In this document: positions 1 to 51,277 of the stretch, piece by piece | Layout: the number at the start of each line of letters is the position of its first letter | Numbering within the stretch: position 1 is the first letter of the stretch | DNA from: a virus | Taxonomy: Duplodnaviria > Heunggongvirae > Uroviricota > Caudoviricetes | DNA: 51,277 nt | Reading direction: 5' to 3' (one strand) | Virus record (IMG/VR): IMGVR_UViG_2851955134_000001 | Notes under the pieces: generated by a model | What the model was told of the DNA's origin: nothing | The model's database searches: none | The model's input: only the letters and a program-made list of their open reading frames with translations | Made by a program: the position numbers and the translations under genes

Positions 1-576
1 TCACCATCCAACCCTGTACGCCAGAATGGTTTCACTGTCACTCAGTTCTGCTATTGCCTTTTTCATCTCCCTTTGCCTTATATGTATTTCAAGGCCTTTC
101 CTGAACATCGCTTTACCAGCAGCATCACTCAGGGATATCAGTTCATCTGCCGTCATCGGTACATCATTATTCTCTGCGTCCGTCCAGAAAAATCCTTCCG
201 GCAACACACCGCCTCTGGCCGCTGATGCCGACATTCCAAGACGTGTCATGGTTTCCTTTCCATAATCCCATTTCCGTCCTCTGTGCTCAAAAACATACCC
301 TGACGCCTCCATCGCATCACGCCAGGCATTTATCTCCGCGTTTTTCATCCTGCGTGCTTCTTCCACAGCCATATCATCATTTGCCCGGTACTCACCTACC
401 GGCCCTGCATCACCTCTTATGCAGGCTTCAAATATTTCACGACCGTAAGACTCAGGATCATCCGCACTTGCTGTAAATACACATTCTGTTTCCGCGTCTG
501 AAAACTTCACTATACAGTTTATGGTCGTATGACCCCTGTCAGCCCACACTGGTGACGTGATTTTATCGACCTTCAT
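1..576 (-). CDS. tail fibre assembly protein (Tfa-like); start at 576, 3' end runs off the window
   Basis: ORF open to position 1; ATG at 576 preceded by GGGGAG RBS; lies 15 bp downstream of stf as in lambda stf-tfa; Tfa-like from recalled lambda Tfa. Confidence 0.6.
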   Translation of the reverse strand: MKVDKITSPVWADRGHTTINCIVKFSDAETECVFTASADDPESYGREIFEACIRGDAGPVGEYRANDDMAVEEARRMKNAEINAWRDAMEASGYVFEHRGRKWDYGKETMTRLGMSASAARGGVLPEGFFWTDAENNDVPMTADELISLSDAAGKAMFRKGLEIHIRQREMKKAIAELSDSETILAYRVGW

Positions 577-591
577 TCATTTCTCCCCCTG

Positions 592-2325
592 TCACAGTAT
601 TCTCTGAAACAGGCCCCAAATCGTCCCACTGATATTATTCACCGCCATGTTAGTTGTGCATAACATCCATGTACCAAGCATAGGATTGCCAAATAAAAAG
701 CGGATATCTGTAAGTTTATCCGATGACGACGACACAATAACGGCCTGTCTGATACGATACCCGGGTATTTGACGGGTATTTGTTATCTCATGATTTCGTT
801 CTATGATCCCCAGAACATAAGACCCCACGGAATAAACACTTCCGACGCTCGCTGGCCGCCCCGCTTCTCCTCTTGGCCCCTGTGGACCTGCCGGACCGCG
901 TTCACCTGTATACCCTCTTGGCCCCTGTAGACCTGCCGGGCCGCGTGCTCCTGTATCCCCCTTTAGTCCCTGTGGACCTGCCGGGCCGCGTTCACCTGTT
1001 TCACCTTTTGGTCCCTGTGGACCTGCCGGGCCACGTTCACCTGTATCGCCCTTTGGTCCCTGTGGACCTGTCGGGCCACGTGCTCCTGTTTCACCTTTTG
1101 GTCCCTGTGGACCTGCCGGGCCGCGTGCTCCTGTATCCCCCTTTAGTCCCTGTGGACCTGCCGGGCCGCGTGCTCCTGTATCCCCCTTTAGTCCCTGTGG
1201 ACCTGCCGGACCGCGTTCACCTGTATCCCCCTTTAGTCCCTGTGGACCTGCCGGGCCACGTTCACCTGTATCGCCCTTTGGTCCCTGTGGACCTGCCGGG
1301 CCACGTTCACCTGTATCGCCCTTTGGTCCCTGTGGACCTGTCGGGCCACGTTCACCTGTTTCACCTTTTGGTCCCTGTGGACCTGCCGGGCCGCGTTCAC
1401 CTGTTTCACCTTTTGGTCCCTGTGGACCTCCCGGATCTCCTTTATCCCCCTTAGGGCCTTTTTCTCCTCGCTCACCCTTTTCTCCCTTCAGACCCTGAGG
1501 GCCTTCCGGACCACGTGCACCTGTTTCGCCCTTTGCTCCCTGTGGACCTGCCGGGCCGCGTTCACCTGTTTCACCTTTTGCTCCCTGTGGACCTTCCGGA
1601 CCACGTGCACCTGTTTCGCCTTTTGGTCCCTGTGGACCTGCCGGGCCGCGTTCACCTGTATCGCCCTTTGGTCCCTGTGGACCTGCCGGACCGCGTTCAC
1701 CTGTTTCACCTTTTGGTCCCTGTGGACCTGCCGGGCCGCGTTCACCTGTATCGCCCTTTGGTCCCTGTGGACCTGCCGGACCGCGTTCACCTGTTTCACC
1801 TTTTGGTCCCTGTGGACCTGCCGGGCCACGTGCTCCTGTTTCACCTTTTGGCCCCTGTGGCCCGGTAATGCCTCTTTCACCACGAGCGCCGGTATCCCCT
1901 TTCTCTCCTCGTGGTCCCCGGGCAGATGCTGCTCGCTTCCGGGCTTCCTCCGCCTCAGATGCCGCGGACTCTGCTCTGTGCAGTATGGACTGCACCACAG
2001 CCTCCAGCTCTGACAACGCCTTCGGATAATAAGCAGCATCTTCCATCTCCATCAGAAATTTATTCAGTGTTCCCGGTGAAGAATCCTCCCTGACCACGAT
2101 ATCTCCCACATACGAAGGACGGTAACCTTCTGTATTGAGTGTCACCCTGTATATTCCTGGCTCCACATCCATACTGTAACTCCCCGTCTCTTCCGGCATG
2201 CCATAAGCCACTGTCGTGGCGATGACTGTCTCGCTGGTTCTCTTCGCTTTCAGCTCAATAATGCATCCCGGTACCGGTTTTCCGGTTCCGTCCCTGAGCA
2301 CGCCTGAAATTTTTACAGCCGCCAT
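592..2325 (-). CDS. side tail fibre protein (Stf-like) with long collagen-like Gly-X-Y repeat region
   Basis: N-terminus [18 protein letters not shown] resembles recalled lambda Stf N-terminus; about 340 aa of GPxGPxGxxGxRG repeats; ATG at 2325. Confidence 0.8.
865..1870. repeat. tandem ~45-bp coding repeats (collagen-like GxY units) inside stf
   Basis: Visible periodic reiteration of cctgtggacctgccgggccgcgttcacctgt... units; all six frames stay open across the array. Confidence 0.85.
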
Positions 2326-2458
2326 ACTCGCTCCACAAATAAAAATAATCCCGCAAAATTGCGGGCGTCGTCATTCATTTACAATCGGGTGTTTTTATGA
2401 TTACTGTAACCGGCTCATTTAAACCGTCTGGTCTGTTTCCTCCGGCTCTACAAAAATA

Positions 2459-3136
2459 ATGTCCATCATTTTTAATGGACACTATCGTATGAAACACCGG
2501 ACCTGGATCACTGAAGCTTTACGTCTTCACTTTGAAGAACATTTACCCCGGGTTGTGGCCGGGCGTCGCCTGGGTGTACCAAAATCAACAGTTTGCAGTA
2601 TGTTCGTGCGCTTTCGGAGAGCTGGCCTTTCGTGGCCTTTGCCCGCAGGCATGTCGGAGCAGGAACTTGATGCCTGCCTTTACGGACAATTTTCCACGGT
2701 ACCAGTCGTACGTCCTGAAAGCACCGTTATATCCGAAGCCCCCGTGGTAAAAAAACGTCCCCGGCGGCCCAACTTCCCTTATGAGTTTAAAATCGCCTTA
2801 GTGGAACAGTCACTGCAGCCCGGAGCCTGTGTGGCGCAGATCGCCCGGGAAAACGGAATCAACGATAACCTGCTCTTCAACTGGCGCCATCAATACCGGA
2901 AAGGTGGCCTGCTGCCTTCCGGAAAAAATATGCCGGCACTGCTTCCCGTGACGTTAACGCCGGAGCCGGATAATAAAATCCCGGCTCCGGCACAGGAACC
3001 AGAGCAGATAAATACACCGTCCGACAGTCTGTGTTGTGAGCTGGTTCTGCCGGCCGGAACTCTCAGGCTTAAAGGTAAACTGACGCCGGCGTTATTACAG
3101 ACACTTATCCGCGAAATAAAAGGGAGCAGCCACTGA
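2459..3136 (+). CDS. IS66-family accessory protein TnpA (start may be the internal ATG at 2489)
   Basis: First ORF of the IS; stop overlaps the tnpB start (ATGA at 3136). Confidence 0.65.
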   Translation: MSIIFNGHYRMKHRTWITEALRLHFEEHLPRVVAGRRLGVPKSTVCSMFVRFRRAGLSWPLPAGMSEQELDACLYGQFSTVPVVRPESTVISEAPVVKKRPRRPNFPYEFKIALVEQSLQPGACVAQIARENGINDNLLFNWRHQYRKGGLLPSGKNMPALLPVTLTPEPDNKIPAPAQEPEQINTPSDSLCCELVLPAGTLRLKGKLTPALLQTLIREIKGSSH

Positions 3137-3483
3137 TGATATCTCTCCCTGCAGGTTCGCGTATCTGGCTGGTTGCCGGTATCACCGATATGCGAAATGG
3201 CTTTAACGGCCTGGCCTCAAAAGTTCAGAACGTCCTGAAGGATGACCCGTTCTCCGGACACCTGTTCATCTTCCGCGGACGCCGGGGTGACCAGATAAAA
3301 GTGTTGTGGGCTGACAGTGACGGACTGTGCCTCTTCACCAAACGCCTGGAGCGGGGCCGCTTCGTCTGGCCGGTTACCCGTGACGGCAAGGTGCACCTTA
3401 CTCCGGCTCAGTTATCTATGCTTCTTGAAGGTATCAACTGGAAGCACCCGAAACGAACGGAACGCGCTGGCATTCGCATATAA
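3136..3483 (+). CDS. IS66-family TnpB (Orf2)
   Basis: 115 aa with sequence MISLPAGSRIWLVAGITDMRNGFNGL... characteristic of IS66 Orf2, as recalled. Confidence 0.85.
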   Translation: MISLPAGSRIWLVAGITDMRNGFNGLASKVQNVLKDDPFSGHLFIFRGRRGDQIKVLWADSDGLCLFTKRLERGRFVWPVTRDGKVHLTPAQLSMLLEGINWKHPKRTERAGIRI

Positions 3484-3502
3484 CCCGTTGTAAAGTGAGG
3501 AT

Positions 3503-5074
3503 ATGGACACCTCACTTGCTCATGAGAATGCCCGCCTGCGGGCACTGTTGCAGACGCAACAGGACACCATCCGCCAGATGGCGAAATACAACCGCCTGCT
3601 CTCACAGCGGGTGGCGGCTTATGCTTCCGAAATCAACCGGCTGAAGGCGCTGGTTGCGAAACTGCAACGTATGCAGTTCGGTAAAAGCTCAGAAAAACTT
3701 CGTGCAAAAACCGAACGGCAGATACAGGAAGCACAGGAGCGAATCAGCGCACTTCAGGAAGAAATGGCGGAAACGCTGGGTGAGCAATATGACCCGGTAC
3801 TGCCATCCGCCCTGCGCCAGTCTTCAGCCCGTAAACCGTTACCGGCCTCACTTCCCCGTGAAACCCGGGTTATCCGGCCGGAAGAGGAATGCTGTCCTGC
3901 CTGTGGTGGTGAACTCAGTTCTCTGGGATGTGATGTGTCAGAGCAACTGGAGCTTATCAGCAGCGCCTTTAAGGTTATCGAAACACAACGTCCGAAACTG
4001 GCCTGTTGCCGGTGCGACCATATCGTGCAGGCACCGGTGCCTTCAAAACCCATTGCACGCAGTTATGCCGGAGCGGGGCTCCTGGCCCATGTCGTCACCG
4101 GAAAATATGCAGACCATCTGCCGTTATACCGCCAGTCAGAGATATACCGCCGTCAGGGTGTGGAGCTGAGCCGTGCCACACTGGGGCGCTGGACTGGTGC
4201 CGTTGCTGAACTACTGGAGCCGCTGTATGACGTCCTGCGCCAGTATGTGCTGATGCCCGGTAAAGTCCATGCTGATGATATCCCCGTCCCGGTCCAGGAG
4301 CCGGGCAGCGGTAAAACCCGGACAGCCCGGCTGTGGGTCTACGTCCGTGATGACCGTAACGCCGGTTCACAGATGCCCCCGGCGGTCTGGTTCGCGTACA
4401 GTCCGGACCGGAAAGGTATCCATCCACAAAATCACCTGGCCGGTTACAGCGGTGTGCTTCAGGCCGATGCTTACGGTGGTTACCGGGCGTTATACGAATC
4501 CGGCAGAATAACGGAAGCCGCGTGTATGGCTCATGCCCGGAGAAAAATCCACGATGTGCATGCAAGAGCGCCCACCGACATCACCACGGAAGCCCTGCAG
4601 CGTATCGGTGAACTGTATGCCATCGAGGCAGAGGTCCGGGGCTGTTCAGCAGAACAGCGTCTGGCGGCAAGAAAAACCAGAGCCGCGCCACTGATGCAGT
4701 CACTGTATGACTGGATACAGCAACAGATGAAAACACTGTCGCGTCACTCAGATACGGCAAAAGCGTTCGCATACCTGCTGAAACAGTGGGATGCACTGAA
4801 CGTGTACTGCAGTAATGGCTGGGTGGAAATCGACAACAACATCGCAGAGAACGCCTTACGGGGAGTGGCCGTAGGCCGGAAAAACTGGCTCTTCGCGGGT
4901 TCCGACAGCGGTGGCGAACATGCGGCGGTGTTGTACTCGCTGATCGGCACATGCCGTCTGAACAATGTGGAGCCAGAAAAATGGCTGCGTTACGTTATTG
5001 AGCATATTCAGGACTGGCCGGCAAACCGGGTACGCGATCTGTTGCCCTGGAAAGTTGATCTGAGCTCTCAGTAA
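3503..5074 (+). CDS. IS66-family transposase (TnpC)
   Basis: 523 aa; N-terminal leucine-zipper-like region, CxxC zinc motif and C-terminal region typical of IS66 transposases. Confidence 0.9.
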
Positions 5075-5107
5075 ATATCAATACGGTTCTGACGAGCCGC
5101 TTACTGA

Positions 5108-5353
5108 TTACTTCACGCACGAAACTTTCGTAAACATATCTTCACTCACCCACTGACCATAAAATCTCGGAGCTGATACTTTATACACAGTGCCGCTTTT
5201 CGTTTCTATTTTCCCTGTAAGATCTACCGTATAAGCTCGCTGTAAAACCCCGGGACTCAGCACACCGGTGCACCGGACTCTCTCCGTAACGGAACTGTAC
5301 CCCGCGCAACCTGATACAAGAAACAGCAAAAAAGTGCAGACGATTATTTTCAT
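5108..5353 (-). CDS. small lipoprotein downstream of tail genes; possibly Cor-like superinfection exclusion protein
   Basis: Signal peptide with lipobox LVSGC; 81 aa; the position after the J/tail region matches where cor sits in phi80/HK022-type phages. Confidence 0.45.
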   Translation of the reverse strand: MKIIVCTFLLFLVSGCAGYSSVTERVRCTGVLSPGVLQRAYTVDLTGKIETKSGTVYKVSAPRFYGQWVSEDMFTKVSCVK

Positions 5354-5374
5354 TACATGCCCTCAACATAACTA

Positions 5375-6037
5375 TCAGTACGCATCATAAATTTCTGCAT
5401 TTATGTAATAACAGAGGTTATTAACAACACCTGAATTATCATTGGGCGCCGCTACGTTATCTTCAGCAAAAGTTGACTGACGCCATAACTGTGAGTTTCT
5501 GGCATTAAAACTGGCGGTATACCAGTAATAACTCTCCCCTTCCTGAACTGTCGTCCACTGGGTACACCCCGGCATTACGGCCACATCATGTCCCACACTG
5601 ATCGGTACATCCTTTTCCCATATTCGCGTCATTTTTACTTCCAGTGGCAGCATTTCCGTGTTCCAGACCACCCTGCCATGACTGTCGCACAACTGTATTC
5701 CCCATTGCGGCCATACATTCACCATGTTGGCAAAAACATAAACAACATATGTGCTGTCCTGTTCCATGCCCGGCTCCTGCCCTGTACCAGCGCTGAAAAT
5801 GTCATACTGCCAGGTACCGTTAAGCTGAACCATTTCACCATGGAAGGACTGATTACCGCTTATCTGTTTAATAAAAATCACGCAACGATAATTCGTCGGC
5901 ACCCCGGTGTCGATAAACTGCATCACCGCATCACGCGCACTCAGTGTGAAATGAAAACGGCGCACAAGGTTCAGTGGCGGCGCAACAGGTGATATCCATT
6001 CTCTCCCCCGCTCATCAGTTAATTTAAGTGCAAACAT
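5375..6037 (-). CDS. hypothetical phage protein in the tail tip region
   Basis: ATG at 6037 with AAGGGGGA RBS; 220 aa; no recognisable motif. Confidence 0.5.
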   Translation of the reverse strand: MFALKLTDERGREWISPVAPPLNLVRRFHFTLSARDAVMQFIDTGVPTNYRCVIFIKQISGNQSFHGEMVQLNGTWQYDIFSAGTGQEPGMEQDSTYVVYVFANMVNVWPQWGIQLCDSHGRVVWNTEMLPLEVKMTRIWEKDVPISVGHDVAVMPGCTQWTTVQEGESYYWYTASFNARNSQLWRQSTFAEDNVAAPNDNSGVVNNLCYYINAEIYDAY

Positions 6038-6297
6038 CAGATCCCCCTTATCATGACCAGCACGGGTCTTAGCCAGCTTGTGTTGGCATAGTGCACTGTC
6101 CAGCCGGATACACTGGCACTGGTATGACTTCCCTGACCGTTAATCAGAATGGCCGGTGAACAGACTTCCAGACGCCAGCCCTGCAAAGGAGTATAAGAAC
6201 GCTGCCCCGTCCCTTCAGTGATCACATCCAGCACCCCTGTTGGGTTTATTTCATGTGTCACAAGGCGCCCTTTGCGCCATACCCGGACTCCGAACAT
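6037..6297 (-). CDS. hypothetical small protein translationally coupled to J
   Basis: ATG overlaps the J stop (TAATG); GGGGAG RBS inside the J 3' end. Confidence 0.4.
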   Translation of the reverse strand: MFGVRVWRKGRLVTHEINPTGVLDVITEGTGQRSYTPLQGWRLEVCSPAILINGQGSHTSASVSGWTVHYANTSWLRPVLVMIRGI

Positions 6298-9200
6298 TAC
6301 AGTCTCCCCAGTCGTACTCTTAACACATTGTTATCGTCATATACGTCGATTCGCTCGCCATTGAAAAACAGGCGGCCTGCGCCGGGCCTTCCTGAGTTAA
6401 TTTCAAGGCTGCCGTTTCTTGATAAACGCCACCCCGGACTACCGGAATGAAAATTATCTGACCGGATATCTCCCGTCACTCTGGCAAAATCCACGGTCAG
6501 TTTTTTCATGAAAACATCATTCATGAACAGCTGATCACCCTGAGCCACAAACAAAGGTGTTGTATTGCCATTTTCCGGGTTAATCATCGCAATACGATCT
6601 GCCTGCATCAGGATCTGACTCTGAATTCCGTCAGACGTATTTTCGATTCCGGCACCAATACCTGCAATATAGAGACGTCCATCCCGTGTCTGCTGCAGCT
6701 TCACAGCCCACATGCTGTTCAGGTTCCGGCGCGTGTCCTCCTGAACTTTCTGTATCTGCTCAATGCTGGCATTCCAGGATCCCAGTTTTTTATCCGTGCT
6801 CTGTGTGATCTGACTTCCCTTATCATCAACATACTGTCTGATCTGCGCTATCTGTCGGCTGTTCTCCTCCGTGCTCCTGCTTACTGTCTGCCGGATTTCG
6901 CTGCCCATCCTGTCAACTTTTCTGTCAACTTCCGCAATGGCCATTGACTGTTCAGCGCTCTTTTTCGCCACAACAGTACTTATTTGCGCACTTTTATCAT
7001 CAACATACTGCCTGACCTGCGCTATCTGTCGGCTGTTCTCCTCCGTGCTCCTGCTTACTGTCTGCCGGATTTCACTGCTCACGCTGTCAACTTTCCTGTC
7101 GACTTTCGCAATGGCCAGCGACTGTTCACCGCTCTTTTTCGCCACAACAGTACTTATTTGCGCACTTTTATCATCAACATACTGCCTGACCTGCGCTATC
7201 TGTCGGCTGTTCTCCTCCGTGCTCCTGCTTACTGTCTGCCGGATTTCACTGCTCACGCTGTCAACTTTCCTGTCGACTTTCGCAATGGCCAGCGACTGTT
7301 CACCGCTCTTTTTCGCCACCAGTTCCGTTATGCTGTTTTCAGACGCCGTGATTTTTTTCGTCACCTCTGCGATATCACGCTCCGCACGCTGCCTCACATC
7401 TTTCTCCAACTGCGTCATTTCGCGGTTAATCGCATTCTCCAGCTGCGTCATTTCGCGGTTAATCGCATTCTCCAGTTGCTCAACTTCAGTGCGCCGTGCA
7501 GAGGCATCAATGCGTTCATTGATCTCCCGTCCCAGATGCGTTTTATTTATCGCCCCCCTGAAAAAATTAAGGTAACCGGCAGGATCATTACTCGCCCGAC
7601 CGACTGCCTCCACGAATGCCGATTTACCGACAGTGTTAACACTGCGGATATAAAAGTAATAATCATGGCCAGGCTTAATATTCTGGCCGGAGACAAGCCA
7701 CTGAGTTCCGGTACCAAGATAACGGGCTGTGGTTTCAACCTGCCTGATATCGGTAATCCGCTTTTCCGAAAACCAGAACTCAAACTGCACCGTCGGATCA
7801 TAAACGGCAAGATGCGGCGTGGCGGTTATCTGAAAATAGCCCGGCGTCAGCTCAATCCGCGACGGCGCTGCCGGTGCGGCAATCCGGAACGATACCGACG
7901 CCGGGTCTCCCTGCTGCCCCCGGGCATTTACTGCCCGGACTGTCAGCCTGTAGTTCCCCGGCGCCAGCTGCCTGAAGCGGTATGTGGTTTCCGTCGTCCG
8001 GGCCGTGCTGACCAGCCGCTCACTGCCGTCATCCGCTGCCACGGTCAGGCGAAGCATGAAACTCACGCCTTTCACCACCTTCGGCGTGTCCCAGCGGGCC
8101 AGTACCTGATACTCCCCGCTGTCTGCGGTGACTTCGACAGTCAGGTGCTGCACTGCTGGCGGCGTGACACCATTCACCGTGCCGCTCTGGTCACCGTCAA
8201 AGTGTGCCCCGTTATCCACGATGCCCTCTTTTTCCGGTACATGCTGCACGGCAGTGATGGCATACGTGCCGTCGTCGTTCTCACGGATACTCACGCAGCG
8301 GAACAGGCGCTGGCGCAGCGTCGGCAGCTTCAGCCCCCACACGCTGTACTCGGCAACGCCGTCAGGAACCCGGCTCACTTTTACCTTCACGCCGTCGGTG
8401 ACGGACTGAACCTCCACGCTGACCGGATTGCCACTTCCGTCAACCAGGCTTATCAGCGTGGTACCGGAGGATGGCAGCGTGATTTCACGGTCGAGCGTCA
8501 GCGTCCGGGTCTGGCTGTTCACCGCCAGCACACGACCACCGGTGCTGATACCGGCATAGTCATCATCACAGATTTCAATGACATCGCCCGGTACATGGCG
8601 AAGCCCTTCAGCACCCACGCTGAAATCCACGGTCTGCGTCTCCAGCAGTTCTGTTTTAATCAGCCACAGCCCGGCGCGGTGTGCCTGCCCCCGGCTGGTA
8701 CAGCCAAAGGCATCCATCTTCGTGACGTTACGACCGTAACGGGCAATGGCCTGCGTATCTTCAACAAGCTCTGTCGCCGTCTCCTGGCCGTTATCCGGGT
8801 CACTCCAGTTCACCTCAACGGCATTATGGCGGTCCTTCAGGGCGCTGAAGCTGTAGCGGAACGGCGCGCCATCATCCGGCATCACCACATTACTGCGGTT
8901 ATAGGTCCACACCTTATCCGACGGTCGGTCCTGCACGAACGTCAGCGTCTGCCCGTTCCATACCGGCATACAGCGCATCGCCGAGCAGAAATCACTGAGC
9001 ACATCCCACGCCTTACGCTGTGTGGTCAGCCAGGCATTACAGGTGATGCGCGGCTCCGTGCCGCCAAAGCCGTCCGGCACTGACTGGTCGCAGTACTGGC
9101 CGATGACATACAGCGCCCATTTATCCACATCCGCTGCGCCAACACGTTTCCCCATGCCGTAGCGCGGATGGGTCAGCATATCCCACAGACACCAGGCCGG

Positions 9201-10013
9201 GTTGTTGCTGTATGCCGGTTTAAACGTTCCGTCCCAGATACCGCTGTATTGCCGCGTCTGCGGGTTATAGTTCGACGGCACCTGCAGAATGCGCCCGCGC
9301 AGATGATAATTACGGCTCACCTGCTGGCTGCCGAACTGCTCCGAATCCACCTGCACACCGACCAGTGCCGTGTTCGGGTAGCACTGTTTCACATCGATAA
9401 TTTCGGTGTATGACGACCAGAGCGTTTTGTTCTGCAGCTGGTCTGTGGTGCTGTCCGGCGTCATCCTGCGCATCCGGATACTGAACGGGCGCGGCGGCAG
9501 GTTATCCACCACCACCGAAGCCAGATACTGCGAGGTGGTTTTTCCCTTAATGGTGATGTCTTTTTCCGTTAACCAGCGACCGTTACGCTGTATCTGAACC
9601 AGCAGGCGGACTTCCGACGGATTCCGGTCCCCCTTTGAGGTGGTTTCCACCAGTGCCTGCACACCGAAGGTCAGGCGCAGACGGTCGATGTTTGCCGATG
9701 TGATGGTCCGGGTAATCGGCGTGTCGTACTTCACTTCCGTACCCAGCACCGTCTCGGAGCCGGAGGATTCAAATCCCTCCGGCGGCGTCTGCTCCTGCTC
9801 ACCGGCCCGGAATACCACCGTGACGCCGGATATATTGGTATTCCCCTCACTGTCCAGCACCGGCGTACCGTTCAGCAGCACGCTTTTTAATCCATCCACC
9901 GGTCCTTGTATCGGCCCTTCGCTGATGACATCGATCACACTCAGCAACTGCGTGGACTTCAGGTTGTCCTTCGCTTCGCGCGGGGTATGCCCCTTACTGC
10001 TGCCTTTACCCAT
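6297..10013 (-). CDS. J: tail tip / host specificity protein J with divergent C-terminal region
   Basis: First ~1000 aa closely match recalled lambda gpJ ([24 protein letters not shown]...); C-terminal part contains a coiled-coil repeat insertion and a short divergent end. Confidence 0.9.
6795..7320. repeat. three tandem ~174/177-bp repeats inside J (58-aa coiled-coil units)
   Basis: gctatctgtcggctgttctcctccgtgctcctgcttactgtctgccggatttc recurs at 6847, 7021 and 7198; a shorter 30-bp duplication follows at 7421/7451. Confidence 0.85.
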
Positions 10014-10073
10014 TCCTCACGCTCCATAAACGACAAAACCGCCCGGAGGCGGTTTCACATAAAACGTTTTTCA

Positions 10074-10721
10074 TCAGCGACCAATCACCACAACCCGGAC
10101 GCCATCCCCCTCATCCGCTGTGCTGATCTCCTGCGAAATTACCCGTGACCCCACGCGCATTTCACCGTACAGAACGGGCAGAGCATTCCCCTGGGCAACC
10201 ATGTTATCCAGTGAGGAGAAATAGGTGTTCTGTTTGCCGTTATCCGTGGCTGATACTCCGGGCATTCTGGCTTTCGGTGCCAGCATCTGCGCCACACCAC
10301 CGAGCACCATACTGGCCCCTGCCGCATACATGCCCGATAAAGCCGCAGCCCCCAGCCAGCCTGCAGGGTTCCACCATGCCACCGCAATCAGCGCCGCGCC
10401 CAGCACTGCCTGAAACACACCACCACGTTTGGCTCCCGCCAGACGCGGCACGATGTGGATCACGGCACCATTTGCCAGCGGTTCATTAAGACGGGCTGAT
10501 AATTCGTTTTCGCCTGTATCACGCCCGGCAATACGCACCTGATACCAGCCGTCGCTCAGTTTCTGACGAAACGCAGGGAGCTGCGTGGCCAGCGCCCGGA
10601 TGGCTTCGGCTCCCGTTTTCACACGAAGGTCGATGCGGCGGCCAAATCGTTGCAAATCCCCGTAAAGGCAGATGCGTGCCATGCCCGGTGACGCCAGAGG
10701 GAGTGTGTGCGTCGCTGCCAT
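10074..10721 (-). CDS. I: tail assembly protein I
   Basis: MAATHTLPLASPGMARICLYGDLQRFGRRIDLRV... matches recalled lambda gpI. Confidence 0.9.
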   Translation of the reverse strand: MAATHTLPLASPGMARICLYGDLQRFGRRIDLRVKTGAEAIRALATQLPAFRQKLSDGWYQVRIAGRDTGENELSARLNEPLANGAVIHIVPRLAGAKRGGVFQAVLGAALIAVAWWNPAGWLGAAALSGMYAAGASMVLGGVAQMLAPKARMPGVSATDNGKQNTYFSSLDNMVAQGNALPVLYGEMRVGSRVISQEISTADEGDGVRVVVIGR

Positions 10722-11362
10722 TTGTCGGTATACCTCTCTCGTTTGCTCAGTTGTTCAGGAATATGGTGCAGCAGCTCACCGTCGCCGCAGTAAATGGCGG
10801 CATGATTCGGCACCGATGAACCAAAACAGCACAGCAGCACATCGCCCGGTTGTGCTGATGACAACGCCACCTGATACAGCCCTGTGGCCTCCAGATTATC
10901 CAGATAGAGATTCTGACCTGATTTCCACCAGTCATCATGTCGGTAAAAATCCGGCAAATCGATACCTGCAAGATGATAGGCATCGCGGAACAGCGTGTAA
11001 CAGTCCGTCACCCCGTGCTCAAAACGCCGCCCGGTGAGATGCGGCACACAGCGGAACTTATGAATCGTCCCCCGGCAGACCAGCCACCACGGCAAATCAC
11101 TCTGCACCTGCAGCCGCCGGTCGGCCTCACTCAGCCAGGGCAGACCACCGGGGTGGCTGTGGACCAGCGCCACAATCTCACCCTGCATTTCTGCCCGCAG
11201 CCAGTCCTCCGGCGACATCCGGAAATACGCCTCCGGCTCACCGGAGATATTCACGCAGGGAAAATATCTTTCCCCCTCCGGCGCTCTCACCACGAAGCCG
11301 CACGACTCCGCTGGCGCACATCGCCGGGCGTGCGCCAGAATCGCTGATTCTGTCTCTGTCAT
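10619..11362 (-). CDS. K: tail assembly protein K
   Basis: Matches recalled lambda gpK from ...AESCGFVV onward; ATG at 11362; overlaps I as in lambda. Confidence 0.9.
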   Translation of the reverse strand: MTETESAILAHARRCAPAESCGFVVRAPEGERYFPCVNISGEPEAYFRMSPEDWLRAEMQGEIVALVHSHPGGLPWLSEADRRLQVQSDLPWWLVCRGTIHKFRCVPHLTGRRFEHGVTDCYTLFRDAYHLAGIDLPDFYRHDDWWKSGQNLYLDNLEATGLYQVALSSAQPGDVLLCCFGSSVPNHAAIYCGDGELLHHIPEQLSKRERYTDKWQRRTHSLWRHRAWHASAFTGICNDLAAASTFV

Positions 11363-11366
11363 GGAA

Positions 11367-12065
11367 TTACTGCGAAAGTTTGTGAATGGAAAGGAAGCCG
11401 CCAAAGTTGCCGACGTTATTGCGGAACTTACAGCCGCTCAGGCATTTGCTGCATTTATCCTTCGTGATATCGGACGTCGGCTGATCATATTCATCCGCGA
11501 CCGCCGGACCGCTATAACCGCACTCATCGCCGCGATAGGTCCAGGTGCAGGTGTTGGCCAGCATGATACGTCCCGGAAAAACAGCGCCGTCCGTTTCCGT
11601 CGGCGTGGCCAGTACAAAGGTCGCGCTGACCGCTGTCAAATCACTGCACTGCTCGATGCGCCAGCGGCTGATAACCTCCTGCTCCGGATCGGCGTCACGG
11701 TTTCCGTTGACGAAGTTCACCGCATCCAGAAAACGGGCATAAACTTTACGCCGGACCACCGTTCCGCCGACCAGACTCTGCATATCTTCCACCATACCGG
11801 TGACCATACCGTACAGGTTAGAAACCGTCAGCGTGGGGCGCGTACTGGTGCCTTTGCCATTCAGTTCAAAACCACTCCCCTGAATGGGATACGGCTGATA
11901 CTGCCGCTCCTGCCAGGTGACCGGCTCACCTTTTTCGTTCTGCTCATTACAGAAAAAATAACGTTCGCCACCGACCTCTGTCAGATCGATTTCCCAGAGC
12001 ACCACGCTGGCCGACTGCTCCGCACGGGTGCATTCATTCAGTGTTTCCTGCCGGATATCCTGCAT
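11367..12065 (-). CDS. L: minor tail protein L
   Basis: MQDIRQETLNECTRAEQSASVVLWEIDL... matches recalled lambda gpL. Confidence 0.9.
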   Translation of the reverse strand: MQDIRQETLNECTRAEQSASVVLWEIDLTEVGGERYFFCNEQNEKGEPVTWQERQYQPYPIQGSGFELNGKGTSTRPTLTVSNLYGMVTGMVEDMQSLVGGTVVRRKVYARFLDAVNFVNGNRDADPEQEVISRWRIEQCSDLTAVSATFVLATPTETDGAVFPGRIMLANTCTWTYRGDECGYSGPAVADEYDQPTSDITKDKCSKCLSGCKFRNNVGNFGGFLSIHKLSQ

Positions 12066-12394
12066 CAGTTCACCACCTGTTCAAACTCTGCGCTGAACTC
12101 AACACGCAGCATACTGACCCGCGACGACCATTTTGCGCAGGTCACCTTTATCTGCCGCCACTCATAAGGCGGCGTCCACAGAAAGGCCTTCCAGCCCCCG
12201 TGCTCAGCCAGAAACGACTCCAGCGCCGTGGCCTCCTCACGGGGGACAGAAAGCGTCACGCTGTACGTTTTCAGGTCGGCATTCAGCCCGGCAGGCGCTC
12301 GCTGGGAATAGCCATCACCAAAGCGCACTTTCCTGACGGAAGGGGCCGAAGCCACATCCATACCGGGTTTCACTTTCCAGCGGAAGGTCTTCAT
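12065..12394 (-). CDS. M: minor tail protein M
   Basis: MKTFRWKVKPGMDVAS... matches recalled lambda gpM. Confidence 0.9.
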   Translation of the reverse strand: MKTFRWKVKPGMDVASAPSVRKVRFGDGYSQRAPAGLNADLKTYSVTLSVPREEATALESFLAEHGGWKAFLWTPPYEWRQIKVTCAKWSSRVSMLRVEFSAEFEQVVN

Positions 12395-14970
12395 CGTCCA
12401 CCTCCGGAGAACAGACCACCATCGCGCATCTGTGCCTGAATTTCATCACGGGCACCCTTGCGGGCCATGTCATACACTGCCTTCATCATCTGTGGACCTG
12501 GCAGACCATTCGTACCGTCGTTCTGAATCACCACGTGATTGTTCTGATTAAAATTAATGCCTTCAGCCCGCCGCATCTGCGCCGGACTTCCGGCACCGCC
12601 CACATAACCACCTTCCGCATAGCCCCGCATCAGGCGGTACAGGTTGCCGACACCAATCCGGCTGGTTGCCTCCTTCGTGAAGACAAATTCACCACGGTGA
12701 ACAATCCCCGCTGGCTCATATTTGCCGCCGGTTCCCGTAAATCCCCCGGTCGCAAAATGGAATTTTGCCGCAGCAGCCTGAATGGCTGTACCGCCTGACA
12801 CTGATGCGCCACCACCGGCAGCACCGCCAATGACGCTGCCGATACTCCCGACAATTCCCACCATTGCCTGCTTAAGCAGAATTTCTGTCATCATGGACAG
12901 CACGGAGCGGGTGAAGCTGCGCCAGTTCTGTTCACTGCCGGTCAGCATCGCCGCCATATTCTGCGCAATACCATCAAAGGTCTGCGTGGCAGCACTTTTA
13001 ACCTGCGACATACTGTCCGTGGCACTCTCTTTCCACTCGCTCCAGCCGGACTTCAGGCCTGCCATCCAGCTCCCGCGAAGCTGGTCTTCAGCCGCCCAGG
13101 TCTTTTTCTGCTCTGACATGACGTTATTCAGCGCCAGCGGATTATCGCCATACTGTTCCTTCAGGCGCTGTTCCGTGGCTTCCCGTTCTGCCTGCCGGTC
13201 AGTCAGCCCCCGGCTTTTCGCATCAATGGCGGCCCGTTTTGCCCGTTGCTGCTGTGCGAATTTATCCGCCTGCTGCGCCAGCGCGTTCAGGCGCTCCTGA
13301 TACGTAACCTTGTCGCCAAGTGCAGCCAGCTGGCGTTTGTACTCCAGCGTCTCATCTTTATGCGCCAGCAGGGATTTCTCCTGTGCAGACAGCTGGCGAC
13401 GTTGCGCCGCCTCCTCCAGTACCGCGAACTGACTCTCCGCCTTCCACAAATCCCGGCGCTGCTGGCTGATTTTCTCATTTGCTCCGGCATGCTTCTCCAG
13501 CGTCCGGAGTTCAGCCTGAAGCGTCAGCAGGGCAGCATGAGCACTGTCTTCCTGACGATCGCCCGCAGACACCTTCACGCCGGACTGTTTCGGCTTTTTC
13601 AGCGTCGCTTCATAATCCTTTTTCGCCGCCGCCATCAGCGTGTTGTAATCTGCCTGCAGGATTTTCCCGTCTTTCAGTGCCTTGTTCAGTTCTTCCTGAC
13701 GGGCGGTATATTTCTCCAGCGGTGTCTGCAGGCGTTCGTAAGCCTTCTGCGCCTCTTCGGTATATTTCAGCCGTGATGCCTCAGAGTCGGCCCAGTCCTT
13801 TGCTGCCATCTCTCTGGCCTTTTCAAGATCGGCCTGCAACGTGGCGGCTGAAAGCCCAAGTTGCGCATTCGCTCTGTCCTCCCATGCTCCCCGGAGATTG
13901 GCAAGAAATGCTGAGGTTTTACCGCGCCGGTGGCTCCGGCTCTGATACCACTGCCATTTTTTGTCCGCCTCATCAAAAGCCTTTTCTGCTTTCTCCAGCA
14001 TTTCCCGGGCAGTGTCCGGGCGACCAATATCCAGCACCGAATCCCACATGGATTTGAATGCCCGCGCTGTCCTGTCTGCCCAGGTCTCCAGCGTGCCCAT
14101 GTTCTCTTTCAGGCGGCGGGTCTGGTCATCAAACCCTTTCGTTGCGGCCTCGTTCGCCGCCTGCAATGCCCCGGCCTCATCGCCGGAACGCTGCAACTGA
14201 GCAACATACGCAATCTGCTCCGCCGTCACGTTATGGAACTGACGCGCCATCGCTGTCAGCCCTGACGTCGGGTCTGTGGTCAGCTTCCCGAAGGCTTCAG
14301 CGACCTTGTCCACCTCCACGCCGGATGCAGAGGAGAAACGCGCCACACTCTGGCTGATGGATGCAATCTGAGCCTCACCGCTTACTCCCGCCTTAACCAG
14401 TGCGCTGAGTGACTCGCTGGTCTGGTTAAACGTCAGCCCTGCCGCCTGCCCGGCTCTGGACAGGACCAGCATGCGATCTGCCGTCAGACCCGACTGATTG
14501 CCGGAAAGGACCAGCGTTTTGTTGAAATCGGACAGGGTTGAGTTGCCCTGATACCAGGCATACGCCAGCGCACCGGTCGCCACCGCCAGCGAGGTGGCCC
14601 CGACCATCGGCAGGGTGATCGCACCGGCAAGCCCCCTGAACATGGGGATCATCCCGCCGAAGGAGTCCTTCACCTGACCACCCTGTTGCAGCAGGATCAG
14701 CCACGGACTTTGCCCGCCTGCAAGCTGCGTGGCCACGTCGGTGAACTGCGCAGGCAGCATACGCATGGCGGCTTTATACTGTCCGACGGAAATCCCCGCT
14801 TTCTGTGCAGCCAGCGCCTGTCGGCTCAGCGACTGTTCAACGACTGCCGCTGTTTTTTTCGCATCACTTTCCGTACCGGAAAAATGACGCCTGACTCTGG
14901 CCATCTGCTCGTCAAACCTGGCCGCATCCAGACTTAAATCAACGACCAGATCGCCTACCGGTTCAGCCAT
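12391..14970 (-). CDS. H: tail tape measure protein H
   Basis: 859 aa, lambda gpH-like in sequence and position. Confidence 0.9.
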   Translation of the reverse strand: MAEPVGDLVVDLSLDAARFDEQMARVRRHFSGTESDAKKTAAVVEQSLSRQALAAQKAGISVGQYKAAMRMLPAQFTDVATQLAGGQSPWLILLQQGGQVKDSFGGMIPMFRGLAGAITLPMVGATSLAVATGALAYAWYQGNSTLSDFNKTLVLSGNQSGLTADRMLVLSRAGQAAGLTFNQTSESLSALVKAGVSGEAQIASISQSVARFSSASGVEVDKVAEAFGKLTTDPTSGLTAMARQFHNVTAEQIAYVAQLQRSGDEAGALQAANEAATKGFDDQTRRLKENMGTLETWADRTARAFKSMWDSVLDIGRPDTAREMLEKAEKAFDEADKKWQWYQSRSHRRGKTSAFLANLRGAWEDRANAQLGLSAATLQADLEKAREMAAKDWADSEASRLKYTEEAQKAYERLQTPLEKYTARQEELNKALKDGKILQADYNTLMAAAKKDYEATLKKPKQSGVKVSAGDRQEDSAHAALLTLQAELRTLEKHAGANEKISQQRRDLWKAESQFAVLEEAAQRRQLSAQEKSLLAHKDETLEYKRQLAALGDKVTYQERLNALAQQADKFAQQQRAKRAAIDAKSRGLTDRQAEREATEQRLKEQYGDNPLALNNVMSEQKKTWAAEDQLRGSWMAGLKSGWSEWKESATDSMSQVKSAATQTFDGIAQNMAAMLTGSEQNWRSFTRSVLSMMTEILLKQAMVGIVGSIGSVIGGAAGGGASVSGGTAIQAAAAKFHFATGGFTGTGGKYEPAGIVHRGEFVFTKEATSRIGVGNLYRLMRGYAEGGYVGGAGSPAQMRRAEGINFNQNNHVVIQNDGTNGLPGPQMMKAVYDMARKGARDEIQAQMRDGGLFSGGGR

Positions 14971-15397
14971 ACCGGACTCCTCCTGCGACCCCTTCTGATA
15001 CTGTCATCAGCATTACGTCATCCTCCGTCATGTCCGCCACATCCGGGGATGCAGGGATAACTTCATTCCCGTCCGGACCAAAGCGGACGCCTCCGGCAAG
15101 CCCTGCCGCTTTCTGCATCAGCACATCATCTTCAGGCTCTTCGTCAGCCTCACGCCGGTTCAGCAGACTGAAATCCAGCGGATGCATATCCGGATCGCTG
15201 AAAAACAGGCTGAGCACGGTGTACGTCAGCCCGGAAAAGTGCATATCCAGCAGAACATCATGAAAATAATGGGTACTGTAAAAGCGGTGCCAGTCGGCAT
15301 ACTCCGTGGATGACATCCCGGCAAGCATGGCACGCCAGTCGGGTCGCCCCATCTCGCGCGCCAGTTTCAGGGCAAAACTCAGCTCACCGTCGAACAC
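14963..15397 (-). CDS. T: T segment of the G-T tail assembly chaperone (expressed by -1 frameshift from G)
   Basis: Overlaps the 3' end of G; slippery GGGAAAG lies just upstream of the G stop; lambda-like. Confidence 0.8.
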   Translation of the reverse strand: MFDGELSFALKLAREMGRPDWRAMLAGMSSTEYADWHRFYSTHYFHDVLLDMHFSGLTYTVLSLFFSDPDMHPLDFSLLNRREADEEPEDDVLMQKAAGLAGGVRFGPDGNEVIPASPDVADMTEDDVMLMTVSEGVAGGVRYG

Positions 15398-15801
15398 TTT
15401 CCCGCAGAAACAGGCTCTGCGGGCCCGGCGTCCTCTGTCTGTTCAGGGGCATTATTCACCACAAACTCAGACATACCGGACAGCCGGTACACCACGTTTT
15501 GAGCATGAGAAATTGCCTGCGTGGGCCAGGTGGTAAGCACTTCCTGCTCAATCTGTTTAACGGCTTCATTCATGGACGGCATCTGCGTTTTCTGTGGATG
15601 GTTATGCCACAGGGACATCGCCACCAGAAACGCGCCGGTTCTGACGAGATCTTCCACGCTTACCTGCAGGTTGCCGCTGGATTCTGCCTGTTCTGCACGC
15701 CGTTTCAGGAGGGCAAGATGCTCGATACGCTGCAGCGCAGACAATTCGGAAAGCGTGACAGACACACCGTTATATTCAAATTGTTCTGTTTTCAGAAACA
15801 T
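15379..15801 (-). CDS. G: tail assembly chaperone G
   Basis: MFLKTEQFEYNGVSVTLSELSALQRIEHLAL... matches recalled lambda gpG. Confidence 0.9.
   Translation of the reverse strand: MFLKTEQFEYNGVSVTLSELSALQRIEHLALLKRRAEQAESSGNLQVSVEDLVRTGAFLVAMSLWHNHPQKTQMPSMNEAVKQIEQEVLTTWPTQAISHAQNVVYRLSGMSEFVVNNAPEQTEDAGPAEPVSAGKCSTVS
15397..15403 (-). other. programmed -1 ribosomal frameshift slippery heptamer GGGAAAG (G to G-T)
   Basis: Plus-strand ctttccc at 15397-15403 is the reverse complement of GGGAAAG, placed at the G/T overlap. Confidence 0.75.
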
Positions 15802-15814
15802 GTATTACCTCCGT

Positions 15815-16567
15815 TTACCCTGCAGCGCCCGCTTCAGTAACGGTGACTTCAGCCACTGCGGCGAACTGACCATTTCCGCTCACCACAGGGATCTGCACCT
15901 TACCTGTCGCCACGCCGTTTACCGTAATTGTCATATCTTTCACACTAATGGTGGCTTTCGACGGATCGGCGGAAACCGCTCTGAACGTCTTGTCGGTTGC
16001 ACTTTCCGGCTCAAAAGAAACCGTCAGGGTGGTTGTTTTCCCTTTTGCCACCGTACCGGATGTCGGCGTCACCTTAATCGCACTGACCGGCGTAATTTTG
16101 CTGCGTTCTTCCGCTACAGAAGGTTTACCCACGTTAGTGACTTTCACCGTGCGGGTGATCACTTCCTTCGCTGTCACCGCCTTACCGATGCTGCTGACCC
16201 AGCCGCGGAACACATCGACCGTGCCGTTCGGGAAGCGGATTTTATAGGCACGGGTATCACCTTCATTAAACCACGCCAGCAGCGCCTGCTGCCCCTGCTC
16301 TCCGGGCATCCACGCCAGCGTGAAGCTGGTATCTCCGGCGGATTTCTGCCCCTGTCCGGTCGCGGCCCAGTCCGCATCTTCATCATCGAGATAACTGTCG
16401 TCATAGGACTCAGCGGTCAGTTCGCCGGGCGTCAGGTCTTTAACTTTAGCCAGACGCGACCAGTCAACGTCTGAAAGCGGATTCGCATAAGGGTCACCGT
16501 TCCCCTTATAAACCCACAGTGTGGTCCCGGCCCCTTTCACCGGTGCCAGAGGATTTGGTGTTGGCAT
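15815..16567 (-). CDS. V: major tail protein V
   Basis: [22 protein letters not shown]... matches recalled lambda gpV; ATG at 16567 with GAGGAC RBS. Confidence 0.9.
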
Positions 16568-16574
16568 ATCGTCC

Positions 16575-16970
16575 TCACATTTCATAGGTAATGACATAAG
16601 TCAGATCGGCTGAACTCCACAGGCCCGCATCATCGTCGCGCCGGTAGTCATAGCCACTGGCCACCATACTGGTGATCAAATCTGACAGTGCCGGGATATC
16701 GCTCATCACCGGATAAATCCGGGACTCCATCCACGAATCCAGCTCTGAATCCGGCACCTGAGCAGGCAGGAAAACTTCAATATGCAGCTCCGCCTGCCAG
16801 GTATCGCTGTCCAGCTCTTCGCCCGTGTATTCAGCGCCGGTGAGATAAACGGCAACTGCCGGAAAATCCGCCTCATCAAAAACAGCGGGGCGACCATCAA
16901 AAAGCGTCGCCCCGGTGTCATGTTTTTCCAGTGCATCCAGTACGGCTGTACGGATATCAGTATTTTTCAT
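16575..16970 (-). CDS. U: tail terminator protein U
   Basis: Matches recalled lambda gpU. Confidence 0.9.
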
Positions 16971-17542
16971 CGCTTTATCACAATCCTCAGTTGTTGTTTC
17001 AGCGCATAGCTCAGTTCTTTTGGCAGACGTTCGCGTCGGATACGGTTAACGTTCTCATCAAAAGCCTGTTTCAGTGGGGCCGACATCGGAATTTTCACCA
17101 CCTGAATGGGAAGACGATTACGCTTTTTCCTTCCCTTATCGTCATTGCCCTTCGCATACCTGGCTTCTGGCAGACGTTGCATAACATGCCAGCGCCCATT
17201 ATTCAGTCGCTGGATGAATGCCCGCTGATAACGATGCTGACCGGCTTTGAGTATGCTGTTCGGGCGACGTCCCAGCATCCTGATCCCCAGCTTAATCACA
17301 GGAAGATCGCCGCGGTTAACGATAATTTTTGCGTTCGGATTTCTGACCGTAGCCCGTTTCAGTCTGGATCGCTCTTTAACAAGTTTTCTCGGCACCCGGG
17401 TTTCACGGGCGACCTGAGACGAAGACTGATTAATCGCCGTTGTGGCCACGCGGTTAATGGCCATTGCTGACGCACCGGGCACCGCCGTTCTGCTGATACG
17501 GCTGAGGTTTTCAACGGCCTGCTCAAGACCCTGTATGGCCAT
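16967..17542 (-). CDS. Z: tail completion protein Z
   Basis: Matches recalled lambda gpZ. Confidence 0.9.
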   Translation of the reverse strand: MAIQGLEQAVENLSRISRTAVPGASAMAINRVATTAINQSSSQVARETRVPRKLVKERSRLKRATVRNPNAKIIVNRGDLPVIKLGIRMLGRRPNSILKAGQHRYQRAFIQRLNNGRWHVMQRLPEARYAKGNDDKGRKKRNRLPIQVVKIPMSAPLKQAFDENVNRIRRERLPKELSYALKQQLRIVIKR

Positions 17543-17553
17543 ACATCCCCCTT

Positions 17554-17916
17554 TCAGCGGCGACGATTAACGGCAGGCGGTACGCCCCGCCCAAGCCAGA
17601 GATGACAGCTTCCGCCATCATCCGGCGAAACCCGGTCTATCCAGAAGTTTTCCTCACCGATGGTCAGCGTGTCTCCACGCCGCAGTTGCCGCACATCATC
17701 AGTCCGGACAAACAGGGACGGGCTGGAGCCTTCAACGCGCACGCCCTGTCCGGCATAGCTGATATTTTCAGGGTCATCAAAAACACCACGTATTACTGCG
17801 CCGGGCTGCTCACCGGATGTAATGGTGGCTGACGTTCCCATATGCCCGCGTATCGTTTCATCAGCCCGGGCAATGGCTGTATCAAAACCGTTATCCCTGA
17901 TATTAATAACTTTCAT
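17554..17916 (-). CDS. FII: head-tail joining protein FII
   Basis: ...AIARADETIRGHMGTSATITSGEQ... matches recalled lambda gpFII; ATG at 17916. Confidence 0.85.
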   Translation of the reverse strand: MKVINIRDNGFDTAIARADETIRGHMGTSATITSGEQPGAVIRGVFDDPENISYAGQGVRVEGSSPSLFVRTDDVRQLRRGDTLTIGEENFWIDRVSPDDGGSCHLWLGRGVPPAVNRRR

Positions 17917-18265
17917 CTGTAACAAGCCCCTCCAGGACAAGTTCCGCAACATTCACTGGATCAACTCTGACAGTCATACCTGTAACAACAATCTCCATAT
18001 CACTGTCATCATGCGGATGTTTTCCCGCCACATGCAGGGTTTTGAGTACACGAACAGTGCTCATTTCATCCCCGCCAGTGGAGTGGCTATACGTCATCAA
18101 ATGCCTTTCGTTCTCATCACTCGCCTGGTTTTTGTCCTCTGCTTCCTCTTCCCATTCCGCCACCCGCTGCGCTATCTCTGCGGCACTCCCGGATATATCC
18201 GGCTCACGCCCCAGAATCAGGGCCAGTTCATCAAGCCGTTTCAGATTTTGCTCTTTCGTTGCCAT
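17903..18265 (-). CDS. DNA packaging protein in the FI position (not lambda FI-like in sequence)
   Basis: Located between E and FII; acidic 120-aa protein; ATG at 18265 with GGGGG RBS. Confidence 0.55.
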   Translation of the reverse strand: MATKEQNLKRLDELALILGREPDISGSAAEIAQRVAEWEEEAEDKNQASDENERHLMTYSHSTGGDEMSTVRVLKTLHVAGKHPHDDSDMEIVVTGMTVRVDPVNVAELVLEGLVTDESY

Positions 18266-18316
18266 ATCAGCCCCCTGTGAAAAAAGACACGGGGGCATTT
18301 CGCCCCCGCTCACGGA

Positions 18317-19345
18317 TTATTTCACCTGTACCACCACAAACTCATCCGGGTCCGGCAACACCATCAGCGGCGCGGACTGCGTCATGGTAAATTCACGGGC
18401 GGGATCCCCCACCGTCAGCCAGTGTTTCGGATAACGGGAAGAGGCCACCACTCCTTCAGACAACGCCTGTGCATCCTGAATGGCACCGTAACAACGGATC
18501 CCATCTGCAGCAGTATTCCCCAGGACCAGCGTGCCGTCTGGCAGATAACGTTTTTCGGTACCGTCCTCTGCCACATAAGACGTTTTCGCCACCACAATGG
18601 CCAGATCACCGTAATACCCTTTGAAAGACACCACCGCCCCCAGGTCTTTCACTGCCGTTTCGAGTTGCGAATTTGAACCGCGACGGGTATCCAGTTTTTC
18701 GCGGAACAGCTTAAAACCATTCAGCAGACGCCAGACGGTACCGTCCATAATGGCAATATTCACAAGGCCGCTGGCCTGGTCGCAGTAGAGGTCAATATCA
18801 TGCGCAGGATCGAACGTGTCACGATCGTGCTCAGACCATTTTTTACCACTGGCCTGCGTAATGTTATTCTTCGTCGACCTGCCAAAATCGACCTCAATTT
18901 TCTCGAACTGGTCTCCTTCCATGGTGTATTTGCCATACAGCACGGCATTTACCGCCTGCATTTCTTCCACCTGGACAATCGCGTGCTCTTCCTGTTTGAG
19001 GTTATCGGTAATGATACGCAGACGGCGGTAAGCCGGATCGTTCAGTTGAGCCGGATCTTCACCAGGAAGGCGCTCAACCGCCTGCCGGGAATTAAATTCG
19101 TGTTTCGGCTTGACGTAGCCCGGACGCAACACGCGGGTTTCACCACCACGATGACGCAGCACTTTTCCTTCAACAACCGGGGAGACATAGGCCGCCACCG
19201 GCGTTTTTCCGGTAATTTTGTCCAGCATCACCTCTTCGGTATGGAAATTCACCGTACGACGGAAAAACAGCTCCAGAAACAGCGCACGAAATTTCACTTT
19301 TTGTTCGGTATAACCGAGTAACTGGCGGGTCGTAAACAATCCCAT
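18317..19345 (-). CDS. E: major capsid protein E
   Basis: 342 aa, lambda gpE-like throughout. Confidence 0.9.
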   Translation of the reverse strand: MGLFTTRQLLGYTEQKVKFRALFLELFFRRTVNFHTEEVMLDKITGKTPVAAYVSPVVEGKVLRHRGGETRVLRPGYVKPKHEFNSRQAVERLPGEDPAQLNDPAYRRLRIITDNLKQEEHAIVQVEEMQAVNAVLYGKYTMEGDQFEKIEVDFGRSTKNNITQASGKKWSEHDRDTFDPAHDIDLYCDQASGLVNIAIMDGTVWRLLNGFKLFREKLDTRRGSNSQLETAVKDLGAVVSFKGYYGDLAIVVAKTSYVAEDGTEKRYLPDGTLVLGNTAADGIRCYGAIQDAQALSEGVVASSRYPKHWLTVGDPAREFTMTQSAPLMVLPDPDEFVVVQVK

Positions 19346-19402
19346 AAATCAGTTCCTTTCATTCAGAAATCAGTCAGGCCACCGCGGTGGCCTGATAACG
19401 TG

Positions 19403-19750
19403 TTACGGCAGCGCCGCGTGACTCAGGGCACTGCCTGCAAAGGCGTTGGCCTTTTTGTGTTCATCCACACTTTCAGGCCAGCGGATTGCCTCCGTCGCAA
19501 AGGTTCCCGACTTGTAATACGTCAGCACCGTCTCTGTGCCTTCAAGCGGCAGTACCAGTATGCCAACCGCACTACCGGCTTTCTGTCCGTCCCAGACCAC
19601 CAGTTTCCCGGTGGCTTCATCCAGCATCAGGGGCGTCAGTGCCGGTGTTGGCGAGGAAATCCCGCTGCTGCCTGTGGCGGTATGAGCCGGATCATTACCG
19701 GCAAAAATACGTACTTCCGCACGCTGTTCAGTGATGGTTTTCGTTACCAT
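19403..19750 (-). CDS. D: head decoration protein D
   Basis: Lambda gpD-like (…GNDPAHTATG…TPLMLD…). Confidence 0.9.
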   Translation of the reverse strand: MVTKTITEQRAEVRIFAGNDPAHTATGSSGISSPTPALTPLMLDEATGKLVVWDGQKAGSAVGILVLPLEGTETVLTYYKSGTFATEAIRWPESVDEHKKANAFAGSALSHAALP

Positions 19751-19786
19751 ATTGTAAAAACCTCCTATTGATGGTCAGCACTGGCT

Positions 19787-21292
19787 TCATGGCATGGCCA
19801 TGAGCATTTTCACGTCCGCATCACCGTCTGCTGACGTCTGTGGCACGCCACCCTGTACCGCTGCCGGTGAATGGTTCGCCATGAAATGTTCAAACATGGC
19901 GGTTGTGGATGCAGAGACCGGTTCTGCCTTACCTGATCCCGCAGCCAGCACAGCCCGGGCGTTCTCCACGGTCATTCCCGGGCAGGCAGCCAGCTGTTCA
20001 GCCTGCGCCTCAGCCCCTTTTGCCTCATCCAGGGCCATGATCTGATCACGGAGTGATGGTCCGGCATCCGCCTGCGGTGAAGCTGCCAGGATCGGGCGGG
20101 CTTTTTCCACCGTCATCTCCGGCATCGCCGCCAGCGTTGCCGCCAGTTGTTCACGACCTTTCGCCTCTTCACACGCCATAATGCGATCGGCTTCACTCTG
20201 CGCGGATGCCACCGGCTGCTGTGGTGCCGCCGCGGCCAGGATCTCCCGGGCCTGTTCAACACTCATGCCCTGTTGTCCCGCCAGCATCGTGGCAAGCTGT
20301 TCACGTCCTTTCGCTTCCTTACTCGTCAGGATCCCCATCACTCGCTGGTTCTCCTGCGCGGCGGCTTCCGTTGCAGTTAATTGCGGCATAGTGCCTCCTG
20401 TATCATGTGTGTACAGCGCCGTGGTCATCACACTGATGGCATCCGACGCATTGACTAATTCATCCGCCAGCCCGGCCTCAATGCCGGACTGACCTTCAAA
20501 AACGGCGGCCTCTGTTCCCGTGACCACATCCACAGACAGCCCGGTATACATCGCCACTTTTTCGGCAAACATCCGGTGTGCCGCATCAATGCGCTGCTGC
20601 ATGTCCTGACGCACCTCTTCCGGTAAGGCTTCAAACTGATTGCCATCCACCTTGTGCGCCCCGGCATAAATCAGCGTGATATCCACACCGGCCTGCGCCA
20701 GATGACCGGCATAGCTGAGATGGCTCATCATCACGCCAATGGAGCCGATACGGGATGTCTGGGTAACCAGCCGTCGGGAGCAGGCCGACGCCAGCAGCAT
20801 GGCTGCAGAACAGGCCGTGTCATTGCACAGTGCCCAGACCGGCTTCTGCTGACGGAGGCGGTAAATCATGTCAGCGCAGTCAAACGCGCCTGCGGCCTGC
20901 CCGCCCGGACTGTCAATGTCCAGCAGTACGCCCCGGACAGCGGTGTCCGCCATTGCCTGCTGAAGACAGGCGACAATGCCGTCATAGCCTGTCATTCCGG
21001 AAAATGGCCGCATACCACCCAGCCGGTGCACCAGCATGCCGGTCACCGGCAGTACAGCAATACCGTTCACCACCCGGTAAACACGGGCCGGTCGTTTACC
21101 TCCGGCCATGTACTCGTCCGTTTCAGCCAGCATTCCGGGAGCATCAAGCTGTACCTGCTGTTGTGGTACCGAAAGACTTGCTGCCCCCATCTCGCGCCCG
21201 AGCGCGCAAAAGAAAACCCGCGCATAGGCGGGCTCCAGAAGCAGCGGTTCATTGAATGCTGCGGCAATAATGTGTGAAAGATTACGTCTCAC
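19787..21292 (-). CDS. C: head maturation protease / scaffold C (with nested Nu3-type frame)
   Basis: ...AAFNEPLLLEPAYARVFFCAL... matches recalled lambda gpC; GTG start overlapping the end of B. Confidence 0.85.
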   Translation of the reverse strand: MRRNLSHIIAAAFNEPLLLEPAYARVFFCALGREMGAASLSVPQQQVQLDAPGMLAETDEYMAGGKRPARVYRVVNGIAVLPVTGMLVHRLGGMRPFSGMTGYDGIVACLQQAMADTAVRGVLLDIDSPGGQAAGAFDCADMIYRLRQQKPVWALCNDTACSAAMLLASACSRRLVTQTSRIGSIGVMMSHLSYAGHLAQAGVDITLIYAGAHKVDGNQFEALPEEVRQDMQQRIDAAHRMFAEKVAMYTGLSVDVVTGTEAAVFEGQSGIEAGLADELVNASDAISVMTTALYTHDTGGTMPQLTATEAAAQENQRVMGILTSKEAKGREQLATMLAGQQGMSVEQAREILAAAAPQQPVASAQSEADRIMACEEAKGREQLAATLAAMPEMTVEKARPILAASPQADAGPSLRDQIMALDEAKGAEAQAEQLAACPGMTVENARAVLAAGSGKAEPVSASTTAMFEHFMANHSPAAVQGGVPQTSADGDADVKMLMAMP

Positions 21293-31711: not shown

Positions 31712-32764
31712 TTATTTCCCCACCAGCTCGTTTATCTCTTTCACTGTCTGATTAAACCGCTCTGACTCAAGCTCAACACCTAAGGCCCGACGCCCCAGCG
31801 CCATTGCTGCTTTTATTGTGGAACCGGATCCCATAAAAAAATCAGCAACCAGATCACCTGGTCGACTACTGGCATTGATTATTTGCCTGAGCATATCCGC
31901 CGGTTTCTCACACGGATGTTTACCCGTGTAGAACTGAACGGGTTTATGCATCCAGACATCGGTATAAGGCACGGAGACTGATACGGAAAAATAGCGCCGG
32001 AGAGATTTAAACTCATCCAGCAATTCAGAATATTTGCGATTCAGTGAATCATAAGATGCCACCAGCTGGTGGTGTGGTTGTTCCAGTTGTTGTTCCTGAA
32101 ACTTCTCTGCCGCTATACGGGAAAACAGTGCCTGTAACTTCCGATAGTCAGCCTCATTCGGCAACTGCCACTGACTGGCACCAAACCAGTGGGAAACCAT
32201 ATTTTTCTTACCTGTGGCTTCGGCAATTTGTTTTGCCGTTATACCCAGTTCGGCACGAGCATCCCTGAAATACGAAATCAGCGGTGCCATTATGTGCTGT
32301 TTGAGTTCCCTTTCTTTTGCTGCATAGCCGTCACTTTTGCCGCGATATGGCCCCTGGTAATGTTCAGCAAACAGAACGCGCTCTGTGGCAGGAAAATATG
32401 CGCGCAGACTTTCTTTATTGCACCCGTTCCATCGTCCGGACGGCTTCGCCCAGATAATGTGGTTCAGCACATTAAAGCGTTCACGCATCATGATTTCGGT
32501 ATCAGATGCCAGACGATGACCGCAGAACAGGTAAAGGCTTCCGGCAGGTTTTAACACCCGCCAGAACTGCGCCAGACACTGATCCAGCCATTTCAGGTAA
32601 TCATCATCGCCCTTCCACTGGTTATCCCAGCCTTCGTGTTTCACTTTAAAGTATGGCGGGTCTGTGACAATCAGATCGACAGAGTTTTCCGGTAAGGTCT
32701 GGATAAATTCCAGGCAATCAGCGTTGATTAACTCACAACTGGATATTTTTACAGTATTAGCCAT
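31712..32764 (-). CDS. DNA methyltransferase (N6-adenine/N4-cytosine family, DPPY motif)
   Basis: DPPY at residues ~35-38 and a C-terminal FxGxG-type AdoMet motif (DFFMGSGST); 350 aa. Confidence 0.8.
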
Positions 32765-32914
32765 AGATCAATAAGCGCTTCTCTGATAGGCTCATACCGC
32801 TTTTGCGCAAAGCAGATGGGCCTGAGGTTTGCTTGTGACCCCAACGCATGAGCAGATGGCTGGCAGGTGCCGCTAACACCCACCAGCCGCCCATTACCAC
32901 AAATTAAAAAGCCT

Positions 32915-33136
32915 TCACTGCGGAAGGCGTCTGTAACAACCGAACTGATAATCTGCCAGGCCCGCCATAACAAGCTGGGTCAGTATTAACTGGCAGCATT
33001 CGCGTGAAAGGTAAGTATTCTGCGCAATCTCCCCGACGGTCGCCGGTTCGGTGACGCTTAATTCATTAAGCACCACTCTGGCGGTTTCTGTCATATCTTG
33101 CTGTTTTAGCATGTCTTTTTCCCTTCTGGTTAACAT
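32915..33136 (-). CDS. small winged-helix-like protein (start uncertain)
   Basis: 73 aa from the internal ATG at 33136 (the track ORF starts at a TTG); HTH-like TVGEIAQNTYLSRECCQLILTQL. Confidence 0.35.
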   Translation of the reverse strand: MLTRREKDMLKQQDMTETARVVLNELSVTEPATVGEIAQNTYLSRECCQLILTQLVMAGLADYQFGCYRRLPQ

Positions 33137-33233
33137 GACATACCAATAACTCTTGTCTAAAAAGCCAGCAAGCTGAAAGACCTGTATTCGCAACCACCAG
33201 CGCGTTTAACGTCCTGTGCTGTTTTTCGGACAC

Positions 33234-33258
33234 AAAAAAACCCGCACGGCGGCGGGTT
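33234..33258 (-). terminator. intrinsic terminator (tR'-like) downstream of the late promoter
   Basis: Minus-strand hairpin ACCCGC-CGCCGT-GCGGGT followed by seven T residues. Confidence 0.65.
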
Positions 33259-33305
33259 GTAAAAAATCTTTTAACGTCAGGTATAAAACGCCCATCGTTA
33301 GTGCG

Positions 33306-33333
33306 AATTTACCACAGATTCGGGAAAAATCAA
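33306..33333 (-). promoter_or_regulatory. candidate late promoter pR' (-35 TTGATT, 16-bp spacer, -10 TAAATT)
   Basis: Sigma70-like hexamers on the minus strand directly downstream of the Q-like gene and ~50 nt upstream of the terminator. Confidence 0.4.
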
Positions 33334-33338
33334 CAACA

Positions 33339-34160
33339 CTATCGCGTTACCCTCTTCAACTGCCGCTCCGCCCATGACTCTTCAATGTCAAACCGAACCA
33401 CCAGCGTATCGTAAAAACGCTTCACTGATTTTTTCCACGTATCAAGAGTGATAGCGCTCGTCACTTTGCATATGGCATTAAACGCCTCTGTTGACGGTAA
33501 TCTTTCATAGCCACGACCACCACAACGCTGGCAGTCTCTGATAACAGGCATACCACGTTTTACCGACTCTTCACGATGAATGGCGACACCACGCCCACGG
33601 CAATCATTACAGGCGGTGGAGACCTCACCCTTTCCCCCGCATTCAGGACAGGCAACTTTTACCACTTCCCGGACTTTTTTCCATTCTTCCCAGTAAGACG
33701 GATACACACCCTTTGTACACTTTGCCCATACCGGCGGTTTACCATCCGGATACTGGACCTTGTTTGTAAAAACTACGCTTTCAATAAATTTTTTCCCACC
33801 GCAACAAGGGCACTGTTTTTTACTCGCTGCACTACGGGCATAATCCTCAAAAGCGTACGAAGCCATAATGCGCATCACTGTCGGTTTTATTTCTGCCGGA
33901 AGTTTTCTCAACGCCGCCACGCGATCGCACCGACTGAGTGCATAATCTGCCAGTAATTCTGTTGCCCGCGTTCTGTCATTCATACTGATGCCCATTTTCC
34001 CCAGGAACGCAGAAAATCCCATCTCAGCCCGGTTTTGTGTCATACCCTGCGCAGCCATCACATCAGTGATGCTCAGCGCATCTTTTGACGTCGAGACGGA
34101 TGCATCAGTCAGGCCTGGCGATTTTGGGGAATAGTATTTCGGTAAATCTTCCAGTTTCAT
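33339..34160 (-). CDS. putative late antiterminator Q with DnaJ-like CxxCxGxG zinc-finger repeats
   Basis: Positioned between rusA and the pR'/tR' signals; contains CPCCGGKK, CPECGGKG, CNDCRGRG and CQRCGGRG motifs. Confidence 0.5.
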   Translation of the reverse strand: MKLEDLPKYYSPKSPGLTDASVSTSKDALSITDVMAAQGMTQNRAEMGFSAFLGKMGISMNDRTRATELLADYALSRCDRVAALRKLPAEIKPTVMRIMASYAFEDYARSAASKKQCPCCGGKKFIESVVFTNKVQYPDGKPPVWAKCTKGVYPSYWEEWKKVREVVKVACPECGGKGEVSTACNDCRGRGVAIHREESVKRGMPVIRDCQRCGGRGYERLPSTEAFNAICKVTSAITLDTWKKSVKRFYDTLVVRFDIEESWAERQLKRVTR

Positions 34161-34531
34161 TTTTGGACCTCCCCGTCATGCATTATTTCGTAAATCTTCA
34201 CGCCCAGCCGCCCACCAGGAACAGGCTGACCGCGCACAATATTGATTTCATCAAACTGCTCGTCGTCTATGAGAAGTCCGGCATGCGTCAGCGCATCCAG
34301 TGGTGCTTTCAGGATATTGTCCAGGTCACGACGGCGCTTATCCGGTGGCTCTGCAATAATCTTTATCGCCAGCCTTCCGGACAGGTTTAATTTCAGCCGC
34401 TGCTGGCGAACAATAAGTGCCACATCACGGCGATAACACTCACCGGCTTTTGATACAAAATATGTGCTGCCACGACGTCGCCAGTAGGTGTTCACCGTCG
34501 GCGGGTAAGGCAAAACAAACTCTATACGCAT
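34157..34531 (-). CDS. rusA: Holliday junction resolvase RusA
   Basis: 124 aa; RusA-like DKRRRDLDN region; nin-region position. Confidence 0.8.
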   Translation of the reverse strand: MRIEFVLPYPPTVNTYWRRRGSTYFVSKAGECYRRDVALIVRQQRLKLNLSGRLAIKIIAEPPDKRRRDLDNILKAPLDALTHAGLLIDDEQFDEINIVRGQPVPGGRLGVKIYEIMHDGEVQK

Positions 34532-34543
34532 CAGTAACCTCTT

Positions 34544-35590
34544 TTACCCGAGCACGCCGGTTGCAAAGGCGTGATCAAGAAAACGAAAAATTAAATCAAT
34601 CTGGGAACCATGCTTTTCTTCAAATGCCAGCGGATCAGCATGAAGTTCATTGTGATGCTCCCGGCACAGCGGTAGCGTAAAAATATCGTGGGATTTTGTT
34701 CCCATTCCGCCCTGACCATGACCAATCAGGTGATGGGGATCGTCGGCTGGCTTACCACAACACGCACACGGCTGTGTCTTTACCCAGCGCGTATATTTCT
34801 CATTTACCCAACGGCGACGTTTAGGTCGCTTCATGAAAGATTCAGGAGACTCCGGATCAACGGCAATGCTGACCACCGTCTTTTCCTGTGGTGGGTTTTG
34901 CTGGTGGGCGTGAGGCAGCGGCGCAAGATTTTTTGTGCGCTGCTTCAGTATGCTGGTGGCGGTCTGCTCTCCCGGTACGATGTCGCTTTCACGGTATACA
35001 GAGCGGATTTTTTCCGCACGCAACCCCAGCGAACGACGTAATACCGCTTCCGGTAGCGCGTCCGCCACCTGATTGCGGACCGCCCACCAGGATAATTCAG
35101 CCAGAGATAATTCACGCTCCTGCGTACCGCTTATTGCGTGACCGATGACGTCAATCATCCATGCTGACAGGTTTTGATGAGCAAGTTGCTCGAGTGATTC
35201 GGATGTCTGGTCACGCAGCTGGTTGTCGCAGTGCCAGCACAACACCATCGCGCCGGTACCGTAACGATGTATGACGATTTCACTGTGATGATAGTCACCA
35301 TGAGGCCACTGGCAGGATTTGACATGACGCAACAGCCAGTCAGACAGTGCCCCAGCGCCGCCAACAGCACGAATCACCCGATCATCGCTGAAAAATGGCA
35401 GTAATGATTTATCCTCCGCCAGCGGCTGGCGAACGGCAGGGACGACTCCGGATGGCAGGCCGCACATACTTTTCGGTTCCGGCTCCACCAGCACTCGAGG
35501 ATTGTGAAATACCGGCATGGATTCACGACCGGGCTTAAGGACCACCAGCCCGAGTTCCGGTACCAGAACAGGTCGAAGTAATACCCGCAC
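34544..35590 (-). CDS. DUF968-like nin-region protein with C-terminal HNH-like motif
   Basis: GTG start with GGAGGT RBS; C-terminal CACCGKPADDPHHLIGHG...LCREHHNELH. Confidence 0.55.
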   Translation of the reverse strand: MRVLLRPVLVPELGLVVLKPGRESMPVFHNPRVLVEPEPKSMCGLPSGVVPAVRQPLAEDKSLLPFFSDDRVIRAVGGAGALSDWLLRHVKSCQWPHGDYHHSEIVIHRYGTGAMVLCWHCDNQLRDQTSESLEQLAHQNLSAWMIDVIGHAISGTQERELSLAELSWWAVRNQVADALPEAVLRRSLGLRAEKIRSVYRESDIVPGEQTATSILKQRTKNLAPLPHAHQQNPPQEKTVVSIAVDPESPESFMKRPKRRRWVNEKYTRWVKTQPCACCGKPADDPHHLIGHGQGGMGTKSHDIFTLPLCREHHNELHADPLAFEEKHGSQIDLIFRFLDHAFATGVLG

Positions 35591-35591
35591 G

Positions 35592-35864
35592 TTACCTCCA
35601 GATCCGTTGCTGGAATGTGCGAGACGGACGCGGTGGGCGTTCGGAGTAAGGAAGCCTGACGGAGATTATCCAGTGACGATAATCGAGGCTGAGGGCTTTC
35701 TTAATCTCGTATCCGTGTCTGCGGTAACACTGAATCAGCCATTCGGCCTGTTCTTCAGTGCATGGAGGGTGTTGGTACCAGTCGGTTTTAAATACGCGAG
35801 AACGCCGCCCATGCCTGCTGGCACGAACGGCATCAGAATTGTGATTTTTGGTATTGTGCGCCAT
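35592..35864 (-). CDS. hypothetical nin-region protein
   Basis: ATG at 35864 (the track ORF begins at an upstream TTG); 90 aa. Confidence 0.4.
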   Translation of the reverse strand: MAHNTKNHNSDAVRASRHGRRSRVFKTDWYQHPPCTEEQAEWLIQCYRRHGYEIKKALSLDYRHWIISVRLPYSERPPRPSRTFQQRIWR

Positions 35865-36056
35865 TTGTTTTCTCTGCTGGCGCAGCAGGTGCCAGTTGTT
35901 CAGGCTAGCGTGCAGATTGTAAACCAGAATTCCCGGAAAAAACAAAACTCGCTGAGGCTGGTATGTTAATCATCACAGTCATGTTTGATGGGGTTAGCTC
36001 ACATTGGGTGAGGGTTCACGGCGTTTTCACTAATAATTTACCCTCCCCGCTATACA

Positions 36057-36449
36057 CTACTGCCCAGTTCTAACGAAGTTTTTGAAGGAAACAACTGCCT
36101 GATAGAGGTTTGGTTGACAGCCAAACATATTATCGCAAAAAGGCTGGATGAAAATTCTTGAGGATCCATCTTCATTTGGCATTTTACTCACTTGATAAGC
36201 GAGGAGTGGACTATTTGGTGAGGGGTTATAAGTGGAGATTAGCGTGTCTGTCGCCGTTTGAATTTTCCATGCGGAATTATTAGCCAACCAGAATTGCGCG
36301 CGTTTCCAATAAAAGTCACATTGCTTTTCATCTTTACATGTTAGTGGCTTCATTGCTTCTGCTTTCAACGCAGGATCGACCTTTGCTGCACACCCTCCCA
36401 ACATTACTGTTGCAATCATTACACCTGCAACTAAAACAAGTTTCTTCAT
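36057..36449 (-). CDS. lipoprotein of unknown function (moron)
   Basis: Signal peptide with lipobox LGGC; ATG at 36449 with AGGGAG RBS. Confidence 0.6.
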   Translation of the reverse strand: MKKLVLVAGVMIATVMLGGCAAKVDPALKAEAMKPLTCKDEKQCDFYWKRAQFWLANNSAWKIQTATDTLISTYNPSPNSPLLAYQVSKMPNEDGSSRIFIQPFCDNMFGCQPNLYQAVVSFKNFVRTGQ

Positions 36450-36592
36450 CTCCCTGCCCCCATCAGTAAAAGTTCGGTTCTCTGATAACTAGAGTTAATC
36501 AACGGAAAAACGCCGAAGCGGGTTAAGTGTGGGTGCATTGAGGATGCCTGACACATCAGAGGTGGCGAGGGATTTCTCCCCCGCCTGGTCTC

Positions 36593-36748
36593 TTACTCCT
36601 CAGGTTCGTAAGCTGTGAAGACAGCGACCTCCGTCTGGCCGGTTCGGATTCGTACCTCGCAGAGGTCTTTCCTCGTTACCAGTGCCGTCACTATGACGGT
36701 TAAACAGATGACGATCAGGGCGATTAACATCGCCTTTTGCTGCTTCAT
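36593..36748 (-). CDS. hok: Hok/Gef-family type I toxin
   Basis: 51-aa MKQQKAMLIALIVICLTVIVTALVTRKDLCEVRIRTGQTEVAVFTAYEPEE recognised as Hok family. Confidence 0.85.
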   Translation of the reverse strand: MKQQKAMLIALIVICLTVIVTALVTRKDLCEVRIRTGQTEVAVFTAYEPEE

Positions 36749-36984
36749 AGCCTGCTTCTCCTTGCCTTTCGGCGCGTAAGAGGCTAACCTACGTTTGTGA
36801 AGCATAGATTGGGCCTCAGATTAATGTTAAGCGTCTTGCAGGACGCGTAATGTTAACTGGGGCTTTTATCTATCTGCCGTTGGTGTTCATGCCCGAGGCA
36901 GATAGCCTCAAGCACCCGCAGCAATTCTACTTAACTCACGTCACCTCGCCAATATAAAATCAATCAGAAAGGTGCCCCATAAAA

Positions 36985-37650
36985 TCACTCCTTCTCTTCT
37001 TTACCGTAGTGGAGTTGGCCAATTTTTATAAGAGGGCGTCCCTGAGATTTGCGGTGTAGATTGGTATCGCGCAGAGAATACACACAGCCACAATATTCCT
37101 GCTGATAGAATTTTTCGCGCTTGCTGATTTCAATCATACGGGACGAGCCGCCCTGCTTGCGCCAGTTATAATCCCAGTACACCATACCCGGATAATGCGC
37201 AACAGCTCGCCGCCCACACTCGTTAACCTGCTGCATATTTTTCCAGCGTGAAATGCCCAGTGAACTGCTGATCACACTGAAACCATTTTCAGCAGCGTAT
37301 AACGCTGTCCGCTCAAAACGCATGTCAAAACACATGGTACAACGGATCCCCCTCTCAGGCTCCCATTCCATTCCTTTGGCACGTTCAAACCAGTTGTCGG
37401 TGTCGTAATCAGCATCGATAAACGGCACGCCGTGTTGTTCAGCAAAGCGAATATTTTCATCCTTACGAATTAAATACTCTTTCTGAGGATGAATGTTCGG
37501 GTTGTAGAAAAAGATGGTGTAGTCGATTCCCGAGGCCTGAAGCGCCTCCATCACTTCACCGGAACATGGAGCACAGCAAGAGTGCAGTAGTAGTTTGTTT
37601 GCCCCGTTCGGGAGCTCCAATTTAGGCCGTTTGAAATCAGCAATAGTCAT
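36985..37650 (-). CDS. QueH-like (DUF208) putative epoxyqueuosine reductase
   Basis: [11 protein letters not shown] motif near the N-terminus plus downstream RCTMC and EYCGCVYS cysteine motifs, recalled as DUF208/QueH signatures. Confidence 0.6.
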
Positions 37651-37825
37651 AAATATTTTTATTGGGGGTCATGAAAATAGCACAGAGTGTAGCATCAGAG
37701 CAGGGCTATCGGGAATATATGTCTAAATCTGGTAATATCTGGTTTTGACGCAAAGCGGACAACCACACTAGCTCTACCCTGCGCCATGAAAATGTCAATT
37801 CACATCTGAACTAATGCTCTTTAAT

Positions 37826-38251
37826 CTAGTAAAGTCTAAAATACCTAACATTTCCTTGATAAAATGCCAGTACACGCTGCATAGCTTCGCTCTTCCGGCA
37901 CTCGCGACAGATTATATTCAGGCGCCTGTCGTAGCGGCGTATTTCTCCGTCTGGTAATGACCGGATAAGGTCAGGATCAACCACAGATGGTTTTTTCACC
38001 TTTGCCCTAGATGGTTTTTTGCGGGCATTTTGCCAGTCCTTACGAGCCTGTTCAGACGGGAATAACCCGTAACCAGAGTTGTATACATCGCCACTGGCAA
38101 CCAGCTCTCTGGCAAGAACGCTCAGCAGATATCTTGTCGCACCTGTTTTCGCTTCCAGTTGTCGTAACGTCTCGCGCCCACTCCGGCGAACCAGCTCAAC
38201 AACCTGCCCTTTAATTTTTTCCCGCTCTTCTTGTGTAAATACTTTTGCCAT
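37826..38251 (-). CDS. hypothetical phage protein
   Basis: ATG at 38251 with GGAGG RBS; 141 aa. Confidence 0.45.
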   Translation of the reverse strand: MAKVFTQEEREKIKGQVVELVRRSGRETLRQLEAKTGATRYLLSVLARELVASGDVYNSGYGLFPSEQARKDWQNARKKPSRAKVKKPSVVDPDLIRSLPDGEIRRYDRRLNIICRECRKSEAMQRVLAFYQGNVRYFRLY

Positions 38252-38266
38252 AAGCGCCTCCGACAA

Positions 38267-39037
38267 TCACTTTTCCGGTGCAACGTGGCGGGAAGAATCG
38301 ACAATCTGTCGGACAATATCCCGGTGCTTGTTCAGTTCCCGCAGCGCGGCGCAGAGTCGCTCCCACTTCCGGACATGATTTTTCGCCCGACGCAGTTCGC
38401 GGTTTGCCATATGCAGCGATGGTAAAACCAGGTCATCCGCTCGCGTTTCAGTAAACGATGGCAACGATTGCACAATATCAGCCACAGTTTCTGTTTTAAT
38501 ATCTTCCTGTGTTGCAGCTTCCTGTACTGGTAACGCAACACCTGCTGGCTGAGGAAAGGCTTTACCATCAGTTTCCGCTACCGATGCAGACTCCGGCCCT
38601 GCCGGTAAGTTGTCGTCCGGCAGGAAGTAACGAAATTTACCGTTCCGATTAACGCGTGCCAGCCGCCCCGTTGCGGTTACTACCGCCAGTGTGGAAGCAA
38701 CCTTGCGAGTGCTGACACCGAACTTACCCGCCAGTTCCTCACACGTTTTAGCCCCCTCCTGACTGATAAACTCAATCATCATGTCTGCGGTAACTTTTTG
38801 TTCGACCTCCCCGGTCAGCATATCCTGTGCTTCAGATTTTACTGGTCGCTCTTCGGTTACCCGGGATTCACCTTCGCCAGCCAGAAACCAGGTGTGACCA
38901 GTTTTATCAACGACGCCATTTCTTTTGAGTTCCCACAGCTCGTTCAGCACTTCTTCACGACTGATATCAAGTCGCGTAGCCAGTTCTACCGATGTGGCTT
39001 TTCCCATCGCTTTCAGTGCGTCAAAAACAGTCTCCAT
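38267..39037 (-). CDS. hypothetical phage protein with N-terminal winged-helix-like domain
   Basis: ATG at 39037 with GGGAGG RBS; 256 aa. Confidence 0.45.
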   Translation of the reverse strand: METVFDALKAMGKATSVELATRLDISREEVLNELWELKRNGVVDKTGHTWFLAGEGESRVTEERPVKSEAQDMLTGEVEQKVTADMMIEFISQEGAKTCEELAGKFGVSTRKVASTLAVVTATGRLARVNRNGKFRYFLPDDNLPAGPESASVAETDGKAFPQPAGVALPVQEAATQEDIKTETVADIVQSLPSFTETRADDLVLPSLHMANRELRRAKNHVRKWERLCAALRELNKHRDIVRQIVDSSRHVAPEK

Positions 39038-39069
39038 AAATTTCCTCCCGGTAAAAATTACTTCTCAAC

Positions 39070-39735
39070 TCAGACAAAACCAGCCGCTTTCCGGCGTTCA
39101 TATTCCTGTTTCAGCAACTCAATTGGCGTTGGTCCCGCAGGACGTTTGGGTGCTGCCAGTTGTCGCCGGACAGGCGGAACACTCAGGCCGTTGCTAACAT
39201 GCTTTGCCCATTTCGTCAGCTGCCGTTCTGCAAGCCGTTTTAACTCCCCTTCGGTCATCTGGCGTTCAATCCCCTTTGAACGCATCTCGAGGCATATGTG
39301 ATACAGCACAGGCTGAGACCACGGGTATTTATCGCTTCCGTCGTATCGCCAGGACTCATTGCGCCAGCGTCGGTACTCCTCCATCACAGCCCCCACCGTC
39401 AGACCGAATGGATTGGCCCCGCTTTCCGGAATCAGTGCCACAAACTCAGCCAGGTCAGGAGGCCATGTTTCACCCGCCCGGCAGCGGTCCATGCACTGGC
39501 GGCAGACCTGCCGGATTTGCTGCTCAGTCATCGCGCCAATCTGTGCAATCCAGAGCTTCGAAGGTGCGGCCCCGTTCTTCCGGGTCCAGCGGTCCGAATA
39601 AACCTCCCCCATGAGTTCCCACAGCTTCCAGGCTGTTTCCGTCGCTGATAAATCCGTTTTCACGTTCCCACTGCTCACGTGCTGCCCGAATTTCCTGAAC
39701 TGCCCGTGATGCGGTGCCACCTGGTGCTGCTGCAT
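39070..39735 (-). CDS. replication protein P-like (helicase loader)
   Basis: C-terminal half resembles recalled lambda gpP (…YPWSQPVLYHICLEM…); ATG at 39735 with AAGGGGG RBS; overlaps the upstream gene by ~210 nt. Confidence 0.65.
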   Translation of the reverse strand: MQQHQVAPHHGQFRKFGQHVSSGNVKTDLSATETAWKLWELMGEVYSDRWTRKNGAAPSKLWIAQIGAMTEQQIRQVCRQCMDRCRAGETWPPDLAEFVALIPESGANPFGLTVGAVMEEYRRWRNESWRYDGSDKYPWSQPVLYHICLEMRSKGIERQMTEGELKRLAERQLTKWAKHVSNGLSVPPVRRQLAAPKRPAGPTPIELLKQEYERRKAAGFV

Positions 39736-40534
39736 GGTTCACCCCCTTGCTGACTGGTTTAACCTGCGCCCTGACGTGATTTACGTGACGGGCGAATTTC
39801 TGCTCCCACTGAACCTGTGTGAACACTTTCCCCTCCGCCATCCAGTAATCCCGGAAGGCGGCAAGTTCAGCAGGTGTAAATTCCGGTTCCGGCAAAGCCG
39901 CTCCCCACAACGCAGCCCGTCGTCGAAAATCCAGCGACGGATGCCAGCCATCGGCCATCGGAAATTTCCCGATGGGTTCACTCAGGCCATCCGGAAATTC
40001 AGGTTCCGCCACCTGCAACGGCGTACCGTTCGGTTCACTGGTCGGAGCACTCTCGCGCACGCGCGCGTTATGTGTGGGGTTTAATTCTTTATCTGTATCT
40101 TTATTAGTTGCCTTTGTGTTTGCGTTATGTTCAAACACCACACCAACATTTGTTTGAACACCTGTTAAATCTCTCTCTTGTTTTGTTTGAACATCTGCTT
40201 CCTTTCTGCTTCTTCTGGCCTGAACAGATGCTTTTCCGGCGGCTGATTTTTTGGTTAATTTTTCCCTGACTGATGCCAGATCTTCCTCAATCCGAAGATG
40301 CACCCATTCATCGCCGTTATCGTGAAAAAACTCCCGCAAGGATGGCTCCACATCAGCCCATCGCTCATTAGTCAGACGGGCAATTTTTGCCAGCCTGTTT
40401 TTAGGTATTGGCTTTCCTGTTTGCCAGTAATTGAACATCAGCAACAAATATGCACCGTGCTCCTCTGCTGATAAATGCATGGTGTCAGCCAGGTAATCAG
40501 CGATGTACAGTTGCATGTATGGTAATGCGGCCAT
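39524..40534 (-). CDS. replication initiation protein (DUF1376 / YdaU-like, O analogue)
   Basis: N-terminus MAALPYMQLYIADYLADTMHLSAEEHGAYLLL typical of DUF1376 phage replication proteins. Confidence 0.65.
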   Translation of the reverse strand: MAALPYMQLYIADYLADTMHLSAEEHGAYLLLMFNYWQTGKPIPKNRLAKIARLTNERWADVEPSLREFFHDNGDEWVHLRIEEDLASVREKLTKKSAAGKASVQARRSRKEADVQTKQERDLTGVQTNVGVVFEHNANTKATNKDTDKELNPTHNARVRESAPTSEPNGTPLQVAEPEFPDGLSEPIGKFPMADGWHPSLDFRRRAALWGAALPEPEFTPAELAAFRDYWMAEGKVFTQVQWEQKFARHVNHVRAQVKPVSKGVNHAAAPGGTASRAVQEIRAAREQWERENGFISDGNSLEAVGTHGGGLFGPLDPEERGRTFEALDCTDWRDD

Positions 40535-40604
40535 AATTGCCTCTTCTGATACCGAATTCCTTAATCACGTACTACCGAAAGCGATCCGGTATAACTATTG
40601 CCAG

Positions 40605-41030
40605 TCAGTGCATCACCGCAGCATTACCCGCCGGGCCACCACGATTCATCTGATTGAAACCGGCGATTGCCACTGCGATAAAATCATCCGCGTCTCTCAC
40701 CAGCCGTTCTCGTGTCTCCAGCAGCTCCCTGAAATAGGCTGAGCTGTGGCTACGCATTCTGGCCACCAGCAAAGGCGGCATTGCCTTTTCGATCGCTGGT
40801 AGTAACGCCTGAATTTTTTCAACCGCATCAGGGGTGTCTTTCTCCACCCAGCGGAAAATTTTCTGGGTATTACGGGCCAGGGCTTCCGGATGGCTGTCGT
40901 CGTACAGCTCAGGAAACGTCATGCCCAGCTCGAAATAAACCCTGGTTATCTCGGCTGCCGGAACTTTTTCACCATCCGGACGCGACCAGGCATTCATCGC
41001 CATGCGGATGTGTTCATGCTTGATTTTCAT
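40605..41030 (-). CDS. YdaT-like protein (cII-position regulator of Rac-type phages)
   Basis: Starts MKIKHEHI... like recalled Rac YdaT; follows the cro-like gene. Confidence 0.6.
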   Translation of the reverse strand: MKIKHEHIRMAMNAWSRPDGEKVPAAEITRVYFELGMTFPELYDDSHPEALARNTQKIFRWVEKDTPDAVEKIQALLPAIEKAMPPLLVARMRSHSSAYFRELLETRERLVRDADDFIAVAIAGFNQMNRGGPAGNAAVMH

Positions 41031-41295
41031 GAATCAAGCTCCTAGTAAGTGGTTGTGTTAACGTTTTGGTATCTTCCAGCTCGGGCCAAATATTCATCCA
41101 ATCAAAAGGCCTTAGTTGCTGACGTGTAACTTCACCATTACTGGCTCGCTCAATAAGGACACATAACGATGCCCCTAACATTTGACCTTTACTCAATGCC
41201 TTTCTTAGATAACCGATGCTAGTACCACACTCACATGCAAACATACGCTGTTCATCTGACGAAAGAGAATTGAGAAATATTCTTAATTCTTCCAT
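41014..41295 (-). CDS. Cro-like HTH regulator (YdaS family)
   Basis: Divergent from the repressor gene; AAGGAG RBS; HTH-like region. Confidence 0.6.
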   Translation of the reverse strand: MEELRIFLNSLSSDEQRMFACECGTSIGYLRKALSKGQMLGASLCVLIERASNGEVTRQQLRPFDWMNIWPELEDTKTLTQPLTRSLIHENQA

Positions 41296-41325
41296 AGCTA
41301 CTCCTTAGTAAACACAGCAAAAGAA

Positions 41326-41361
41326 TACCCACAGGTAAACAAAAGTCAATACCCTTGGGTT
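41326..41361. promoter_or_regulatory. oR-like operator pair between divergent cro-like and repressor genes
   Basis: Half-palindromes tacccacaggta (41326-41337) and tacccttgggtt (41350-41361), related to the perfect TACCCATGGGTA sites downstream of the repressor gene. Confidence 0.5.
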
Positions 41362-41396
41362 GTTTACCTTGCGGTAATCGCATCTATTATTTACCT

Positions 41397-41816
41397 ATGG
41401 ACAAATATGAATTTAGACGACAACAACTCATCAAAATTCGTGATGAGAAATGCGATGGTAAAGCGGTTAACGTGGCCAGAAAGATCGGTCGCGAGCCTTC
41501 TTATGTATCAAGAATGTTGTACCCAGAGGGGAAAAAAGGAAAAAAACGGATCGCTGATGATATGGTGGAGATTATAGAAGAGTCCTTTGGGTTACCCCGG
41601 GGATGGATGGATGGTATCGTTTCATCATCAACGAACACAGCCTCCAATTATGAAACAAGGGTTCTAACGCCACGACAACGTATTTTTTTAGATCTCTTAG
41701 ACGAACTGCCTGAAAGTGAAGCGGATAACTTATTAAAAACTCTTGAAGAGAAAAAACAGTATTACAATATGATCTACGAAGAAATCCGTAAAAAGAAAGC
41801 ACAAAACGCATCATAA
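41397..41816 (+). CDS. CI-type prophage repressor (short RacR-like form without peptidase domain)
   Basis: ATG at 41397; HTH around AVNVARKIGREPSYVSRML; divergent from the cro-like gene and flanked by operator palindromes. Confidence 0.6.
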   Translation: MDKYEFRRQQLIKIRDEKCDGKAVNVARKIGREPSYVSRMLYPEGKKGKKRIADDMVEIIEESFGLPRGWMDGIVSSSTNTASNYETRVLTPRQRIFLDLLDELPESEADNLLKTLEEKKQYYNMIYEEIRKKKAQNAS

Positions 41817-41859
41817 CTCACCAAACAACCAGTCACCAGTTAAGATACATCAAAAAAAT

Positions 41860-41906
41860 TACCCATGGGTATTTACTTTTTGGATACCCATGGGTATCCT
41901 TTTTTT
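41860..41906 (+). promoter_or_regulatory. oL-like operators (two perfect TACCCATGGGTA palindromes); the second forms a hairpin plus T7 that can also act as a terminator
   Basis: tacccatgggta at 41860-41871 and within ggatacccatgggtatcc at 41882-41899, followed by ttttttt at 41900-41906. Confidence 0.55.
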
Positions 41907-42082
41907 CATACCAACCCACCCCGCCCCACAGAACGCAGGGCAATACTTCGAGTTACCAGGCAGTGGTCAGGGGTTAAGTAGCCAGCCCGAGGCGTATGAA
42001 CATGACGGCAGGGTTCAACTTTAATAACTATGCAGCAGGTTTTTGTTCCGCTACCCCGGCGTTAAGGGGAAATGAGGTCAGC

Positions 42083-42238
42083 ATGGATACTATCGATCTT
42101 GGCAACAACGAATCTCTGGTGTACGGCGTGTTTCCAAACCAGGACGGCACCTTCACCGCAATGACGTATACCAAAAGCAAAACGTTTAAAACCGAAAATG
42201 GTGCCCGTCGCTGGCTGGAAAGAAACTCAGGTGAGTGA
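42083..42238 (+). CDS. small early protein (YdaF-like)
   Basis: ATG at 42083 with GAGGT RBS; 51 aa; first gene after the oL region. Confidence 0.5.
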   Translation: MDTIDLGNNESLVYGVFPNQDGTFTAMTYTKSKTFKTENGARRWLERNSGE

Positions 42239-42239
42239 T

Positions 42240-42368
42240 ATGGATTTTGACACAATCATGGAAAAGGCTTACGAAGAATACTTCGAAGGCCTTGCCGAAG
42301 GCGAAGAAGCTCACAGCTTCAACGAATTTAAACAGGCGCTTTCCAGTTCGGCAAAATCTAACGGCTGA
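42240..42368 (+). CDS. small acidic protein (YdaG-like), 42 aa
   Basis: ATG one nt after the previous stop; below the ORF-track size cut-off; translated by hand. Confidence 0.4.
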   Translation: MDFDTIMEKAYEEYFEGLAEGEEAHSFNEFKQALSSSAKSNG

Positions 42369-42397
42369 TAAGCGAAACAGCACCGCGAGGAATCAGT

Positions 42398-42616
42398 ATG
42401 CAGAAACGAGAACCCGTCATCATCGCGCCAGACTATACCGATGATGAACTTTATGAGTGGATGCGCCAGAAAATTAATGCAGCGCAGGATCTGAAATGGG
42501 CCAATGAAGCCAGGGCTAAGCAGGCTGAAAATCTGTCCGCTCTGGAGCAGGATATCACCAATCTGGAAAAAGCAGCGGCATTAAGCATTGCCAGAATGAT
42601 TACATACCCGCGTTAA
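42398..42616 (+). CDS. small early protein (RacC-like)
   Basis: ATG at 42398 with GAGGA RBS; 72 aa. Confidence 0.5.
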   Translation: MQKREPVIIAPDYTDDELYEWMRQKINAAQDLKWANEARAKQAENLSALEQDITNLEKAAALSIARMITYPR

Positions 42617-43500
42617 TAGCTAACCAACGAAGCTAAGGTTGGTAATTAAGGAGTTCTCCACGGGTGAGGTGGAGTACGTGCGCCGGACACGGGTGAGCAT
42701 CCGGCACTGACAGTTTACTGAAAGGATATTTCCCTGAAAAGTCAGACCATAACGCGAAAGCGCACGGCGAGGTAGCTGGTTCATAGATAGCCTGTCGTTA
42801 AATTTTCGTCGACCGTGCGCTTCCGGTTGTGGCAACCCGCGAAATGGTGCGGCGGTAAGTATGGCGGGGTTATTTCTTCCCCGTTGAGGACACCGGGTTG
42901 TCAGGTTGACCATGCGCCTGAGTGACAACCCCGCTGCAACGCCATCTGTTATCAATTTTCTGGTGACGTTTGGCGGTATCAGTTTTACTCCGTGACTGCT
43001 CTGCCGCCCTTTTTAAAGTGAATTTTGTGATGTGGTGAATGCGGCTGATCGCACGTGGAACAGTTAAAACCAAAAACAGTGTTATGGGTGGATTCTCTGT
43101 ATCCGGCGTTAATTGTTAACTGGTTAACGTCACCTGGAGGCACCCTGGAGGCACCAGGCACCGCATCAACAAAGTTCACTTCGGTGATGAAAGGTAAGAG
43201 AAAATGTTGAATGTAGCTATTGAAAACCAGTACGGGTGGAATTATAGTGCACCTGCACCTCATAAACCGGGTGCCGGGCGTGGAAACCCGAAGTCAAACG
43301 TAGCGCACAACCGCGCTCAGGCGGTTTTTTTATGCGTGAAGCACAGCCACATTCAGATTATGGTGGGGCGTGCAGGGCAGCCGCAAGGCTGGCCGGGTTC
43401 TACGTTGACCGGTATTTCCACCCCTGTACGTCTCACCACCATTATGGTCGTGGAAAGCCTCGGTGGTGAGTTATCAATACTCAACGTGGAGGCTGCCATT
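42617..43500 (+). other. ~880-bp ORF-free, hairpin-rich segment inside the early-left operon (candidate structured RNA / regulatory leader)
   Basis: No plus-strand ORF of 60 aa or more; multiple stable stems, e.g. gggttgtca...tgacaaccc, gcgcacgg...ccgtgcgc, cgggg-ttatttctt-ccccg. Confidence 0.4.
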
Positions 43501-44055
43501 ATGGCTACTACCCTTACCCTTTCTCACCCTGACGTAACCATTGAAAATGGTCGCGCTGTCACTACGTCTGTTGCGATCGCGGAATTCTTTGGCAAGCGTC
43601 ACGACAATGTTATCCAAAAAATAAAATTACTGGACTGCTCCGCTGAGTTCACTGCCCTTAATTTTAAGGCGAGCGAATACACCGACTCAACAGGACGCAA
43701 ACTCCCTATGTACCAAATCACCAAAAACGGCTTCGTTTTCCTTGTGATGGGCTTCACGGGCAAAAAGGCCGCTGCATTCAAGGAAGCCTACATTGCCGAG
43801 TTCGACCGCATGGAGGAAGAACTGCGCCGGAATAACACCACACCCGCTGACAAAATAATCCCGGGTGATGGCCGCACCCTGGTTATCCGCTTCGACGAAC
43901 ACGGCTACATCAAATTCACCGAAACCGTTCCTGATGGCGCACTGGTCTGTACTCTGGATACTTTCCGTTTTTATCTGGAAAAGCAGGGATGGACTCTCAT
44001 AAACCGGGGCGCAATTAAAAATATGACCGTCGAGCAGTTGCTGAGTATTAAATAG
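43501..44055 (+). CDS. Rha-family phage regulatory protein
   Basis: ATG at 43501 with GTGGAGG RBS; motif ENGRAVTTSVAIAEFFGKRHDNVIQKI typical of Rha N-terminal domain. Confidence 0.65.
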   Translation: MATTLTLSHPDVTIENGRAVTTSVAIAEFFGKRHDNVIQKIKLLDCSAEFTALNFKASEYTDSTGRKLPMYQITKNGFVFLVMGFTGKKAAAFKEAYIAEFDRMEEELRRNNTTPADKIIPGDGRTLVIRFDEHGYIKFTETVPDGALVCTLDTFRFYLEKQGWTLINRGAIKNMTVEQLLSIK

Positions 44056-44100
44056 TTTTCTGGAATTTCCTTCATATCACAAATTATTAAGGAGATTATT

Positions 44101-44322
44101 ATGATTGCTCATCACTTCGGAACCGATGAAATACCACGCCAGTGCGTCACTCCCGGCGATTACGTTATTTACGAAGGCCGGACATATATCGCCTCGGCAA
44201 ACAATATCGAAAAGCAAAAACTTTATATCCGTGATTTCACTACAAAAACATGCATTACTGACCGCATGATTAAAGTCTTCCTCGGTCGTGATGGTTTACC
44301 TGTAAAGGCGGAGGCATGGTGA
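44101..44322 (+). CDS. hypothetical protein
   Basis: AAGGAG RBS 8 nt upstream; 73 aa. Confidence 0.45.
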
Positions 44323-44441
44323 GCTGTAATAAATAACTGACCCAATACGACATTCAGCTTAATAAATACATAAGGGTCGATTCTTATATGCCAGCAATGG
44401 CAGGGATTCGCACAACCTTAAAACAGCAATGAGGTTTATCA

Positions 44442-46895
44442 ATGAGCACTGATAAAGAAACTTTTGCGCTATATTGCGAAGCTAAAAATGACAAAGTCAG
44501 AAAACGCCTTGGGATTAAAGGTGGTTTTTACTGGACTACAGCAAAAAAATTATCTGTTGCCATCTCCCGCTGCATTACCGCAATGGATGATAACGATTAT
44601 GATGAAGACGACTTTAAAAAACCTGTTCGCGTCCATTTGCCCGTTGTTGATGACCTTCCACCGGAAGGCGTGTTTGATACCGAATTCTGTAACCGGTATG
44701 AAAAAGGCGGCGAAGATGGCATCACAATGATATTTATCGCGCCTCCGCCATCCGCGCAGGACAAACCAGCCAGCACTGACAACACCAATGTTAATGGCGA
44801 AGACATGACTGAGATTGAGGAGAATATGCTTCTGCCGGTTTCAGGTCAGATTCTGCCTGTTCGCTGGCTGGCGCAACACGGCGGCGAAAAACCAGTAACG
44901 CACGTTTCGCGGGATGAACTGCGCTCATTACATAACGCACAGGAAGAAAAACTTCCCGCCGTTACCGCGCTGGCCATCTCAAATAAAGCAGCGCAACTCG
45001 AACCGCTGGAGATTCGGGATTTGTACAAACTGGTGCGGGACACTGACAAAGTTTTTCCCGCCCCCGTAAATTCAGACCTGGGACTGATGACCTCCTTCAT
45101 CGAAGCATACCTGGACGCTGACTACACTGATCGTGGTCTGCTTACAAAAGAGTGGATGAAAGGAAATCGTGTTTCTCGCATCAGTCGCACACCATCCGGC
45201 GCTAACGCTGGCGGCGGTATCCTTACCGATCGCGGCGAAGGTTTTGTGCATGATAATGCGTCAATGGCATTCGATGTTGCTACAGGAAAACTGGCTCGTT
45301 CGATGGATGTGGATATTTACAACATGCATCCTTCACATACCAGACGTGTTAACGAAATTATCGCAGAAAATGATCCCTGTTTCTCCGTCTTCCTTAAGGC
45401 TTTTCTGAACATGCCAGGCGGGATGGATTATTCCCGCGCCATCGTGGTTGCCTCCGTGAAAGAAGCACCGGTTGGTATAGAGGCTATGCCCCAGCGCGTC
45501 ACCGAATACCTGAATAAAGTGCTGACCGAAACCGATCATGCCAACCCTGATCCGGAAATCGTGGATATTGCCTGCGGTCGTTCCTCTGCCCCAATGCCGC
45601 AGCGTGTAACAGAAGAAGGAAAACAGGATGATGAAGAAAAACCGCAACCGTCTGGCGCAATGGCAGATGAACAGCCAACGACTGAAACAGTGGAACCGGA
45701 TACAACTGAACATCATCCGGACACGCAGCCGCTGGATGCTCAGCCGCAGGTGAATTCTGTTGATGCGAAATATCAGAAACTGCGGGCAGAACTCCATGAA
45801 GCTAGGAAAAACATTCCGCCCAAAAATCCTGTCGATGCAGACAAATTACTGGCGGCCTCGCGTGGTGAGTTCGTTGAAGGGATTAGCGACCCGAATGATC
45901 TGAAATGGGTTAAGGGAGTCCAGACTCGCGATTCAGTGAACCAGAACCAGCAAGAAACGGAACAGAACGACCAGAAAGCGGAACAAAACAGCCAAAATGC
46001 GTTACAAAACGAGCCAGAAACGAAACAACCTGAGCCAGTAGCGCAACAGGAACCGGAAAAAGTCTGCACCGCCTGCGGTCAGACCAGCGGCGGCAACTGC
46101 CCTGATTGTGGCTCAGTAATGGGTGACGCAACATACCAGGAAACATTCAATGGAGAAAATCAGGCTGAATCTCAGGAAAAAAATCCGGAGGAAACGGAAG
46201 GCACTGAGCATCCGCACAAGGAGAACACTGGCGGCGCTCAGGGCCACGCCAGCGATAATAAAACTGGCGAAACAGAAAATTCCTTAATTAAGATGAACGG
46301 TCATCGTGAAATCACATCCACCAGCAGAGTATGGAATCACCTGTCAGTCGACCTTGAAACAATGGGAGCCAACACCAATGCACCCATAGTAGTTATTGGT
46401 GCGGTTTTCTTCGACCCGGAAACAGGGGAAATCGGGCCGGTATTTTATATCGTTATCAGCCTGACTGACGCAATGAATACAGGGGCTGTTCCTGATGGTG
46501 GCACCATCGAATGGTGGCTGAAGCAGTCCAGCGAAGCCAGAGCTGCCATTTTAACTGACCAGGTAAAAATGAAAGATGCCCTTTTGCGTTTTCGGCAATT
46601 CGTCAATGAACACTCTGATGAAAAATTCGTTCAGGTGTGGGGTAATGGCGCAACGTTCGATAACGCAATTTTGCGCACCTCATACGAACGTCTGGACATC
46701 CCCTGTCCGTGGCATTACAGCAACGATCGTGATGTACGCACAATCGTTGAGATGGGGAAAATCACAGACTTCAATGCCAGAAGCGTAATTCCATTCGAAG
46801 GCGTGCGCCATAATGCTCTGGATGACGCTCTTCACCAGGCAAAATACGTAACAGCCACTATACAAAAACTGATCCCGAATCAGGCTGATTTTTAA
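44442..46895 (+). CDS. large exonuclease: RecE-like N-terminal region, zinc ribbon, C-terminal DEDDh 3'-5' exonuclease domain
   Basis: C-terminal motifs DLET (Exo I), [12 protein letters not shown] (Exo II), HNALDDALH (Exo III); [16 protein letters not shown] zinc ribbon; N-terminal part resembles recalled RecE-type exodeoxyribonuclease VIII. Confidence 0.7.
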
Positions 46896-46953
46896 TGTTC
46901 AACCCTAATCGCCGCTAACCGCATATAGTTAGCGGCGGTTATGAGATATAGCT

Positions 46954-47157
46954 ATGAGCAGCTTATTTTTAACCGAAGATGAATTGCTAATATTAACGGG
47001 CTGCAAATATGCAAGCCACCAGCGAAAATGGTTAATGGAAAACGGGCTTCCGTTCTATACCAATCGTAGTGGCAAACCGATTGTCAGCCGGGATCTATTT
47101 ACCTGCAATAAAACTTTACCACCACGCGAGGTAGAGCCGAATTTTGGTGCGATCTGA
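46954..47157 (+). CDS. excisionase-like protein
   Basis: 67 aa; stop overlaps the int start (TGATG); immediately upstream of int. Confidence 0.55.
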   Translation: MSSLFLTEDELLILTGCKYASHQRKWLMENGLPFYTNRSGKPIVSRDLFTCNKTLPPREVEPNFGAI

Positions 47158-48182
47158 TGGGAAGACGAAGGAAAAATCCTGAACACGAAAAATTACCTCC
47201 AAATGTATACCCAAATAAATATAGTTATGTATGGAAACCAACATCCAGAGAATCTGTAACACTAACCGCCATCAAGGATGGTTTAGCTGCTTTATGGAAA
47301 AAGTATGAGGAAACTGTAAATAATCGCGATCGTGCAATGACATTCGGTCGCTTGTGGGAAAAATTCCTCGCCAGCGCCTGTTACAGTGACCTTAGTCCAA
47401 GAACACAAAAAGATTATCTGCAACATCAAAAAAAGTTGCTTGCCGTATTCGGTAAGGTACCAGCGGATTCCATAAAACCAGAACACATCCGTCGATACAT
47501 GGACAAAAGAGGGGAACAGAGTAAAACGCAAGCCAACCATGAAAAAAGCAGTATGTCCCGTGTTTACAGTTGGGGGTATGAGCGAGGGTACGTGAAGGCT
47601 AACCCATGTGCAGGTGTAAGTAAATTCAAGGCCAAAAACCGCGAACGATATGTAACCGACAAAGAATACCAGGCAGTATTAAGCGTGGCACCCCTTCCTG
47701 TTTTTATCGCAATGGAAATTGCCTATCTGTGTGCAGCGAGGGTTTCCGATGTGTTATCGCTGAAATGGGAGCAGATTGGAAACGACGGGATCTTTATCCA
47801 GCAAGGGAAAACAGGGAAAAAACAGATAAAAGCATGGAGTCCACGATTACAGGCAGCGGTCGAAAAAGCAAAACAGTTACCAAAATCCGCCTATGTGATC
47901 AGCAATCAATACGGCAACCGATATATGTACAAAGGCTTTAACGAAATGTGGGTAGAAGCAAGAAATCGCGCAGGCAAAGTTTCAGGTATTTTAACCGACT
48001 TCACCTTTCATGATCTGAAGGCGAAAGGAATTTCAGACTATGAAGGAAGCAGCCGGGATAAGCAACTTTTCTCTGGTCACAAAACCGAAGGGCAAGTGCT
48101 AATCTATGACCGGAAGGTTAAAGTTTCACCAACACTTGATGTCCCGTTACCTGAAAATATTCCAAGAAAATATTCCAAGTAA
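47157..48182 (+). CDS. tyrosine integrase (lambda Int-like)
   Basis: N-terminus MGRRRKNPEHEKLPPNVY like lambda Int MGRRRSHERRDLPPNLY; C-terminal ...FHDLKAKG... and LIYDRK Tyr region; adjacent to a tRNA. Confidence 0.85.
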   Translation: MGRRRKNPEHEKLPPNVYPNKYSYVWKPTSRESVTLTAIKDGLAALWKKYEETVNNRDRAMTFGRLWEKFLASACYSDLSPRTQKDYLQHQKKLLAVFGKVPADSIKPEHIRRYMDKRGEQSKTQANHEKSSMSRVYSWGYERGYVKANPCAGVSKFKAKNRERYVTDKEYQAVLSVAPLPVFIAMEIAYLCAARVSDVLSLKWEQIGNDGIFIQQGKTGKKQIKAWSPRLQAAVEKAKQLPKSAYVISNQYGNRYMYKGFNEMWVEARNRAGKVSGILTDFTFHDLKAKGISDYEGSSRDKQLFSGHKTEGQVLIYDRKVKVSPTLDVPLPENIPRKYSK

Positions 48183-48234
48183 TTCCAAGTGTGATTTTTG
48201 TCACTGACTTAATGATGTATAAGTGATTGAATTT

Positions 48235-48324
48235 TGGCGGAGAGAGGGGGATTTGAACCCCCGGTGGAGTTGCCCCCACTCCGGTTTTCGAGACCGGTCC
48301 GTTCAGCCGCTCCGGCATCTCTCC
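48235..48324 (-). tRNA. serU: tRNA-Ser (anticodon CGA)
   Basis: Reverse complement reads GGAGAGATGCCGGAGCGGCTGAACGGACCGGTCTCGAAAACCGG...GGTTCAAATCCCCCTCTCTCCGCCA with long variable arm and CGA anticodon; K-12 serU neighbours mtfA. Confidence 0.9.
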
Positions 48325-48417
48325 GTTCAGATGGTTGCCATGATGCCAGGAAATTTGGCATTTTAACAGTCCCTGTCCGTGCAATTTTGTTCAAGTGACG
48401 AGTTTGCGAGCAAAACG

Positions 48418-49215
48418 ATGATTAAGTGGCCCTGGAAAGTACAAGAATCAGCACATCAAACTGCCCTTCCCTGGCAGGAAGCACTATCGATCCCCCTTTT
48501 AACGTGTCTGACGGAACAGGAACAAAGCAAATTAGTCACTCTTGCCGAACGTTTTTTACAGCAAAAACGGCTTGTTCCTTTACAGGGCTTTGAGCTGAAT
48601 TCATTAAGAAGCTGCCGGATAGCACTTCTATTTTGCCTGCCCGTTCTGGAGTTAGGACTGGAATGGCTGGATGGTTTTCATGAAGTCTTAATTTATCCTG
48701 CGCCATTTGTGGTCGATGATGAATGGGAAGACGATATCGGTCTGGTGCATAACCAACGTATTGTTCAGTCAGGTCAGAGCTGGCAGCAAGGGCCTATCGT
48801 TTTGAACTGGTTGGATATACAAGATTCTTTTGATGCTTCTGGTTTTAACCTGATTATTCATGAAGTCGCTCATAAGCTGGACACCCGTAACGGCGATCGC
48901 GCCAGCGGAGTTCCCTTTATTCCGTTGCGTGAGGTTGCTGGCTGGGAACACGATCTTCATGCTGCAATGAACAACATTCAGGAAGAAATCGAATTGGTTG
49001 GCGAGAATGCGGCGAGCATCGATGCTTATGCTGCCAGTGATCCTGCTGAATGTTTTGCCGTACTTTCTGAATATTTCTTTAGCGCCCCAGAACTTTTTGC
49101 TCCTCGTTTCCCTTCATTGTGGCAACGTTTCTGCCAATTTTATCAACAAGATCCTTTGCAGAGACTGCATCACGCTAATGATACAGACTCGTTTTCGGCG
49201 ACGAATGTTCATTAA
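48418..49215 (+). CDS. mtfA: Mlc titration factor A
   Basis: [23 protein letters not shown]... recognised as E. coli MtfA (YeeI); HEVAH zinc-peptidase motif. Confidence 0.9.
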
Positions 49216-49268
49216 TTAACAACTTTGCAGATTAATTAACCAATTGAAATGACTTATGAAATTTAGTG

Positions 49269-49297
49269 TTGACAGACAAGGTACCGCTAAGTAATAT
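49269..49297 (+). promoter_or_regulatory. candidate sigma70 promoter of tRNA-Asn (-35 TTGACA, 17-bp spacer, -10 TAATAT)
   Basis: Consensus-like hexamers ~20 bp upstream of the tRNA 5' end. Confidence 0.5.
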
Positions 49298-49315
49298 GCG
49301 CCCCGTTCTCACGAT

Positions 49316-49391
49316 TCCTCTGTAGTTCAGTCGGTAGAACGGCGGACTGTTAATCCGTATGTCACTGGTTCGAGTCCAGTCAGAGGAGCCA
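49316..49391 (+). tRNA. asnT: tRNA-Asn (anticodon GTT)
   Basis: TCCTCTGTAGTTCAGTCGGTAGAACGGCGGACTGTTAATCCGT...GGTTCGAGTCCAGTCAGAGGAGCCA, 76 nt. Confidence 0.9.
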
Positions 49392-49537
49392 ATTTTCTGT
49401 TTTCTTGCATCCTTGCGAATCTTTATCTGATGTTGATTCAACAGGTTAGTGTGAAAACTCTTCTCGGTGCATTTTGATTTTACCCTACGCATCGGGAAAA
49501 ATTGGTGGTCAAATCTGGGGTCAGGTTAGTTCGATAA

Positions 49538-50524
49538 TGGAGTGACCCCCATATATCCCTTACCGACGCAAAAATCCGCACCCTCAAGCCTTCTGATAAA
49601 CCCTTTAAAGTCTCCGATTCTCACAGTCTGTATCTGCGGGTCAAGCCGGGTGGCTCCCGCCACTGGTATCTCAAATACCGTATTAGCGGTAAAGAATCCC
49701 GCATTGCGCTGGGTGCCTATCCAGCCATCTCCCTGTCTGATGCGCGACAGCAACGTGAAGGTATCCGTAAAATGCTGGCGCTGAATATCAACCCGGTACA
49801 GCAGCGGGCTGCTGTACGTGGCTCACGAACACCGGAGAAAGTTTTTAAAAACGTGGCGCTGGCGTGGCATAAAAGTAACAGGAAATGGTCGCAGAACACC
49901 GCCGACCGTCTGCTTGCCAGCCTGAACAATCACATCTTTCCGGTCATCGGGAACCTACCTGTATCAGAACTTAAACCCCGTCATTTCATTGACCTGCAGA
50001 AAGGGATCGAGGAAAAAGGTCTGCTGGAGGTTGCGTCCCGCACACGGCAGCACCTGAGTAACATAATACGCCATGCGGTCCATCAGGAGTTAATCGATAC
50101 GAACCCTGCAGCAAACCTTGGCGGCGTGACCACACCTCCTGTCAGACGGCACTATCCTGCCCTGCCGCTGGAGCGGCTGCCTGAACTGCTTGAACGTATT
50201 GGGGCATATCATCAGGGCCGTGAACTGACCCGGCATGCCGTTCTGCTGATGCTGCATGTGTTCATTCGCTCCAGTGAACTGCGTTTCGCCCGCTGGTCAG
50301 AGATTGATTTCACAAACCGAGTCTGGACGATACCCGCGACGCGAGAACCCATTATTGGCGTGCATTATTCCGGCCGCGGGGCAAAAATGCGAATGCCGCA
50401 TATCGTCCCCCTCTCAGAACAGTCCATCGCCATTCTGAAACAGATTAAGGATATCACCGGTAATAATGAACTGATCTTCCCCGGCGACCATAACCCGTAT
50501 AAGCCAATGTGTGAAAACACGGTC
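49538..50524 (+). pseudogene. P4-type integrase remnant beside tRNA-Asn: no canonical start codon and 3' end truncated by IS1
   Basis: Frame encodes ...SLTDAKIRTLKPSDKPFKVSDSHSLYLRVKPGGSRHWYLKYRISGK... (P4-integrase-like N-terminus); ATA where the ATG is expected (49553); ORF runs into the IS1 left end at 50525. Confidence 0.65.
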
Positions 50525-50579
50525 GGTGATGCTGCCAACTTACTGATTTAGTGTATGATGGTGTTTTTGAGGTGCTCCA

Positions 50580-50855
50580 GTGGCTTCCATTTCCATCAGA
50601 TGTCCTTCCTGCTCCGCTACTGAAGGCGTGGTGCGTAACGGCAAAAGCACTGCCGGACATCAGCGCTATCTCTGCTCTCACTGCCGTAAAACATGGCAAC
50701 TGCAGTTCACTTACACCGCTTCTCAACCCGGTACGCACCAGAAAATCATTGATATGGCCATGAATGGCGTTGGATGCCGGGCAACAGCCCGCATTATGGG
50801 CATTGGCCTCAACACGATTTTACGTCACTTAAAAAACTCAGGCCGCAGTCGGTAA
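50580..50855 (+). CDS. insA: IS1 InsA
   Basis: 91 aa [23 protein letters not shown]... Confidence 0.9.
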
Positions 50856-51277
50856 CCTCGCGCATACAGCCGGGCAGTGACGTCATCGTCTGCGCGGAAA
50901 TGGACGAACAGTGGGGCTATGTCGGGGCTAAATCGCGCCAGCGCTGGCTGTTTTACGCGTATGACAGGCTCCGGAAGACGGTTGTTGCGCACGTATTCGG
51001 TGAACGCACTATGGCGACGCTGGGGCGTCTTATGAGCCTGCTGTCACCCTTTGACGTGGTGATATGGATGACGGATGGCTGGCCGCTGTATGAATCCCGC
51101 CTGAAGGGAAAGCTGCACGTAATCAGCAAGCGATATACGCAGCGAATTGAGCGGCATAACCTGAATCTGAGGCAGCACCTGGCACGGCTGGGACGGAAGT
51201 CGCTGTCGTTCTCAAAATCGGTGGAGCTGCATGACAAAGTCATCGGGCATTATCTGAACATAAAACACTATCAATAA
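50774..51277 (+). CDS. insB: IS1 InsB (expressed as InsAB' via -1 frameshift at the A6C motif)
   Basis: 167-aa ORF overlapping insA; ttaaaaaac slippery run near 50827. Confidence 0.9.

Follow-up and report, generated by a model that had tools for sequence, protein, structure and literature searches.

Phage-borne QueH, a predicted cobalamin-independent epoxyqueuosine reductase, as probable optional cargo of lambdoid prophages in Escherichia coli

Why should a prophage of Escherichia coli, a species that normally completes queuosine with QueG, carry a gene for a second enzyme of the same step? The question is raised by an open reading frame at positions 36985..37650, minus strand, of the IMG/VR virus record IMGVR_UViG_2851955134_000001, a stretch of 51,277 nucleotides that we call the window and whose numbering we use throughout. 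A sequence-only reading of the window had described the frame as a QueH-like (DUF208) putative epoxyqueuosine reductase encoded as a prophage moron and had suggested phage manipulation of tRNA queuosine or a 7-deazaguanine-related function. The identification itself is ordinary and not new, the RefSeq name, the family, its structure and its role being already known; new is that the member is phage-borne. Our main reading, to which we assign a probability of roughly three in four, is that the gene encodes a functional cobalamin-independent QueH that was captured by a lambdoid phage and is carried as optional cargo.

An intact member of the QueH family

The frame has exactly the coordinates first given for it, opens with an ATG and encodes 221 amino acids; the reading frame, Pfam and PDB matches and a structural model all point to a predicted iron–sulfur, cobalamin-independent tRNA epoxyqueuosine(34) reductase. 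The profile search that had been proposed as a check on DUF208/QueH membership gave a significant match, with Pfam PF02677 (QueH) aligning over profile positions 1-174 of 175 at 221.6 bits and an E-value of 9.6e-66, far above the curated cut-off of 23.5 bits. The CCAPC motif and the additional cysteine pairs on which the first identification rested are all present, as H23-S-C25-C26-A-P-C29, C104-T-M-C107 and C187-G-C189. An exhaustive HMMER search found 4775 QueH relatives among 1.84 billion cluster representatives, and in an alignment of 37 diverse full-length members and the Thermotoga maritima sequence, with 33-86% identity to the query, the prophage protein keeps every invariant column: C25, C26, N52, E58, Y59, R62, E99, R103, C104, C107, K137, Q184, C187, G188, C189 and S192. 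With 38-39 diverse members aligned (35-86% identity), the totals come to 16-18 invariant columns and six or seven cysteines, all kept; no variation is seen at six of the cysteines (C25, C26, C104, C107, C187 and C189) and almost none at C29, whose column holds Cys throughout the alignment except in T. maritima (Asp13). The catalytic residues are thus intact.

The same picture emerges from the fold. An AlphaFold2 model of the prophage protein, built on that alignment, reached a mean pLDDT of 95.4 and a pTM of 0.91, and its best five PDB matches in Foldseek are all T. maritima QueH, at target-normalised TM-scores of 0.90-0.92 and rmsd of 1.2-2.0 Å. Among the five are entry 7lc5 (target-normalised TM 0.92, rmsd 1.2 Å), the complex with queuosine (9deu) and mutants C9S and D13N, changed at equivalent cysteine/ligand positions; the next matches, to other Fe–S tRNA enzymes of the adenine-nucleotide-alpha-hydrolase fold such as TtuA, are far weaker. 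At the sequence level, phmmer relates 7lc5 to the prophage protein with an E-value of 7.6e-22. The T. maritima enzyme (7lc5, 7lc7, 9deu) and the prophage protein thus have in common a full-length profile match, the fold and the invariant residues, cysteines as well as polar ones, but only ~30-33% identity, and validated QueH enzymes are in general distant from the prophage protein and its close enterobacterial orthologs. They also differ in that the prophage protein has Cys29, the family norm, where T. maritima has Asp13, and in a basic C-terminal tail of ~25 residues that the prophage protein shares with gammaproteobacterial orthologs. Judged by sequence, invariant residues and modelled fold, the product genuinely belongs to the QueH/DUF208 family, as had been claimed.

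The QueH family (COG1636, PF02677), said to have been defined by Zallot et al. in 2017, and the prophage protein are predicted to catalyse the same reaction, the conversion of oQ34 to Q34 without cobalamin. According to what Li et al. reportedly found in 2021, the CC and CxxC cysteines hold a [4Fe-4S] cluster, and the third N-terminal ligand and the CxC pair hold an adjacent iron. Carried over to the prophage protein, C25, C26, C104 and C107 would bind the cluster, and C29, C187 and C189 would form the iron site beside it.

The start of the gene shows some variation. A poly-C tract 5' of the start codon (37664-37672, minus strand) has five residues in the window (CCCCC) but four (CCCC) in the copy of O157:H7. 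The upstream ATG at 37672-37670 is out of frame in the window and opens an 11-codon ORF that overlaps the queH start; in the copy of O157 and in the HannyBb/ST866-type leader (21 nt, no C run), the same ATG is in frame. In frame, it would add seven residues, and the longer coding sequence is the one annotated in the HannyBb record; the orthologs favour the shorter start.

The public databases treat the protein unevenly. In roughly a thousand genomes, RefSeq lists the identical protein, WP_000150294.1, as 'epoxyqueuosine reductase QueH', yet the NCBIfam HMM library gave no match to it, and the RefSeq name must therefore come from another rule. In PHROGs, the protein is covered by phrog_3217 (E 1.7e-138) with the label 'unknown function', and in the 45-kb genome of Escherichia phage HannyBb, an isolated phage with queH in the same position, the gene is annotated as 'hypothetical protein'; there is, in other words, an annotation gap for QueH in phage resources. 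A 2019 survey of 7-deazaguanines in viruses found no homologs of QueA, QueG or QueH in the viruses that it analysed (PMC6884629), and a search of the full-text literature found no account of QueH on temperate coliphages or E. coli prophages; PMC5495094 and PMC8884141 may mention such copies.

A variable slot in a lambdoid prophage

The claimed prophage setting was confirmed by the annotated gene content: about 1-48200 of the window is a lambdoid prophage. Both queH and DUF977 match NZ_CP029741.1 (E. coli AR_0085) at 100% identity, and in this record the ORF coordinates coincide at window position + 151841 and the 48-kb prophage is integrated at tRNA-Ser(CGA), next to mtfA. The tRNA-Ser(CGA) gene at the prophage edge (48235-48324) is the likely attachment site. 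About 1 kb off, in host DNA, lies a gene for tRNA-Asn(GUU) (49316-49391); tRNA-Asn receives queuosine, and the proximity is probably a coincidence.

From the right end, the prophage reads integrase (frameshifted), exonuclease, kil, Rha, DicF and ydfABC, followed by repressor/cro, YdaT, an O-like protein (DUF1376), P, DUF1627, DUF977 and queH; then come hok/sok, a lipoprotein, DUF968, RusA and antiterminator Q and, leftmost, a DNA methyltransferase, lysis genes, iss/bor, IS5, terminase, head, tail and IS66. The prophage looks defective: an IS66-family ISCro1 sits in the tail-fibre region (2459-5074), an IS5-like ISKpn26 separates the lysis and terminase modules (26464-27444), and the annotation gives the integrase (47157-48207) a frameshift; queH, even so, is intact. 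An Rfam cluster of small RNAs on the plus strand (42958-43443) comprises DicF (42958-43009), isrK (43255-43331) and C4 antisense RNA (43356-43443). The latter two overlap the Rha-family coding sequence as annotated (43204..44055), lying within its 5' part; the start of that sequence may be over-extended, or the region may serve to control an antirepressor of the c4/ant type.

The slot that holds queH has well-defined limits. Upstream, and outside the queH unit, it ends at the DUF977 gene (37826..38266, minus strand; Pfam PF06163). Downstream, it ends at a hok/sok (hokD/mok) type I toxin–antitoxin locus (36593..36984, minus strand), delimited from Rfam, ORF and RefSeq hokD evidence and flank alignment, which starts directly past the queH stop codon and contains an Rfam match to sok (RF01794; 36743-36917, 111 bits) and the Mok/Hok ORF (36593..36805). 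In O157:H7 strain Z1768, an NgoMIV-family restriction-modification system stands in place of the hok coding part, and the 5' part of the locus is kept. QueH, DUF977, the lipoprotein and DUF968 gave no match to the PADLOC defence families, and with this the idea of QueH as part of a known defence system was ruled out.

The order DUF977-queH-hok/sok-DUF968-(RusA)-Q recurs in O157:H7, ST131 and ST866 and in phage HannyBb, whereas the Qin prophage of K-12 lacks queH and has relBE-ydfV-flxA in the slot. In other prophages, DUF977 is followed by a BCCT transporter with a DUF2254 protein, by an AbiH-containing set with IS4 or by a DUF4209 protein. Among 5426 complete E. coli genomes, DUF977 was found at 7138 places in 4129 of them and queH at 1017 places in 995. 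Given the different fillings of the slot and the many more places of DUF977, we take the slot for a hot spot and queH for one of its optional cargos.

What moves appears to be more than the coding sequence. The 5' intergenic region (37651..37825, minus strand) travels with queH, as seen from the homology between alleles and from the IMG/VR loci. Across 80 IMG/VR prophage loci, queH and this 175-nt region are 97-100% identical, the intergenic region by itself reaching this level in 78 of the 80; at the same loci, the flanking genes are more diverged, DUF977 at 71-95% and DUF968 at 80-94% identity. Since the cassette is better conserved than its flanks, gene and leader behave as one unit that has spread across phage backgrounds. 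Two diverged alleles, the window type and the HannyBb/ST866 type, are ~94% identical in DNA; their homology begins ~115 nt 5' of the ATG, such that the proximal ~115 nt of the leader (37651-37765) are common to both, and the genes further upstream differ. Relatives are encoded on 215 IMG/VR viral contigs; the records labelled 'phage' that contain distant QueH homologs were mostly not counted as phage carriage, being short metagenomic pieces without annotation or oversized entries.

Whether the gene deserves the name of moron, as had been proposed, has a mixed answer. The term fits by position only: queH lies in a variable cargo slot, travels with a 5' intergenic region of its own and, like morons, is present in some related prophages only. 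Phage morons and auxiliary metabolic genes such as bor/iss, lom and the nin-region cargo are likewise host-derived, non-essential and placed in a variable slot between conserved modules; the prophage itself holds such a comparator, an Iss/Bor-family serum-survival lipoprotein gene (29437-29730, plus strand) beside the lysis cassette, a classic lambdoid moron. A classic moron, however, comes with a promoter and a terminator of its own and is often atypical in base composition, and none of these features is demonstrated for queH. No minus-strand consensus sigma-70 promoter was found 5' of queH in a scan with a 9 of 12 rule, no terminator-like site lies between queH and hok/sok, and the base composition is unremarkable, with a GC content of 0.47-0.49 in queH and 0.40-0.59 in the neighbours. 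Read by eye, two tandem extended -10-like motifs of the pattern TGnTAnnnT (37674..37694, minus strand), TGcTACACT (37694-37686) and TGcTATTTT (37682-37674), are candidate promoter elements; they are conserved in both alleles and are suggestive only. A TTGACA at 37798-37793, also found by eye, is accompanied by a poor -10. By default, queH would be transcribed with the delayed-early PR operon upon induction, and possibly only so.

Related to this, we considered a structured leader or riboswitch. An Rfam scan of the leader gave no match at gathering or E<=1 thresholds, cobalamin and preQ1 riboswitches included, and the fold of the leader RNA, with a z-score of +0.89, is no better than that of shuffled sequences; the candidate was discarded on these grounds. 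Rfam found no riboswitch upstream of four chromosomal queH orthologs either. With no B12 or preQ1 riboswitch here or there, nothing links the regulation of queH to cobalamin.

Capture of a host gene

The relatives of the prophage gene point to a host origin. Among the best 120 matches listed from a search of 5.8 billion proteins, all carry PF02677, every one with a functional name is called QueH, and the identities are 77-90%, apart from one partial match at 100%; the genera represented include Erwinia, Providencia, Proteus, Photorhabdus, Gibbsiella, Sodalis, Rahnella, Dickeya and Arsenophonus, and Pseudomonas cerasi also appears. The nearest relatives, at 84-90% identity, are housekeeping genes, namely the chromosomal queH of Providencia, Erwinia and others. 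In Providencia, the gene is found in the context maeB..dapE..tmcA..queH..purC-bamC-dapA and in Erwinia in purL-glmY-queH-glrK-glrR-glnB, and two more ortholog contexts that we inspected are likewise non-phage. Erwinia thus has its chromosomal queH between the sRNA gene glmY and glrK; E. coli presumably has the purL-glmY-glrK neighbourhood without queH. As the closest relatives sit in core-chromosome contexts, we class the prophage gene as an auxiliary metabolic gene, a housekeeping gene that a phage took over from a host.

The chromosomal queH of Enterobacterales and other gammaproteobacteria resembles the prophage gene over its full length, with 79-90% amino acid identity and the same N- and C-termini, but stands in conserved core neighbourhoods, while the prophage copy is part of a lambdoid prophage and has a non-homologous leader; the solved T. 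maritima enzyme, too, is chromosomal and not phage-encoded. The DNA similarity to chromosomal queH, 75-81%, is confined to the coding sequence, and compared with the chromosomal promoter regions, homology of the leader ends within 4-12 nt of the ATG. Capture of a native chromosomal queH promoter is accordingly not supported. The leader being common to both phage alleles and absent at the chromosomal orthologs, the alleles most likely diverged after a single capture, in the phage context. In principle, part of the divergence could pre-date the capture; the shared 5' leader and the shared insertion site argue for a single one.

The close kinship with housekeeping enzymes also bears on the substrate. 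Phages are known to place 7-deazaguanine bases in their DNA (PMC6884629), the prophage has DNA methyltransferases and, in O157:H7, queH adjoins a restriction-modification system, all of which would suit an enzyme that acts not on tRNA oQ34 but on a 7-deazaguanine or epoxide base in phage DNA, with a role in DNA modification or anti-restriction. The phage 7-deazaguanine clusters (DpdA with FolE, QueD, QueE and QueC; phages 9g and CAjan) likewise draw on queuosine-pathway enzymology, but their defining genes are missing here: in the 48-kb prophage, searched through its RefSeq annotation and Pfam scans of unnamed ORFs, there is no tgt/dpdA, folE or queC/D/E/F. The 7-deazaguanine-related function offered by the first reading thus finds no support in its own linked-gene check, and neither does a role in 7-deazaguanine DNA modification. 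We know of no QueA-like enzyme that adds epoxycyclopentanediol to DNA, the prophage protein is 84-90% identical to QueH of the housekeeping tRNA pathway with no phage-specific changes at the invariant sites, and a PADLOC match is absent. We consider a DNA substrate scarcely credible.

Redundancy, selection and the likely role of the cargo

If tRNA oQ34 is the substrate, the prophage enzyme duplicates one that its host already has. The claim that E. coli normally uses QueG is fully borne out, a full-length queG being found with the K-12 query in all 5426 complete genomes; the prophage queH is therefore always redundant. The two genes occur together in 995 E. coli genomes (~18%), and the coexistence with queG in every host genome is a further difference from chromosomal queH. 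QueG (YjeS) has the same predicted reaction and substrate as QueH but depends on cobalamin and two [4Fe-4S] clusters and has an unrelated fold. QueH has been described as a cobalamin-independent replacement for QueG (PMC5615194, PMC6461909), and Staphylococcus aureus carries both enzymes, differently expressed (PMC13443448).

A rival reading is that of a passenger, an enzyme that is biochemically competent but selectively irrelevant, of no benefit to phage or host, whose cassette hitch-hikes in a recombination-prone slot while QueG suffices. Universal queG agrees with this, as do the low share of DUF977-type prophage copies that have queH (~14% only), the many unrelated cargos that the slot takes, the decay of the prophage itself (frameshifted integrase, IS insertions) and the lack of a regulatory link to B12 in the Rfam scan. 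The pattern of variation speaks against it. Between the window-type and HannyBb/ST866-type alleles, phage-borne both and with a phage-specific leader, dS is 0.31-0.33 and dN 0.013, for a dN/dS of ~0.04. Among 84 copies sampled from 80 IMG/VR prophage loci, from phage HannyBb and from three complete E. coli genomes, 83 are full-length and gap-free, and all 83 of these are intact; they fall into 16 DNA alleles but only four proteins, with 46 synonymous polymorphic positions against eight amino-acid-changing codons. The greater conservation of the cassette (97-100%) than of its flanks (71-95%) suggests, moreover, preferential spread or retention. The phage-borne queH is under strong purifying selection, and with the neutral passenger disfavoured by these data, we take it to be an unlikely explanation.

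We return to a functional, captured QueH. Under this reading, a lambdoid phage would have taken queH from the chromosome of another gammaproteobacterium and carried it between its replication module (O/P, DUF1627, DUF977) and hok/sok-DUF968-RusA-Q. E. coli does not synthesize B12 de novo and has to import it, via BtuB, and when grown without B12, it reportedly has oQ in place of Q (Frey et al. 1988). As QueG needs B12 and the host cannot make it, the likely effect of the prophage gene is a B12-independent final step of queuosine synthesis. The host's Tgt and QueA would supply oQ34 on tRNA-Asp, -Asn, -His and -Tyr, and the Fe–S/Fe centre of QueH would then, by a reduction that needs no cobalamin, turn the epoxide of oQ34 into the cyclopentene of Q, such that, in the lysogen or during lytic growth, the last step would be freed from the cobalamin supply. 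The Tgt/QueA substrate pathway is established in E. coli (PMC5372724), and as far as the passage in PMC11406385 that cites Miles 2011 goes, an E. coli queuosine-pathway mutant accumulates oQ.

What the phage gains is a matter of conjecture, and independence from B12 may be the benefit that is selected. In E. coli, oQ and Q are not known to differ in phenotype. A more specific version is lysogenic conversion of the tRNA epitranscriptome, in which the lysogen would express queH from the gene's own leader and complete queuosine independently of cobalamin; we hold this to be possible but doubtful. If true, QueH lysogens would keep full Q34 under B12 starvation or after a protective loss of btuB, BtuB being also a receptor for phages and E colicins, and it would be explained why ~18% of E. 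coli keep queH under purifying selection despite a universal queG.

Pure speculation, and in our view very improbable, is a role in conflict, in which the phage, through the Q34 state of tRNAs with GUN anticodons, would tune how its own NAU/NAC codons are decoded, or the lysogen would tolerate a loss of BtuB and still keep Q, or the sensitivity to anticodon nucleases, of which colicin E5 is one, would change. The signs in its favour are circumstantial: elsewhere, the slot holds relBE, AbiH, a restriction-modification system and hok/sok, and in a preprint on Shewanella, Q status is reportedly linked to phage resistance. Weighing against it, QueH has neither a PADLOC match nor partner genes, and nothing indicates that decoding or nuclease sensitivity changes between oQ and Q.

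A functional QueH as optional cargo thus remains the reading that we prefer, and its implications depend on the enzyme being active. If it is, a temperate coliphage carries a tRNA-modification enzyme that does the work of a host enzyme with a different cofactor, comparable to the pairing of MetE and MetH; PHROG 3217 gains a function; and the published impression of viruses devoid of QueA, QueG and QueH (PMC6884629) is corrected. About one in five E. coli, O157:H7 and ST131 included, would provide a natural system for asking whether the step from oQ to Q matters physiologically. The E. coli strains used in queuosine work, finally, may carry a second reductase, which would affect how the phenotypes of ΔqueG mutants and the effects of B12 are read.

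What the first reader, a model, noticed from the sequence alone, without database searches (positions are those of the whole stretch)
39524..39735. Replication genes overlap by ~210 nt in different frames
The P-like gene has a strong RBS and ATG at 39735, yet the upstream DUF1376 (O-analogue) ORF continues to 39524. Either the overlap is genuine, or the upstream gene has a frameshift or sequencing error near its 3' end.
Basis: seen in the sequence. Interest (0 to 1): 0.35.

Follow-up and report, generated by a model that had tools for sequence, protein, structure and literature searches.

The report
Conserved two-frame overlap of replication genes
In this E. coli prophage the last 70 codons of the replication initiator gene and the first 70 codons of the helicase-loader (lambda P-like) gene are read from the same 212 bases in two frames; relatives across the Enterobacterales keep the arrangement, so it is not an error, although RefSeq hides it by shortening the loader gene.

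Summary
On the minus strand the initiator ORF (DUF1376 + DnaT-like domain, 336 aa, 40534..39524) and the lambda-P-like ORF (221 aa, 39735..39070) share 212 nt in different frames.

The overlap is genuine and conserved, not a frameshift or sequencing error.
- In 30 intact related loci, forming 15 lineages below 70% identity (Escherichia to Serratia, Erwinia, Yersinia), the overlap is 149-227 nt (median 215).
- Both frames stay open, whereas the third sense frame averages 4 stops in the same stretch.
- The ATG at 39735 and a GGAGG-like Shine-Dalgarno about 7 nt upstream are kept in 30/30 loci.
- The downstream starts are not kept: M43 is CTG in two genera, and M69, the RefSeq start, is L or C in distant relatives.
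- Both frames carry a selection signal. Synonymous change in the P frame is suppressed over codons 2-34 (p = 3e-7). Lys53 is AAG in 14/15 lineages, which preserves the initiator's Glu-Glu motif (p = 5e-6).
- AlphaFold2 and Foldseek show the 221-aa protein matching full-length lambda P, with the fold beginning at residue 29.

The 70-residue initiator tail travels with this P gene on at least five different initiator bodies. I infer, without a test, that it recruits the loader. This is a new example of a known kind of overlap and a useful annotation correction.

The parts
39524..40534 (-). Replication initiator (O-analogue) CDS, 336 aa: DUF1376 N-terminal domain, linker, DnaT-like ssDNA-binding domain, 79-residue C-terminal tail
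   Evidence: ORF. Pfam DUF1376 at 5-87 and DnaT at 191-257. RefSeq annotates the same CDS in a 100% identical genome.
40274..40522 (-). DUF1376 domain of the initiator (residues 5-87)
   Evidence: Pfam PF07120, E = 6e-26, 91 bits against a cut-off of 30.1.
39764..39964 (-). DnaT-like DNA-binding domain of the initiator (residues 191-257)
   Evidence: Pfam PF17948, 62.9 bits against a cut-off of 25. AF2 pLDDT is about 90. Similarity to locus L038, which carries a different tail and a different P, ends at 39769, at the end of this domain.
39070..39735 (-). Lambda-P-like helicase loader CDS, full length 221 aa (proposed true extent)
   Evidence: ORF. Pfam Phage_lambda_P. The profile aligns W62 here with W70 of lambda P. 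The AF2 model matches full-length lambda P chain 9oa1_Z over 219 columns with probability 1.0. Homologues of 212-223 aa down to 50% identity cover the whole query.
39524..39735 (-). Dual-coding overlap, 212 nt: initiator residues 267-336 plus stop, and P residues 1-71, with P in the +1 frame
   Evidence: Conserved at 149-227 nt in 30 loci. Both frames are open and the other four are not.
39741..39748 (-). Shine-Dalgarno AAGGGGGT of the P-like gene, inside the initiator coding sequence
   Evidence: Read. The equivalent position is GGAGGT, GGAGG or GAGGT about 7 nt before the ATG in most of the 30 loci. 24 of 30 hold an exact match of 4 or more bases to AGGAGGT, and the rest are G-rich with one mismatch.
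39733..39735 (-). ATG start codon (M1) of the P-like gene
   Evidence: An ATG is present at the equivalent position in 30/30 intact loci. The initiator-frame codon across it is always NAT (CAT 16, AAT 12, TAT 1, GAT 1) while its amino acid varies, and the next codon always starts with G. A P-phase stop usually lies 1-12 codons upstream.
39659..39706 (-). Conserved helix of the initiator tail (residues 277-292, RAVQEIRAAREQWERE), co-encoded with disordered, variable P residues 11-26
   Evidence: AF2 helix 93-108 of the modelled segment, pLDDT about 58. Tail consensus S.A.Q.I.RAARE.W in 15 lineages. Variability peaks at the initiator's third codon position, and P-frame synonymous change is suppressed. 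P residues 1-26 have pLDDT below 50.
39571..39580 (-). Doubly constrained site: initiator E319-E320-R321 and P K53-N54-G55
   Evidence: KNG is invariant in P. EE is conserved at 81-87% of pairs. K53 is AAG in 14/15 lineages against 35% AAG elsewhere in the same genes, binomial p = 4.8e-6. The third base of the variable P codon 52 is G in 13/15.
39607..39609 (-). ATG of M43, the alternative internal start that annotations of about 180 aa in other genera use
   Evidence: Homologues of 177-181 aa named 'replication protein P' start here. The codon is CTG in L023 and L025, no well-spaced Shine-Dalgarno precedes it, and it lies inside predicted helix 29-46.
39529..39531 (-). ATG of M69, the start that RefSeq and Rac-SA53 use (153-aa P; ATGACTGA, 8-nt overlap with the initiator stop)
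   Evidence: Annotations. The codon is not conserved (TTG, CTG, CTC or TGT in L020, L026, L028, L031, L034, L036). It would remove helices 29-46, 48-54 and 60-67.
39524..39526 (-). TGA stop of the initiator
   Evidence: The stop is at the same aligned position in 17 of 30 loci, this window included.

Best explanation
The 212-nt overlap is a real dual-coding segment conserved across the Enterobacterales. The initiator is translated through to the TGA at 39524. The lambda-P-like helicase loader starts independently at the ATG at 39735, from its own Shine-Dalgarno inside the initiator gene, and is 221 aa long.

The two frames divide the constraint between them.
- The first half of the overlap encodes a conserved amphipathic helix of the initiator tail over the disordered, variable N-terminal 'lasso' of P (the equivalent of lambda P domain I).
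- The second half encodes the first three helices of the folded P domain II over a disordered acidic end of the initiator tail, which keeps only a few motifs (GGNLFEPLD-EER, D-x-D-D/E at the end).

Because the tail lies inside the P gene, tail and P are inherited as one cassette and can be joined to different initiator bodies. My inference, not tested here, is that the tail is the loader-recruiting element of the initiator. That would match the C-terminal part of lambda O, which binds P, and the overlap would then keep matching partners linked in mosaic phage genomes.

Shown: the overlap, its conservation, selection on both frames, the start signals and the fold. Inferred: the binding role of the tail.
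For: 1. Conservation. 34 species-level loci were fetched. 30 have an intact initiator/P gene pair, with overlaps of 149-227 nt, median 215. 15 lineages are below 70% identity, with near-saturated synonymous divergence of 0.62.

2. Open frames. The initiator phase has 0/889 and 4/1080 stops inside the overlap against 5.4% downstream. The P phase has 0 stops in all 30 loci, the third sense frame averages 4, and the antisense frames 1.7-2.1.

3. Start site. A Shine-Dalgarno and ATG are kept in 30/30 loci. The initiator codon across the ATG is always NAT although its amino acid varies.

4. Selection on the initiator frame.
- Over P codons 2-34, variability peaks at P position 2, which is initiator position 3.
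- P-frame synonymous difference there is 0.34 against 0.57 in the non-overlapping part (Mann-Whitney p = 2.7e-7).
- Off-frame identity exceeds the expectation from the non-overlapping part (p = 1.4e-8 for codons 2-34, p = 0.016 for codons 35-70).
- The AAG bias at K53 gives p = 4.8e-6.

5. Selection on the P frame.
- Residues 36-68 are strongly conserved down to 50% identity; W50, K53, N54, G55, P58 and W62 are nearly invariant.
- P-frame periodicity holds over codons 35-70.
- G23 is conserved with a free third position.

6. Structure. AF2 gives residues 1-26 as disordered and helices at 29-46, 48-54 and 60-67 with pLDDT about 85. Foldseek places full-length lambda P first, with 219 aligned columns. 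Lambda P has a disordered domain I (1-29) and a compact domain II (30-119) (PMC12661323). The initiator tail is one weak helix followed by disorder.

7. Cassette behaviour. The same tail and P follow DUF1376+DnaT, HTH_36+DnaT, unassigned+DnaT, DUF1376 without DnaT, HTH_36/DnaD_N and unassigned bodies. L038 has a near-identical DnaT domain with a different tail and a lambda-like P.
Against: - There is no direct evidence of translation for either frame in the overlap (no ribosome profiling or peptide data).
- P residues 2-34 are poorly conserved (pairwise identity 0.25). Their translation rests on the conserved start signals, the open frame, G23 and the predicted helix from residue 29.
- Over codons 35-70 the general synonymous-site test is not significant (0.54 against 0.57, p = 0.26). 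Initiator-frame selection there is shown only at a few sites and by the absence of stops.
- Three loci end the initiator earlier (L021, L029, L036), so the distal tail is dispensable in some lineages.
- The loci share ancestry, so the joint probabilities overstate independence.
- The co-occurrence of tail and P is forced by the overlap itself and is therefore weak evidence for binding. L038 is a single example.
- The AF2 confidence of the tail helix is low, about 58.
Confidence: 0.8

Rival explanations
1. The loader starts at M43 (ATG 39609, about 179 aa), as annotated in many Citrobacter, Klebsiella, Salmonella and Pectobacterium genomes. The true overlap would then be only 86 nt, and the upstream open frame would not be translated.
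For: The ATG is present in 28 of 30 loci. Many NCBI 'replication protein P' entries are 177-181 aa. P residues 2-34 are weakly conserved. An extra internal initiation here cannot be excluded.
Against: The codon is CTG in L023 and L025. The neighbouring GGGAGG is 0-3 nt from the ATG, or absent. The start would cut predicted helix 29-46, and the conserved A-W-x-L-W lies upstream of it. It also leaves unexplained the Shine-Dalgarno, ATG and NAT codon conserved in 30/30 loci, and the stop-free 31-42 codons that begin right after a P-phase stop.
Confidence: 0.1
2. The loader starts at M69 (ATG 39531, 153 aa) and is translationally coupled through ATGACTGA, as in RefSeq and phage Rac-SA53. The overlap would be a trivial 8 nt.
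For: PGAP and GenBank annotations use it. ATGA-type stop/start overlaps are common between coupled genes (general knowledge).
Against: The codon is not conserved in distant loci. Residues 36-68 are the best-conserved N-terminal part of the family. Pfam and lambda P homology begin upstream of it, at residue 60 and at W62 = W70. Three confident helices of domain II would be lost.
Confidence: 0.03
3. The upstream gene carries a frameshift or sequencing error near its 3' end, so its extension into P is an artefact.
For: Nothing specific. A few database proteins do show frameshifts inside the overlap (P0069, P0172, P0178), and two loci are pseudogenes (L033, L037).
Against: A complete E. coli genome holds a 100% identical copy of the 921 bases compared (window 39070-39990). 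The same frame, tail sequence and stop position recur in 30 loci from many genera. The initiator frame is under purifying selection in the overlap.
Confidence: 0.01
4. The overlap serves programmed +1 ribosomal frameshifting, which would make an initiator-loader fusion protein.
For: P is in the +1 frame of the initiator. Single database proteins fuse the two (P0069, DUF1376 + P, 333 aa; P0178).
Against: P has its own conserved Shine-Dalgarno and ATG. The RNA around the start is not unusually stable (z = 0.30) and nothing matches Rfam. I saw no obvious slippery site when reading the window sequence, but I ran no search for one across the loci. The fusion proteins come from single assemblies.
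Confidence: 0.03

Closest known systems
Phage lambda O-P replication module
   Same: The gene order is the same, an origin-binding initiator followed by a helicase loader. The loader here belongs to the lambda P family by Pfam and by fold. In lambda the initiator's C-terminal part binds P (own knowledge), and disordered P domain I is proposed to contact the O-ori complex (PMC12661323).
   Different: The lambda genes abut with only a few shared bases (own knowledge, not checked here). Here about 70 codons are shared in two frames. The initiator is not an O homologue: it has DUF1376 and a DnaT-like domain. The P protein has roughly 16-20% identity to lambda P in the fold alignment.
DnaT-like initiator with a lambda-like P in other E. 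coli prophages (locus L038, NZ_CP082776)
   Same: The DnaT-like domain is nearly identical, and a P-family loader follows directly.
   Different: The tail after the DnaT domain is different and shorter (about 35 aa), the P is a different 258-aa protein, and the overlap is only 29 nt. Tail and P are therefore exchanged together, and the long overlap is specific to the P subfamily of this window.
Classical overprinted or embedded phage genes (lambda Rz/Rz1; phiX174 A/B/K and D/E)
   Same: These are out-of-frame overlaps on the same strand, tens of codons long, with both products functional. One frame is typically disordered where the other is structured (own knowledge).
   Different: Those cases involve lysis or small-genome phage genes. 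Here the overlap joins the 3' end of one replication gene to the 5' end of its partner, and the pair moves as a recombination cassette among different initiators.
Rac prophage ydaU-ydaV-ydaW region (phage Rac-SA53, KU052037)
   Same: The DNA is 93.6% identical over the region and the gene order is the same: ydaT, ydaU (initiator), 'ydaV' (P-like), ydaW (DUF1627).
   Different: That record annotates the P-like gene as 153 aa from M69. Other Rac-type records have a DnaC-like protein (annotated ydaV or 'DNA replication protein') in this position (H14 and H22).

Membership tests
Phage_lambda_P helicase loader family (PF06992) | Sequence match to the family profile above the curated threshold | tested here: met
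   56.8 bits against a cut-off of 26, residues 60-188 matching profile positions 32-161. A profile of the homologues hits lambda P chains 8v9t_V and 8v9s_A.
Phage_lambda_P helicase loader family (PF06992) | Four-part lambda P architecture: disordered N-terminal lasso, compact domains II and III, C-terminal lasso | tested here: met
   The AF2 model has residues 1-26 disordered, helical domains from 29 to 181 and a terminal helix at 204-217. Foldseek's best hit is full-length lambda P (9oa1_Z), 219 columns, probability 1.0, TM 0.52. The domain definitions come from PMC12661323.
Phage_lambda_P helicase loader family (PF06992) | Binds and loads host DnaB | not testable with these tools
   This needs biochemistry or genetics.
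DUF1376 / DnaT-like phage replication initiators ('replisome organizer') | DUF1376 N-terminal domain and DnaT DNA-binding domain | tested here: met
   PF07120 at 91 bits and PF17948 at 62.9 bits. AF2 gives the DnaT domain pLDDT of about 90.
DUF1376 / DnaT-like phage replication initiators ('replisome organizer') | Binds an origin located in or near its own gene | not tested
   Only a lead: three TGTTCAAACA palindromes at 40127-40194.
Functional out-of-frame overlapping (dual-coding) gene pair | Both reading frames are kept open across divergent homologues while the other frames are not | tested here: met
Functional out-of-frame overlapping (dual-coding) gene pair | Purifying selection is detectable in both frames within the overlap | tested here: met
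   Initiator frame: synonymous suppression with p = 2.7e-7, excess off-frame identity, and the K53 AAG bias with p = 4.8e-6. P frame: invariant W50, K53, N54, G55, P58 and W62, and P-frame periodicity over codons 35-70. The signal is weak for P codons 2-34, and for the initiator frame over P codons 35-70 outside a few motifs.
Functional out-of-frame overlapping (dual-coding) gene pair | The downstream gene has its own conserved initiation signal inside the upstream gene | tested here: met
   Shine-Dalgarno and ATG are kept in 30/30 loci, and the initiator codon across the ATG is always NAT.
Functional out-of-frame overlapping (dual-coding) gene pair | Both products, including their overlapping parts, are detected | not testable with these tools
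   No proteomic or ribosome-profiling data are available here.
Programmed ribosomal frameshift site | A conserved slippery sequence with a stimulatory element, and no independent start for the downstream frame | tested here: not met
   An independent Shine-Dalgarno and ATG are conserved. The fold z-score is 0.30 and there is no Rfam match. A slippery site was looked for only by eye in the window sequence, not searched for across the loci.

The most novel reading that the evidence does not exclude
The overlap may be a linkage device. The initiator tail would be the element that recruits this particular loader, possibly by contacting the N-terminal lasso or domain II of P, the very parts encoded by the same nucleotides. 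The two sides of an interface would then be written in two frames of one DNA segment. Recombination, which shuffles initiator bodies freely in these mosaic prophages, could not separate them.
Probability: 0.25. Interest if true: 0.65.

Novelty: new member of a known kind. Interest (0 to 1): 0.42.

Why it matters
- Annotation. This replication module occurs in 1321 of 5426 complete E. coli genomes, up to 6 places per genome, O157:H7 included, and in many other Enterobacterales. Databases give the loader four different lengths: 221, about 180, 153 and 140 aa. RefSeq's choice removes the N-terminal lasso and more than half of domain II. In lambda P those parts make the crown-like loader ensemble and are proposed to contact the initiator (PMC12661323). 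Fixing the start matters for any structural or functional work on these proteins.
- Biology. This is a clean, deeply conserved example in a tailed phage of about 70 codons read in two frames, with order in one frame paired with disorder in the other.
- Evolution. It suggests how mosaic phages keep an initiator's loader-docking tail matched to its loader while swapping origin-binding domains.

Tried and rejected
- Literature. Searches for a description of this overlap or of DUF1376/DnaT-P modules found nothing specific. The lambda P structure paper was useful only for domain definitions.
- General synonymous-constraint test over P codons 35-70. It was not significant (p = 0.26), so I used site-specific tests instead.
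- Search with the initiator C-terminal half. It returned mostly partial proteins with limited diversity. They served only as an alignment for structure prediction, and the resulting tail model has low confidence.
- RNA explanations. Folding around the P start (z = 0.30) and an Rfam scan gave nothing.
- Antisense ORFs across the overlap (39204-39648, plus strand, 116-136 aa). Rejected as genes because they are interrupted in most distant loci.
- P-only loci (L027, L035) as natural controls. They look like prophage remnants next to host genes, so I did not use them for selection tests.
- Complex prediction.

Full report
**What is in the sequence**

On the minus strand, one search lists an ORF at 40534..39524 (336 aa) and an ORF at 39735..39070 (221 aa). 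They share 39524-39735, 212 nt, and the second ORF is in the +1 frame of the first.
- Pfam places DUF1376 (residues 5-87) and a DnaT DNA-binding domain (191-257) in the first protein. It places Phage_lambda_P (residues 60-188, profile positions 32-161) in the second.
- The ATG at 39735 is preceded by AAGGGGGT (39748-39741) with a 5-nt spacer.
- The neighbours are ydaT-like (40605-41030), DUF1627/ydaW-like (38267-39037) and repressor genes.
- The region is 93.6% identical to phage Rac-SA53. The 921 bases 39070-39990 are 100% identical to a prophage of E. coli TUM1886.

**How the databases treat it**

Annotations disagree.
- RefSeq (PGAP) and Rac-SA53 start the P gene at M69 (39531, ATGACTGA, 8-nt overlap), giving 153 aa.
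- Stx/PPompW phage records give 140 aa.
- Many genomes of other genera start at the M43 equivalent, giving 177-181 aa.
- Many GenBank entries carry the 221-223-aa form.

**Comparative evidence**

An alignment of homologues shows that residues 36-68 (AWKLWELMGEVYSDRWTRKNGAAPSKLWIAQIG) are among the best-conserved parts of the family down to 50% identity. W50, K53, N54, G55, P58 and W62 are nearly invariant, while residues 1-33 are variable and carry indels. M69 therefore cannot be the start.

I fetched 34 species-level loci from GTDB genomes. Thirty have an intact initiator/P gene pair.
- In all 30 the upstream initiator ORF runs 149-227 nt (median 215) into the P ORF. In 17 of them, this window included, it stops at exactly the same aligned position.
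- The initiator tail is conserved in its own frame: S-x-A-x-Q-x-I-x-R-A-A-R-E-x-W, then G-x-x-G-G-N-L-F-E-P-L-D-x-E-E-R/W, ending D-D/E.

**More than chance**

| Frame or phase | Stops |
|---|---|
| Initiator phase, inside the overlap | 0/889 and 4/1080 codons |
| Initiator phase, downstream of the overlap | 238/4435 codons, 5.4% |
| P phase, inside the overlap | 0 in all 30 loci |
| Third sense frame, same 216 nt | mean 4 |
| Antisense frames, same 216 nt | mean 1.7-2.1 |

- The four stops counted inside the overlap are actual initiator termination codons, in loci where that gene ends early.
- The P phase has a 3.7% stop density in the initiator body. It usually has a stop 1-12 codons before the ATG, and then none.
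- With 15 lineages below 70% identity, the chance of such open frames is negligible, even allowing for shared ancestry.

**Where P starts**

- All 30 loci have an ATG at the M1-equivalent position. In most it lies about 7 nt after GGAGGT, GGAGG or GAGGT.
- The initiator-frame codon across this ATG encodes His, Asn, Tyr or Asp but is always NAT, never NAC, and the next codon always begins with G. Selection therefore acts on the ATG itself.
- M43 is CTG in two genera and lacks a usable Shine-Dalgarno. M69 is Leu or Cys in several lineages.
- AlphaFold2 on the 221-aa protein gives residues 1-26 disordered and helices at 29-46, 48-54, 60-67 and 71-86, with pLDDT about 85.
- Foldseek's best hit is full-length lambda P (9oa1_Z, 219 columns, probability 1.0). 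The profile alignment equates W62 here with W70 of lambda P.
- Lambda P consists of a disordered N-terminal lasso (1-29), compact domain II (30-119), domain III (120-192) and a C-terminal lasso (PMC12661323).

The 221-aa form reproduces this architecture. The 179-aa and 153-aa forms would cut into or remove domain II.

**Selection in both frames**

Over P codons 2-34:
- Nucleotide variability peaks at P position 2, which is the initiator's third position.
- P-frame synonymous difference falls to 0.34 against 0.57 in the non-overlapping part (p = 2.7e-7).
- Initiator-frame identity exceeds what P conservation predicts (p = 1.4e-8).
- In this stretch the initiator frame is the main constraint.

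Over P codons 35-70:
- The periodicity is that of P, and the general synonymous test is not significant (p = 0.26).
- Specific sites nevertheless show initiator-frame selection. Lys53 is AAG in 14/15 lineages against 35% AAG elsewhere in these genes (p = 4.8e-6). The third base of the variable codon 52 is G in 13/15. Both preserve Glu-Glu in the initiator.

AlphaFold2 of the initiator C-terminal part gives a confident DnaT domain, a weak helix at residues 277-292 and disorder from 296 to 336. The two frames therefore complement each other: the tail helix lies over the disordered P lasso, and the disordered acidic tail lies over the P helices.

**Cassette behaviour**

The same tail and P follow at least five kinds of initiator body:
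- DUF1376 + DnaT
- HTH_36 + DnaT
- an unassigned N-terminus + DnaT
- DUF1376 without DnaT
- HTH_36/DnaD_N, and bodies with no Pfam match

Similarity between different bodies starts near the P Shine-Dalgarno. Conversely, L038 has a near-identical DnaT domain joined at 39769 to a different tail and a lambda-like P, with only a 29-nt overlap.

**Mechanism**

Shown:
- Two genes share about 70 codons.
- Both frames are conserved and under selection.
- P has its own start signals inside the initiator gene.
- The P N-terminus encoded in the overlap is part of the lambda-P fold.

Inferred: the initiator tail recruits this loader, as the C-terminal part of lambda O binds P (own knowledge). The lambda P paper proposes that disordered P domain I contacts the O-ori complex. 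If so, the overlap keeps the matching tail and loader linked during modular exchange. I could not test binding.

**Rivals**

- A start at M43, or an extra isoform from it, remains possible at low probability.
- A start at M69, a frameshift or sequencing error, and programmed frameshifting are not supported. The comparative data argue against the first two. For frameshifting there is no stable RNA structure and no Rfam hit, and P has an independent start.

**Novelty**

I found no paper describing this overlap. It is a new, well-supported example of a known phenomenon, out-of-frame overlapping genes in phages. It also corrects a very common prophage annotation: the module occurs in 1321 of 5426 complete E. 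coli genomes.

Noticed in passing
window 40127-40194: Three copies of the palindromic decamer TGTTCAAACA/TGTTTGAACA lie inside the linker-coding part of the initiator gene, next to an A+T-rich stretch. They could be origin iterons, by analogy with ori-lambda inside gene O.
   Followed up: partly
window 39529-39531 and equivalents in NZ_CP128970 and NZ_CP017438: RefSeq/PGAP consistently annotates the P-like gene as 153 aa from M69 in E. coli, and as about 180 aa from M43 in other genera. GenBank entries of 221-223 aa also exist. This is a systematic start-site inconsistency for a very common prophage gene.
   Followed up: yes
database proteins P0069, P0172, P0178: Single-assembly proteins switch from the initiator frame to the P frame inside the overlap (for example DUF1376 + lambda_P, 333 aa). 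They are probably indel errors or pseudogenes, but natural fusions are not excluded.
   Followed up: no
L027 2485-3115 and L035 2458-3040: Intact P-like genes without any upstream initiator lie next to host-type genes that are not annotated here. The L027 neighbour looks ttcA-like and the L035 neighbour like a PTS permease, judged from the sequences only. They are likely prophage remnants that keep an open P gene.
   Followed up: no
L033 2437-3144 and L037 2203-2848: In Leclercia adecarboxylata and a Symbiopectobacterium the module is frameshifted or truncated within or near the overlap, so these are pseudogenes.
   Followed up: partly
window 36985-37650 (minus strand): A QueH-type epoxyqueuosine reductase ORF lies directly downstream of the prophage early genes DUF1627 and DUF977. 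Whether it is prophage cargo or the host flank was not resolved.
   Followed up: no
window 39204-39648 (plus strand): Long antisense ORFs of 116-136 aa cross the overlap and persist in close relatives. They are broken by stops in most distant loci, so they are by-products of the doubly constrained sequence.
   Followed up: yes
window 41014-41030: The ydaT-like ORF (40605-41030) overlaps the upstream small Cro/DicC-like ORF (41014-41295) by 17 nt. This is an ordinary short overlap and was not examined further.
   Followed up: no

What the first reader, a model, noticed from the sequence alone, without database searches (positions are those of the whole stretch)
41296..41906. Immunity region with four TACCCNNGGGTA-type operators flanking a short repressor gene
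Two half-degenerate sites lie between the divergent cro-like and repressor genes, and two perfect 12-bp palindromes lie just downstream of the repressor gene where pL/oL is expected. The second forms an 18-bp perfect hairpin followed by T7, so it may double as the repressor transcript terminator. This defines the immunity specificity of the prophage.
Basis: seen in the sequence. Interest (0 to 1): 0.5.

Follow-up and report, generated by a model that had tools for sequence, protein, structure and literature searches.

The report
Prophage repressor operators, five not four
This is the on/off switch of a lambda-like prophage: five copies of a short DNA palindrome (TACC-N4-GGTA) sit on the three early promoters around a small repressor gene. 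It is an ordinary kind of switch whose operator sequence had apparently not been written down.

Summary
The core reading, operators of a lambdoid immunity region, holds, with four corrections.

1. There are five sites, not four. A third site between the divergent genes (41365-41376) was missed.
2. The motif is TACC-N4-GGTA. The C5/G8 of "TACCCNNGGGTA" are not required.
3. The same layout recurs in coliphage mEp043 and most of about 28 related loci: three sites at about -72/-47/-32 from the repressor ATG, plus a pair 25-26 bp apart bracketing the -35 and overlapping the -10 of pL. All share this DNA-binding domain. The motif therefore marks a broad repressor family rather than this prophage alone.
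4. The "18-bp hairpin + T7" is a rare allele. No other complete E. coli genome among the 821 carrying this module matches that stretch exactly. The terminator idea is unsupported by conservation, though not excluded.

The 139-aa repressor is a chimera. Its N-terminal domain is 76% identical to that of mEp043 cI. Its C-terminal domain resembles that of DicA and lacks the S24 self-cleavage domain.

Verdict: a new member of a known kind, of modest interest. Binding has not been tested.

The parts
40605..41030 (-). CII-position gene, YdaT family (141 aa)
   Evidence: Pfam YdaT_toxin 8e-10. PHROG 'CII-like transcriptional activator' 4e-44. PDB 3C4R 2e-87 and 8BT1 (molecule name 'YdaT_toxin domain-containing protein') 1e-78.
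41014..41295 (-). Cro-like HTH gene (93 aa, YdaS family), with AAGGAG Shine-Dalgarno at 41302-41307 on the - strand
   Evidence: 73% identical to mEp043 Cro over 73 aa, E=4e-40. PDB Cro entries 8C7K/8CO2 at 1e-10. Weak Pfam YdaS hit, below the curated cut-off. The Shine-Dalgarno sequence was read.
41322..41349 (-). pR-like promoter: TTGACT (41349-41344), 16 nt, TATTCT (41327-41322)
   Evidence: Promoter scan, 9/12. Identical in the CFT073-type and L030 alleles.
41326..41337 (.). OR1, TACCCACAGGTA. It covers the pR spacer and the first two bases of the pR -10.
   Evidence: Exact core match. An equivalent site lies at -72/-73 in 26 of 28 related loci.
41350..41361 (.). OR2, TACCCTTGGGTT. It abuts the pR -35 and lies 1 bp upstream of the pRM -35, centred about -41.5 from the ATG/TSS.
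   Evidence: One mismatch. The GGTT ending is the commonest form of this site across the family: 15 of 22 OR2 sites have one arm mismatch.
41365..41376 (.). OR3, TACCTTGCGGTA. It overlaps the pRM -35 and spacer.
   Evidence: Exact core match. An equivalent site lies at -32/-33 in 27 of 28 loci.
41363..41390 (+). pRM-like promoter: TTTACC, 16 nt, TATTAT. The -10 ends 6 nt before the ATG, which predicts a leaderless repressor mRNA.
   Evidence: Promoter scan, 9/12. mEp043 has the same geometry, TTTACC-16-TAGAAT, and a -10-like hexamer lies 6-7 nt before the ATG in many of the related loci. Leaderless paaR2 in CP-933P is an experimental precedent (PMC8630535).
41397..41816 (+). Repressor gene, 139 aa: N-terminal HTH domain (about 1-73), disordered linker (76-87), C-terminal two-helix domain (92-138)
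   Evidence: The N-terminal domain is 70-85% identical to that of 221-242 aa S24-type CI repressors and 76% identical to mEp043 cI. The C-terminus matches DicA residues 84-129 at 33% identity, E=1e-7. AF2 model pLDDT 87.5. The fold resembles XRE/lambda-repressor-like HTH proteins. PHROG 5736 at 5e-70. No Pfam hit.
41853..41859 (+). A-rich tract just upstream of the distal OL site, possibly UP-element-like
   Evidence: An A-rich stretch occupies the same position in most related loci. The role is inferred.
41860..41871 (.). OL distal site (OL2), TACCCATGGGTA, directly abutting the pL -35
   Evidence: Exact palindrome. A distal site sits immediately 5' of a -35-like hexamer in 25 related loci.
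41872..41900 (+). pL-like promoter: TTTACT (41872-41877), 17 nt, TATCCT (41895-41900)
   Evidence: It scores only 8/12, below the scanner's threshold, so one search did not report it. It is assigned by conserved geometry. mEp043 has TAGACA-17-TATATT in the same register (10/12), annotated 'putative PL' in JQ182734. The register is the same across the family and in Rac and Qin with different operators.
41885..41896 (.). OL proximal site (OL1), TACCCATGGGTA. Its last TA is the first two bases of the pL -10.
   Evidence: Exact palindrome. The register is conserved in 25 loci.
41882..41906 (+). 18-bp palindrome GGATACCCATGGGTATCC plus T7: terminator-like and allele-specific
   Evidence: Hairpin of -10.2 kcal/mol, z = -2.2. 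Flagged terminator-like. The GGA/TCC extension and T7 are absent from most alleles.
41907..41930 (+). Right-hand mosaic junction and probable start of the early-left transcript (CATACCAACCCACCCCGCCCC...)
   Evidence: Phages with other immunity types begin to match at query positions 1001-1010, that is window 41900-41909. Rac carries the near-identical CATACCACCCACCCCGCCCC directly after its own operator/-10.
42083..42616 (+). First genes of the early-left operon (ydfA, ydfB, ydfC homologues), followed by DicF RNA at 42958-43009
   Evidence: RefSeq annotation of the 99% identical locus. DUF1391 at 2e-28. Rfam DicF at 76.7 bits.

Best explanation
The region is the genetic switch of a lambdoid prophage. 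A dimeric 139-aa repressor is proposed to recognise the 12-bp palindrome TACC-N4-GGTA through an N-terminal helix-turn-helix domain. The Cro-like protein encoded on the other strand very probably uses the same sites. Three sites lie between the divergent genes. OR1 sits inside pR. OR2 lies between the two -35 hexamers, where a bound repressor could both block pR and contact RNA polymerase at pRM. OR3 covers the pRM -35 and would give negative autoregulation. Two more sites, 25 bp apart, bracket the -35 and overlap the -10 of pL. pL drives the ydfABC-DicF early-left operon. The repressor mRNA probably starts at its own ATG, so it would be leaderless. The repressor lacks the S24 self-cleavage domain and carries a DicA-like C-terminal helical domain instead. 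Induction is therefore expected to go through an antirepressor or another RecA-independent route, not through repressor cleavage. Shown here: the sites, their non-random clustering, their conservation, the promoter geometry, the protein homologies and the fold. Inferred: actual binding, the order of site occupancy, activation from OR2, the leaderless start and the induction route.
For: There are 4 exact core matches in 51 kb, all in 571 bp, against 0.27 expected. mEp043, a temperate lambdoid coliphage, has a cI whose DNA-binding domain is 76% identical and a Cro that is 73% identical. It has the same five sites in the same spacing (25/15 bp and 25 bp, against 24/15 and 25 here). Its downstream pair flanks the promoter that its depositors annotated as putative PL, upstream of N. 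Across 28 loci from Enterobacterales, Aeromonas, Orbus and a Hydrogenophilaceae MAG, 125 sites give near-invariant TACC/GGTA arms and variable centres, at fixed offsets from the ATG and from the pL hexamers. The predicted recognition helix (residues 34-40, PSYVSRM) is invariant or nearly so in the alignments. Among close alleles the arms are conserved while centres and flanks vary (P = 5.5e-6). pR and pRM were found independently by the promoter scan, overlapping OR1 and OR3. The immunity module ends just after the pL -10, where homology to phages of other immunity types begins. Rac and Qin have the same operator/-35/operator/-10 geometry with their own palindromes. The model is an XRE-type HTH fold with a C-terminal helical hairpin. 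The C-terminal domain is homologous to that of DicA. DicA is a short repressor lacking the RecA cleavage site, it is relieved by the antirepressor Rem, and its target promoter dicBp is not induced by mitomycin C (PMC10448788).
Against: No binding experiment exists for this protein or for mEp043 cI, and none was found in the searchable literature. The pL hexamers in this window are weak (8/12) and were not called by the scanner. OR2 and OR3 are only 15 bp apart centre to centre, unlike lambda, so lambda-style pairwise cooperativity cannot simply be assumed. No Rem homologue and no nearby LexA box were found, so the induction route is unknown. The repressor has no Pfam match and no significant PDB sequence match.
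Confidence: 0.85

Rival explanations
1. Dual use: besides being an operator, the pL-proximal site with its GGA/TCC extension and T7 (or the hairpin formed between the two OL sites) terminates the repressor transcript coming from pRM. That would keep it out of the DicF/early-left operon.
For: The stem-loop GGAUACC-CAUG-GGUAUCC is -10.2 kcal/mol and is directly followed by U7. The inter-site hairpin is -25.7 kcal/mol. The scanner flags both as terminator-like. There is no other terminator in the 43 bp between the stop codon and OL, whereas mEp043 has a separate terminator-like hairpin there, and Rac also seems to by eye in the sequence printed (not scanned). The common CFT073-type allele still scores as terminator-like through the long hairpin with TCCTTCTTTT.
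Against: None of the 821 complete E. coli genomes carrying this module matches the 60-nt stretch exactly, and only 10 share a 28-nt word with it. The sampled alleles read TTTCTTT, TTCCTTT or TTCTTTT, and most have AAA in place of GGA. The 92%-identical repressor allele (L030/L040) and the Salmonella allele have no T-run. Two tandem near-palindromes must form a hairpin in any case, and across 25 loci the two sites are no more complementary than shuffled partners (P = 0.30). Klebsiella relatives have the T-rich stretch after the -10 without an OL pair predicted by eye to form a strong hairpin. The T-run lies between the pL -10 and the conserved CAT start.
Confidence: 0.3
2. The two downstream palindromes are only a (bidirectional) intrinsic terminator, A7-hairpin-T7, and are not repressor binding sites.
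For: An A7 tract precedes and a T7 tract follows the 16-bp inter-site hairpin. The scanner calls a terminator on each strand in some alleles.
Against: Their sequence is the same motif as the three OR sites. In 25 related loci the pair keeps its register with -35 and -10 hexamers while the T-run and hairpin strength come and go. In mEp043 the pair lies downstream of a separate terminator and on the annotated PL. The arms are conserved while the centres drift without compensation.
Confidence: 0.03
3. The sites are used only by the Cro-like YdaS-family protein, or by YdaT. The 139-aa protein would be something else, for example an antitoxin-like regulator with other targets.
For: The 139-aa protein is annotated 'hypothetical' and has no Pfam domain. 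In CP-933P both the CI analogue and YdaS footprint the same intergenic region (PMC8630535), so co-occurrence alone does not say which protein reads the motif.
Against: The motif and its layout track the N-terminal domain of the repressor across loci. This holds where the neighbouring CII-position gene differs: it is Phage_CII-type in mEp043 and in the Serratia locus. The domain is the DNA-binding domain of bona fide S24-type CI repressors. The YdaT of CP-933P recognises TTGATT-N6-AATCAA, a different sequence (PMC9986795, abstract).
Confidence: 0.05

Closest known systems
Coliphage mEp043 immunity region (cI / Cro / putative PL; GenBank JQ182734, PV340537)
   Same: The cI DNA-binding domain is 76% identical and Cro is 73% identical. 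There are the same five TACC-N4-GGTA sites with the same spacing and the same register with pRM (TTTACC-16-TAGAAT) and pL.
   Different: mEp043 cI is 228 aa with an S24-type C-terminal domain. It has a lambda-type CII, an extra ORF and a dedicated terminator-like hairpin between cI and OL, and N downstream of pL. The window has a DicA-like C-terminal domain, YdaT, no separate terminator, and ydfABC-DicF downstream. No paper describing the mEp043 operators was found.
Qin prophage DicA / DicC / dicBp (E. coli K-12)
   Same: The repressor is short and lacks the RecA cleavage site. The C-terminal domains are homologous (33% identity over 46 aa, E=1e-7). The downstream operon is the same (ydfA-ydfB-ydfC-DicF). 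The geometry is the same, with an operator before the -35 and an operator over the -10 (PMC10448788).
   Different: The N-terminal DNA-binding domains show no detectable similarity. By my reading, the Qin intergenic regions carry TTAG-type palindromes and not TACC-N4-GGTA. The Qin antirepressor Rem has no homologue in the window.
CP-933P switch of E. coli O157:H7 (PaaR2 / YdaS / YdaT)
   Same: The gene order is the same: short CI analogue, YdaS-type Cro, YdaT-type CII. The window's YdaT-family protein matches PDB 8BT1 (named only as a YdaT_toxin domain protein) at 1e-78. In CP-933P, PR, a leaderless PRM transcript and a PL with its own operators are experimentally shown (PMC8630535).
   Different: CP-933P has 18-bp inverted repeats with the half-site consensus GTTTAGTAA. 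Its repressor, PaaR2, starts MQKKE and is followed by a toxin-antitoxin pair. Homology of PaaR2 to the window's repressor was not tested.
Phage lambda OR/OL, CI and Cro
   Same: There is a tripartite OR between divergent repressor and cro genes. OR2 abuts the pRM -35, centred about -42. The repressor mRNA is leaderless. A second operator set lies on pL, downstream of and co-directional with the repressor gene.
   Different: Sites are 12 bp rather than 17 bp. OR2-OR3 spacing is 15 bp. OL has two sites, not three. There is no S24 domain, so no RecA-mediated cleavage is expected.
Rac prophage RacR / YdaS / YdaT
   Same: The gene order is the same. YdaT is 32% identical (E=1e-14). The sequence downstream of pL is shared from CATACC onward.
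   Different: RacR shows no significant similarity to the window's repressor. There are no TACC-N4-GGTA sites (up to 1 mismatch) in 5 kb of the Rac immunity region. Rac's palindromes are of the TTAGGC...GCCTAA type.

Membership tests
Lambdoid immunity region (CI/Cro switch with OR and OL) | Divergent repressor and cro genes separated by about 100 bp, carrying repeated palindromic sites that overlap two back-to-back promoters | tested here: met
   The spacer is 101 bp with three sites overlapping pR and pRM.
Lambdoid immunity region (CI/Cro switch with OR and OL) | A second set of the same sites on the early-left promoter, downstream of the repressor gene | tested here: met
   Two exact sites bracket the -35 and overlap the -10 of the pL-like promoter. 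The register is conserved in 25 relatives.
Lambdoid immunity region (CI/Cro switch with OR and OL) | The repressor and Cro bind these sites and repress the promoters | not testable with these tools
   This needs EMSA, footprinting or reporter assays.
LexA/S24-type CI repressors | C-terminal S24 peptidase domain for RecA-stimulated self-cleavage | tested here: not met
   The protein is 139 aa with no PF00717, while homologues of the N-terminal domain carry it.
mEp043-type CI DNA-binding domain family | N-terminal domain homologous to mEp043 cI, with a conserved predicted recognition helix | tested here: met
   Identity is 76% over 72 aa. Residues S35, Y36, R39 and M40 are invariant in 32 sequences.
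mEp043-type CI DNA-binding domain family | TACC-N4-GGTA sites at about -72, -47 and -32 from the ATG, plus a pair 25-26 bp apart on pL | tested here: met
   The window's sites lie at -71, -47 and -32, with the pair at 41860/41885.
DicA/Gifsy-type short repressors controlled by antirepressors | Short repressor lacking a cleavage domain, with a DicA-like C-terminal domain | tested here: met
   BLASTP against DicA residues 84-129 gives E=1e-7. The model shows a two-helix C-terminal domain.
DicA/Gifsy-type short repressors controlled by antirepressors | N-terminal DNA-binding domain homologous to that of DicA | tested here: not met
   There is no alignment outside the C-terminal 46 residues.
DicA/Gifsy-type short repressors controlled by antirepressors | A cognate antirepressor (Rem-like, or LexA-controlled as in the Gifsy phages) | tested here: inconclusive
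   No Rem homologue was found and no LexA box lies near the replication or immunity genes. A Rha/Ant-like ORF with upstream isrK and C4 RNAs lies at 43255-44055 and is an untested candidate.
Rho-independent (intrinsic) terminator | GC-containing hairpin immediately followed by a U-tract | tested here: met
   A 7-bp stem of -10.2 kcal/mol is followed by U7.
Rho-independent (intrinsic) terminator | The feature is conserved among alleles or relatives with the same gene order | tested here: not met
   No exact match exists among the 821 complete genomes carrying this module. The T-run is interrupted or absent, and GGA is replaced by AAA in most alleles.
Rho-independent (intrinsic) terminator | RNA 3' ends form at the U-tract in vivo | not testable with these tools
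   This needs Term-seq or 3' RACE.
Rac immunity (RacR and its operators) | RacR homologue and RacR-type operator sequences | tested here: not met
   There is no significant similarity to RacR, and Rac has no TACC-N4-GGTA sites.
CP-933P PaaR2/YdaS/YdaT switch | YdaT-type CII analogue and YdaS-type Cro | tested here: met
   8BT1 at 1e-78. 8C7K and 8CO2 at 1e-10.
CP-933P PaaR2/YdaS/YdaT switch | Operators with the half-site consensus GTTTAGTAA (18-bp inverted repeats) | tested here: not met
   The window's sites are TACC-N4-GGTA. The published consensus comes from PMC8630535.
CP-933P PaaR2/YdaS/YdaT switch | Repressor homologous to PaaR2 | not tested
   The PaaR2 sequence was not retrieved. Only its N-terminus, MQKKE, is quoted in the paper, against MDKYE here.

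The most novel reading that the evidence does not exclude
One DNA-binding domain and operator cassette (TACC-N4-GGTA) is shared by SOS-cleavable S24-type CI repressors, such as that of mEp043, and by this non-cleavable DicA-tailed repressor, which is carried by about 15% of complete E. coli genomes. If the specificities truly coincide, the resident prophage would make its host immune to mEp043-like phages. Its uncleavable repressor could also hold a co-resident S24-type prophage of the same operator family silent during the SOS response. That would be cross-immunity and 'anti-induction' arising from a repressor tail swap.
Probability: 0.3. Interest if true: 0.5.

Novelty: new member of a known kind. 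Interest (0 to 1): 0.3.

Why it matters
The repressor of this immunity module is annotated only as a 'hypothetical protein', yet the module sits in 821 of 5,426 complete E. coli genomes, including CFT073 and O157:H7, O111 and O145 strains. It controls an operon encoding the DicF small RNA. In several related loci that operon also carries the cell-division inhibitor DicB. Knowing the operator motif and promoter layout makes the switch directly testable. It also allows automatic annotation of OR/OL in a wide family of enterobacterial prophages, and it predicts which phages are cross-immune. The kind of mechanism is textbook, so the gain is annotation and testable predictions, not a new principle.

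Tried and rejected
1. It was replaced by the family-derived core.
2. Pfam gave nothing for the repressor. The PDB sequence search gave only insignificant hits, the best being the ADAR Z-alpha domain at E=0.075, treated as chance.
3. Full-text searches found no phage paper for the operator sequences or for mEp043 operators.
4. The mEp043 'c-1' clear-plaque record was compared with the other mEp043 record, in the hope of finding the lesion in cI or the operators. The 5.2-kb immunity regions are identical, so this was uninformative.
5. The idea that the two OL sites are selected to pair as RNA was prompted by the CACA/TGTG centres in L030. Across 25 loci their complementarity equals that of shuffled partners, so the idea was rejected.
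6. No Rem antirepressor was found by tblastn.
7. The only two LexA-box matches (CTGT-N8-ACAG), at 4642 and 12885, are far from the immunity and replication genes.
8. Rac, as a relative of the immunity module, was rejected.
9. A hit inside the repressor gene (41593, TACCCCGGGGAT) has two arm mismatches and was not counted as a site.
Full report
**1. What is in the sequence**

The interval 41296-41906 holds a 101-bp spacer between two divergent genes. One is a 93-aa Cro-like gene (41014-41295, - strand). The other is a 139-aa gene (41397-41816, + strand). A 90-bp stretch follows the 139-aa gene's stop codon.

- GGATACCCATGGGTATCC (41882-41899) is a perfect 18-bp palindrome followed by T7 (41900-41906).
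- The core that emerges from comparison, TACCNNNNGGTA, is enriched. It has four exact matches in 51,277 bp, all between 41326 and 41896. The expectation is 0.27, and none of 100 shuffles reaches four.
There are five sites in all.

**2. Gene context**

- The - strand carries the Cro-like gene, a YdaT-family gene in the CII position (PHROG 'CII-like activator' 4e-44; PDB 3C4R 2e-87, 8BT1 1e-78), and then replication genes.
- The + strand carries the 139-aa gene, then ydfA, ydfB and ydfC homologues and a DicF RNA. This is the Qin-type early-left operon.
- RefSeq annotates the 139-aa product as 'hypothetical protein'. It has no Pfam match.
- The 635-bp module occurs at 80% coverage or more in 821 of 5,426 complete E. 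coli genomes, including CFT073 and O157:H7, O111 and O145 strains.

**3. The repressor is a chimera**

- Its first ~73 residues are 70-85% identical to the N-terminal domain of 221-242 aa repressors that carry an S24 peptidase domain. These come from Salmonella, Edwardsiella, Yersinia, Pantoea and Klebsiella.
- The same residues are 76% identical to cI of the temperate coliphage mEp043.
- Residues 89-134 align with DicA residues 84-129 (33% identity, E=1e-7). The N-termini show no similarity.
- The AlphaFold model (pLDDT 87.5) has helices at 3-18, 23-30, 34-40 and 54-63, a disordered linker at 76-87, and a two-helix C-terminal domain at 92-138.
- Foldseek returns XRE/lambda-repressor-type HTH proteins. 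The top hit is the Rep-Ant complex of a temperate Salmonella phage, 5D50, at E=7e-4 with modest TM-scores.
- The putative recognition helix (residues 34-40, PSYVSRM) is invariant or nearly so in 32 aligned homologues.
- The Cro-like protein is 73% identical to mEp043 Cro.

**4. Comparative test of the operator reading**

In mEp043 the cro-cI spacer has TACCTGTAGGTA, TACCCATAGGTT and TACCGGCAGGTA at -72, -47 and -32 from the cI ATG. The spacing is 25 and 15 bp, against 24 and 15 bp here. Upstream of N lie TACCTATAGGTA and TACCTGTAGGTA, 25 bp apart.

- The promoter scanner places TAGACA-17-TATATT (10/12) exactly between and over that pair.
- The GenBank record annotates the same interval as 'putative PL'.

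A scan of one genome per species returned 24 loci encoding relatives. Further loci came from three look-ups of closer homologues.

- In most of the ~28 loci that share the domain at more than ~50% identity, the pattern repeats. A few show only part of it: the Klebsiella loci lack a recognisable OR2, and L005, L011 and L024 lack a clear downstream pair.
- Sites lie at -72/-73, -47/-48 and -32/-33. The middle site most often ends GGTT.
- A pair 25-26 bp apart lies downstream, at distances of 44 to 1,863 bp after the stop codon.
- The distal site of that pair is followed directly by a -35-like hexamer. The last TA of the proximal site begins the -10.
- Pooling 125 sites gives (T/A)TACC-YRYR-GGTA(A/T). 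The arms are nearly invariant and the centres are weakly constrained.
- Two remote relatives at 29-38% identity lack the sites.
- Among 12 close alleles, arm columns vary in 4 of 40 cases. Centre columns vary in 15 of 20, and other non-coding columns in 64 of 131 (P = 5.5e-6).

**5. Promoter geometry in the window**

- The scanner finds pR-like TTGACT-16-TATTCT on the - strand (41349-41322) and pRM-like TTTACC-16-TATTAT on the + strand (41363-41390).
- OR1 (41326-41337) fills the pR spacer and the first two bases of its -10.
- OR2 (41350-41361) abuts the pR -35 and ends one base before the pRM -35. Its centre is about 41.5 bp upstream of the ATG. In lambda, CI bound at that position activates pRM (established knowledge).
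- OR3 (41365-41376) overlaps the pRM -35.
- The pRM -10 ends six bases before the ATG, with no Shine-Dalgarno sequence. A -10-like hexamer holds this position in many of the related loci. This predicts a leaderless mRNA. Leaderless paaR2 was shown by 5' RACE in prophage CP-933P (PMC8630535), and lambda cI is the classic case.
- For pL I assign TTTACT (41872-41877), 17 nt, TATCCT (41895-41900). This is only 8/12, so the scanner did not call it. The assignment rests on the conserved register.

**6. The module boundary supports the pL placement**

- Phages with other immunity types start to match the window at 41900-41909.
- Rac has an unrelated repressor and TTAGGC-type palindromes in the same operator/-35/operator/-10 arrangement. 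It joins the same downstream sequence (CATACCACCCACCCCGCCCC...) a few bases after its own -10.
- Qin's dicBp region has the same geometry with TTAG-type palindromes.
- The immunity cassette therefore ends at the predicted transcript start, and the T7 lies between the -10 and that start.

**7. The terminator idea**

For:
- The local hairpin is -10.2 kcal/mol (z = -2.2) with U7 directly after it.
- The two sites together form a -25.7 kcal/mol hairpin.
- The scanner flags both as terminator-like.
- No separate terminator lies between the stop codon and OL. mEp043 has one there, and Rac seems to as well, by eye in the sequence.

Against:
- No other complete E. coli genome matches the 60-nt stretch exactly, and only 10 share a 28-nt word with it.
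- Sampled alleles have TTTCTTT, TTCCTTT or TTCTTTT, and mostly AAA in place of GGA. The small hairpin then drops to -3.5 kcal/mol.
- The L030/L040 allele and the Salmonella allele have no T-run.
- Two tandem near-palindromes will form a hairpin regardless. Across 25 loci their centres are no more complementary than shuffled partners (P = 0.30).
- Klebsiella relatives have the T-rich stretch after the -10, yet by eye their OL sites would pair only weakly with each other.

The common CFT073-type allele still scores as terminator-like through the long hairpin. Partial termination cannot be excluded. I give dual use about 0.3.

**8. Induction**

- The protein has no S24 domain.
- DicA is short and lacks the RecA cleavage site. 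It is relieved by the antirepressor Rem, and its target promoter dicBp is not induced by mitomycin C (PMC10448788).
- Gifsy-type short repressors are inactivated by LexA-controlled antirepressors (PMC3121763).
- The window has no Rem homologue and no LexA box near the relevant genes.
- An Rha/Ant-like ORF preceded by isrK and C4 RNAs lies at 43255-44055. It is an untested candidate. The induction route is inferred only by analogy.

**9. Comparison with known systems, and novelty**

- The switch works like lambda's. It belongs with the mEp043-type DNA-binding domain family and has a DicA-type tail.
- It is not a Rac-type immunity.
- It does not share the CP-933P operator consensus GTTTAGTAA.
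- I found no paper giving these operator sequences. Absence from the searchable library is not proof.

The finding is a correct, improvable annotation of an ordinary kind of element. I rate it a new member of a known kind, interest about 0.3. The most novel reading left open is functional cross-immunity, or anti-induction, between cleavable and non-cleavable repressors that share one operator specificity.

Noticed in passing
window 42958-43009, 43255-43331, 43356-43443, 43495-44055 (+): On the early-left operon lie a DicF RNA and then isrK and C4 antisense RNA matches. These sit immediately upstream of an Rha/anti-repressor-like ORF (PHROG 995, 1e-82, plus several 'anti-repressor' families). 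The arrangement recalls the P1 c4-ant and Gifsy-1 IsrK modules. It is a candidate antirepressor for the uncleavable repressor.
   Followed up: partly
L002 (mEp043) about 3551-3578; also L004, L014, L016, L020, L021 and L017-L019, about 45 bp upstream of the distal OL site: There is a conserved wide-spaced inverted repeat, ATTACCTGAAAATTCAAGCAGGTAA. It has the same TTACC/GGTAA arms, but they are separated by 14 bp instead of 4. It could be a third OL element with one extra helical turn. It is absent from the window.
   Followed up: no
window 41407-41577 (+1 frame ORF); proteins P0013, P0016, P0019: Some E. coli records carry 135-136 aa versions of the repressor that begin MNLDDNNSSKFVM. That is the alternative-frame ORF at 41407, which rejoins the repressor frame later. 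These are frameshifted alleles that would lack the DNA-binding helix-turn-helix.
   Followed up: no
window 36593-36917 (-): A hok-like small ORF (70 aa as listed) and a sok antitoxin RNA (Rfam 111 bits) lie inside the prophage, downstream of the replication genes.
   Followed up: no
window 36985-37650 (-): A 221-aa ORF is annotated in the near-identical RefSeq locus as epoxyqueuosine reductase QueH. It is a queuosine-pathway gene carried within the prophage.
   Followed up: no
window 41350-41376 and the equivalent in about 22 loci: OR2 and OR3 are only 15 bp apart centre to centre, with 3 bp between the sites. OR2 most often carries the GGTT half-site defect. This arrangement is unlike lambda's and may imply competition or an unusual contact between adjacent dimers.
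   Followed up: no
window 48238-48324 (-) and 49316-49388 (+): Two tRNA genes lie near the right end of the window. They may mark the prophage attachment site or its edge.
   Followed up: no
L037, L039 (CFT073-type allele), position equivalent to window 41373: In this common allele OR3 carries an arm substitution (GGTA to AGTA). This would weaken negative autoregulation of the repressor promoter.
   Followed up: no

What the first reader, a model, noticed from the sequence alone, without database searches (positions are those of the whole stretch)
42617..43500. ~880-bp ORF-free, stem-rich segment inside the early-left operon: candidate structured RNA or antitermination/processing leader
Between the RacC-like gene and the Rha-like gene there is no plus-strand ORF of 60 aa or more, which is unusual in a tightly packed phage genome. 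The segment is GC-rich with many stable stems (9-bp gggttgtca/tgacaaccc, 8-bp gcgcacgg/ccgtgcgc, cgggg/ccccg, ccgga/tccgg). No N-like antiterminator gene is evident downstream of oL, so an RNA-based mechanism (put-like antitermination, sRNA, or a decayed kil/sieB-type gene) is plausible. I cannot tell which.
Basis: partly seen in the sequence, partly recalled or inferred. Interest (0 to 1): 0.65.

Follow-up and report, generated by a model that had tools for sequence, protein, structure and literature searches.

The report
Phage small-RNA cluster with unclassified RNA fold
The "empty" 880 bases hold three already-known phage regulatory RNAs (DicF, IsrK and a C4-type antisense RNA) plus a conserved pseudoknotted RNA fold upstream of DicF that matches no Rfam family and has no known function.

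Summary
The segment is real non-coding DNA, but most of it is already explained. Rfam places three families on the + strand above their gathering scores: DicF (42958-43009, identical to E. coli K-12), IsrK (43255-43331) and a C4-type antisense RNA (43356-43443). The left part is the ydfABC-dicF leader of a Qin-type dicB operon. From about 43169 an isrK-orf45/C4-Rha cassette, a homologue of Gifsy-1 isrK-orf45-anrP and P1 immI, replaces dicB. It has its own promoter. The C4 loop pairs with the Rha ribosome-binding site and covaries with both of its targets across three lineages.

The new item is a ~115-nt four-helix pseudoknotted fold (42826-42940) preceded by a covarying hairpin (42753-42825). 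It has no Rfam match. 95% of cells are paired across 52 distinct copies, against 37-56% in slid controls. It occurs once per element, always in the sense orientation. It lies in lambdoid early-left leaders, including K-12 Qin, and just after the C1-controlled ban promoter of P1/P7. An intrinsic terminator almost always follows. It is not homologous to HK022 put or to lambda nut. Its function is unresolved; a role in antitermination or RNA processing is inference only.

The parts
42398..42616 (+). ydfC, the last small gene of ydfABC and the left boundary of the segment (context)
   Evidence: PGAP annotates 'protein YdfC' in the 100% identical record NZ_CP029741. It matches phrog_1744 at 134.6 bits.
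42656..42745 (+). Leader hairpins A (42656-42661/42669-42674), B (42678-42687/42700-42707) and C (42707-42713/42740-42745)
   Evidence: Coordinates are. In the alignment of 22 Qin-type leaders, hairpin A is replaced wholesale by a different self-complementary sequence (CCACACG/CGTGTGG). Stem B is conserved while its loop varies.
42753..42825 (+). Hairpin D: a long stem (CGCGAAAGCGCACGGCGA / TCGACCGTGCGCTTCCG) with a variable ~40-nt loop, directly abutting the fold
   Evidence: Inverted repeat I1. Compensatory variants are GCGCATTCC/GGAATGCGC (L083, L071), CACAGCG/CGTCTGTG (L103, L129) and, by eye, TGAGGGCAT/GTGCTCTCA in the cdtI type. This shows that the boxA-like string GTGCTCT/GTGCGCTT is the 3' strand of a stem.
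42826..42940 (+). Unclassified four-helix pseudoknotted RNA fold. P1 42826-42833/42933-42940; P2 42837-42841/42848-42852; P3 42854-42856/42892-42894; P4 42865-42869/42879-42883; P5 42895-42905/42917-42931; pseudoknot 42859-42864 with the P5 loop 42910-42915
   Evidence: On the MAFFT alignment of 52 distinct copies, 94.1% of cells are paired and 16 pairs change on both sides, with 0/500 shuffles as high. On the model-fitted alignment the values are 95.0% and 18 pairs, against 37-56% and 2-8 pairs in slid controls. RNAalifold independently recovers P1-P5. The covariance model scores 145.9 bits here. No Rfam match at E<=5.
42941..42957 (+). A/U-rich single-stranded linker (GCCAUCUGUUAUCAAUU) ending at the DicF 5' end; the presumed RNase E cleavage region
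   Evidence: This is inference. The DicF 5' end is made by RNase E in K-12 (PMC5069750), and DicF here is identical to K-12.
42958..43014 (+). DicF sRNA with its intrinsic terminator
   Evidence: Rfam RF00039 scores 76.7 bits (gathering 48) at 42958-43009. 58/58 bases are identical to K-12 Qin dicF plus its T-run. Terminator hairpin dG is -15.9 kcal/mol.
43015..43168 (+). Remnant of the dicF-dicB intergenic leader. It includes the PGAP 'DicB' pseudogene fragment (43079-43144) and a private 11-nt tandem duplication (43133-43154)
   Evidence: Collinear with K-12 Qin up to about 43168. Pseudogene call. Duplication.
43220..43248 (+). Predicted sigma-70 promoter of isrK (TTGAAA-17-TATAGT), placing the start near 43255
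   Evidence: 10 of 12 consensus matches, the best in the 3-kb scan. ST64B has TTGATT/TACACT at the aligned positions. The Gifsy-1 isrK promoter drives the downstream operon (PMC4825925).
43255..43331 (+). IsrK sRNA (two hairpins plus an intrinsic terminator). It carries the upstream C4 target pair b1 (43280-43287) and a1 (43294-43303)
   Evidence: Rfam RF01394 scores 67.1 bits (gathering 50). Terminator at 43309-43326 plus a T-run. A sub-threshold c4-a1b1 match lies at 43242-43294 (25.9 bits, gathering 46.7). Complementarity.
43332..43469 (+). orf45 counterpart (45 codons, a different frame from Rha), overlapping the C4 RNA
   Evidence: One search lists a 45-aa ATG ORF at exactly this place. 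Gifsy-1 has a 45-aa ORF between isrK and anrP whose translation is coupled to anrP (PMC4825925). No PHROG match.
43356..43443 (+). C4-type antisense RNA (equivalent to Salmonella STnc1160). Loop 43399-43408; single-stranded junction 43415-43421; 3' ...ACCACCA
   Evidence: Rfam RF01695 scores 78.6 bits (gathering 45) over the full model. MFE is -47.3 kcal/mol in the family fold.
43446..43492 (+). Downstream C4 target pair: b2 (43450-43457) and a2 (43481-43492). a2 contains the Rha Shine-Dalgarno sequence GGAGG (43488-43492)
   Evidence: The loop-a2 duplex is -18.1 kcal/mol over 43480-43495. Only 5 of 500 shuffled downstream targets and 1 of 500 shuffled upstream targets pair with the loop plus junction as well as the real ones. 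Loop, a1 and a2 covary in three lineages.
43501..44055 (+). Rha-family regulator (AnrP/antirepressor-like), the right boundary and the regulated gene
   Evidence: Pfam Phage_pRha scores 109.3 bits. phrog_995 is matched at profile positions 101-306 of 307.

Best explanation
The segment is the untranslated middle of a Qin-type early-left (dicB) operon, with a second regulatory-RNA cassette inserted into it.

(1) 42617-42957 is the structured leader downstream of ydfABC. It consists of three small hairpins, a long covarying hairpin and a ~115-nt pseudoknotted four-helix fold.

(2) 42958-43014 is DicF. By homology it is released from the operon transcript by RNase E at its 5' end and by its own intrinsic terminator at its 3' end. 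It then acts with Hfq on ftsZ and other mRNAs.

(3) 43015-43168 is what remains of the dicF-dicB leader. dicB itself has been replaced.

(4) From about 43169 there is an isrK-orf45/C4-rha cassette with its own promoter.

Inferred mechanism for the cassette, from Gifsy-1 and P1. Most transcripts stop at the IsrK terminator and give the 77-nt IsrK. Read-through gives an isrK-orf45-rha mRNA from which the C4-type RNA is processed. The C4 loop and junction pair with b2/a2 and cover the Rha ribosome-binding site, keeping the antirepressor-like protein off. IsrK carries the matching b1/a1 sites. My inference is that it competes for C4 or for the same strand, which would fit the observation that IsrK supplied in trans switches on translation in Gifsy-1.

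Shown: the identities, structures, complementarities and covariation. Inferred: every step of processing and regulation, and any function of the new fold.
For: Family matches. Three Rfam families score above gathering on the + strand. DicF is 58/58 identical to K-12.

Operon context. The ydfA/ydfB/ydfC-dicF order and collinearity with K-12 Qin hold up to about 43168. [quoted passage not shown]

Cassette. It has a promoter (10/12) and a terminator, a 45-codon ORF and a Rha-family gene. This matches the Gifsy-1 isrK-orf45-anrP layout, where STnc1160 is processed from the read-through transcript (PMC4825925).

C4 targeting. The C4 loop/junction is complementary to both target pairs, and a2 covers the Shine-Dalgarno sequence. 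Three-way covariation of loop, a1 and a2 is seen in the window, in E. coli FDAARGOS_1281 and in Salmonella phage ST64B.

Fold stability. The cassette RNA region folds far better than shuffles, z = -4.19.

New fold. Covariation is shown.
Against: No expression data were available, so transcript ends, processing and regulation are all by homology.

The Rha frame is open from ATG 43204 in three lineages. That stretch matches Pfam Phage_ASH (53.5 bits), and PGAP annotates the 283-aa protein. So 43204-43500 could also be translated from read-through transcripts.

Unlike P1, there is no icd-like gene between C4 and the regulated gene. Unlike Gifsy-1, the cassette does not sit downstream of a Q-like gene, so the circuit output may differ.

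The fold at 42826-42940 has no assigned function, which leaves part of the segment unexplained.
Confidence: 0.85

Rival explanations
1. The new fold (42753-42940) is a cis-acting RNA that makes RNA polymerase resistant to terminators, a functional analogue of HK022 put or Bacillus EAR (the eps-associated antitermination RNA). It would let early-left transcription pass the DicF and IsrK terminators and reach rha, kil, the exonuclease gene and, in related phages, xis and int. This is a sub-hypothesis about one part of the segment, and it is the reader's idea.
For: The fold is always sense to a repressor-controlled early operon and occurs once per element. An intrinsic terminator follows 35-120 nt downstream in nearly all of roughly 180 copies, although the terminator sequences differ between lambdoid and P1 types. 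In P1/P7 it starts about 15 nt after the predicted start of the C1-controlled ban promoters, with a strong terminator before the tRNA genes and ban. Active phages Tritos and mEp460 carry cI-ydfABC-fold-DicF-dicB-exoVIII-xis-int with no annotated N. No N-like family was found in the window genes tested. N-less lambdoid phages are currently only guessed to use put-like RNA (PMC12315714).
Against: There is no sequence or structure homology to put. There is no second copy in the rightward operon, whereas HK022 has both putL and putR. In the window it lies ~1 kb from the promoter, after three translated genes. The DicF terminator may simply be leaky by design. Nothing here tests binding to RNA polymerase.
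Confidence: 0.3
2. The new fold is a processing and stability scaffold. It positions the single-stranded A/U linker for RNase E so that the downstream sRNA is released with a defined 5' end, and/or it protects the upstream ydfABC fragment from 3' exonucleases.
For: It sits 17 nt upstream of the RNase E-generated DicF 5' end. In most lambdoid copies it is followed by a DicF-type 'seed plus terminator' unit, and in P1 by another short single-stranded stretch plus terminator.
Against: RNase E guidance does not normally need an invariant pseudoknotted junction. The fold is conserved where the downstream RNA is unrelated (P1) or where no terminator follows within 170 nt (L071, L093). In P1 there is no upstream mRNA to protect.
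Confidence: 0.25
3. 43204-43500 is protein-coding. The real product would be a 283-aa Ash-Rha fusion starting at ATG 43204, and the RNA-family matches would be incidental.
For: The frame is open in the window, in L003 and in ST64B. Pfam Phage_ASH scores 53.5 bits on residues 14-108. PGAP annotates it. phrog_995 profiles include about 100 N-terminal residues. ATG 43204 aligns with the position of the dicB start.
Against: Substitutions show no codon-position bias: 7/8/8 against L003 and 23/25/28 against ST64B. The 60 aligned bases of the Rha gene give 4/5/12, which is too few to serve as a firm control. Conserved blocks coincide with RNA helices. The C4 loop covaries with both targets. Three covariance models score above gathering. 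A strong promoter lies inside the frame. In Gifsy-1, translation of the short orf45 in another frame is what was shown experimentally. Dual use is not excluded.
Confidence: 0.12
4. The segment is mainly a decayed, frameshifted remnant of a protein gene (kil, sieB or dicB type).
For: PGAP calls a 22-codon DicB fragment at window 43079-43144. dicB is missing here but intact downstream of the same cassette in L003 and L019.
Against: The fragment lies in what is the untranslated dicF-dicB leader in K-12. The long minus-strand ORFs have no Pfam match. In the alignment the P4 hairpin loop differs in length by steps that are not multiples of three, and paired positions change in a compensatory way. 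The leader is intact and 97-98% identical in thousands of E. coli genomes.
Confidence: 0.04

Closest known systems
dicBF operon of the Qin cryptic prophage of E. coli K-12 (ydfA-ydfB-ydfC-dicF-dicB-ydfD)
   Same: Same gene order. DicF is identical (58/58). The leader is 97.7% identical, and the same pseudoknotted fold scores 146.9 bits in K-12.
   Different: dicB and ydfD are replaced from about 43169 by the isrK-orf45/C4-rha cassette followed by kil. Only 61 of 5426 E. coli genomes have a place covering at least 80% of the 1171-base query that spans the junction.
Gifsy-1 isrK-orf45-anrP-isrJ locus of Salmonella (PMC4825925)
   Same: An IsrK family match with a promoter and terminator, a 45-codon ORF over a stable processed RNA (STnc1160, the C4 type), and then a Rha/antirepressor-like gene.
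   Different: No isrJ match in the window. The upstream neighbour is DicF/ydfC, not a Q-like antQ. Here the complementary target a2 lies directly on the Rha ribosome-binding site.
immI region of phages P1/P7 (c4-icd-ant) and the P4 CI RNA/seqA/seqC system
   Same: An antisense RNA embedded in the leader of the operon it controls. It has two recognition elements complementary to one target pair upstream and one downstream, the downstream pair covering a ribosome-binding site. Specificity lies in a few loop bases that covary with the targets (the P1 mechanism is from my own knowledge of Citron & Schuster 1990; the P4 analogy is stated in PMC4825925).
   Different: No icd-type coupling gene. The target is the regulator's own Shine-Dalgarno sequence, and the regulated gene is a Rha-family protein. 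RNase P processing was not tested.
HK022 putL/putR antiterminator RNA (PMC9378689)
   Same: For the new fold only. It is a structured RNA on the sense strand of an early, repressor-controlled operon, upstream of intrinsic terminators, in phages without a recognisable N.
   Different: put is ~70 nt with two stem-loops. This fold is ~115 nt with four helices plus a pseudoknot, preceded by a long hairpin. The covariance model finds no match in the HK022 put regions. There is one copy per phage, not two.
'dicF-like region' feature in the P1 GenBank records AF234172/AF234173
   Same: It overlaps the 3' half of the fold (L004 2553-2654, against the model match at 2480-2617), so the sequence similarity was noticed by the P1 annotators.
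   Different: The record gives no structure or function. The P1 similarity is to the sequence upstream of dicF, not to DicF itself. After the fold the P1 sequence is a different terminator.

Membership tests
DicF sRNA (Rfam RF00039) | Covariance-model score at or above the gathering threshold | tested here: met
   76.7 bits against 48, over the full model 1-52.
DicF sRNA (Rfam RF00039) | Location in the untranslated region after ydfABC of a dicB-type operon, ending in an intrinsic terminator | tested here: met
   ydfA/B/C are annotated upstream. Identical to K-12 dicF including the T-run. Terminator hairpin dG is -15.9 kcal/mol.
DicF sRNA (Rfam RF00039) | RNase E-dependent 5' end, Hfq binding and repression of ftsZ | not testable with these tools
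   Known for K-12 (PMC5069750). Here it rests on sequence identity only.
IsrK sRNA (Rfam RF01394) / Gifsy-1 isrK locus | Covariance-model score at or above the gathering threshold | tested here: met
   67.1 bits against 50, over the full model 1-77.
IsrK sRNA (Rfam RF01394) / Gifsy-1 isrK locus | Own promoter and a leaky intrinsic terminator, followed by a ~45-codon ORF and an antirepressor-like gene | tested here: met
   Promoter match 10/12 at 43220-43248 and terminator at 43309-43326. 45-aa ORF at 43332-43469. Rha family gene. Leakiness was not tested.
IsrK sRNA (Rfam RF01394) / Gifsy-1 isrK locus | Trans-activation of orf45/anrP translation by short IsrK, with AntQ induction as the output | not testable with these tools
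   Experimental in Gifsy-1. The immediate upstream neighbour here is DicF/ydfC, not a Q-like gene.
C4 antisense RNA (Rfam RF01695; P1/P7 immI type) | Covariance-model score at or above the gathering threshold, with the family fold | tested here: met
   78.6 bits against 45, over the full model 1-87. The MFE structure equals the family structure.
C4 antisense RNA (Rfam RF01695; P1/P7 immI type) | Two recognition elements complementary to an upstream (a1/b1) and a downstream (a2/b2) target pair, the latter over a ribosome-binding site | tested here: met
   Searches show the complementarity. Only 1 of 500 shuffled upstream targets and 5 of 500 shuffled downstream targets pair as well. a2 (43481-43492) includes GGAGG. 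Loop, a1 and a2 covary.
C4 antisense RNA (Rfam RF01695; P1/P7 immI type) | An icd-type ORF between c4 and ant whose translation is needed for ant transcription | tested here: not met
   Only 57 nt separate the C4 3' end from the Rha ATG. The only small ORF is orf45, which overlaps C4 itself.
C4 antisense RNA (Rfam RF01695; P1/P7 immI type) | Release from the leader by RNase P | not testable with these tools
   The 3' end reads ...CACCACCA (43434-43441), compatible with RNase P processing but not a test of it.
HK022 put antiterminator RNA | About 70 nt, two stem-loops, with sequence and structure similarity to putL/putR | tested here: not met
   Model R1 finds nothing at E<=10 in HK022 21000-33500, which includes putL and putR. 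The fold has four helices plus a pseudoknot. Rfam has no put family, so no reciprocal model test was possible.
HK022 put antiterminator RNA | Sense strand of early operons, upstream of terminators | tested here: met
HK022 put antiterminator RNA | Copies in both the leftward and the rightward early operons | tested here: not met
   Exactly one model match per locus, always on the early-left strand.
HK022 put antiterminator RNA | Binding to the zinc-binding domain of the RNA polymerase beta' subunit and factor-independent read-through | not testable with these tools
   Needs in-vitro transcription and rpoC mutants (PMC9378689).
lambda-type nut site with N protein | A single-stranded boxA followed by a short boxB hairpin, with an N gene downstream | tested here: not met
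   The boxA-like GTGCTCT/GTGCGCTT string is the 3' strand of covarying hairpin D. No N-like family was found among the tested proteins or in the annotation of related phages.
Riboswitch / terminator-antiterminator attenuator | A conserved alternative pairing between the aptamer 3' strand and the terminator 5' strand | tested here: inconclusive
   By eye, CCGCCA in the fold can pair with UGGCGG of the DicF-type terminator in some types, but not in the window/K-12 (CCGCTG) or the cdtI type (CCACCA). I made no systematic count.
Any Rfam 15 family (for the fold 42753-42940) | A covariance-model match | tested here: not met
   No match overlaps 42617-42957 at E<=5 with permissive filters.

The most novel reading that the evidence does not exclude
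The covarying pseudoknotted fold upstream of DicF would be a new class of cis-acting RNA that modifies RNA polymerase for processive antitermination, a functional analogue of put or EAR with an unrelated architecture. The fold is at window 42753-42940. It is also present in E. coli K-12 Qin, in most E. coli genomes and in the ban-operon leader of P1/P7. On this reading it is the missing early antitermination device of N-less lambdoid phages, and it also sets how much DicF and how much downstream mRNA are made.
Probability: 0.27. Interest if true: 0.8.

Novelty: new variant of a known kind. Interest (0 to 1): 0.5.

Why it matters
Most of the segment is a textbook case of how phages pack regulatory RNAs into what looks like an empty gap. 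Annotation pipelines then paper over the gap with a dubious 283-aa ORF and a 'DicB' pseudogene.

Two things go beyond that. First, an IsrK/C4 antisense switch has been dropped into the dicBF operon in place of dicB. This places two unrelated prophage sRNA systems in one transcription unit and gives a natural three-lineage covariation series for the C4 specificity loop.

Second, the dicBF leader carries a strongly covarying pseudoknotted RNA. That leader is present in E. coli K-12, and a match to the 404-base leader-plus-DicF query is found in about four fifths of complete E. coli genomes. The RNA also sits at the 5' end of the P1 ban operon, and no family or function is recorded for it in the resources I could search. 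If it controls termination or sRNA maturation, it would bear on how DicF and DicB toxicity is gated. It would also bear on how N-less lambdoid phages run their early-left operons, which a recent paper still treats as a guess (PMC12315714).

Tried and rejected
(1) nut/boxA reading. The string GTGCTCT(C/T)/GTGCGCTT just 5' of the fold looked like boxA. I rejected this because it pairs with an upstream complement that covaries, forming hairpin D.

(2) A long-range helix enclosing fold, DicF and terminator (note). For the cdtI/Ayreon type this is wrong. The downstream AGAGAAG string is the 5' arm of its own 14-bp hairpin. For the Qin type a downstream complement exists only in some copies.

(3) Homology to put. 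There is no model match. The short shared strings I noticed between put and the fold or IsrK were not pursued, because nothing in Rfam represents put.

(4) Riboswitch-like terminator/antiterminator switching. The candidate pairing is not conserved between types.

(5) Coding potential. The minus-strand ORFs of 111 and 92 aa have no Pfam match. Small + ORFs hit only PHROGs of unknown function, which are probably other people's over-annotation.

(6) Literature. I found no paper in the held library that links dicF with covariation, and none that prints the invariant strings. Faubladier & Bouche 1994 and Lobocka et al. 2004, the two papers most likely to mention the conserved sequence, are not held. 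Prior description therefore cannot be excluded.

(7) Weak hits. A sub-threshold STnc100 match at 43021-43173 (17.4 bits against 47, E = 0.46) was ignored as chance.

(8) Unused capacity. The metagenome scan, the structure-prediction tools and the protein homology searches were not needed.
Full report
OBSERVATION. The window matches E. coli AR_0085 at 100% identity. From 42617 to 43203 there is no + strand ORF of 60 aa or more. However, the Rha reading frame is open back to ATG 43204, so the '880-bp ORF-free' statement fails mechanically for the last 297 bases, and PGAP annotates that 283-aa version. GC content is 0.485-0.525, only slightly above its surroundings. The upstream gene is ydfC. The Rha gene most plausibly starts at ATG 43501, with GGAGG at 43488-43492. 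Single-sequence folding energies are unremarkable for the left part: z = -1.65 for 42617-42957, -1.07 for 42750-42945 and -2.11 for 43010-43254. They are clearly low for 43230-43520, z = -4.19. Stem counting therefore does not establish anything. Homology and covariation do.

WHAT IS THERE. A scan of all Rfam 15 models puts three families above their gathering scores on the + strand inside the segment:
- DicF, 42958-43009, 76.7 bits (gathering 48)
- IsrK, 43255-43331, 67.1 bits (gathering 50)
- C4 antisense RNA, 43356-43443, 78.6 bits (gathering 45)
There is also a sub-threshold match to the C4 target motif a1b1 at 43242-43294.

LEFT HALF: THE dicBF LEADER. The genes upstream are ydfA, ydfB and ydfC. 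They are preceded by a DicA-like repressor gene and a divergent cro-like gene. The segment really is inside the early-left operon of a Qin-type lambdoid prophage. The stretch from ydfC to about 43168 is collinear with E. coli K-12 Qin at 97.7% identity, and DicF with its T-run is 58/58 identical. [quoted passage not shown] DicF is released from it by RNase E at the 5' end, and by its own terminator (53 nt) or by RNase III (72 nt) at the 3' end (PMC5069750).

A CONSERVED FOLD UPSTREAM OF DicF. Sensitive DNA searches showed that about 100 nt of the leader recur without DicF. They are found in phages cdtI, Ayreon, 2H10, Stx2c phages, Salmonella phage F1055 and an Actinobacillus phage. They are also found in P1 and P7, where the GenBank records carry an unexplained 'dicF-like region' feature. 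Pattern scans added copies from Citrobacter, Trabulsiella, Erwinia, Izhakiella and many IMG/VR contigs.

An alignment of 52 distinct copies supports a four-helix junction. In window coordinates:
- P1 42826-42833/42933-42940
- P2 42837-42841/42848-42852
- P3 42854-42856/42892-42894
- P4 42865-42869/42879-42883
- P5 42895-42905/42917-42931
- a pseudoknot between 42859-42864 (GUAUGG) and the P5 loop 42910-42915 (CCAUGC)

On the MAFFT alignment 94.1% of cells form pairs, 16 pairs change on both sides, and no shuffle out of 500 reaches these values. On the model-fitted alignment the values are 95.0% and 18 pairs. Versions with the 3' partner slid by one to three columns give 34-56% and 2-8 pairs. 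RNAalifold recovers P1-P5 on its own.

Examples of compensatory change are:
- GGGTTGT/ACAACCC changing to GGGTAAC/GTTACCC, GAGCTAC/GTAGCTC and GGATCAC/GTGATCC in P5
- U:A changing to C:G in P3 in the P7-like copies
- U:A, U:G and C:G at the variable pseudoknot pair, with C:G in P1

Many G:U pairs mark the + strand as the functional one. In the alignment P4 loop lengths differ by steps that are not multiples of three, which argues against coding.

Directly upstream, a long hairpin (42753-42825) covaries as well. The fourth is the conserved leader hairpin B.

A covariance model built from the alignment scores 145.9 bits in the window and 146.9 bits in K-12 Qin. It finds exactly one copy per locus, always on the early-left strand. 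No Rfam model touches the fold at E<=5.

CONTEXT OF THE FOLD. In Ayreon and cdtI it lies about 290 nt downstream of the leftward promoter that follows cI. It sits in a ~580-nt leader with no credible gene. In P1 and P7 it begins about 15 nt after the predicted start of the C1-controlled ban promoters. In nearly all of roughly 180 copies an intrinsic terminator follows 35-120 nt downstream. The terminator is DicF-type in lambdoids and an unrelated one in P1-likes. Two IMG/VR contigs lack a terminator within 170 nt and instead continue into further structured RNA. A match to the 404-base query (the leader from 42617 through DicF) is found in 4436 of 5426 complete E. coli genomes.

MIDDLE. 43015-43168 is the remnant of the dicF-dicB leader. 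PGAP labels 43079-43144 a DicB pseudogene. The window has a private 11-nt tandem duplication at 43133-43154. Homology with Qin ends near 43168. ATG 43204 sits where the dicB start sits in K-12. dicB and ydfD are absent here. The same cassette is followed by an intact dicB in two other E. coli strains. The junction is rare: only 61 genomes have a place covering at least 80% of the 1171-base query.

RIGHT HALF: AN IsrK/C4 SWITCH ON A Rha-FAMILY GENE. A promoter match (TTGAAA-17-TATAGT, 10/12) at 43220-43248 places the start at the first base of the IsrK match. The IsrK terminator is at 43309-43326. A 45-codon ORF (43332-43469) in another frame overlaps the C4 RNA. The regulated gene is a Rha-family protein.

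This is the layout of Gifsy-1 isrK-orf45-anrP. In Gifsy-1, read-through of the IsrK terminator gives a translationally silent mRNA, short IsrK activates it in trans through orf45, and a stable RNA (STnc1160) is processed from the orf45 region. The authors compare the system with P4 seqA/CI/seqC (PMC4825925).

The C4 loop (43399-43408) is complementary to a2 (43481-43492), which contains the Rha Shine-Dalgarno sequence, and to a1 (43294-43303) inside IsrK. The C4 junction (43415-43421) is complementary to b2 (43450-43457) and b1 (43280-43287). Only 1 of 500 shuffled upstream targets and 5 of 500 shuffled downstream targets pair with the loop plus junction as well as the real ones.

Across the window, E. 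coli FDAARGOS_1281 and Salmonella phage ST64B, the three elements change together:
- loop: CTACGTTGA / CTTGGTTGA / CTATGTTGA
- a2: TCAACGTGG / TCAACCAAG / TCAACATAG
- a1: TCAAACGTAG / TCAATCAAG / TCAATATAG
This is the signature of an immunity-specificity determinant, as in P1 versus P7 c4 (the latter from my own knowledge).

I infer that C4 occludes the Rha ribosome-binding site and that IsrK, which carries the matching sites, acts as a competitor. No step of this was tested here.

THE 283-aa ORF. Its N-terminal extension matches Pfam Phage_ASH (53.5 bits), and the frame stays open in three lineages. Substitutions there show no codon-position bias: 7/8/8 and 23/25/28. The 60 aligned bases of the Rha gene give 4/5/12, which is too small a sample for a firm control. 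The conserved blocks are the RNA helices. I read the extension as a translated RNA locus, with dual use not excluded.

HOW THE FOLD MIGHT WORK. Nothing computational settles this.

I rejected a nut/boxA reading, because the boxA-like string is one strand of hairpin D. I rejected put homology, because there is no model match in HK022 and the architecture is different. A conserved terminator/antiterminator switch was not seen.

The anatomy fits a put- or EAR-like processive antiterminator (about 0.3): a sense-strand element in early repressor-controlled operons, directly upstream of terminators that must be read through. Active phages such as Tritos and mEp460 have no annotated N, and their xis and int lie downstream.

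A scaffold for RNase E processing or sRNA stability is about as likely (0.25).

An independent protein-binding RNA is also possible. In P1, promoter-fold-terminator looks like a ~190-nt transcription unit.

That N-less lambdoid phages 'may' use put-like RNA is still stated as a guess in a 2025 paper (PMC12315714).

VERDICT.

The DicF, IsrK and C4 parts are new copies of known families in an unusual juxtaposition. The pseudoknotted fold is, as far as Rfam 15 and the held literature show, an undescribed RNA motif of unknown function. It is present even in E. coli K-12. Two old papers that might mention its sequence conservation could not be read.

Noticed in passing
window 36743-36917 (-): A sok antitoxin RNA (Rfam RF01794, 111.2 bits against gathering 59), so a hok/sok-type module sits in the prophage.
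   Followed up: no
window 48235-48324 (-) and 49316-49391 (+): tRNA-Ser(cga) and tRNA-Asn(gtt) genes near the right end of the window. This may be the prophage boundary or an attachment region.
   Followed up: no
window 43243-43527 (residues 14-108 of the 283-aa ORF 43204-44055): Pfam PF10554 (Phage_ASH) and the N-terminal ~100 positions of phrog_995 correspond to the translation of the isrK + C4 RNA locus. Substitutions there show no codon-position bias, so the 'Ash' protein family may be largely a translated RNA gene. PGAP annotates the long ORF.
   Followed up: partly
window 43133-43154: A perfect 11-nt tandem duplication, CCTGGAGGCAC x2, that is absent from K-12, FDAARGOS_1281 and strain 1303. 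It duplicates a GGAGG in the old dicB leader.
   Followed up: partly
window 42962-42970 and 43126-43134: The DicF 5' seed GGTGACGTT is perfectly complementary to AACGTCACC in the dicF-dicB leader, next to GGAGG. The leader site (43126-43134) lies in columns that are invariant in all four aligned lineages. A second long-range pair, 43016-43028/43169-43181, might be the RNase III site that gives 72-nt DicF.
   Followed up: no
window 41860-41871 and 41885-41896: Two copies of the palindrome TACCCATGGGTA lie between the DicA-like repressor gene (41355-41816) and ydfA. They are probably leftward operators, although the consensus scan reported them as a terminator.
   Followed up: no
L008, L014, L015, L016, L018 (Trabulsiella, Erwinia, Izhakiella, Salmonella phage F1055), 60-120 nt downstream of the fold: In these copies the DicF-like terminator stem GGCGGTACC/GGTACCGCC encloses a long loop. 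The loop carries AGGAGG, a spacer and an ATG that runs into the 3' arm. This looks like a tiny leader ORF inside a terminator.
   Followed up: no
L071 4550-5550 and L093 (IMG/VR contigs): The fold is embedded in a ~900-nt ORF-poor structured stretch. A second large hairpin domain (AAGAGCACTAC...GTAGTGTTCTT, L071 5197-5317) follows directly, and no terminator follows within 170 nt.
   Followed up: partly
L143 (phage Ayreon) 3173-3262: A perfect 14-bp hairpin, ACAAAACAGAGAAG...CTTCTCTGTTTTGT, encloses a conserved ~60-nt block (CACCGGACGACGGGCTCATAACCC...) just after the DicF-like terminator. It is conserved across cdtI-type phages and may be another RNA element in the same leader.
   Followed up: no

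Follow-up and report, generated by a model that had tools for sequence, protein, structure and literature searches.

What can a prophage do with a gene that begins as recE and ends as a DnaQ-like exonuclease, with no evident annealing protein to partner it? The gene lies in a 51,277-nucleotide stretch of viral DNA (IMG/VR record IMGVR_UViG_2851955134_000001), the whole of which is called the window here, and a first-pass annotation made from the letters alone had read it as a domain-swapped nuclease. The reading frame (Table 1) opens with ATG, about 10 nt 3' of a GAGG, and its DNA is 99.9% identical to that of a RefSeq gene whose product, WP_077581043.1, is named "exonuclease", as is the RecE-N::DEDDh architecture at large in RefSeq. 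The impression of an unusual one-off did not last: copies spanning at least 80% of the gene, the criterion of our count, occur in at least 1018 of 5426 complete E. coli genomes, and the gene is real, very common in E. coli prophages and already catalogued and annotated. Comparison of diverged copies gave dN/dS values of 0.13-0.46 in all segments, and each module is under purifying selection. Some database copies are broken by frameshifts, and an apparent stand-alone E. coli form of 183 aa (P0003, 90% identical) turned out to consist of fragments of the long gene created by frameshifts or contig edges; it was therefore dropped as evidence for a dispensable N-terminus.

Table 1. Features of the window discussed in the text, with coordinates counted from its first nucleotide.
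Feature	Coordinates	Strand	Remarks
Chi cluster	30328..35549	-	11 of the 14 Chi octamers of the window, 8 of the 11 on the - strand; lysis/Q/nin region
Kil (FtsZ inhibitor)	44101..44322	+	upstream neighbour; 89% identical to Rac KilR
Exonuclease gene, complete	44442..46895	+	817 aa; RecE-type N-terminal module, linker/zinc ribbon and DEDDh domain
Small alpha/beta N-terminal domain	44442..44750	+	aa 1-103
Core of RecE N-terminal region	44793..45620	+	aa 118-393; mainly helical
Disordered linker	45621..45752	+	aa 394-437; acidic, Pro/Gln-rich; predicted from pLDDT <50 and composition
Middle module	45834..46289	+	aa 465-616; defined by tblastn and RecE alignment
Zinc ribbon	46065..46109	+	aa 542-556; CxxC-x8-CxxC
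DEDDh 3'-5' exonuclease domain (predicted; Rv2179c-like/DexA-like)	46335..46856	+	aa 632-805; PF16473
Excisionase-like xis (DUF4224)	46954..47157	+	downstream neighbour
Tyrosine integrase	47157..48182	+	
tRNA-Ser(CGA)	48235-48324	-	abutted by the prophage end

The C-terminal domain was identified by profile, alignment and structural comparison. It matches PF16473 at E = 3e-66 (222.9 bits against a cut-off of 27, over profile positions 1-175 of 177), and the protein is also matched in NCBIfam and PHROG searches. The three DEDDh motifs lie in the last ~200 aa, where they had been placed: DLET at 637-640, a stretch of 12 residues at 733-744, and HNALDDALH at 790-798. The catalytic residues D637, E639, D740, H790 and D795 are invariant in an alignment with T4 DexA and six homologues. 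The AF2 model of the domain (aa 630-813) has a pLDDT of ~80, and Foldseek ranks DexA (8KEL, E = 1e-10) first among PDB structures, with REXO2, Orn and RNase T next, all at probability 1.00, so that the structural check called for in the annotation comes out in its favour. A sequence search of the PDB with the exonuclease matched only T4 DexA (8KEL/8KEN), and not the RecE nuclease structure. Judged by profile threshold, catalytic residues and fold, the domain belongs to the Rv2179c-like/DexA-like family of the DnaQ-like superfamily; it is predicted to be the catalytic part of the protein, with a metal-dependent exonuclease activity of 3'-5' polarity that most likely acts on the 3' ends of DNA. 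DexA (exonuclease A) is its best match in sequence (phmmer E = 1e-7) as well as in fold (TM ~0.7 on target) and shares all the DEDDh catalytic residues, at an identity of just ~30%; it is, however, a stand-alone protein of 227 aa from a virulent phage, with extra loops, whereas the window exonuclease carries an N-terminal extension of 620 aa.

This extension comes from RecE. Residues 58-616 are 70% identical to K-12 RecE 50-591 over 559 residues aligned by BLASTP, zinc ribbon included, and aa 57-189 match PF06630 (Exonuc_VIII) at E = 1e-26; together with the PF16473 match these results bear out the annotated composition, a RecE-like region and zinc ribbon followed by DEDDh, which is not a product of chance. 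DNA homology to Rac recE stops at 46271, and the junction falls in the linker just before the PD-(D/E)XK nuclease domain of RecE. BLASTP returned no alignment to RecE 592-866 and tblastn no match to RecE 596-866, and nothing aligns to the RecB-family core at RecE 606-866, which is absent as had been claimed. The findings support the proposed domain swap, in which a DEDDh 3'-5' exonuclease has taken the place of the RecE PD-(D/E)XK nuclease. The exoVIII equivalog profile of NCBIfam, NF007259, scores 1027.9 bits against a cut-off of 1269 and matches over positions 1-602 of 877 (aa 1-616); with a score below the cut-off and the PD-(D/E)XK domain lacking, the protein is not a RecE/ExoVIII equivalog in spite of its RecE N-terminal region. 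It shares with RecE (exonuclease VIII of Rac, K-12 b1350, 866 aa; nuclease structure PDB 3H4R) the zinc ribbon and acidic linkers, but not the 5'-3' domain (RecE 606-866), the hallmark of ExoVIII activity and the binding site of RecT, and its predicted polarity is the opposite one, 3'-5'. Muyrers reportedly found in 2000 that RecT binds the C-terminal nuclease domain of RecE.

The first ~620 residues carry no catalytic signature that we could recognise by sequence. In a full-length AF2 prediction from a shallow alignment (29 near-identical sequences) the N-terminal 628 residues had pLDDT <50, but with an alignment of 50%-identity representatives the RecE N-terminal module took on a confident predicted fold of two domains (pLDDT 85), for which no known structural relative was found. 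Its helical core (aa 118-393) has its most conserved motif at aa 249-264 and the near-invariant residues R231 and R332. The 81 long representatives of RecE-N homologues at the 50% identity level divide into 19 with the RecE nuclease, 14 with DEDDh and 48 with neither, and a Pfam scan of ten homologues with long unassigned C-terminal tails brought to light no third type of nuclease. The zinc ribbon, conserved in K-12 RecE, is kept in just 7 of the 81 diverged representatives. The RecE N-terminal module is thus portable, joined to a 5'-3' nuclease, to a 3'-5' nuclease or to none. Its two acidic orphan-fold domains, with the acidic disordered linkers and the small zinc ribbon, would constitute the accessory module of RecE, which may target or scaffold the nuclease through protein-protein contact or oligomerisation without itself cutting DNA. 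As cited in PMC11611040, Fu 2012 reports that the N-terminal region boosts linear-linear recombination in full-length RecE.

The middle module is probably the joint at which these parts are shuffled. Mostly of low complexity, it is common to RecE, to the RecE-N::DEDDh form and to a second long form, YdfE-N::DEDDh, and as a tblastn query it picked up every long form in the IMG/VR loci, irrespective of the type of N-terminus. The YdfE-type exonucleases (EDL933 WP_000048551.1, that of phage Evi, and the CP-933P "exodeoxyribonuclease") resemble the window protein in length, at ~812-827 aa, and in their middle module and DEDDh domain, at 66-89% identity, but over their first ~464 residues they have no relationship to RecE and match no Pfam family. 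This form too is common; the K-12 Qin pseudogene ydfE is a remnant of it, and our literature search returned nothing on ydfE as an exonuclease. The catalytic domain also exists by itself, as exonucleases of ~189 aa in Salmonella, Klebsiella and mEp460 and as gene 34 of phage LLS, "DnaQ-like exonuclease", which are 54-62% identical to our C-terminal domain (54.5% for LLS). All E. coli Rac/Qin-like copies, by contrast, add a RecE- or YdfE-type N-terminus.

These variants occupy one genomic slot. The order kil - exonuclease - xis - int is found in the window, where xis begins 58 bp downstream of the exonuclease gene and int follows, as had been noted, and again in GF60, EDL933 and phage Evi, as well as in the IMG/VR loci of E. 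coli type (L013-L063), 36 of which gave a match to the int queries used, the others having a different integrase type or ending too soon. YdfE-type genes stand between dicB-ydfD or kil and xis-int, and the stand-alone forms are the last early-left-operon gene before xis-int in phages with no recognisable Rec module, LLS being Chi-rich like the present prophage. In Rac this position, after kil and before xis-int, is taken by recE-recT-ralR-rcbA, whereas no recT, ralR or rcbA lies 3' of our gene. Since the slot is the same, the exonuclease is best seen as an allelic alternative to the two-component RecET system, not as a broken copy of it, and would be a modular nuclease of the early-left operon of a Rac/Qin-like lambdoid prophage. 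Promoter and terminator scans around the gene did no better than on shuffled sequence and are therefore uninformative on its expression, which presumably proceeds from the early-left promoter. The window also contains RusA, at 34157-34531.

The want of an annealing partner, claimed for this locus by the first-pass annotation, was confirmed here and extended to related loci. The searches used RecT, Bet and Erf as queries, and Pfam, Sak4-type and other annealing proteins lying outside the query set. RecT gave no tblastn match in the window, nor did Bet and Erf in its prophage part, which likewise holds no homologue of lambda Exo, Gam or Abc2; in agreement, no Pfam family of single-strand annealing protein (SSAP) was found in 20 early-region ORFs, the small co-directional upstream ones included. 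In the survey of RecT co-occurrence that had been suggested, 64 IMG/VR loci yielded not one tblastn match to RecT, Bet, Erf, lambda Exo, Gam, Abc2 or the RecE nuclease. At L072, a distant metagenomic locus with a stand-alone homologue, Pfam detected ERF and SSB ~6 kb upstream; since tblastn had missed this ERF, the tblastn screen evidently overlooks diverged annealing proteins. With that reservation, absence of the partner appears to be the rule for loci of this exonuclease. DnaQ-type genes near int are also present in phages that possess Rec modules (Zheng et al.).

If no annealing protein is supplied by the phage, recombination would presumably come from elsewhere, and Chi sites point to the host. 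The window contains 14, against 2.1 expected, a number reached in none of 100 shuffles; 11 of the 14 are on the "top" strand in lambda orientation, active for RecBCD entry from the right end. The 11 sites of the cluster lie 4.5-10 kb from cos (near 25.5-26 kb), in the region that forms the right end of the virion map according to the layout of Nu1, gpA, portal, Rz and lysozyme. In the absence of a module and in its Chi pattern the prophage resembles the "no Rec module - high Chi" class of lambdoid phages, whose type, LLS, has 20+3 Chi sites and is aided in its growth by RecBCD (PMC12315714). In phage Evi, whose exonuclease is of the YdfE-N form, there are 12+3 Chi, and we could find no SSAP. 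Chi density was considered as a way to tell recET-type from DEDDh-type phages cleanly, a use weakened by the recE-recT phage Rac-SA53, which has 8 co-oriented Chi sites where ~1.2 are expected; because this phage is Chi-rich too, the contrast is merely quantitative.

Given many oriented Chi sites and neither an annealing protein nor a RecBCD inhibitor, recombination most likely comes from host RecBCD-RecA, and reliance of this type of prophage on RecBCD and Chi most likely accounts for the absence of RecT. Host RecBCD-RecA would then supply recombination for replication and packaging, as for LLS, the RecBCD dependence being our inference, while the exonuclease would work alone during induction or lytic growth. 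Its tasks might include trimming or degrading 3' DNA ends, or nucleotide salvage of the kind performed by DexA. Taken as a whole, the best explanation is a lone DEDDh nuclease with a RecE accessory module in a RecBCD/Chi-reliant prophage, and we think it somewhat probable that this is right. A positive role for the exonuclease in RecBCD-dependent growth is not obvious, since exonucleases of 3'-5' polarity as a rule counteract recombination instead of promoting it (PMC12315714). A bolder version, which we put forward as unlikely but worth stating, makes the RecE N-module an autonomous orphan-fold adaptor, used with a nuclease of either polarity or alone, and its DEDDh version a dedicated helper of host-RecBCD/Chi replication in Rec-less lambdoid phages; the exonuclease might bind RecBCD, SSB or RecA, for instance, and shorten 3' ends at Chi-processed or packaging termini. 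If true, phages would have a third kind of recombination function, independent of an annealase, and about a quarter of E. coli genomes would carry it.

A quite different use for such a nuclease has a precedent in E. coli itself. EcD, or "HREX" (GenBank HAK9828821.1; PMC12153337), known here from the primers of that paper alone (start MIDTET), is a DexA-family DEDDh exonuclease like the window domain, and from a plasmid it digests T4 DNA, spares unmodified DNA and protects against T4. This defence is the only experimental claim for any relative, and is the opposite of anti-defence (PMC12153337). The window protein might similarly be a defence or superinfection-exclusion nuclease of the prophage that degrades the 5hmC DNA of T-even phages and spares that of the host, a reading suggested by the homology of its domain to DexA and by the frequency of exclusion genes in prophages. 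EcD is, however, a different and more distant protein, stand-alone, outside the 120 closest homologues of the exonuclease, and its defence was seen only from a plasmid. The residues proposed to recognise 5hmC in DexA, W152 and D169, fall opposite S760 and I774, with W757 three residues off, and DexA D90, a tetramer residue, aligns to a retained D712 where EcD has Ala, the alignment being gapped and uncertain there. The gene is, besides, buried in a presumably repressed early-left operon beside kil and xis-int. Its equivalents, recE of Rac and the dicB operon of Qin, stay silent during lysogeny. PADLOC-DB v2 assigned the exonuclease to no defence family at E <= 0.01, which also counts against the idea, and we regard a defence role as doubtful.

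The reverse function, which the first-pass annotation had offered as its second suggestion, is an early anti-defence nuclease; one that destroys retron msDNA, reverse-transcriptase cDNA or linear oligonucleotide signals while the N-module targets the defence complex, strikes us as distinctly unlikely. Lambdoid early-left operons do carry counter-defence genes (ral and gam, by annotation), an acidic N-terminal module could bind host proteins, and N-termini that vary between RecE-N and YdfE-N recall the diversification of an arms race. The dN/dS values given above nevertheless denote ordinary purifying, not diversifying, selection, the same module serves a genuine recombination nuclease, RecE, and a search of the literature gave no match.

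Much the same low probability attaches to an exoribonuclease like Rv2179c that would act on the 3' ends of host or phage RNA. An RNA substrate comes into consideration because Pfam names PF16473 "3'-5' exoribonuclease Rv2179c-like"; many RefSeq copies are called "3'-5' exoribonuclease", and REXO2, Orn and RNase T come next after DexA in the structural ranking. DNA is, however, also cut by RNase T and REXO2, the closest solved relative in sequence and fold is a DNA exonuclease, DexA, and the domain shares its fusion partner and its place in the genome with a nuclease of DNA recombination.

Lower still we would rate the proposal that the protein is half of a two-component recombinase, in which the DEDDh domain resects DNA for an annealing protein that has escaped recognition or acts in trans from another prophage or the host. 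It draws on the occupation of the recE slot with retention of the entire RecE N-terminal region, on Zheng et al., who count DnaQ-like nucleases as genuine members of Rec modules in some phages (epsilon34, for example), on ERF and SSB in the same operon direction at L072, and on RusA in the window. But the part of RecE that binds RecT, its C-terminal nuclease domain, is missing, the window and the E. coli-type loci yielded no SSAP, and Pfam recognised none among the small co-directional upstream ORFs. A SynExo pair consists of an annealing protein in the operon and a 5'-3' dsDNA exonuclease that leaves 3' tails; the present locus appears to provide neither, and 3'-5' polarity would generate 5' tails, unlike the substrates of SynExo logic.

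Finally, a non-functional chimera, in which a deletion joined what was left of recE to an unrelated gene downstream, is effectively refuted: prophage early regions do decay, the sister form has left such a remnant in K-12 ydfE, and frameshift-split copies are present in databases, but the reading frame is unbroken, none of the five catalytic residues is lost, dN/dS stays well under 1 in every module across diverged copies, full length is kept in >1000 genomes, and the same fusion recurs in 14 representatives below 50% identity.

The locus lends itself to two uses. It permits testing of what a DnaQ-like exonuclease contributes to the RecBCD-dependent lifestyle of Rec-less lambdoid phages, and it offers a concrete handle on the binding partners of the RecE N-terminal module, the first ~600 residues of RecE having for decades been credited in the literature only with "unknown function" and with the need for full-length protein in efficient linear-linear recombination and direct cloning. 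Thousands of database entries that call the RecE-N::DEDDh protein "exodeoxyribonuclease VIII" or "RecE family" would be mis-named as to catalytic domain and polarity.

The 817-codon exonuclease gene forms one uninterrupted ORF, preceded by a plausible ribosome-binding site, and its description in the first-pass annotation, a RecE-like N-terminus and zinc ribbon joined to a DEDDh domain in place of the RecE nuclease core, proved correct by several routes besides the Pfam matches. The NCBIfam exonuclease VIII equivalog model matches aa 1-616 only (profile positions 1-602 of 877), at 1028 bits, below its cut-off of 1269; BLASTP aligns aa 58-616 with residues 50-591 of K-12 RecE at 70% identity and finds no match to the RecE nuclease domain; DNA homology to recE of the Rac prophage ends at 46271, in the linker that precedes the crystallised RecE nuclease domain; and a sequence search of the PDB returned T4 DexA alone (8KEL/8KEN), against which all five catalytic residues, D637, E639, D740, H790 and D795, are invariant.

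Features of the exonuclease, its prophage and a related locus (nucleotide positions are those of the window unless L072 is named)
Feature	Position	Strand	Detail
Exonuclease gene	44442-46895	+	817 codons
Alpha/beta domain	aa 1-103		predicted model
PF06630 (Exonuc_VIII)	aa 57-189		Pfam, E = 1e-26
Mainly helical domain	aa 118-393		predicted model
Disordered acidic linker	aa 394-437		predicted model
Zinc ribbon	aa 542-556		CxxC-x8-CxxC
PF16473 (Rv2179c-like 3'-5' exonuclease)	aa 632-805		Pfam, E = 3e-66
DEDDh motifs	aa 637-640, 733-744, 790-798
Ash/Rha ORF	43204-44055	+	283 aa; Ash-family part aa 14-108, Rha regulatory domain aa 120-205
QueH homologue	36985-37650	-	E = 1e-65
IS with DDE_Tnp_1 transposase	26464-27444	-	between lysis genes and Nu1/cos
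Chi sites	11 within 30328-35549; 40763, 46318, 47016
Integrase ORF / IS1-like insA/insB region	49772-50551 and 50580-51277	+	past tRNA-Asn
L072 ERF-family annealing protein, SSB and stand-alone DEDDh exonuclease	1839-2549, 3302-3715 and 9004-9573		metagenomic viral contig

The C-terminal domain is confidently predicted to have a DnaQ fold (pLDDT about 80); among solved structures T4 DexA is again the closest, and then come REXO2, Orn and RNase T. The N-terminal model, built on a 62-sequence alignment of 50%-identity representatives, has a mean pLDDT of 84.6 over aa 1-470. Both N-terminal domains are acidic, at pI about 5, which argues against simple DNA binding; conservation is highest at R231, R332 and a Gly-rich loop. 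Only 7 of 81 diverged relatives have the zinc ribbon, so it does not belong to the family's core features.

Pairwise comparison of the gene with six diverged genes of the same architecture (L014, L016, L036, L052, L058, L059) yielded dN/dS of 0.13-0.46 in all segments, 0.15-0.35 for the N-terminal domains and 0.13-0.23 for the DEDDh domain; with these values throughout and the catalytic residues intact, a decayed chimera is excluded. Against L058, dS runs successively along the gene at 0.20, 1.00, 0.16, 0.64 and 1.22, abrupt changes which point to repeated intragenic recombination, or mosaicism, at module borders.

The RecE N-terminal module is a portable one. Searching exhaustively with aa 1-616 yielded 229 clusters at 50% identity; 81 of their representatives have 450 aa or more, and these end in a RecE nuclease (19), a DEDDh domain (14) or neither (48). 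Nuclease-less "RecE-2" proteins have been noted by Zheng et al. (PMC12315714), with which our representatives ending in neither domain agree. Ten long-tailed members of the last group (P0249, P0276, P0287, P0302, P0316, P0334, P0385, P0332, P0328, P0375) carry C-terminal tails of 270-410 residues similar to neither nuclease type, and none of the ten has a further Pfam domain; they may be "RecE-2" proteins or bearers of an unrecognised third module. The RecE N-terminal domain is still recorded as of unknown function, being dispensable for RecT-dependent recombination while enhancing linear-linear recombination (PMC11611040). What our analysis adds is a confidently predicted orphan fold for this region and its pairing with nucleases of predicted opposite polarity.

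This prophage gene is abundant and has already been annotated. At least 1018 of 5426 complete E. coli genomes have a copy that covers at least 80% of it, megablast finds DEDDh-domain DNA in 1441, and a recE-nuclease + recT segment is detectable in 1750; RefSeq names the product "exonuclease" or "3'-5' exonuclease", and the list of homologues is filled by PF06630 + PF16473 proteins of ~814 aa. Among 64 IMG/VR loci we distinguished three architectures: (a) the RecE-N form; (b) a form of equal length that has the middle module (aa 465-616) and DEDDh domain in common with (a), but whose first ~464 residues, beginning MSKVFICAAIPDE, are unrelated and match no Pfam family; and (c) stand-alone proteins of ~189 aa. 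The "exonuclease" of EDL933 and that of phage Evi are of type (b), and the K-12 Qin pseudogene ydfE (b1577; L081:4079-4999) is the IS2-truncated N-terminal remnant of a ~826-aa type (b) exonuclease (86% identity over 256 aa). Each of the two long-nuclease types thus has a relic or relative in K-12: recE in Rac and ydfE' in Qin. Genuine stand-alone copies (54-62% identity) lie in Salmonella and Klebsiella prophages and in phages LLS and mEp460; 183-aa "stand-alone" E. coli copies turned out to be fragments of long genes and were rejected.

The setting is a lambda-like prophage integrated at tRNA-Ser(CGA), beside mtfA, with late genes on the - strand (Nu1, gpA terminase, portal, J, tail fibre, Rz, lysozyme), early-right genes for replication proteins, QueH, DUF968, RusA, Q and a DNA methylase, and a YdaS/YdaT-type immunity region. 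Its early-left operon runs small ORFs, Ash/Rha, Kil (which shares 89% identity with Rac KilR), exonuclease, xis (DUF4224), int, the first-pass annotation having placed xis-int directly after the exonuclease; the equivalent stretch of Rac reads kilR-ydaE-racC-recE-recT-ralR-rcbA-xisR-intR. The slot is conserved, which this analysis adds: in the E. coli-type loci (L013-L063) the order, where flanks are long enough, is kil or dicB-ydfD, exonuclease, xis, int, and stand-alone copies are likewise the final early-left gene, immediately before xis-int. RefSeq labels the whole Ash/Rha ORF a Rha family regulator. The early-left operons with stand-alone exonucleases in Salmonella and Klebsiella prophages (L005-L011) repeatedly carry YfdP and DUF2303 (YfdQ), some also a DndB-like or ParB-like gene; LLS has the same early-left gene set.

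The lack of a RecT/Bet partner, also claimed at first pass, was borne out: the window has no homologue of RecT, Bet, Erf, lambda Exo, Gam or Abc2, and none of 20 early-region ORFs of the prophage belongs to an annealing-protein Pfam family. By tblastn, the 64 loci likewise showed no match, in as much as 9 kb of upstream sequence, to RecT, Bet, Erf, Exo, Gam, Abc2 or the RecE nuclease; this screen is blind to diverged annealing proteins, since it missed the ERF of L072. In this contig Pfam places ERF and SSB genes ~6 kb upstream of a distant stand-alone DEDDh exonuclease (43% identity), in the same direction; the DEDDh domain is therefore sometimes accompanied by a Rec module.

The likely explanation for the missing partner is ordinary and already published. 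About one-fifth of lambdoid phages lack a Rec module, and these are mostly Chi-rich, with Chi oriented for RecBCD entry from the right end; their type phage is LLS, which RecBCD helps to grow, and DnaQ-type nuclease genes near int were noted but excluded from the Rec-module genes (Zheng, Casjens, Davidson, Amundsen, Smith, Genome Res 2025, PMC12315714). LLS gene 34, a "DnaQ-like exonuclease" immediately before xis-int, is 54.5% identical to our C-terminal domain. The window contains 14 copies of the Chi octamer GCTGGTGG, where 2.1 are expected, and none of 100 shuffles reaches 14. Eleven sites lie on the - strand and are oriented to act on RecBCD that comes in at the cos right end; the cluster of 11 (30.3-35.5 kb) occupies the lysis/Q/nin region at a distance of 4.5-10 kb from cos, and the 30 kb of late genes have none. 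Active and opposite sites number 11 and 3 in this Rec-less prophage, 20 and 3 in LLS, also without a Rec module, and 12 and 3 in Evi, which has no SSAP. The recE-recT control Rac-SA53 (L086, 823-50000) has 8 and 0, every one of them within the genome's late half, against about 1.2 expected, so that the contrast is quantitative, not absolute, and Rec-module phages of the Rac-type lineage are not Chi-free. This link between the DEDDh exonuclease and Chi-rich, Rec-less prophages is new here.

The best-supported reading is that the protein is a predicted stand-alone 3'-5' exonuclease of the early-left operon, in a phage that borrows host recombination. The RecE-type N-terminus would be a non-catalytic accessory module, the phage would obtain recombination from its host, and the enzyme might trim 3' ends, salvage nucleotides as DexA does, or modulate host recombination. 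Several points speak against carrying over a defence role from EcD, the E. coli DexA homologue whose defence against T4 is the sole experimental claim for a bacterial relative (PMC12153337): EcD stands alone and is more distantly related, the residues proposed for 5hmC recognition have no clear alignment here, the present gene sits in a normally repressed lytic operon, and no PADLOC model matches its product.

Elsewhere in the window, the IS between the lysis genes and Nu1/cos may leave this prophage copy impaired in packaging. The QueH (epoxyqueuosine reductase) homologue of the nin-like region is unusual cargo for a lambdoid phage and may be linked to queuosine or 7-deazaguanine metabolism. 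Outside the prophage, past tRNA-Asn, an integrase ORF breaks off where IS1-like insA/insB ORFs start.

Follow-up and report, generated by a model that had tools for sequence, protein, structure and literature searches.

The 51,277-nt stretch of DNA analyzed here (the window) raises the question of how a prophage whose integrase gene runs up to a tRNA gene came to be joined to the chromosome, and at which position within that gene the joining took place. The region comprises the int-bearing end of a mosaic lambda-like prophage of ordinary type, located in the serU gene of E. coli, and it very probably represents the int-proximal junction of a lambdoid prophage that has been site-specifically recombined into serU.

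The serU junction and its distal counterpart

Of the prophage genes, the late ones occupy the minus strand; the plus strand carries the early-left operon together with xis and int (Table 1). The int stop codon, at 48182, and the 3′ end of the tRNA, at 48235, are 52 nt apart, and int and serU are convergent. In K-12 the corresponding locus, yodB-serU-mtfA-asnT, is unoccupied by a prophage, and the host flank in the window has the same gene order. A first-pass annotation of this DNA had described an int gene with a coupled xis abutting the 3′ end of a tRNA-Ser on the opposite strand, with host mtfA and then a tRNA-Asn beyond it, and had interpreted the whole as a mosaic lambdoid prophage integrated at the tRNA-Ser gene beside mtfA. 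The open reading frames, the ARAGORN and Pfam assignments and the K-12 gene order agree with this description, and the interpretation is borne out by the empty K-12 site, a comparison that the same annotation had proposed, as well as by the four lysogens and the 1092 of 5426 genomes considered below.

Table 1. Coordinates of features at and around the junction (positions are those of the window)
Feature	Coordinates	Strand	Description and basis
Prophage body, visible part	1-48234		tblastn against lambda, Rac, Qin and DLP12; Pfam; PHROGs; annotated relatives TUM1886, TUM9803 and IHE3034
Divergent HTH genes	41014-41295 and 41355-41816	- and +	PHROGs, Pfam
Putative excisionase, DUF4224	46954-47157	+	67 aa; Pfam DUF4224 E 1.9e-15; phrog_1266 "excisionase" E 3e-21
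Tyrosine integrase, ST64B/serU-targeting clade	47157-48182	+	341 aa; Pfam PF00589, PF22022
Three tandem ATTCCAAG repeats, candidate P′-arm Int sites	48159-48166, 48172-48179, 48182-48189	+	Overlap the last int codons
att identity block	48235-48296		62 bp; serU segment brought in by the phage, spanning the 3′ end to the 5′ anticodon stem; repeated distally in four lysogens
Deduced strand-exchange interval	48278-48296		19 bp, ACTCCGGTTTTCGAGACCG; anticodon stem-loop, anticodon at 48288-48290
tRNA-Ser(CGA), serU	48235-48324	-	Hybrid, intact gene (3′ 62 nt phage, 5′ 28 nt host); ARAGORN, Rfam agrees
Host flank (mtfA and asnT)	48418-49391	+	Pfam, ARAGORN, K-12 gene order
mtfA	48418-49215	+	Pfam Peptidase_M90
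tRNA-Asn(GTT), asnT	49316-49391	+	ARAGORN, Rfam agrees

The tRNA 3′ segment occurs only once within the window, as was expected when the repeat was placed beyond its left edge. This is consistent with the position of that edge, which cuts a tail-fibre-assembly gene and leaves the left end of the prophage outside. The distal junction was instead read in four other E. coli lysogens with this integrase or this junction, TUM1886, TUM9803, IHE3034 and GCA_027278105.1. The last of these encodes a tail-fibre-assembly protein identical to that of the window and has its distal junction about 1.1 kb past the gene for it. In all four, the yodB-side host flank is followed by 62 bp of K-12-type sequence and then by an identical phage P arm, which begins ATGATACAGAGTCGAAAAATC... 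Identity to the tRNA ends at one and the same base in each of them (...TTTTCGAGACCG), which belongs to the anticodon stem (5′ strand). The 62-bp block spans the tRNA 3′ end and the anticodon loop before entering that strand. With a query spanning the junction, the full distal junction was found in 832 of the 5426 complete E. coli genomes; empty-site genomes match the same query no further than base 182, where the 62-bp block ends.

Position of the crossover within the tRNA gene

Two differences separate the serU gene of the window from that of K-12, at 48266 (A to G) and 48277 (T to C), both given for the plus strand. The two positions pair with one another in the variable-arm stem, where they constitute a compensatory change from A-U to G-C, and the predicted cloverleaf folds as in K-12 serU. 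Every lysogen examined has the phage-type G/C in its int-proximal copy and the host-type A/T, which is also the state of K-12, in its distal copy; the opposite arrangement, with host-type A/T next to int and phage-type G/C at the far end, was seen in none of them. Because the phage-type bases lie next to int and the host-type bases at the far end, the crossover is placed between 48277 and the last identical base, 48296. Judged from these sequences, strand exchange must fall within the terminal 19 bp of the block, the anticodon stem-loop. The expectation that the att core would overlap the tRNA 3′ end thus holds for the repeat, but not for the site of exchange.

The sequences show that attP of the phage includes 62 bp of tRNA-Ser(CGA), from its 3′ end past the anticodon loop and into the 5′ strand of the anticodon stem. 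On integration, the host version of this segment was moved to the distal end of the prophage, and the phage-borne version now completes the tRNA gene, so that serU stays intact. The far end of the prophage in the window would, in this model, read TGGCGGAGAGAGGGGGATTTGAACCCCCGGTAGAGTTGCCCCTACTCCGGTTTTCGAGACCG followed by the arm that begins ATGATACAGAGTCG...

Integrase, putative excisionase and candidate arm-type sites

The int product scores 45.7 bits against the Phage_integrase family (PF00589), with Phage_int_M and SAM-like domains matched at residues 62-154. Its residues 1 to 313, from the N-terminal MGRRR..LPPN into the catalytic domain, align with residues 1-338 of lambda Int (1z1b), and this alignment together with the Pfam matches indicates an N-terminal arm-binding domain and a core-binding domain, which is the heterobivalent architecture. 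The initial description of the gene as lambda-like is therefore apt for its architecture but not for its sequence, which is 23% identical to lambda Int, the nearest characterized integrase being that of Salmonella phage ST64B. Residues R195, K218, H285, H308 and Y317 align with R212, K235, H308, H333 and Y342 of lambda Int, and K288 stands at the position of lambda R311 (HxxR becoming HDLK), so that five of the six catalytic residues are canonical. All six are conserved in the family, and K288 is invariant in the 11 of 11 aligned members, including ST64B. All of the textbook tyrosine recombinases known to us have the second catalytic arginine, and a literature search for lysine in its place returned nothing relevant.

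The repeats that overlap the end of int are concentrated at this position in the window, which holds four copies of ATTCCAAG, three of them within 31 bp (48159-48189). When attP was reconstructed by joining the int side of the window to the P arm of TUM1886, the resulting site contained five copies, namely the three in tandem by int and two in the other arm. These two reside 40 and 105 bp past the core, one of them in inverted orientation, and the same arm contains two matches to the IHF consensus. Related phages have repeats of different sequence at the equivalent place: three copies of TTTTCTCA in ST64B, three of TATACCAA in Chris1 and four of ATGGCGAA in mEp390. Such a pattern is as expected for arm-type sites that co-vary with the N-terminal domain of Int, and makes the repeats candidates for this role. 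By analogy with lambda Int, the heterobivalent integrase of the ST64B clade would bind core sites formed by the anticodon stem, and would also engage the five ATTCCAAG sequences, located on either side of the core, as arm-type sites. IHF, again by analogy with lambda, would probably bend the P arm at its two consensus sites.

Immediately upstream of int is a small gene encoding a DUF4224 protein, whose TGA stop codon overlaps the int start codon (TGATG at 47155-47159). The protein is 36% identical to Sb29 of ST64B, which is annotated as an excisionase. An AlphaFold2 model built with 44 homologues (mean pLDDT 75) consists of a strand, two helices and a beta-hairpin; structural matches of this model to BldC, RacA, MerR and Tn916 Xis are weak, and a sequence search against PDB chains returned only noise. 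A literature search for an experimental tie between DUF4224 and excision found none. The gene arrangement and family matches nevertheless make the protein a probable excisionase. In the proposed mechanism, it would act as the recombination directionality factor, with its gene co-transcribed with int from the early-left operon. A scan for promoters and terminators around xis-int gave no more matches than did shuffled sequence.

Other readings of the junction have to be weighed against this one, and two of them concern the extent of the att module. A crossover at the extreme 3′ end of the tRNA or in its T-loop, as implied by the first-pass annotation, would have a short core, the rest of the identity being incidental. 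In its favour, these two places are the sites of choice for many integrases that target tRNA genes, and the identity block starts at the 3′ terminus of serU. A crossover there would, however, reverse the strict segregation that is observed at 48266 and 48277, and identity stops in the anticodon stem alike in E. coli, ST64B and Chris1, so this placement is highly improbable. Hardly any credence can be given to the idea that xis, int and att make up a small integrative element of their own, arranged in tandem with a prophage to which it is unrelated. It is true that an identical module lies beside differing heads, which are of HK97 type in TUM1886 and IHE3034 and of lambda type in TUM9803 and the window. 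Yet neither the window nor its relatives contain a second att copy between int and the virion genes, and the only other copy is found past the tail-fibre end. The early-left genes kil, exonuclease, xis and int also run unbroken on one strand, and the overall pattern is that of ordinary modular exchange among lambdoid phages.

The junction might also be a fossil, with the prophage locked in place by an integrase that is inactive through a frameshift or through the lysine at the second arginine position. PGAP does mark an int gene 100% identical to this one as "frameshifted" in three genomes, thus treating it as a pseudogene; K288 does replace lambda R311; and IS5 and IS66 elements have been inserted in the prophage. 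Against inactivation by frameshift, orthologues with identities as low as 61-84% are likewise 341 aa long, among them an E. albertii protein that NCBI regards as intact; the alternative frame alters only residues past the Tyr317 nucleophile, and ST64B Int already stops 12 residues earlier. The lengths of the orthologues and the point at which the alternative frame begins led us to reject the notion of a true pseudogene, and the PGAP label is probably mistaken, which calls for caution in annotation given how common this integrase is. Against inactivation through the lysine, K288 is found clade-wide, including in ST64B, and all of the remaining catalytic residues are present. ST64B has been described as excising (PMC12455584), and appears to be active with lysine at this position. 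Taken together, these considerations leave the fossil reading decidedly unlikely, and on the aligned sequences the int gene is regarded as intact, the lysine being an unusual trait of the family. The insertion elements may nonetheless leave this particular copy of the prophage defective as a phage. A bolder proposal would be that the lysine of the ST64B/serU clade is a natural and widespread active-site variant, provided that its members are fully active, and that every such lysogen expresses the A-U to G-C change in the serU variable arm; we put this forward only tentatively and think it rather doubtful. If the clade were fully active with lysine, the variant would merit biochemical study. 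Our preferred reading is still that of a lambdoid prophage recombined site-specifically into serU.

A mosaic prophage at a frequently occupied site, and its relatives

The prophage to which this module belongs displays the characteristic organization of the lambdoid group. Its late genes from Nu1 to J are collinear with those of lambda at 46-98% amino-acid identity (tblastn), Q (PF03589) and a divergent repressor/cro pair are present, and lysis genes are situated between Q and the terminase. The first-pass annotation had assigned it lambda-type virion genes, Rac-type early and immunity genes, and phage-21-type lysis genes, a description that is partly right. Collinearity and the tail proteins, which are 77-98% identical to those of lambda, fit the first of these assignments, and the head and terminase proteins are 46-65% identical. 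In the lysis region, the holin does belong to the P21 family (Pfam PF04971, "Bacteriophage P21 holin S", E 5.5e-35), but the cassette as a whole is nearest to essQ-ydfR-rrrQ of Qin. The lysozyme (PF00959), with an Ala/Gly-rich, hydrophobic N terminus as read from its sequence, is 94% identical to Qin RrrQ, and a ydfR-like ORF lies between holin and lysozyme as it does in Qin. Rz is of lambda/DLP12 type, with 94% identity to both, and bor is present.

The early region is similarly composite. Rac-like genes include kil (89%), the N-terminal part of RecE (70%) and a gene for a YdaU-like protein (72%). RecE is conserved at residues 50-591 only, its nuclease domain having been swapped for a DEDDh exonuclease domain (Pfam), and RecT is absent from the window. 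The repressor and RacR share no similarity. A 44-aa stretch of the Cro-like protein has 39% identity to YdaS, and there is a YdaT family match of 39 bits. Other segments point to Qin, including a ydfABC-dicF block with 96.6% nucleotide identity, YdfU (86%) and EssQ (76%), in addition to RrrQ. From these comparisons, the designation "mosaic lambdoid prophage" is correct, and "Rac-type immunity" is not.

The integration module is far more widespread than this particular combination of genes. The 2.5-kb segment comprising xis, int, serU, mtfA and asnT occurs, at a coverage of at least 80%, in 1092 of the 5426 complete E. coli genomes, or about one in five. Across those genomes xis-int-attR is identical or 99.5-100% identical, and the segment is 100% identical in TUM1886 and TUM9803. 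A megablast search of the same 5426 genomes with positions 1-6300 of the window yielded only a single record, at 82% coverage and 96% identity, and no complete genome that matches the left 6 kb of the window. No exact match to the side tail fibre protein was found by look-up, probably owing to its variable collagen-like repeats. The tail-fibre-assembly protein is common, being found in 605 blocks at several different chromosomal loci. The record vB_EcoM-606R7, which has 99% Int identity, was considered as a free-phage source of attP and rejected, since the record proved to be an excerpt of a prophage, with mtfA and HPI genes included.

Prophage insertion at serU has been reported for E. coli SE11, where the element is PP_SE11-6 (PMC2608844), and for O145:H28 (PMC7067040), and serU is also given as a site for Stx phages (PMC8065619). 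As a tRNA gene, serU is a well-known hot spot of insertion for both lambdoid and Stx prophages, and the junction described here, a standard one, is nothing new in kind. Its importance is small beyond correct annotation, with the qualification that att sites defined to the base and candidate arm sites can help to delimit prophages at this locus and to design PCR assays for excision and for the empty site.

Among characterized integrases, the closest is Int of ST64B, with 59% identity over 96% of the length (tblastn against phage genomes, E 1e-106) and an alignment that extends from end to end; it is followed by integrases of Klebsiella and Stenotrophomonas phages, Citrobacter phage Chris1 (57%) and mEp390 (47%). 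ST64B has itself been reported in serU (PMC10100743), and its organization closely parallels that of the window. Its Int, Sb28, is preceded directly by the small DUF4224-type gene Sb29 and targets serU, and three tandem short repeats reside between the end of int and the core. ST64B and Chris1, both available as complete circular records, carry beside int the same 62-nt 3′ fragment of tRNA-Ser(CGA) with the same endpoint, which in attP of ST64B reads ...GAGACCG. The layout of mEp390 is the same, with a fragment that resembles the 3′ part of a tRNA-Leu. ST64B differs from the window in its arm repeat (TTTTCTCA rather than ATTCCAAG), in a tRNA fragment that follows the Salmonella sequence (85% identity), in an Int that is 12 residues shorter at the C terminus, and in virion genes that are unrelated.

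Similar comparisons can be drawn with other lambdoid elements. Lambda shares with the window a three-domain heterobivalent Int, an xis gene that overlaps int from upstream, an int gene adjoining the P′ arm, five arm-type repeats in a 3 + 2 arrangement (P′1-3 and P1-2 in lambda, candidate sites in the attP reconstructed here) and IHF consensus sites. Its Int is nonetheless only 23% identical and has arginine in place of the lysine at the second catalytic arginine position, its Xis belongs to a family other than DUF4224, and its att sites are without sequence similarity to those described here. Lambda has a 15-bp core between gal and bio, as opposed to a 62-bp tRNA block with the anticodon stem-loop as target. 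Rac, at ttcA, and Qin, at ydfJ-rspB, have other integrases and other att sites. The lambdoid prophages of serU, namely those of IHE3034, TUM1886, SE11 (PP_SE11-6), O145:H28 and O121:H19 STEC, share xis-int-attR and vary in their cargo and virion modules. The IHE3034 prophage, for example, carries cdtABC and an HK97-type head, whereas the prophage in the window has a lambda-type head together with its IS5 and IS66 insertions.

Active site and annotation of the integrase

The tyrosine integrase of the prophage (int) departs from lambda Int at a single catalytic position. In the alignment, K288 (codon ~48018-48020) occupies the place of the lambda catalytic arginine, Arg311, and a lysine is likewise found there in all 10 aligned relatives, including the Int of Salmonella phage ST64B, such that the motif at this position reads HDLK rather than HxxR. 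The remaining catalytic residues are canonical in the window integrase and in these 10 proteins.

In the E. coli lysogens TUM1886, TUM9803 and IHE3034, the NCBI PGAP annotation labels a 100%-identical int as a “frameshifted” pseudogene (window 47157-48207). However, 341 amino acids is the usual length among int orthologues, and the supposed frameshift maps 3′ of the catalytic tyrosine codon, inside the ATTCCAAG repeats, the candidate arm-type Int sites that overlap the last int codons. The label is therefore probably an annotation artefact. Upstream, an inverted repeat without a T-run precedes the putative excisionase gene (xis), and the xis-int transcript could be processed or attenuated at this repeat.

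Features of the prophage and its host flank (window coordinates)
Feature	Position	Strand	Description
Side tail fibre protein	592-2325	-	577 aa
IS66-family element	~2400-5105	+	ISCro1-like (tnpA, tnpB, transposase)
IS5	26464-27444	-	
Cargo region	27582-29186	-	low GC (39%); between IS5 and bor
sok antitoxin RNA	36743-36917	-	Rfam
DicF RNA	42958-43009	+	Rfam
isrK RNA	43255-43331	+	Rfam
C4 antisense RNA	43356-43443	+	Rfam
Exonuclease	44442-46895	+	817-aa fusion protein; RecE homology and Pfam PF16473
Inverted repeat	46906-46941		14 bp, TAATCGCCGCTAAC / GTTAGCGGCGGTTA, 8-nt loop; between exonuclease stop and xis start
P4/HPI-type integrase pseudogene	49550-50524		adjoins asnT
IS1	50525-51277		extends to window end

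Insertion sequences, cargo and host flank

Two insertion sequences reside within the prophage, and either one could render it defective. The IS66-family element sits directly upstream of the gene for the side tail fibre, and the IS5 copy separates the terminase genes from the cargo/lysis region. The side tail fibre protein consists mostly of repeated collagen-like G-X-Y triplets, and its lack of an exact match in a 153-billion-gene index is probably attributable to varying repeat number. The cargo region codes for a 343-aa protein, which matches phrog_2571 and no Pfam family, and a 164-aa predicted membrane protein.

On the host side, the integrase pseudogene, whose start is not intact or whose reading frame contains an internal stop, is cut at 50525 by IS1; O6:H16 ETEC strains and TUM9803 share this arrangement at 100% identity. 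In IHE3034, whose serU prophage has the same xis-int, the host flank lacks yodB, and cdtABC, encoding a type I cytolethal distending toxin, adjoins the distal junction (9364-11464 of its sequence, L010).

Early region and its known counterparts

The exonuclease is homologous to RecE residues 50-591 (70% identity) and carries an Rv2179c-like DEDDh 3′-5′ exonuclease domain (PF16473, E 3e-66) in place of the RecE nuclease domain; a RecT gene is absent from the window. Segment 42045-43178 is 96.6% identical in nucleotide sequence to ydfA-ydfB-ydfC-dicF of the K-12 prophage Qin, and the genes flanking it are Rac-like (kil) or unrelated. Downstream, an ORF with Ash and Rha domains (43204-44055) has isrK and C4 at its beginning; within a lambdoid early region, this layout resembles a P1-type c4/antirepressor immunity module.

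What the first reader, a model, noticed from the sequence alone, without database searches (positions are those of the whole stretch)
49538..50524. tRNA-Asn-associated P4-type integrase inactivated twice (start codon ATG to ATA, and IS1 truncation)
The reading frame encodes a P4-integrase-like N-terminus but opens after a stop without any ATG/GTG/TTG; ATA sits where the initiator is expected. The 3' end runs into the IS1 left inverted repeat, removing the catalytic C-terminus. This marks the decayed edge of another island at an asn tRNA, a known island hotspot.
Basis: partly seen in the sequence, partly recalled or inferred. Interest (0 to 1): 0.45.

Follow-up and report, generated by a model that had tools for sequence, protein, structure and literature searches.

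The report
Dead yersiniabactin-island integrase stub at asnT
This is the leftover first three-quarters of the integrase gene of the E. coli yersiniabactin "high-pathogenicity island", cut off by an IS1 element that in matching complete genomes has also deleted the whole island. It is an ordinary scar that public annotations already mark as a pseudogene.

Summary
tRNA-Asn (asnT, 49316-49391) is followed by a P4-type integrase frame. It opens after a TAA, has ATA (49553-49555) exactly where intact homologues start, and stops at 50524 against the IS1 left inverted repeat (50525). It keeps 324 of 420 codons and has lost the C-terminal catalytic motifs.

The gene is intB of the yersiniabactin high-pathogenicity island (HPI). 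At least 60 complete E. coli genomes carry the identical int'|IS1 junction, so it is not an assembly artefact. In every one I inspected, IS1 is followed by shiA or by a 5'-truncated amn, not by HPI: about 34-36 kb is gone and there is no 9-bp target duplication.

The reading "inactivated twice" needs a caveat. ATA is a common HPI allele (971 complete genomes, against 1288 with ATG). It also occurs in full-length integrase genes that RefSeq annotates as intact. It therefore predates the IS1 event, and it probably cuts translation sharply rather than abolishing it.

Within the common E. coli HPI type, the integrase shows 21 nonsynonymous against 3 synonymous polymorphic codons. That indicates relaxed constraint.

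Verdict: a known kind of decay, already annotated, low interest.

The parts
48235..48324 (-). tRNA-Ser (CGA), serU. This is context. The sequence to its left (1 to about 48218) is a lambdoid prophage integrated at this tRNA gene.
   Evidence: ARAGORN. Collinearity with a prophage-free genome breaks at 48219. Prophage annotation comes from the related genome TUM1886.
48418..49215 (+). mtfA (yeeI). This backbone gene identifies the following asn tRNA gene as asnT.
   Evidence: RefSeq annotation of loci identical in this stretch. The ORF is listed.
49316..49391 (+). tRNA-Asn (GTT) = asnT, the HPI attachment site. The 17-bp core CCAGTCAGAGGAGCCAA lies at 49376-49392 and occurs only once in the window.
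   Evidence: ARAGORN. Pattern search: 1 match. asnT as the HPI site: PMC2606025.
49535..49552 (+). Leader just upstream of the integrase: in-frame TAA at 49535-49537 and GGAG Shine-Dalgarno at 49539-49542. The three-codon mini-ORF ATG GAG TGA (49537-49545) overlaps them.
   Evidence: Read directly from the sequence. The leader is conserved in all compared loci.
49553..49555 (+). ATA at the position of the integrase start codon. This is a common allele; the ancestral state is ATG.
   Evidence: DNA and protein alignments. Allele counts: 971 ATA against 1288 ATG genomes.
49553..50524 (+). HPI integrase (intB) remnant, codons 1-324 of 420.
- Arm-type DNA-binding domain: 49559-49813.
- Central domain: 49844-50125.
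- N-terminal part of the catalytic domain: 50222-50524. It includes the putative Arg I (R239, 50267-50269).
- Missing: the H342-x-x-R345 motif, H369 and the putative nucleophile Y379.
   Evidence: Pfam. Alignment with full-length proteins. Motif positions; the catalytic roles are inferred from the tyrosine-recombinase consensus. RefSeq marks the identical sequence as a pseudogene missing its C-terminus.
50525..51277 (+). IS1, first 753 of 768 bp. The left inverted repeat starts at 50525. insA is at 50580-50855. The insB frame runs to the TAA at 51275-51277. The A6C frameshift motif lies near 50841.
   Evidence: Read from the sequence. The copy is 100% identical to the IS1 at the same site in M9682-C1 and TUM9803.

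Best explanation
The segment is the non-functional stump of intB, the P4-family tyrosine integrase of the yersiniabactin high-pathogenicity island (HPI), at its usual E. coli site, asnT.

Proposed history:
1. The ancestor carried the common, already immobile E. coli HPI. Its integrase allele had ATA in place of the ATG start, a widespread variant that probably lowers translation about 30- to 1000-fold.
2. An IS1 element then produced a deletion. The mechanism was either intramolecular transposition from one IS1 end (a classic IS1 adjacent deletion) or recombination between two direct IS1 copies.
3. The deletion removed integrase codons 325-420, the whole ybt/irp/fyuA cluster and the adjacent yeeJ-yeeL backbone, about 34 kb. 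It left int'-IS1-shiA.
4. In a sublineage, a second deletion from the same IS1 ran into amn.

The stump has no recombinase activity because the HxxR motif, the second His and the Tyr nucleophile are gone. It is a scar and a lineage marker.

Shown: the gene's identity, the truncation point, the allele frequencies, the junctions in complete genomes and the absence of a target duplication.
Inferred: the order of events, the deletion mechanism, and which junction type (shiA or amn) lies beyond this window.
For: Identity:
- Full-length homologues 98-100% identical over the 324 codons lie between asnT and ybtS in HPI-positive genomes.
- Strain 2017C-4173W12 has the same allele (0 differences in 324 codons) with an intact HPI.
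- Family: three Pfam domains; 44% identity to P4 Int; the N-terminal domain nearly matches the solved 88-residue CP4-like integrase chain 3JTZ.

Truncation: the Pfam catalytic profile is covered only to position 110 of 172.

Junction:
- It is 100% identical in at least 60 complete genomes and at most 72.
- Beyond IS1 lies either a point 45 bp upstream of shiA (TUM9803, ABW_A19, LWY24) or amn lacking its first 30 codons (M9682-C1; 17 genomes).
- Measured against the intact arrangement, 34,254 or 35,807 bp are missing.
- The flanks AACACGGTC and CCTTTTCCA or GCCATTGGC are not a duplication. A genuine simple IS1 insertion at the integrase 3' end in Ecol_745 has the 9-bp duplication GTTTATCCC and keeps HPI.
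- Strain 32-4 shows an independent int'-IS1-'shiA deletion with different end points.

ATA allele.

Relaxed constraint: 21 nonsynonymous against 3 synonymous polymorphic codons within the common type, compared with 7 against 25 fixed differences to a divergent allele; Fisher p = 1.8e-6.

Literature: E. coli HPI is fixed at asnT because its right direct repeat is deleted (PMC2606025). intB truncations are known (PMC2801613).
Against: - The window ends inside IS1, so for this particular genome the sequence beyond IS1 was not seen. That the island is deleted here is an extrapolation from genomes sharing the junction.
- The deletion mechanism (adjacent deletion or IS1-IS1 recombination) cannot be told apart from the end product.
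- Catalytic residues were assigned from motifs and Pfam profile coverage, not from a structure-based alignment.
- The polymorphism analysis uses only 11 in-group sequences picked from BLAST rankings.
Confidence: 0.92

Rival explanations
1. A simple IS1 insertion: in this genome the remainder of the integrase and a complete HPI continue just beyond the window, so the island is interrupted, not lost.
For: The window stops 15 nt before the IS1 end, so the right flank is unseen. Simple IS1 insertions in this gene with HPI retained do exist, as in Ecol_745.
Against: The IS1|shiA and IS1|amn lists name 19 strains that also carry the identical left junction. I viewed the full int'-IS1-shiA/amn arrangement directly in four of them. 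None of the genomes inspected has HPI after this junction. The Ecol_745 insertion is at a different position.
Confidence: 0.04
2. The integrase-IS1 junction is an assembly artefact: a contig that collapsed or was mis-joined at a repeat.
For: The window ends within a multicopy IS element, a typical contig break point.
Against: The identical 54-nt junction is present in at least 60 independently finished genomes from many laboratories. The 1361-nt stretch spanning it is 100% identical in 29 listed genomes.
Confidence: 0.01
3. The stump is still expressed and used. A protein made from ATA, or from the internal ATG at 49772, would keep the arm-type and core DNA-binding domains. It could act as a DNA-binding regulator, or as a dominant-negative partner of related asn-tRNA island integrases such as that of the pks island.
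For: An open frame of 324 codons persists with a good GGAG. The upstream asn tRNA promoter is reported to drive HPI and pks integrase transcription (PMC8209727). AUA allows low-level initiation. ATA alleles keep a full-length open frame in 8 of 9 sampled genomes.
Against: There is no sign of purifying selection: 21 nonsynonymous against 3 synonymous polymorphic codons, including L-to-P, R-to-P and a nonsense change. The window lineage itself carries 5 derived nonsynonymous and 0 synonymous changes. No expression data exist.
Confidence: 0.03

Closest known systems
IntB, the integrase of the Yersinia/E. coli high-pathogenicity island (HPI, yersiniabactin island) at asnT
   Same: Same locus (mtfA-asnT), same leader, and 98-100% amino-acid identity over codons 1-324 to full-length intB genes that lie next to ybtS.
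   Different: Lacks codons 325-420 and the whole island behind it. Carries the ATA start allele plus derived changes G25S, L149Q, M172I and R271H.
Phage P4 integrase family (arm-binding domain + central domain + tyrosine-recombinase catalytic domain, tRNA-gene targeting)
   Same: 44.2% identity to P4 Int over all 324 retained residues. Same three-domain order. Integration next to the 3' end of a tRNA gene.
   Different: Belongs to a genomic island, not a satellite phage. The catalytic domain is incomplete.
Other decayed intB alleles already described: the deletion of bp 124-470, interruption by ISSfl14 in ECOR72, and point nonsense or frameshift alleles
   Same: The same gene has been inactivated in other ways in an island that is already immobile (PMC2801613; PMC2606025). 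Examples seen here are L019 (frameshifted) and TUM1886 (stop at codon 95).
   Different: Here the lesion is an IS1-associated deletion that also removes HPI itself, so the strain is HPI-negative but keeps a trace of the island.
IS1-mediated adjacent deletions (classical behaviour of IS1)
   Same: A single IS1 is retained, one flank is shared between different deletion end points (shiA and amn), and there is no 9-bp target duplication across the element.
   Different: The mechanism is inferred from the end products only. Recombination between two direct IS1 copies would give the same structure.

Membership tests
P4-type (P4 Int family) tyrosine integrase | N-terminal arm-type DNA-binding domain (Pfam PF13356) followed by the phage-integrase central domain (PF22022) | tested here: met
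   PF13356 at residues 3-87, E 2.8e-23. PF22022 at residues 98-191, E 3.9e-23. The solved N-terminal domain chain 3JTZ aligns over residues 2-81, E 3.5e-45.
P4-type (P4 Int family) tyrosine integrase | Significant full-length sequence similarity to phage P4 Int | tested here: met
   tblastn against P4 (NC_001609, X51522): 44.2% identity, 100% of the 324 residues, E 3e-81.
P4-type (P4 Int family) tyrosine integrase | Complete tyrosine-recombinase catalytic domain with Arg, HxxR, His/Trp and the Tyr nucleophile | tested here: not met
   PF00589 is covered only at profile positions 22-110 of 172, against 22-170 in the full-length homologue. H342-x-x-R345, H369 and Y379 of the full-length protein lie beyond codon 324. 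The gene is by descent a member of the family but is not a functional one.
P4-type (P4 Int family) tyrosine integrase | Gene lies directly downstream of the 3' end of its target tRNA gene | tested here: met
   The tRNA-Asn gene ends at 49391 and the integrase begins at 49553 on the same strand.
E. coli HPI (yersiniabactin island) at asnT | Integrase adjacent to asnT (flanked by mtfA and serU) and orthologous to the intB that precedes ybtS | tested here: met
E. coli HPI (yersiniabactin island) at asnT | Presence of the ybt/irp/fyuA yersiniabactin gene cluster downstream of the integrase | not testable with these tools
   The window ends inside IS1. In the complete genomes with the identical junction that were inspected, the cluster is absent and IS1 abuts shiA or amn.
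IS1 | Terminal inverted repeat GGTGATGCTGCCAACTTACTGAT, insA and insB' frames with an A6C frameshift site, and 768 bp length | tested here: met
   Read from the sequence at 50525-51277. It is identical to the 768-bp IS1 copies annotated at the same site in L001 and L009. The last 15 bp lie outside the window.
IS1 | 9-bp target-site duplication flanking a simple insertion | tested here: not met
   In genomes sharing the junction, the flanks are AACACGGTC on one side and CCTTTTCCA or GCCATTGGC on the other. This fits a deletion or recombination product, not a simple insertion. The control Ecol_745 has the duplication GTTTATCCC.

The most novel reading that the evidence does not exclude
The ATA start codon may not be mere decay. 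It could be a selected attenuator of integrase expression in the fixed E. coli HPI. It sits on several allele backgrounds (D5/A55, D5/T55, S5/T55). The most parsimonious history of the sampled alleles has one ATG-to-ATA change followed by a reversion to ATG in the ST131-type allele. That would imply selection acting in both directions on integrase translation, for example through cross-talk with the related pks-island integrase at the neighbouring asn tRNA genes.
Probability: 0.07. Interest if true: 0.4.

Novelty: already known. Interest (0 to 1): 0.12.

Why it matters
Its significance is small.
- It shows that this strain's lineage once carried the yersiniabactin island and lost it through IS1. 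At least 60 complete genomes share the junction; those named in the records include O6:H16, O25:H16 and O25:NM strains and others such as TW10598, B2C and ETEC6.
- At least two independent IS1-associated losses left an integrase stub. This qualifies an earlier statement, based on the ECOR collection, that HPI-negative strains show no trace of the island (PMC2606025).
- The int'|IS1 junction is a convenient lineage marker.
- ATA at the start of a gene that RefSeq calls intact in hundreds of genomes is a caution for anyone who treats those integrases as functional.

Tried and rejected
- Collinearity: I assumed the whole window was collinear with ETEC strain M9682-C1. It is not. Collinearity breaks at 48219 because the window carries a prophage at serU.
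- Catalytic residues: I searched solved structures with the C-terminal half of the full-length integrase to place the catalytic residues on a known structure. No meaningful hit appeared. The catalytic assignments therefore rest on Pfam profile coverage and motifs.
- Junction counts: a 120-nt and a 54-nt junction query gave counts inflated by joined or low-identity IS1 matches (72 and 123). I report only bounds: at least 60 exact, at most 72.
- NCBIfam gave only a sub-threshold domain model (NF007246, 161 bits against a cut-off of 434), which adds nothing beyond Pfam.
- Junction type: I compared IS1 copies to decide whether this genome is the shiA type or the amn type. The window's IS1 is identical to copies of both types, so it cannot be decided.
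- Literature searches found no paper describing the ATA allele or this specific IS1 deletion. The library does not cover subscription journals, so absence there is weak evidence.

Full report
**What is in the sequence**

ARAGORN places tRNA-Asn (GTT) at 49316-49391 on the + strand and tRNA-Ser (CGA) at 48235-48324 on the - strand. Between them lies mtfA (48418-49215), so the asn gene is asnT.

It has no ATG, GTG or TTG until the ATG at 49772. ATA sits at 49553-49555, ten bases after a GGAG (49539-49542). The frame runs to 50524. At 50525 the IS1 left inverted repeat GGTGATGCTGCCAACTTACTGAT begins.

The window ends at 51277. That is the stop codon of the insB frame and lies 15 nt before the end of the 768-bp element.

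**What the gene is**

The 324-residue translation matches three Pfam families:
- Arm-DNA-bind_3 at residues 3-87.
- Phage_int_M at residues 98-191.
- Phage_integrase, but only profile positions 22-110 of 172.

It is 44.2% identical to phage P4 Int over its whole length, E 3e-81. Its N-terminal domain is almost identical to the solved 88-residue chain 3JTZ, named CP4-like integrase. "P4-type integrase" is therefore correct.

A search of 5,426 complete E. coli genomes finds the region in 2,345 of them. Where the gene is full length it is 1263 nt (420 codons). It starts exactly at the position of the window's ATA and is followed by ybtS-ybtX-ybtQ-ybtP-ybtA-irp2-irp1-ybtU-ybtT-ybtE-fyuA. The gene is thus intB of the yersiniabactin high-pathogenicity island (HPI) at its usual site, asnT (PMC2606025).

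**The truncation**

The full-length protein covers Pfam Phage_integrase positions 22-170; the window copy stops at 110. The motifs H342-G-F-R345, H369 and Y379 of the full-length protein all lie after codon 324. From the tyrosine-recombinase consensus I take these to be box II and the nucleophile. That assignment is an inference, because a sequence search of solved structures with the C-terminal half found nothing usable. The stump cannot be an active recombinase.

**Is the junction real, and what lies beyond it?**

The 54-nt sequence across 50524/50525 is 100% identical in at least 60 complete genomes. A 120-nt junction query gives an upper bound of 72. This rules out an assembly artefact.

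Four of these genomes were inspected in full:
- TUM9803, ABW_A19 and LWY24: IS1 is followed by sequence that begins 45 bp upstream of shiA (type A).
- M9682-C1: IS1 is followed by amn lacking its first 30 codons (type B). Seventeen genomes have this type.

Strain 2017C-4173W12 has an integrase allele identical over all 324 codons and an intact HPI. Measured against it, type A lacks 34,254 bp and type B lacks 35,807 bp. The missing DNA is the end of the integrase, all of HPI, the yeeJ remnants and the yeeL-like glycosyltransferase; type B also lacks shiA and the 5' end of amn.

The sequences flanking IS1 (AACACGGTC on the left; CCTTTTCCA or GCCATTGGC on the right) are not a target duplication. 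A genuine simple IS1 insertion at the very end of the integrase in strain Ecol_745 has the 9-bp duplication GTTTATCCC and keeps HPI.

One left junction with two right junctions fits successive IS1-associated deletions from the right end of a resident IS1. Recombination between two direct IS1 copies would give the same product, so the mechanism is inferred, not shown. Strain 32-4 carries an independent event: integrase cut after nt 1007, then IS1, then shiA from nt 704, on an ATG allele. IS1 has therefore removed HPI at least twice and left an integrase stub each time.

The window's IS1 is identical to copies of both type A and type B. I cannot say which type this genome has.

**The ATA codon**

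The base difference is real. ST131-type, ICE-type (asnV) and a divergent allele have ATG. The window and many others have ATA.

To count alleles I used two 55-mers with the variable base at position 28. Every 28-base seed then has to include that base. The results:
- 971 genomes match the ATA version.
- 1288 genomes match the ATG version; a few of those are the paralogous pks-island integrase.

Six of six ATA genomes taken at even steps down the ranking have a full-length 1263-nt gene beside ybtS, annotated by RefSeq as intact. So do 2017C-4173W12 and ABU 83972. TUM1886 has ATA plus a nonsense codon at position 95.

ATA is therefore an old, widespread HPI allele that predates the IS1 event in this lineage. 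It is not a second hit on an already broken gene. In E. coli reporters, AUA gives about 0.02-3% of AUG initiation (bioRxiv 10.1101/063800). The allele is best described as strongly attenuating.

**Selection on the gene**

Thirteen full-length sequences were compared: eleven of the common E. coli type and two outgroups.
- Within the common type, 21 polymorphic codons are nonsynonymous and 3 are synonymous. The nonsynonymous changes include L-to-P, R-to-P and L-to-R.
- Fixed differences to the divergent allele of strain Ryan-0026 are 7 nonsynonymous and 25 synonymous. Fisher p = 1.8e-6.
- The 21:3 ratio is compatible with neutrality (expected nonsynonymous fraction 0.76, p = 0.24).

The window lineage carries five derived nonsynonymous changes (M1I, G25S, L149Q, M172I, R271H) and no synonymous change. 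This fits the literature. The common E. coli HPI has lost its right direct repeat and is fixed (PMC2606025), so its integrase has no remaining role and decays in several ways (PMC2801613). The sample is small and not random, so the numbers are indicative only.

**Comparison with what is known, and verdict**

Every element here is known:
- HPI at asnT.
- A P4-family IntB.
- Decay of intB.
- IS1-mediated deletions.

RefSeq already annotates the identical sequence as [quoted passage not shown].

First, the island behind the stub is entirely deleted in matching genomes, along with flanking backbone genes. Second, the ATA is a population-level allele, not a private lesion.

A minor point of interest concerns HPI-negative strains, which were reported to show no trace of HPI in the ECOR collection (PMC2606025). 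The genomes found here are HPI-negative yet keep a trace. I found no paper describing this deletion or the ATA allele, but the searchable library is incomplete.

I rate this as already known in kind, of low interest, and correctly observed.

Noticed in passing
window 1-48218: Nearly the whole window left of serU is a lambdoid prophage integrated at tRNA-Ser (CGA). It has tail, capsid, terminase, lysis, Q-antiterminator, replication, exonuclease and integrase genes. The integrase ORF at 47157-48182 is open here, but the corresponding gene is annotated as frameshifted in the related prophages of TUM1886 and TUM9803. The best complete-genome match covers only 82% of 26000-50524 at 99.2% identity.
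   Followed up: partly
window 49537-49545: A three-codon mini-ORF, ATG GAG TGA, overlaps the integrase Shine-Dalgarno GGAG and the in-frame TAA. It is conserved in all HPI and pks-island integrase leaders compared. Whether it affects integrase translation is unknown.
   Followed up: no
window 51275-51277 (window end): The window stops exactly at the insB stop codon, 15 nt before the IS1 right inverted repeat ends. This looks like a contig break in a repeat or a cut at a gene boundary.
   Followed up: no
L011 (LWY24) 5061-5828: The IS1 at the same int'|IS1|shiA junctions in LWY24 differs from the window's IS1 at 17 positions. All lie in the first 400 nt; the rest is identical. The copy is a mosaic, which suggests gene conversion between IS1 variants after the deletion.
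   Followed up: no
L022 (strain 32-4) 2589-4977; L023 (Ecol_745) 2589-4616: These are independent IS1 events in the same gene, with IS1 in the same orientation. One is a second deletion class (integrase nt 1007 | IS1 | shiA nt 704). The other is a simple insertion with a 9-bp duplication at integrase codon 420. The integrase region appears to be a repeated IS1 target.
   Followed up: partly
L001/L006 (M9682-C1), yodB region, locus 9239-9991 of L001: ETEC strain M9682-C1 has another IS1, 97.9% identical to the window's copy, splitting yodB (cytochrome b) about 2 kb upstream of serU. The window has no such copy; its prophage occupies that side.
   Followed up: no
phage record ON470583.1 (Escherichia phage vB_EcoS-689R5) 292-1263: A 36.7-kb record deposited as a phage encodes an integrase 100% identical to the 324 residues of this stub. 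It may be an HPI region or another asn-tRNA island deposited as a prophage.
   Followed up: no
L017 (GmF052), L003 (ABU 83972), L004/L020 (ST131 type), integrase codons 1, 5 and 55: ATA occurs on three allele backgrounds (D5/A55, D5/T55, S5/T55). ATG with S5/T55 is the ST131 type. One forward change plus one reversion to ATG needs fewer steps than three independent ATG-to-ATA changes. Recombination is not excluded.
   Followed up: partly
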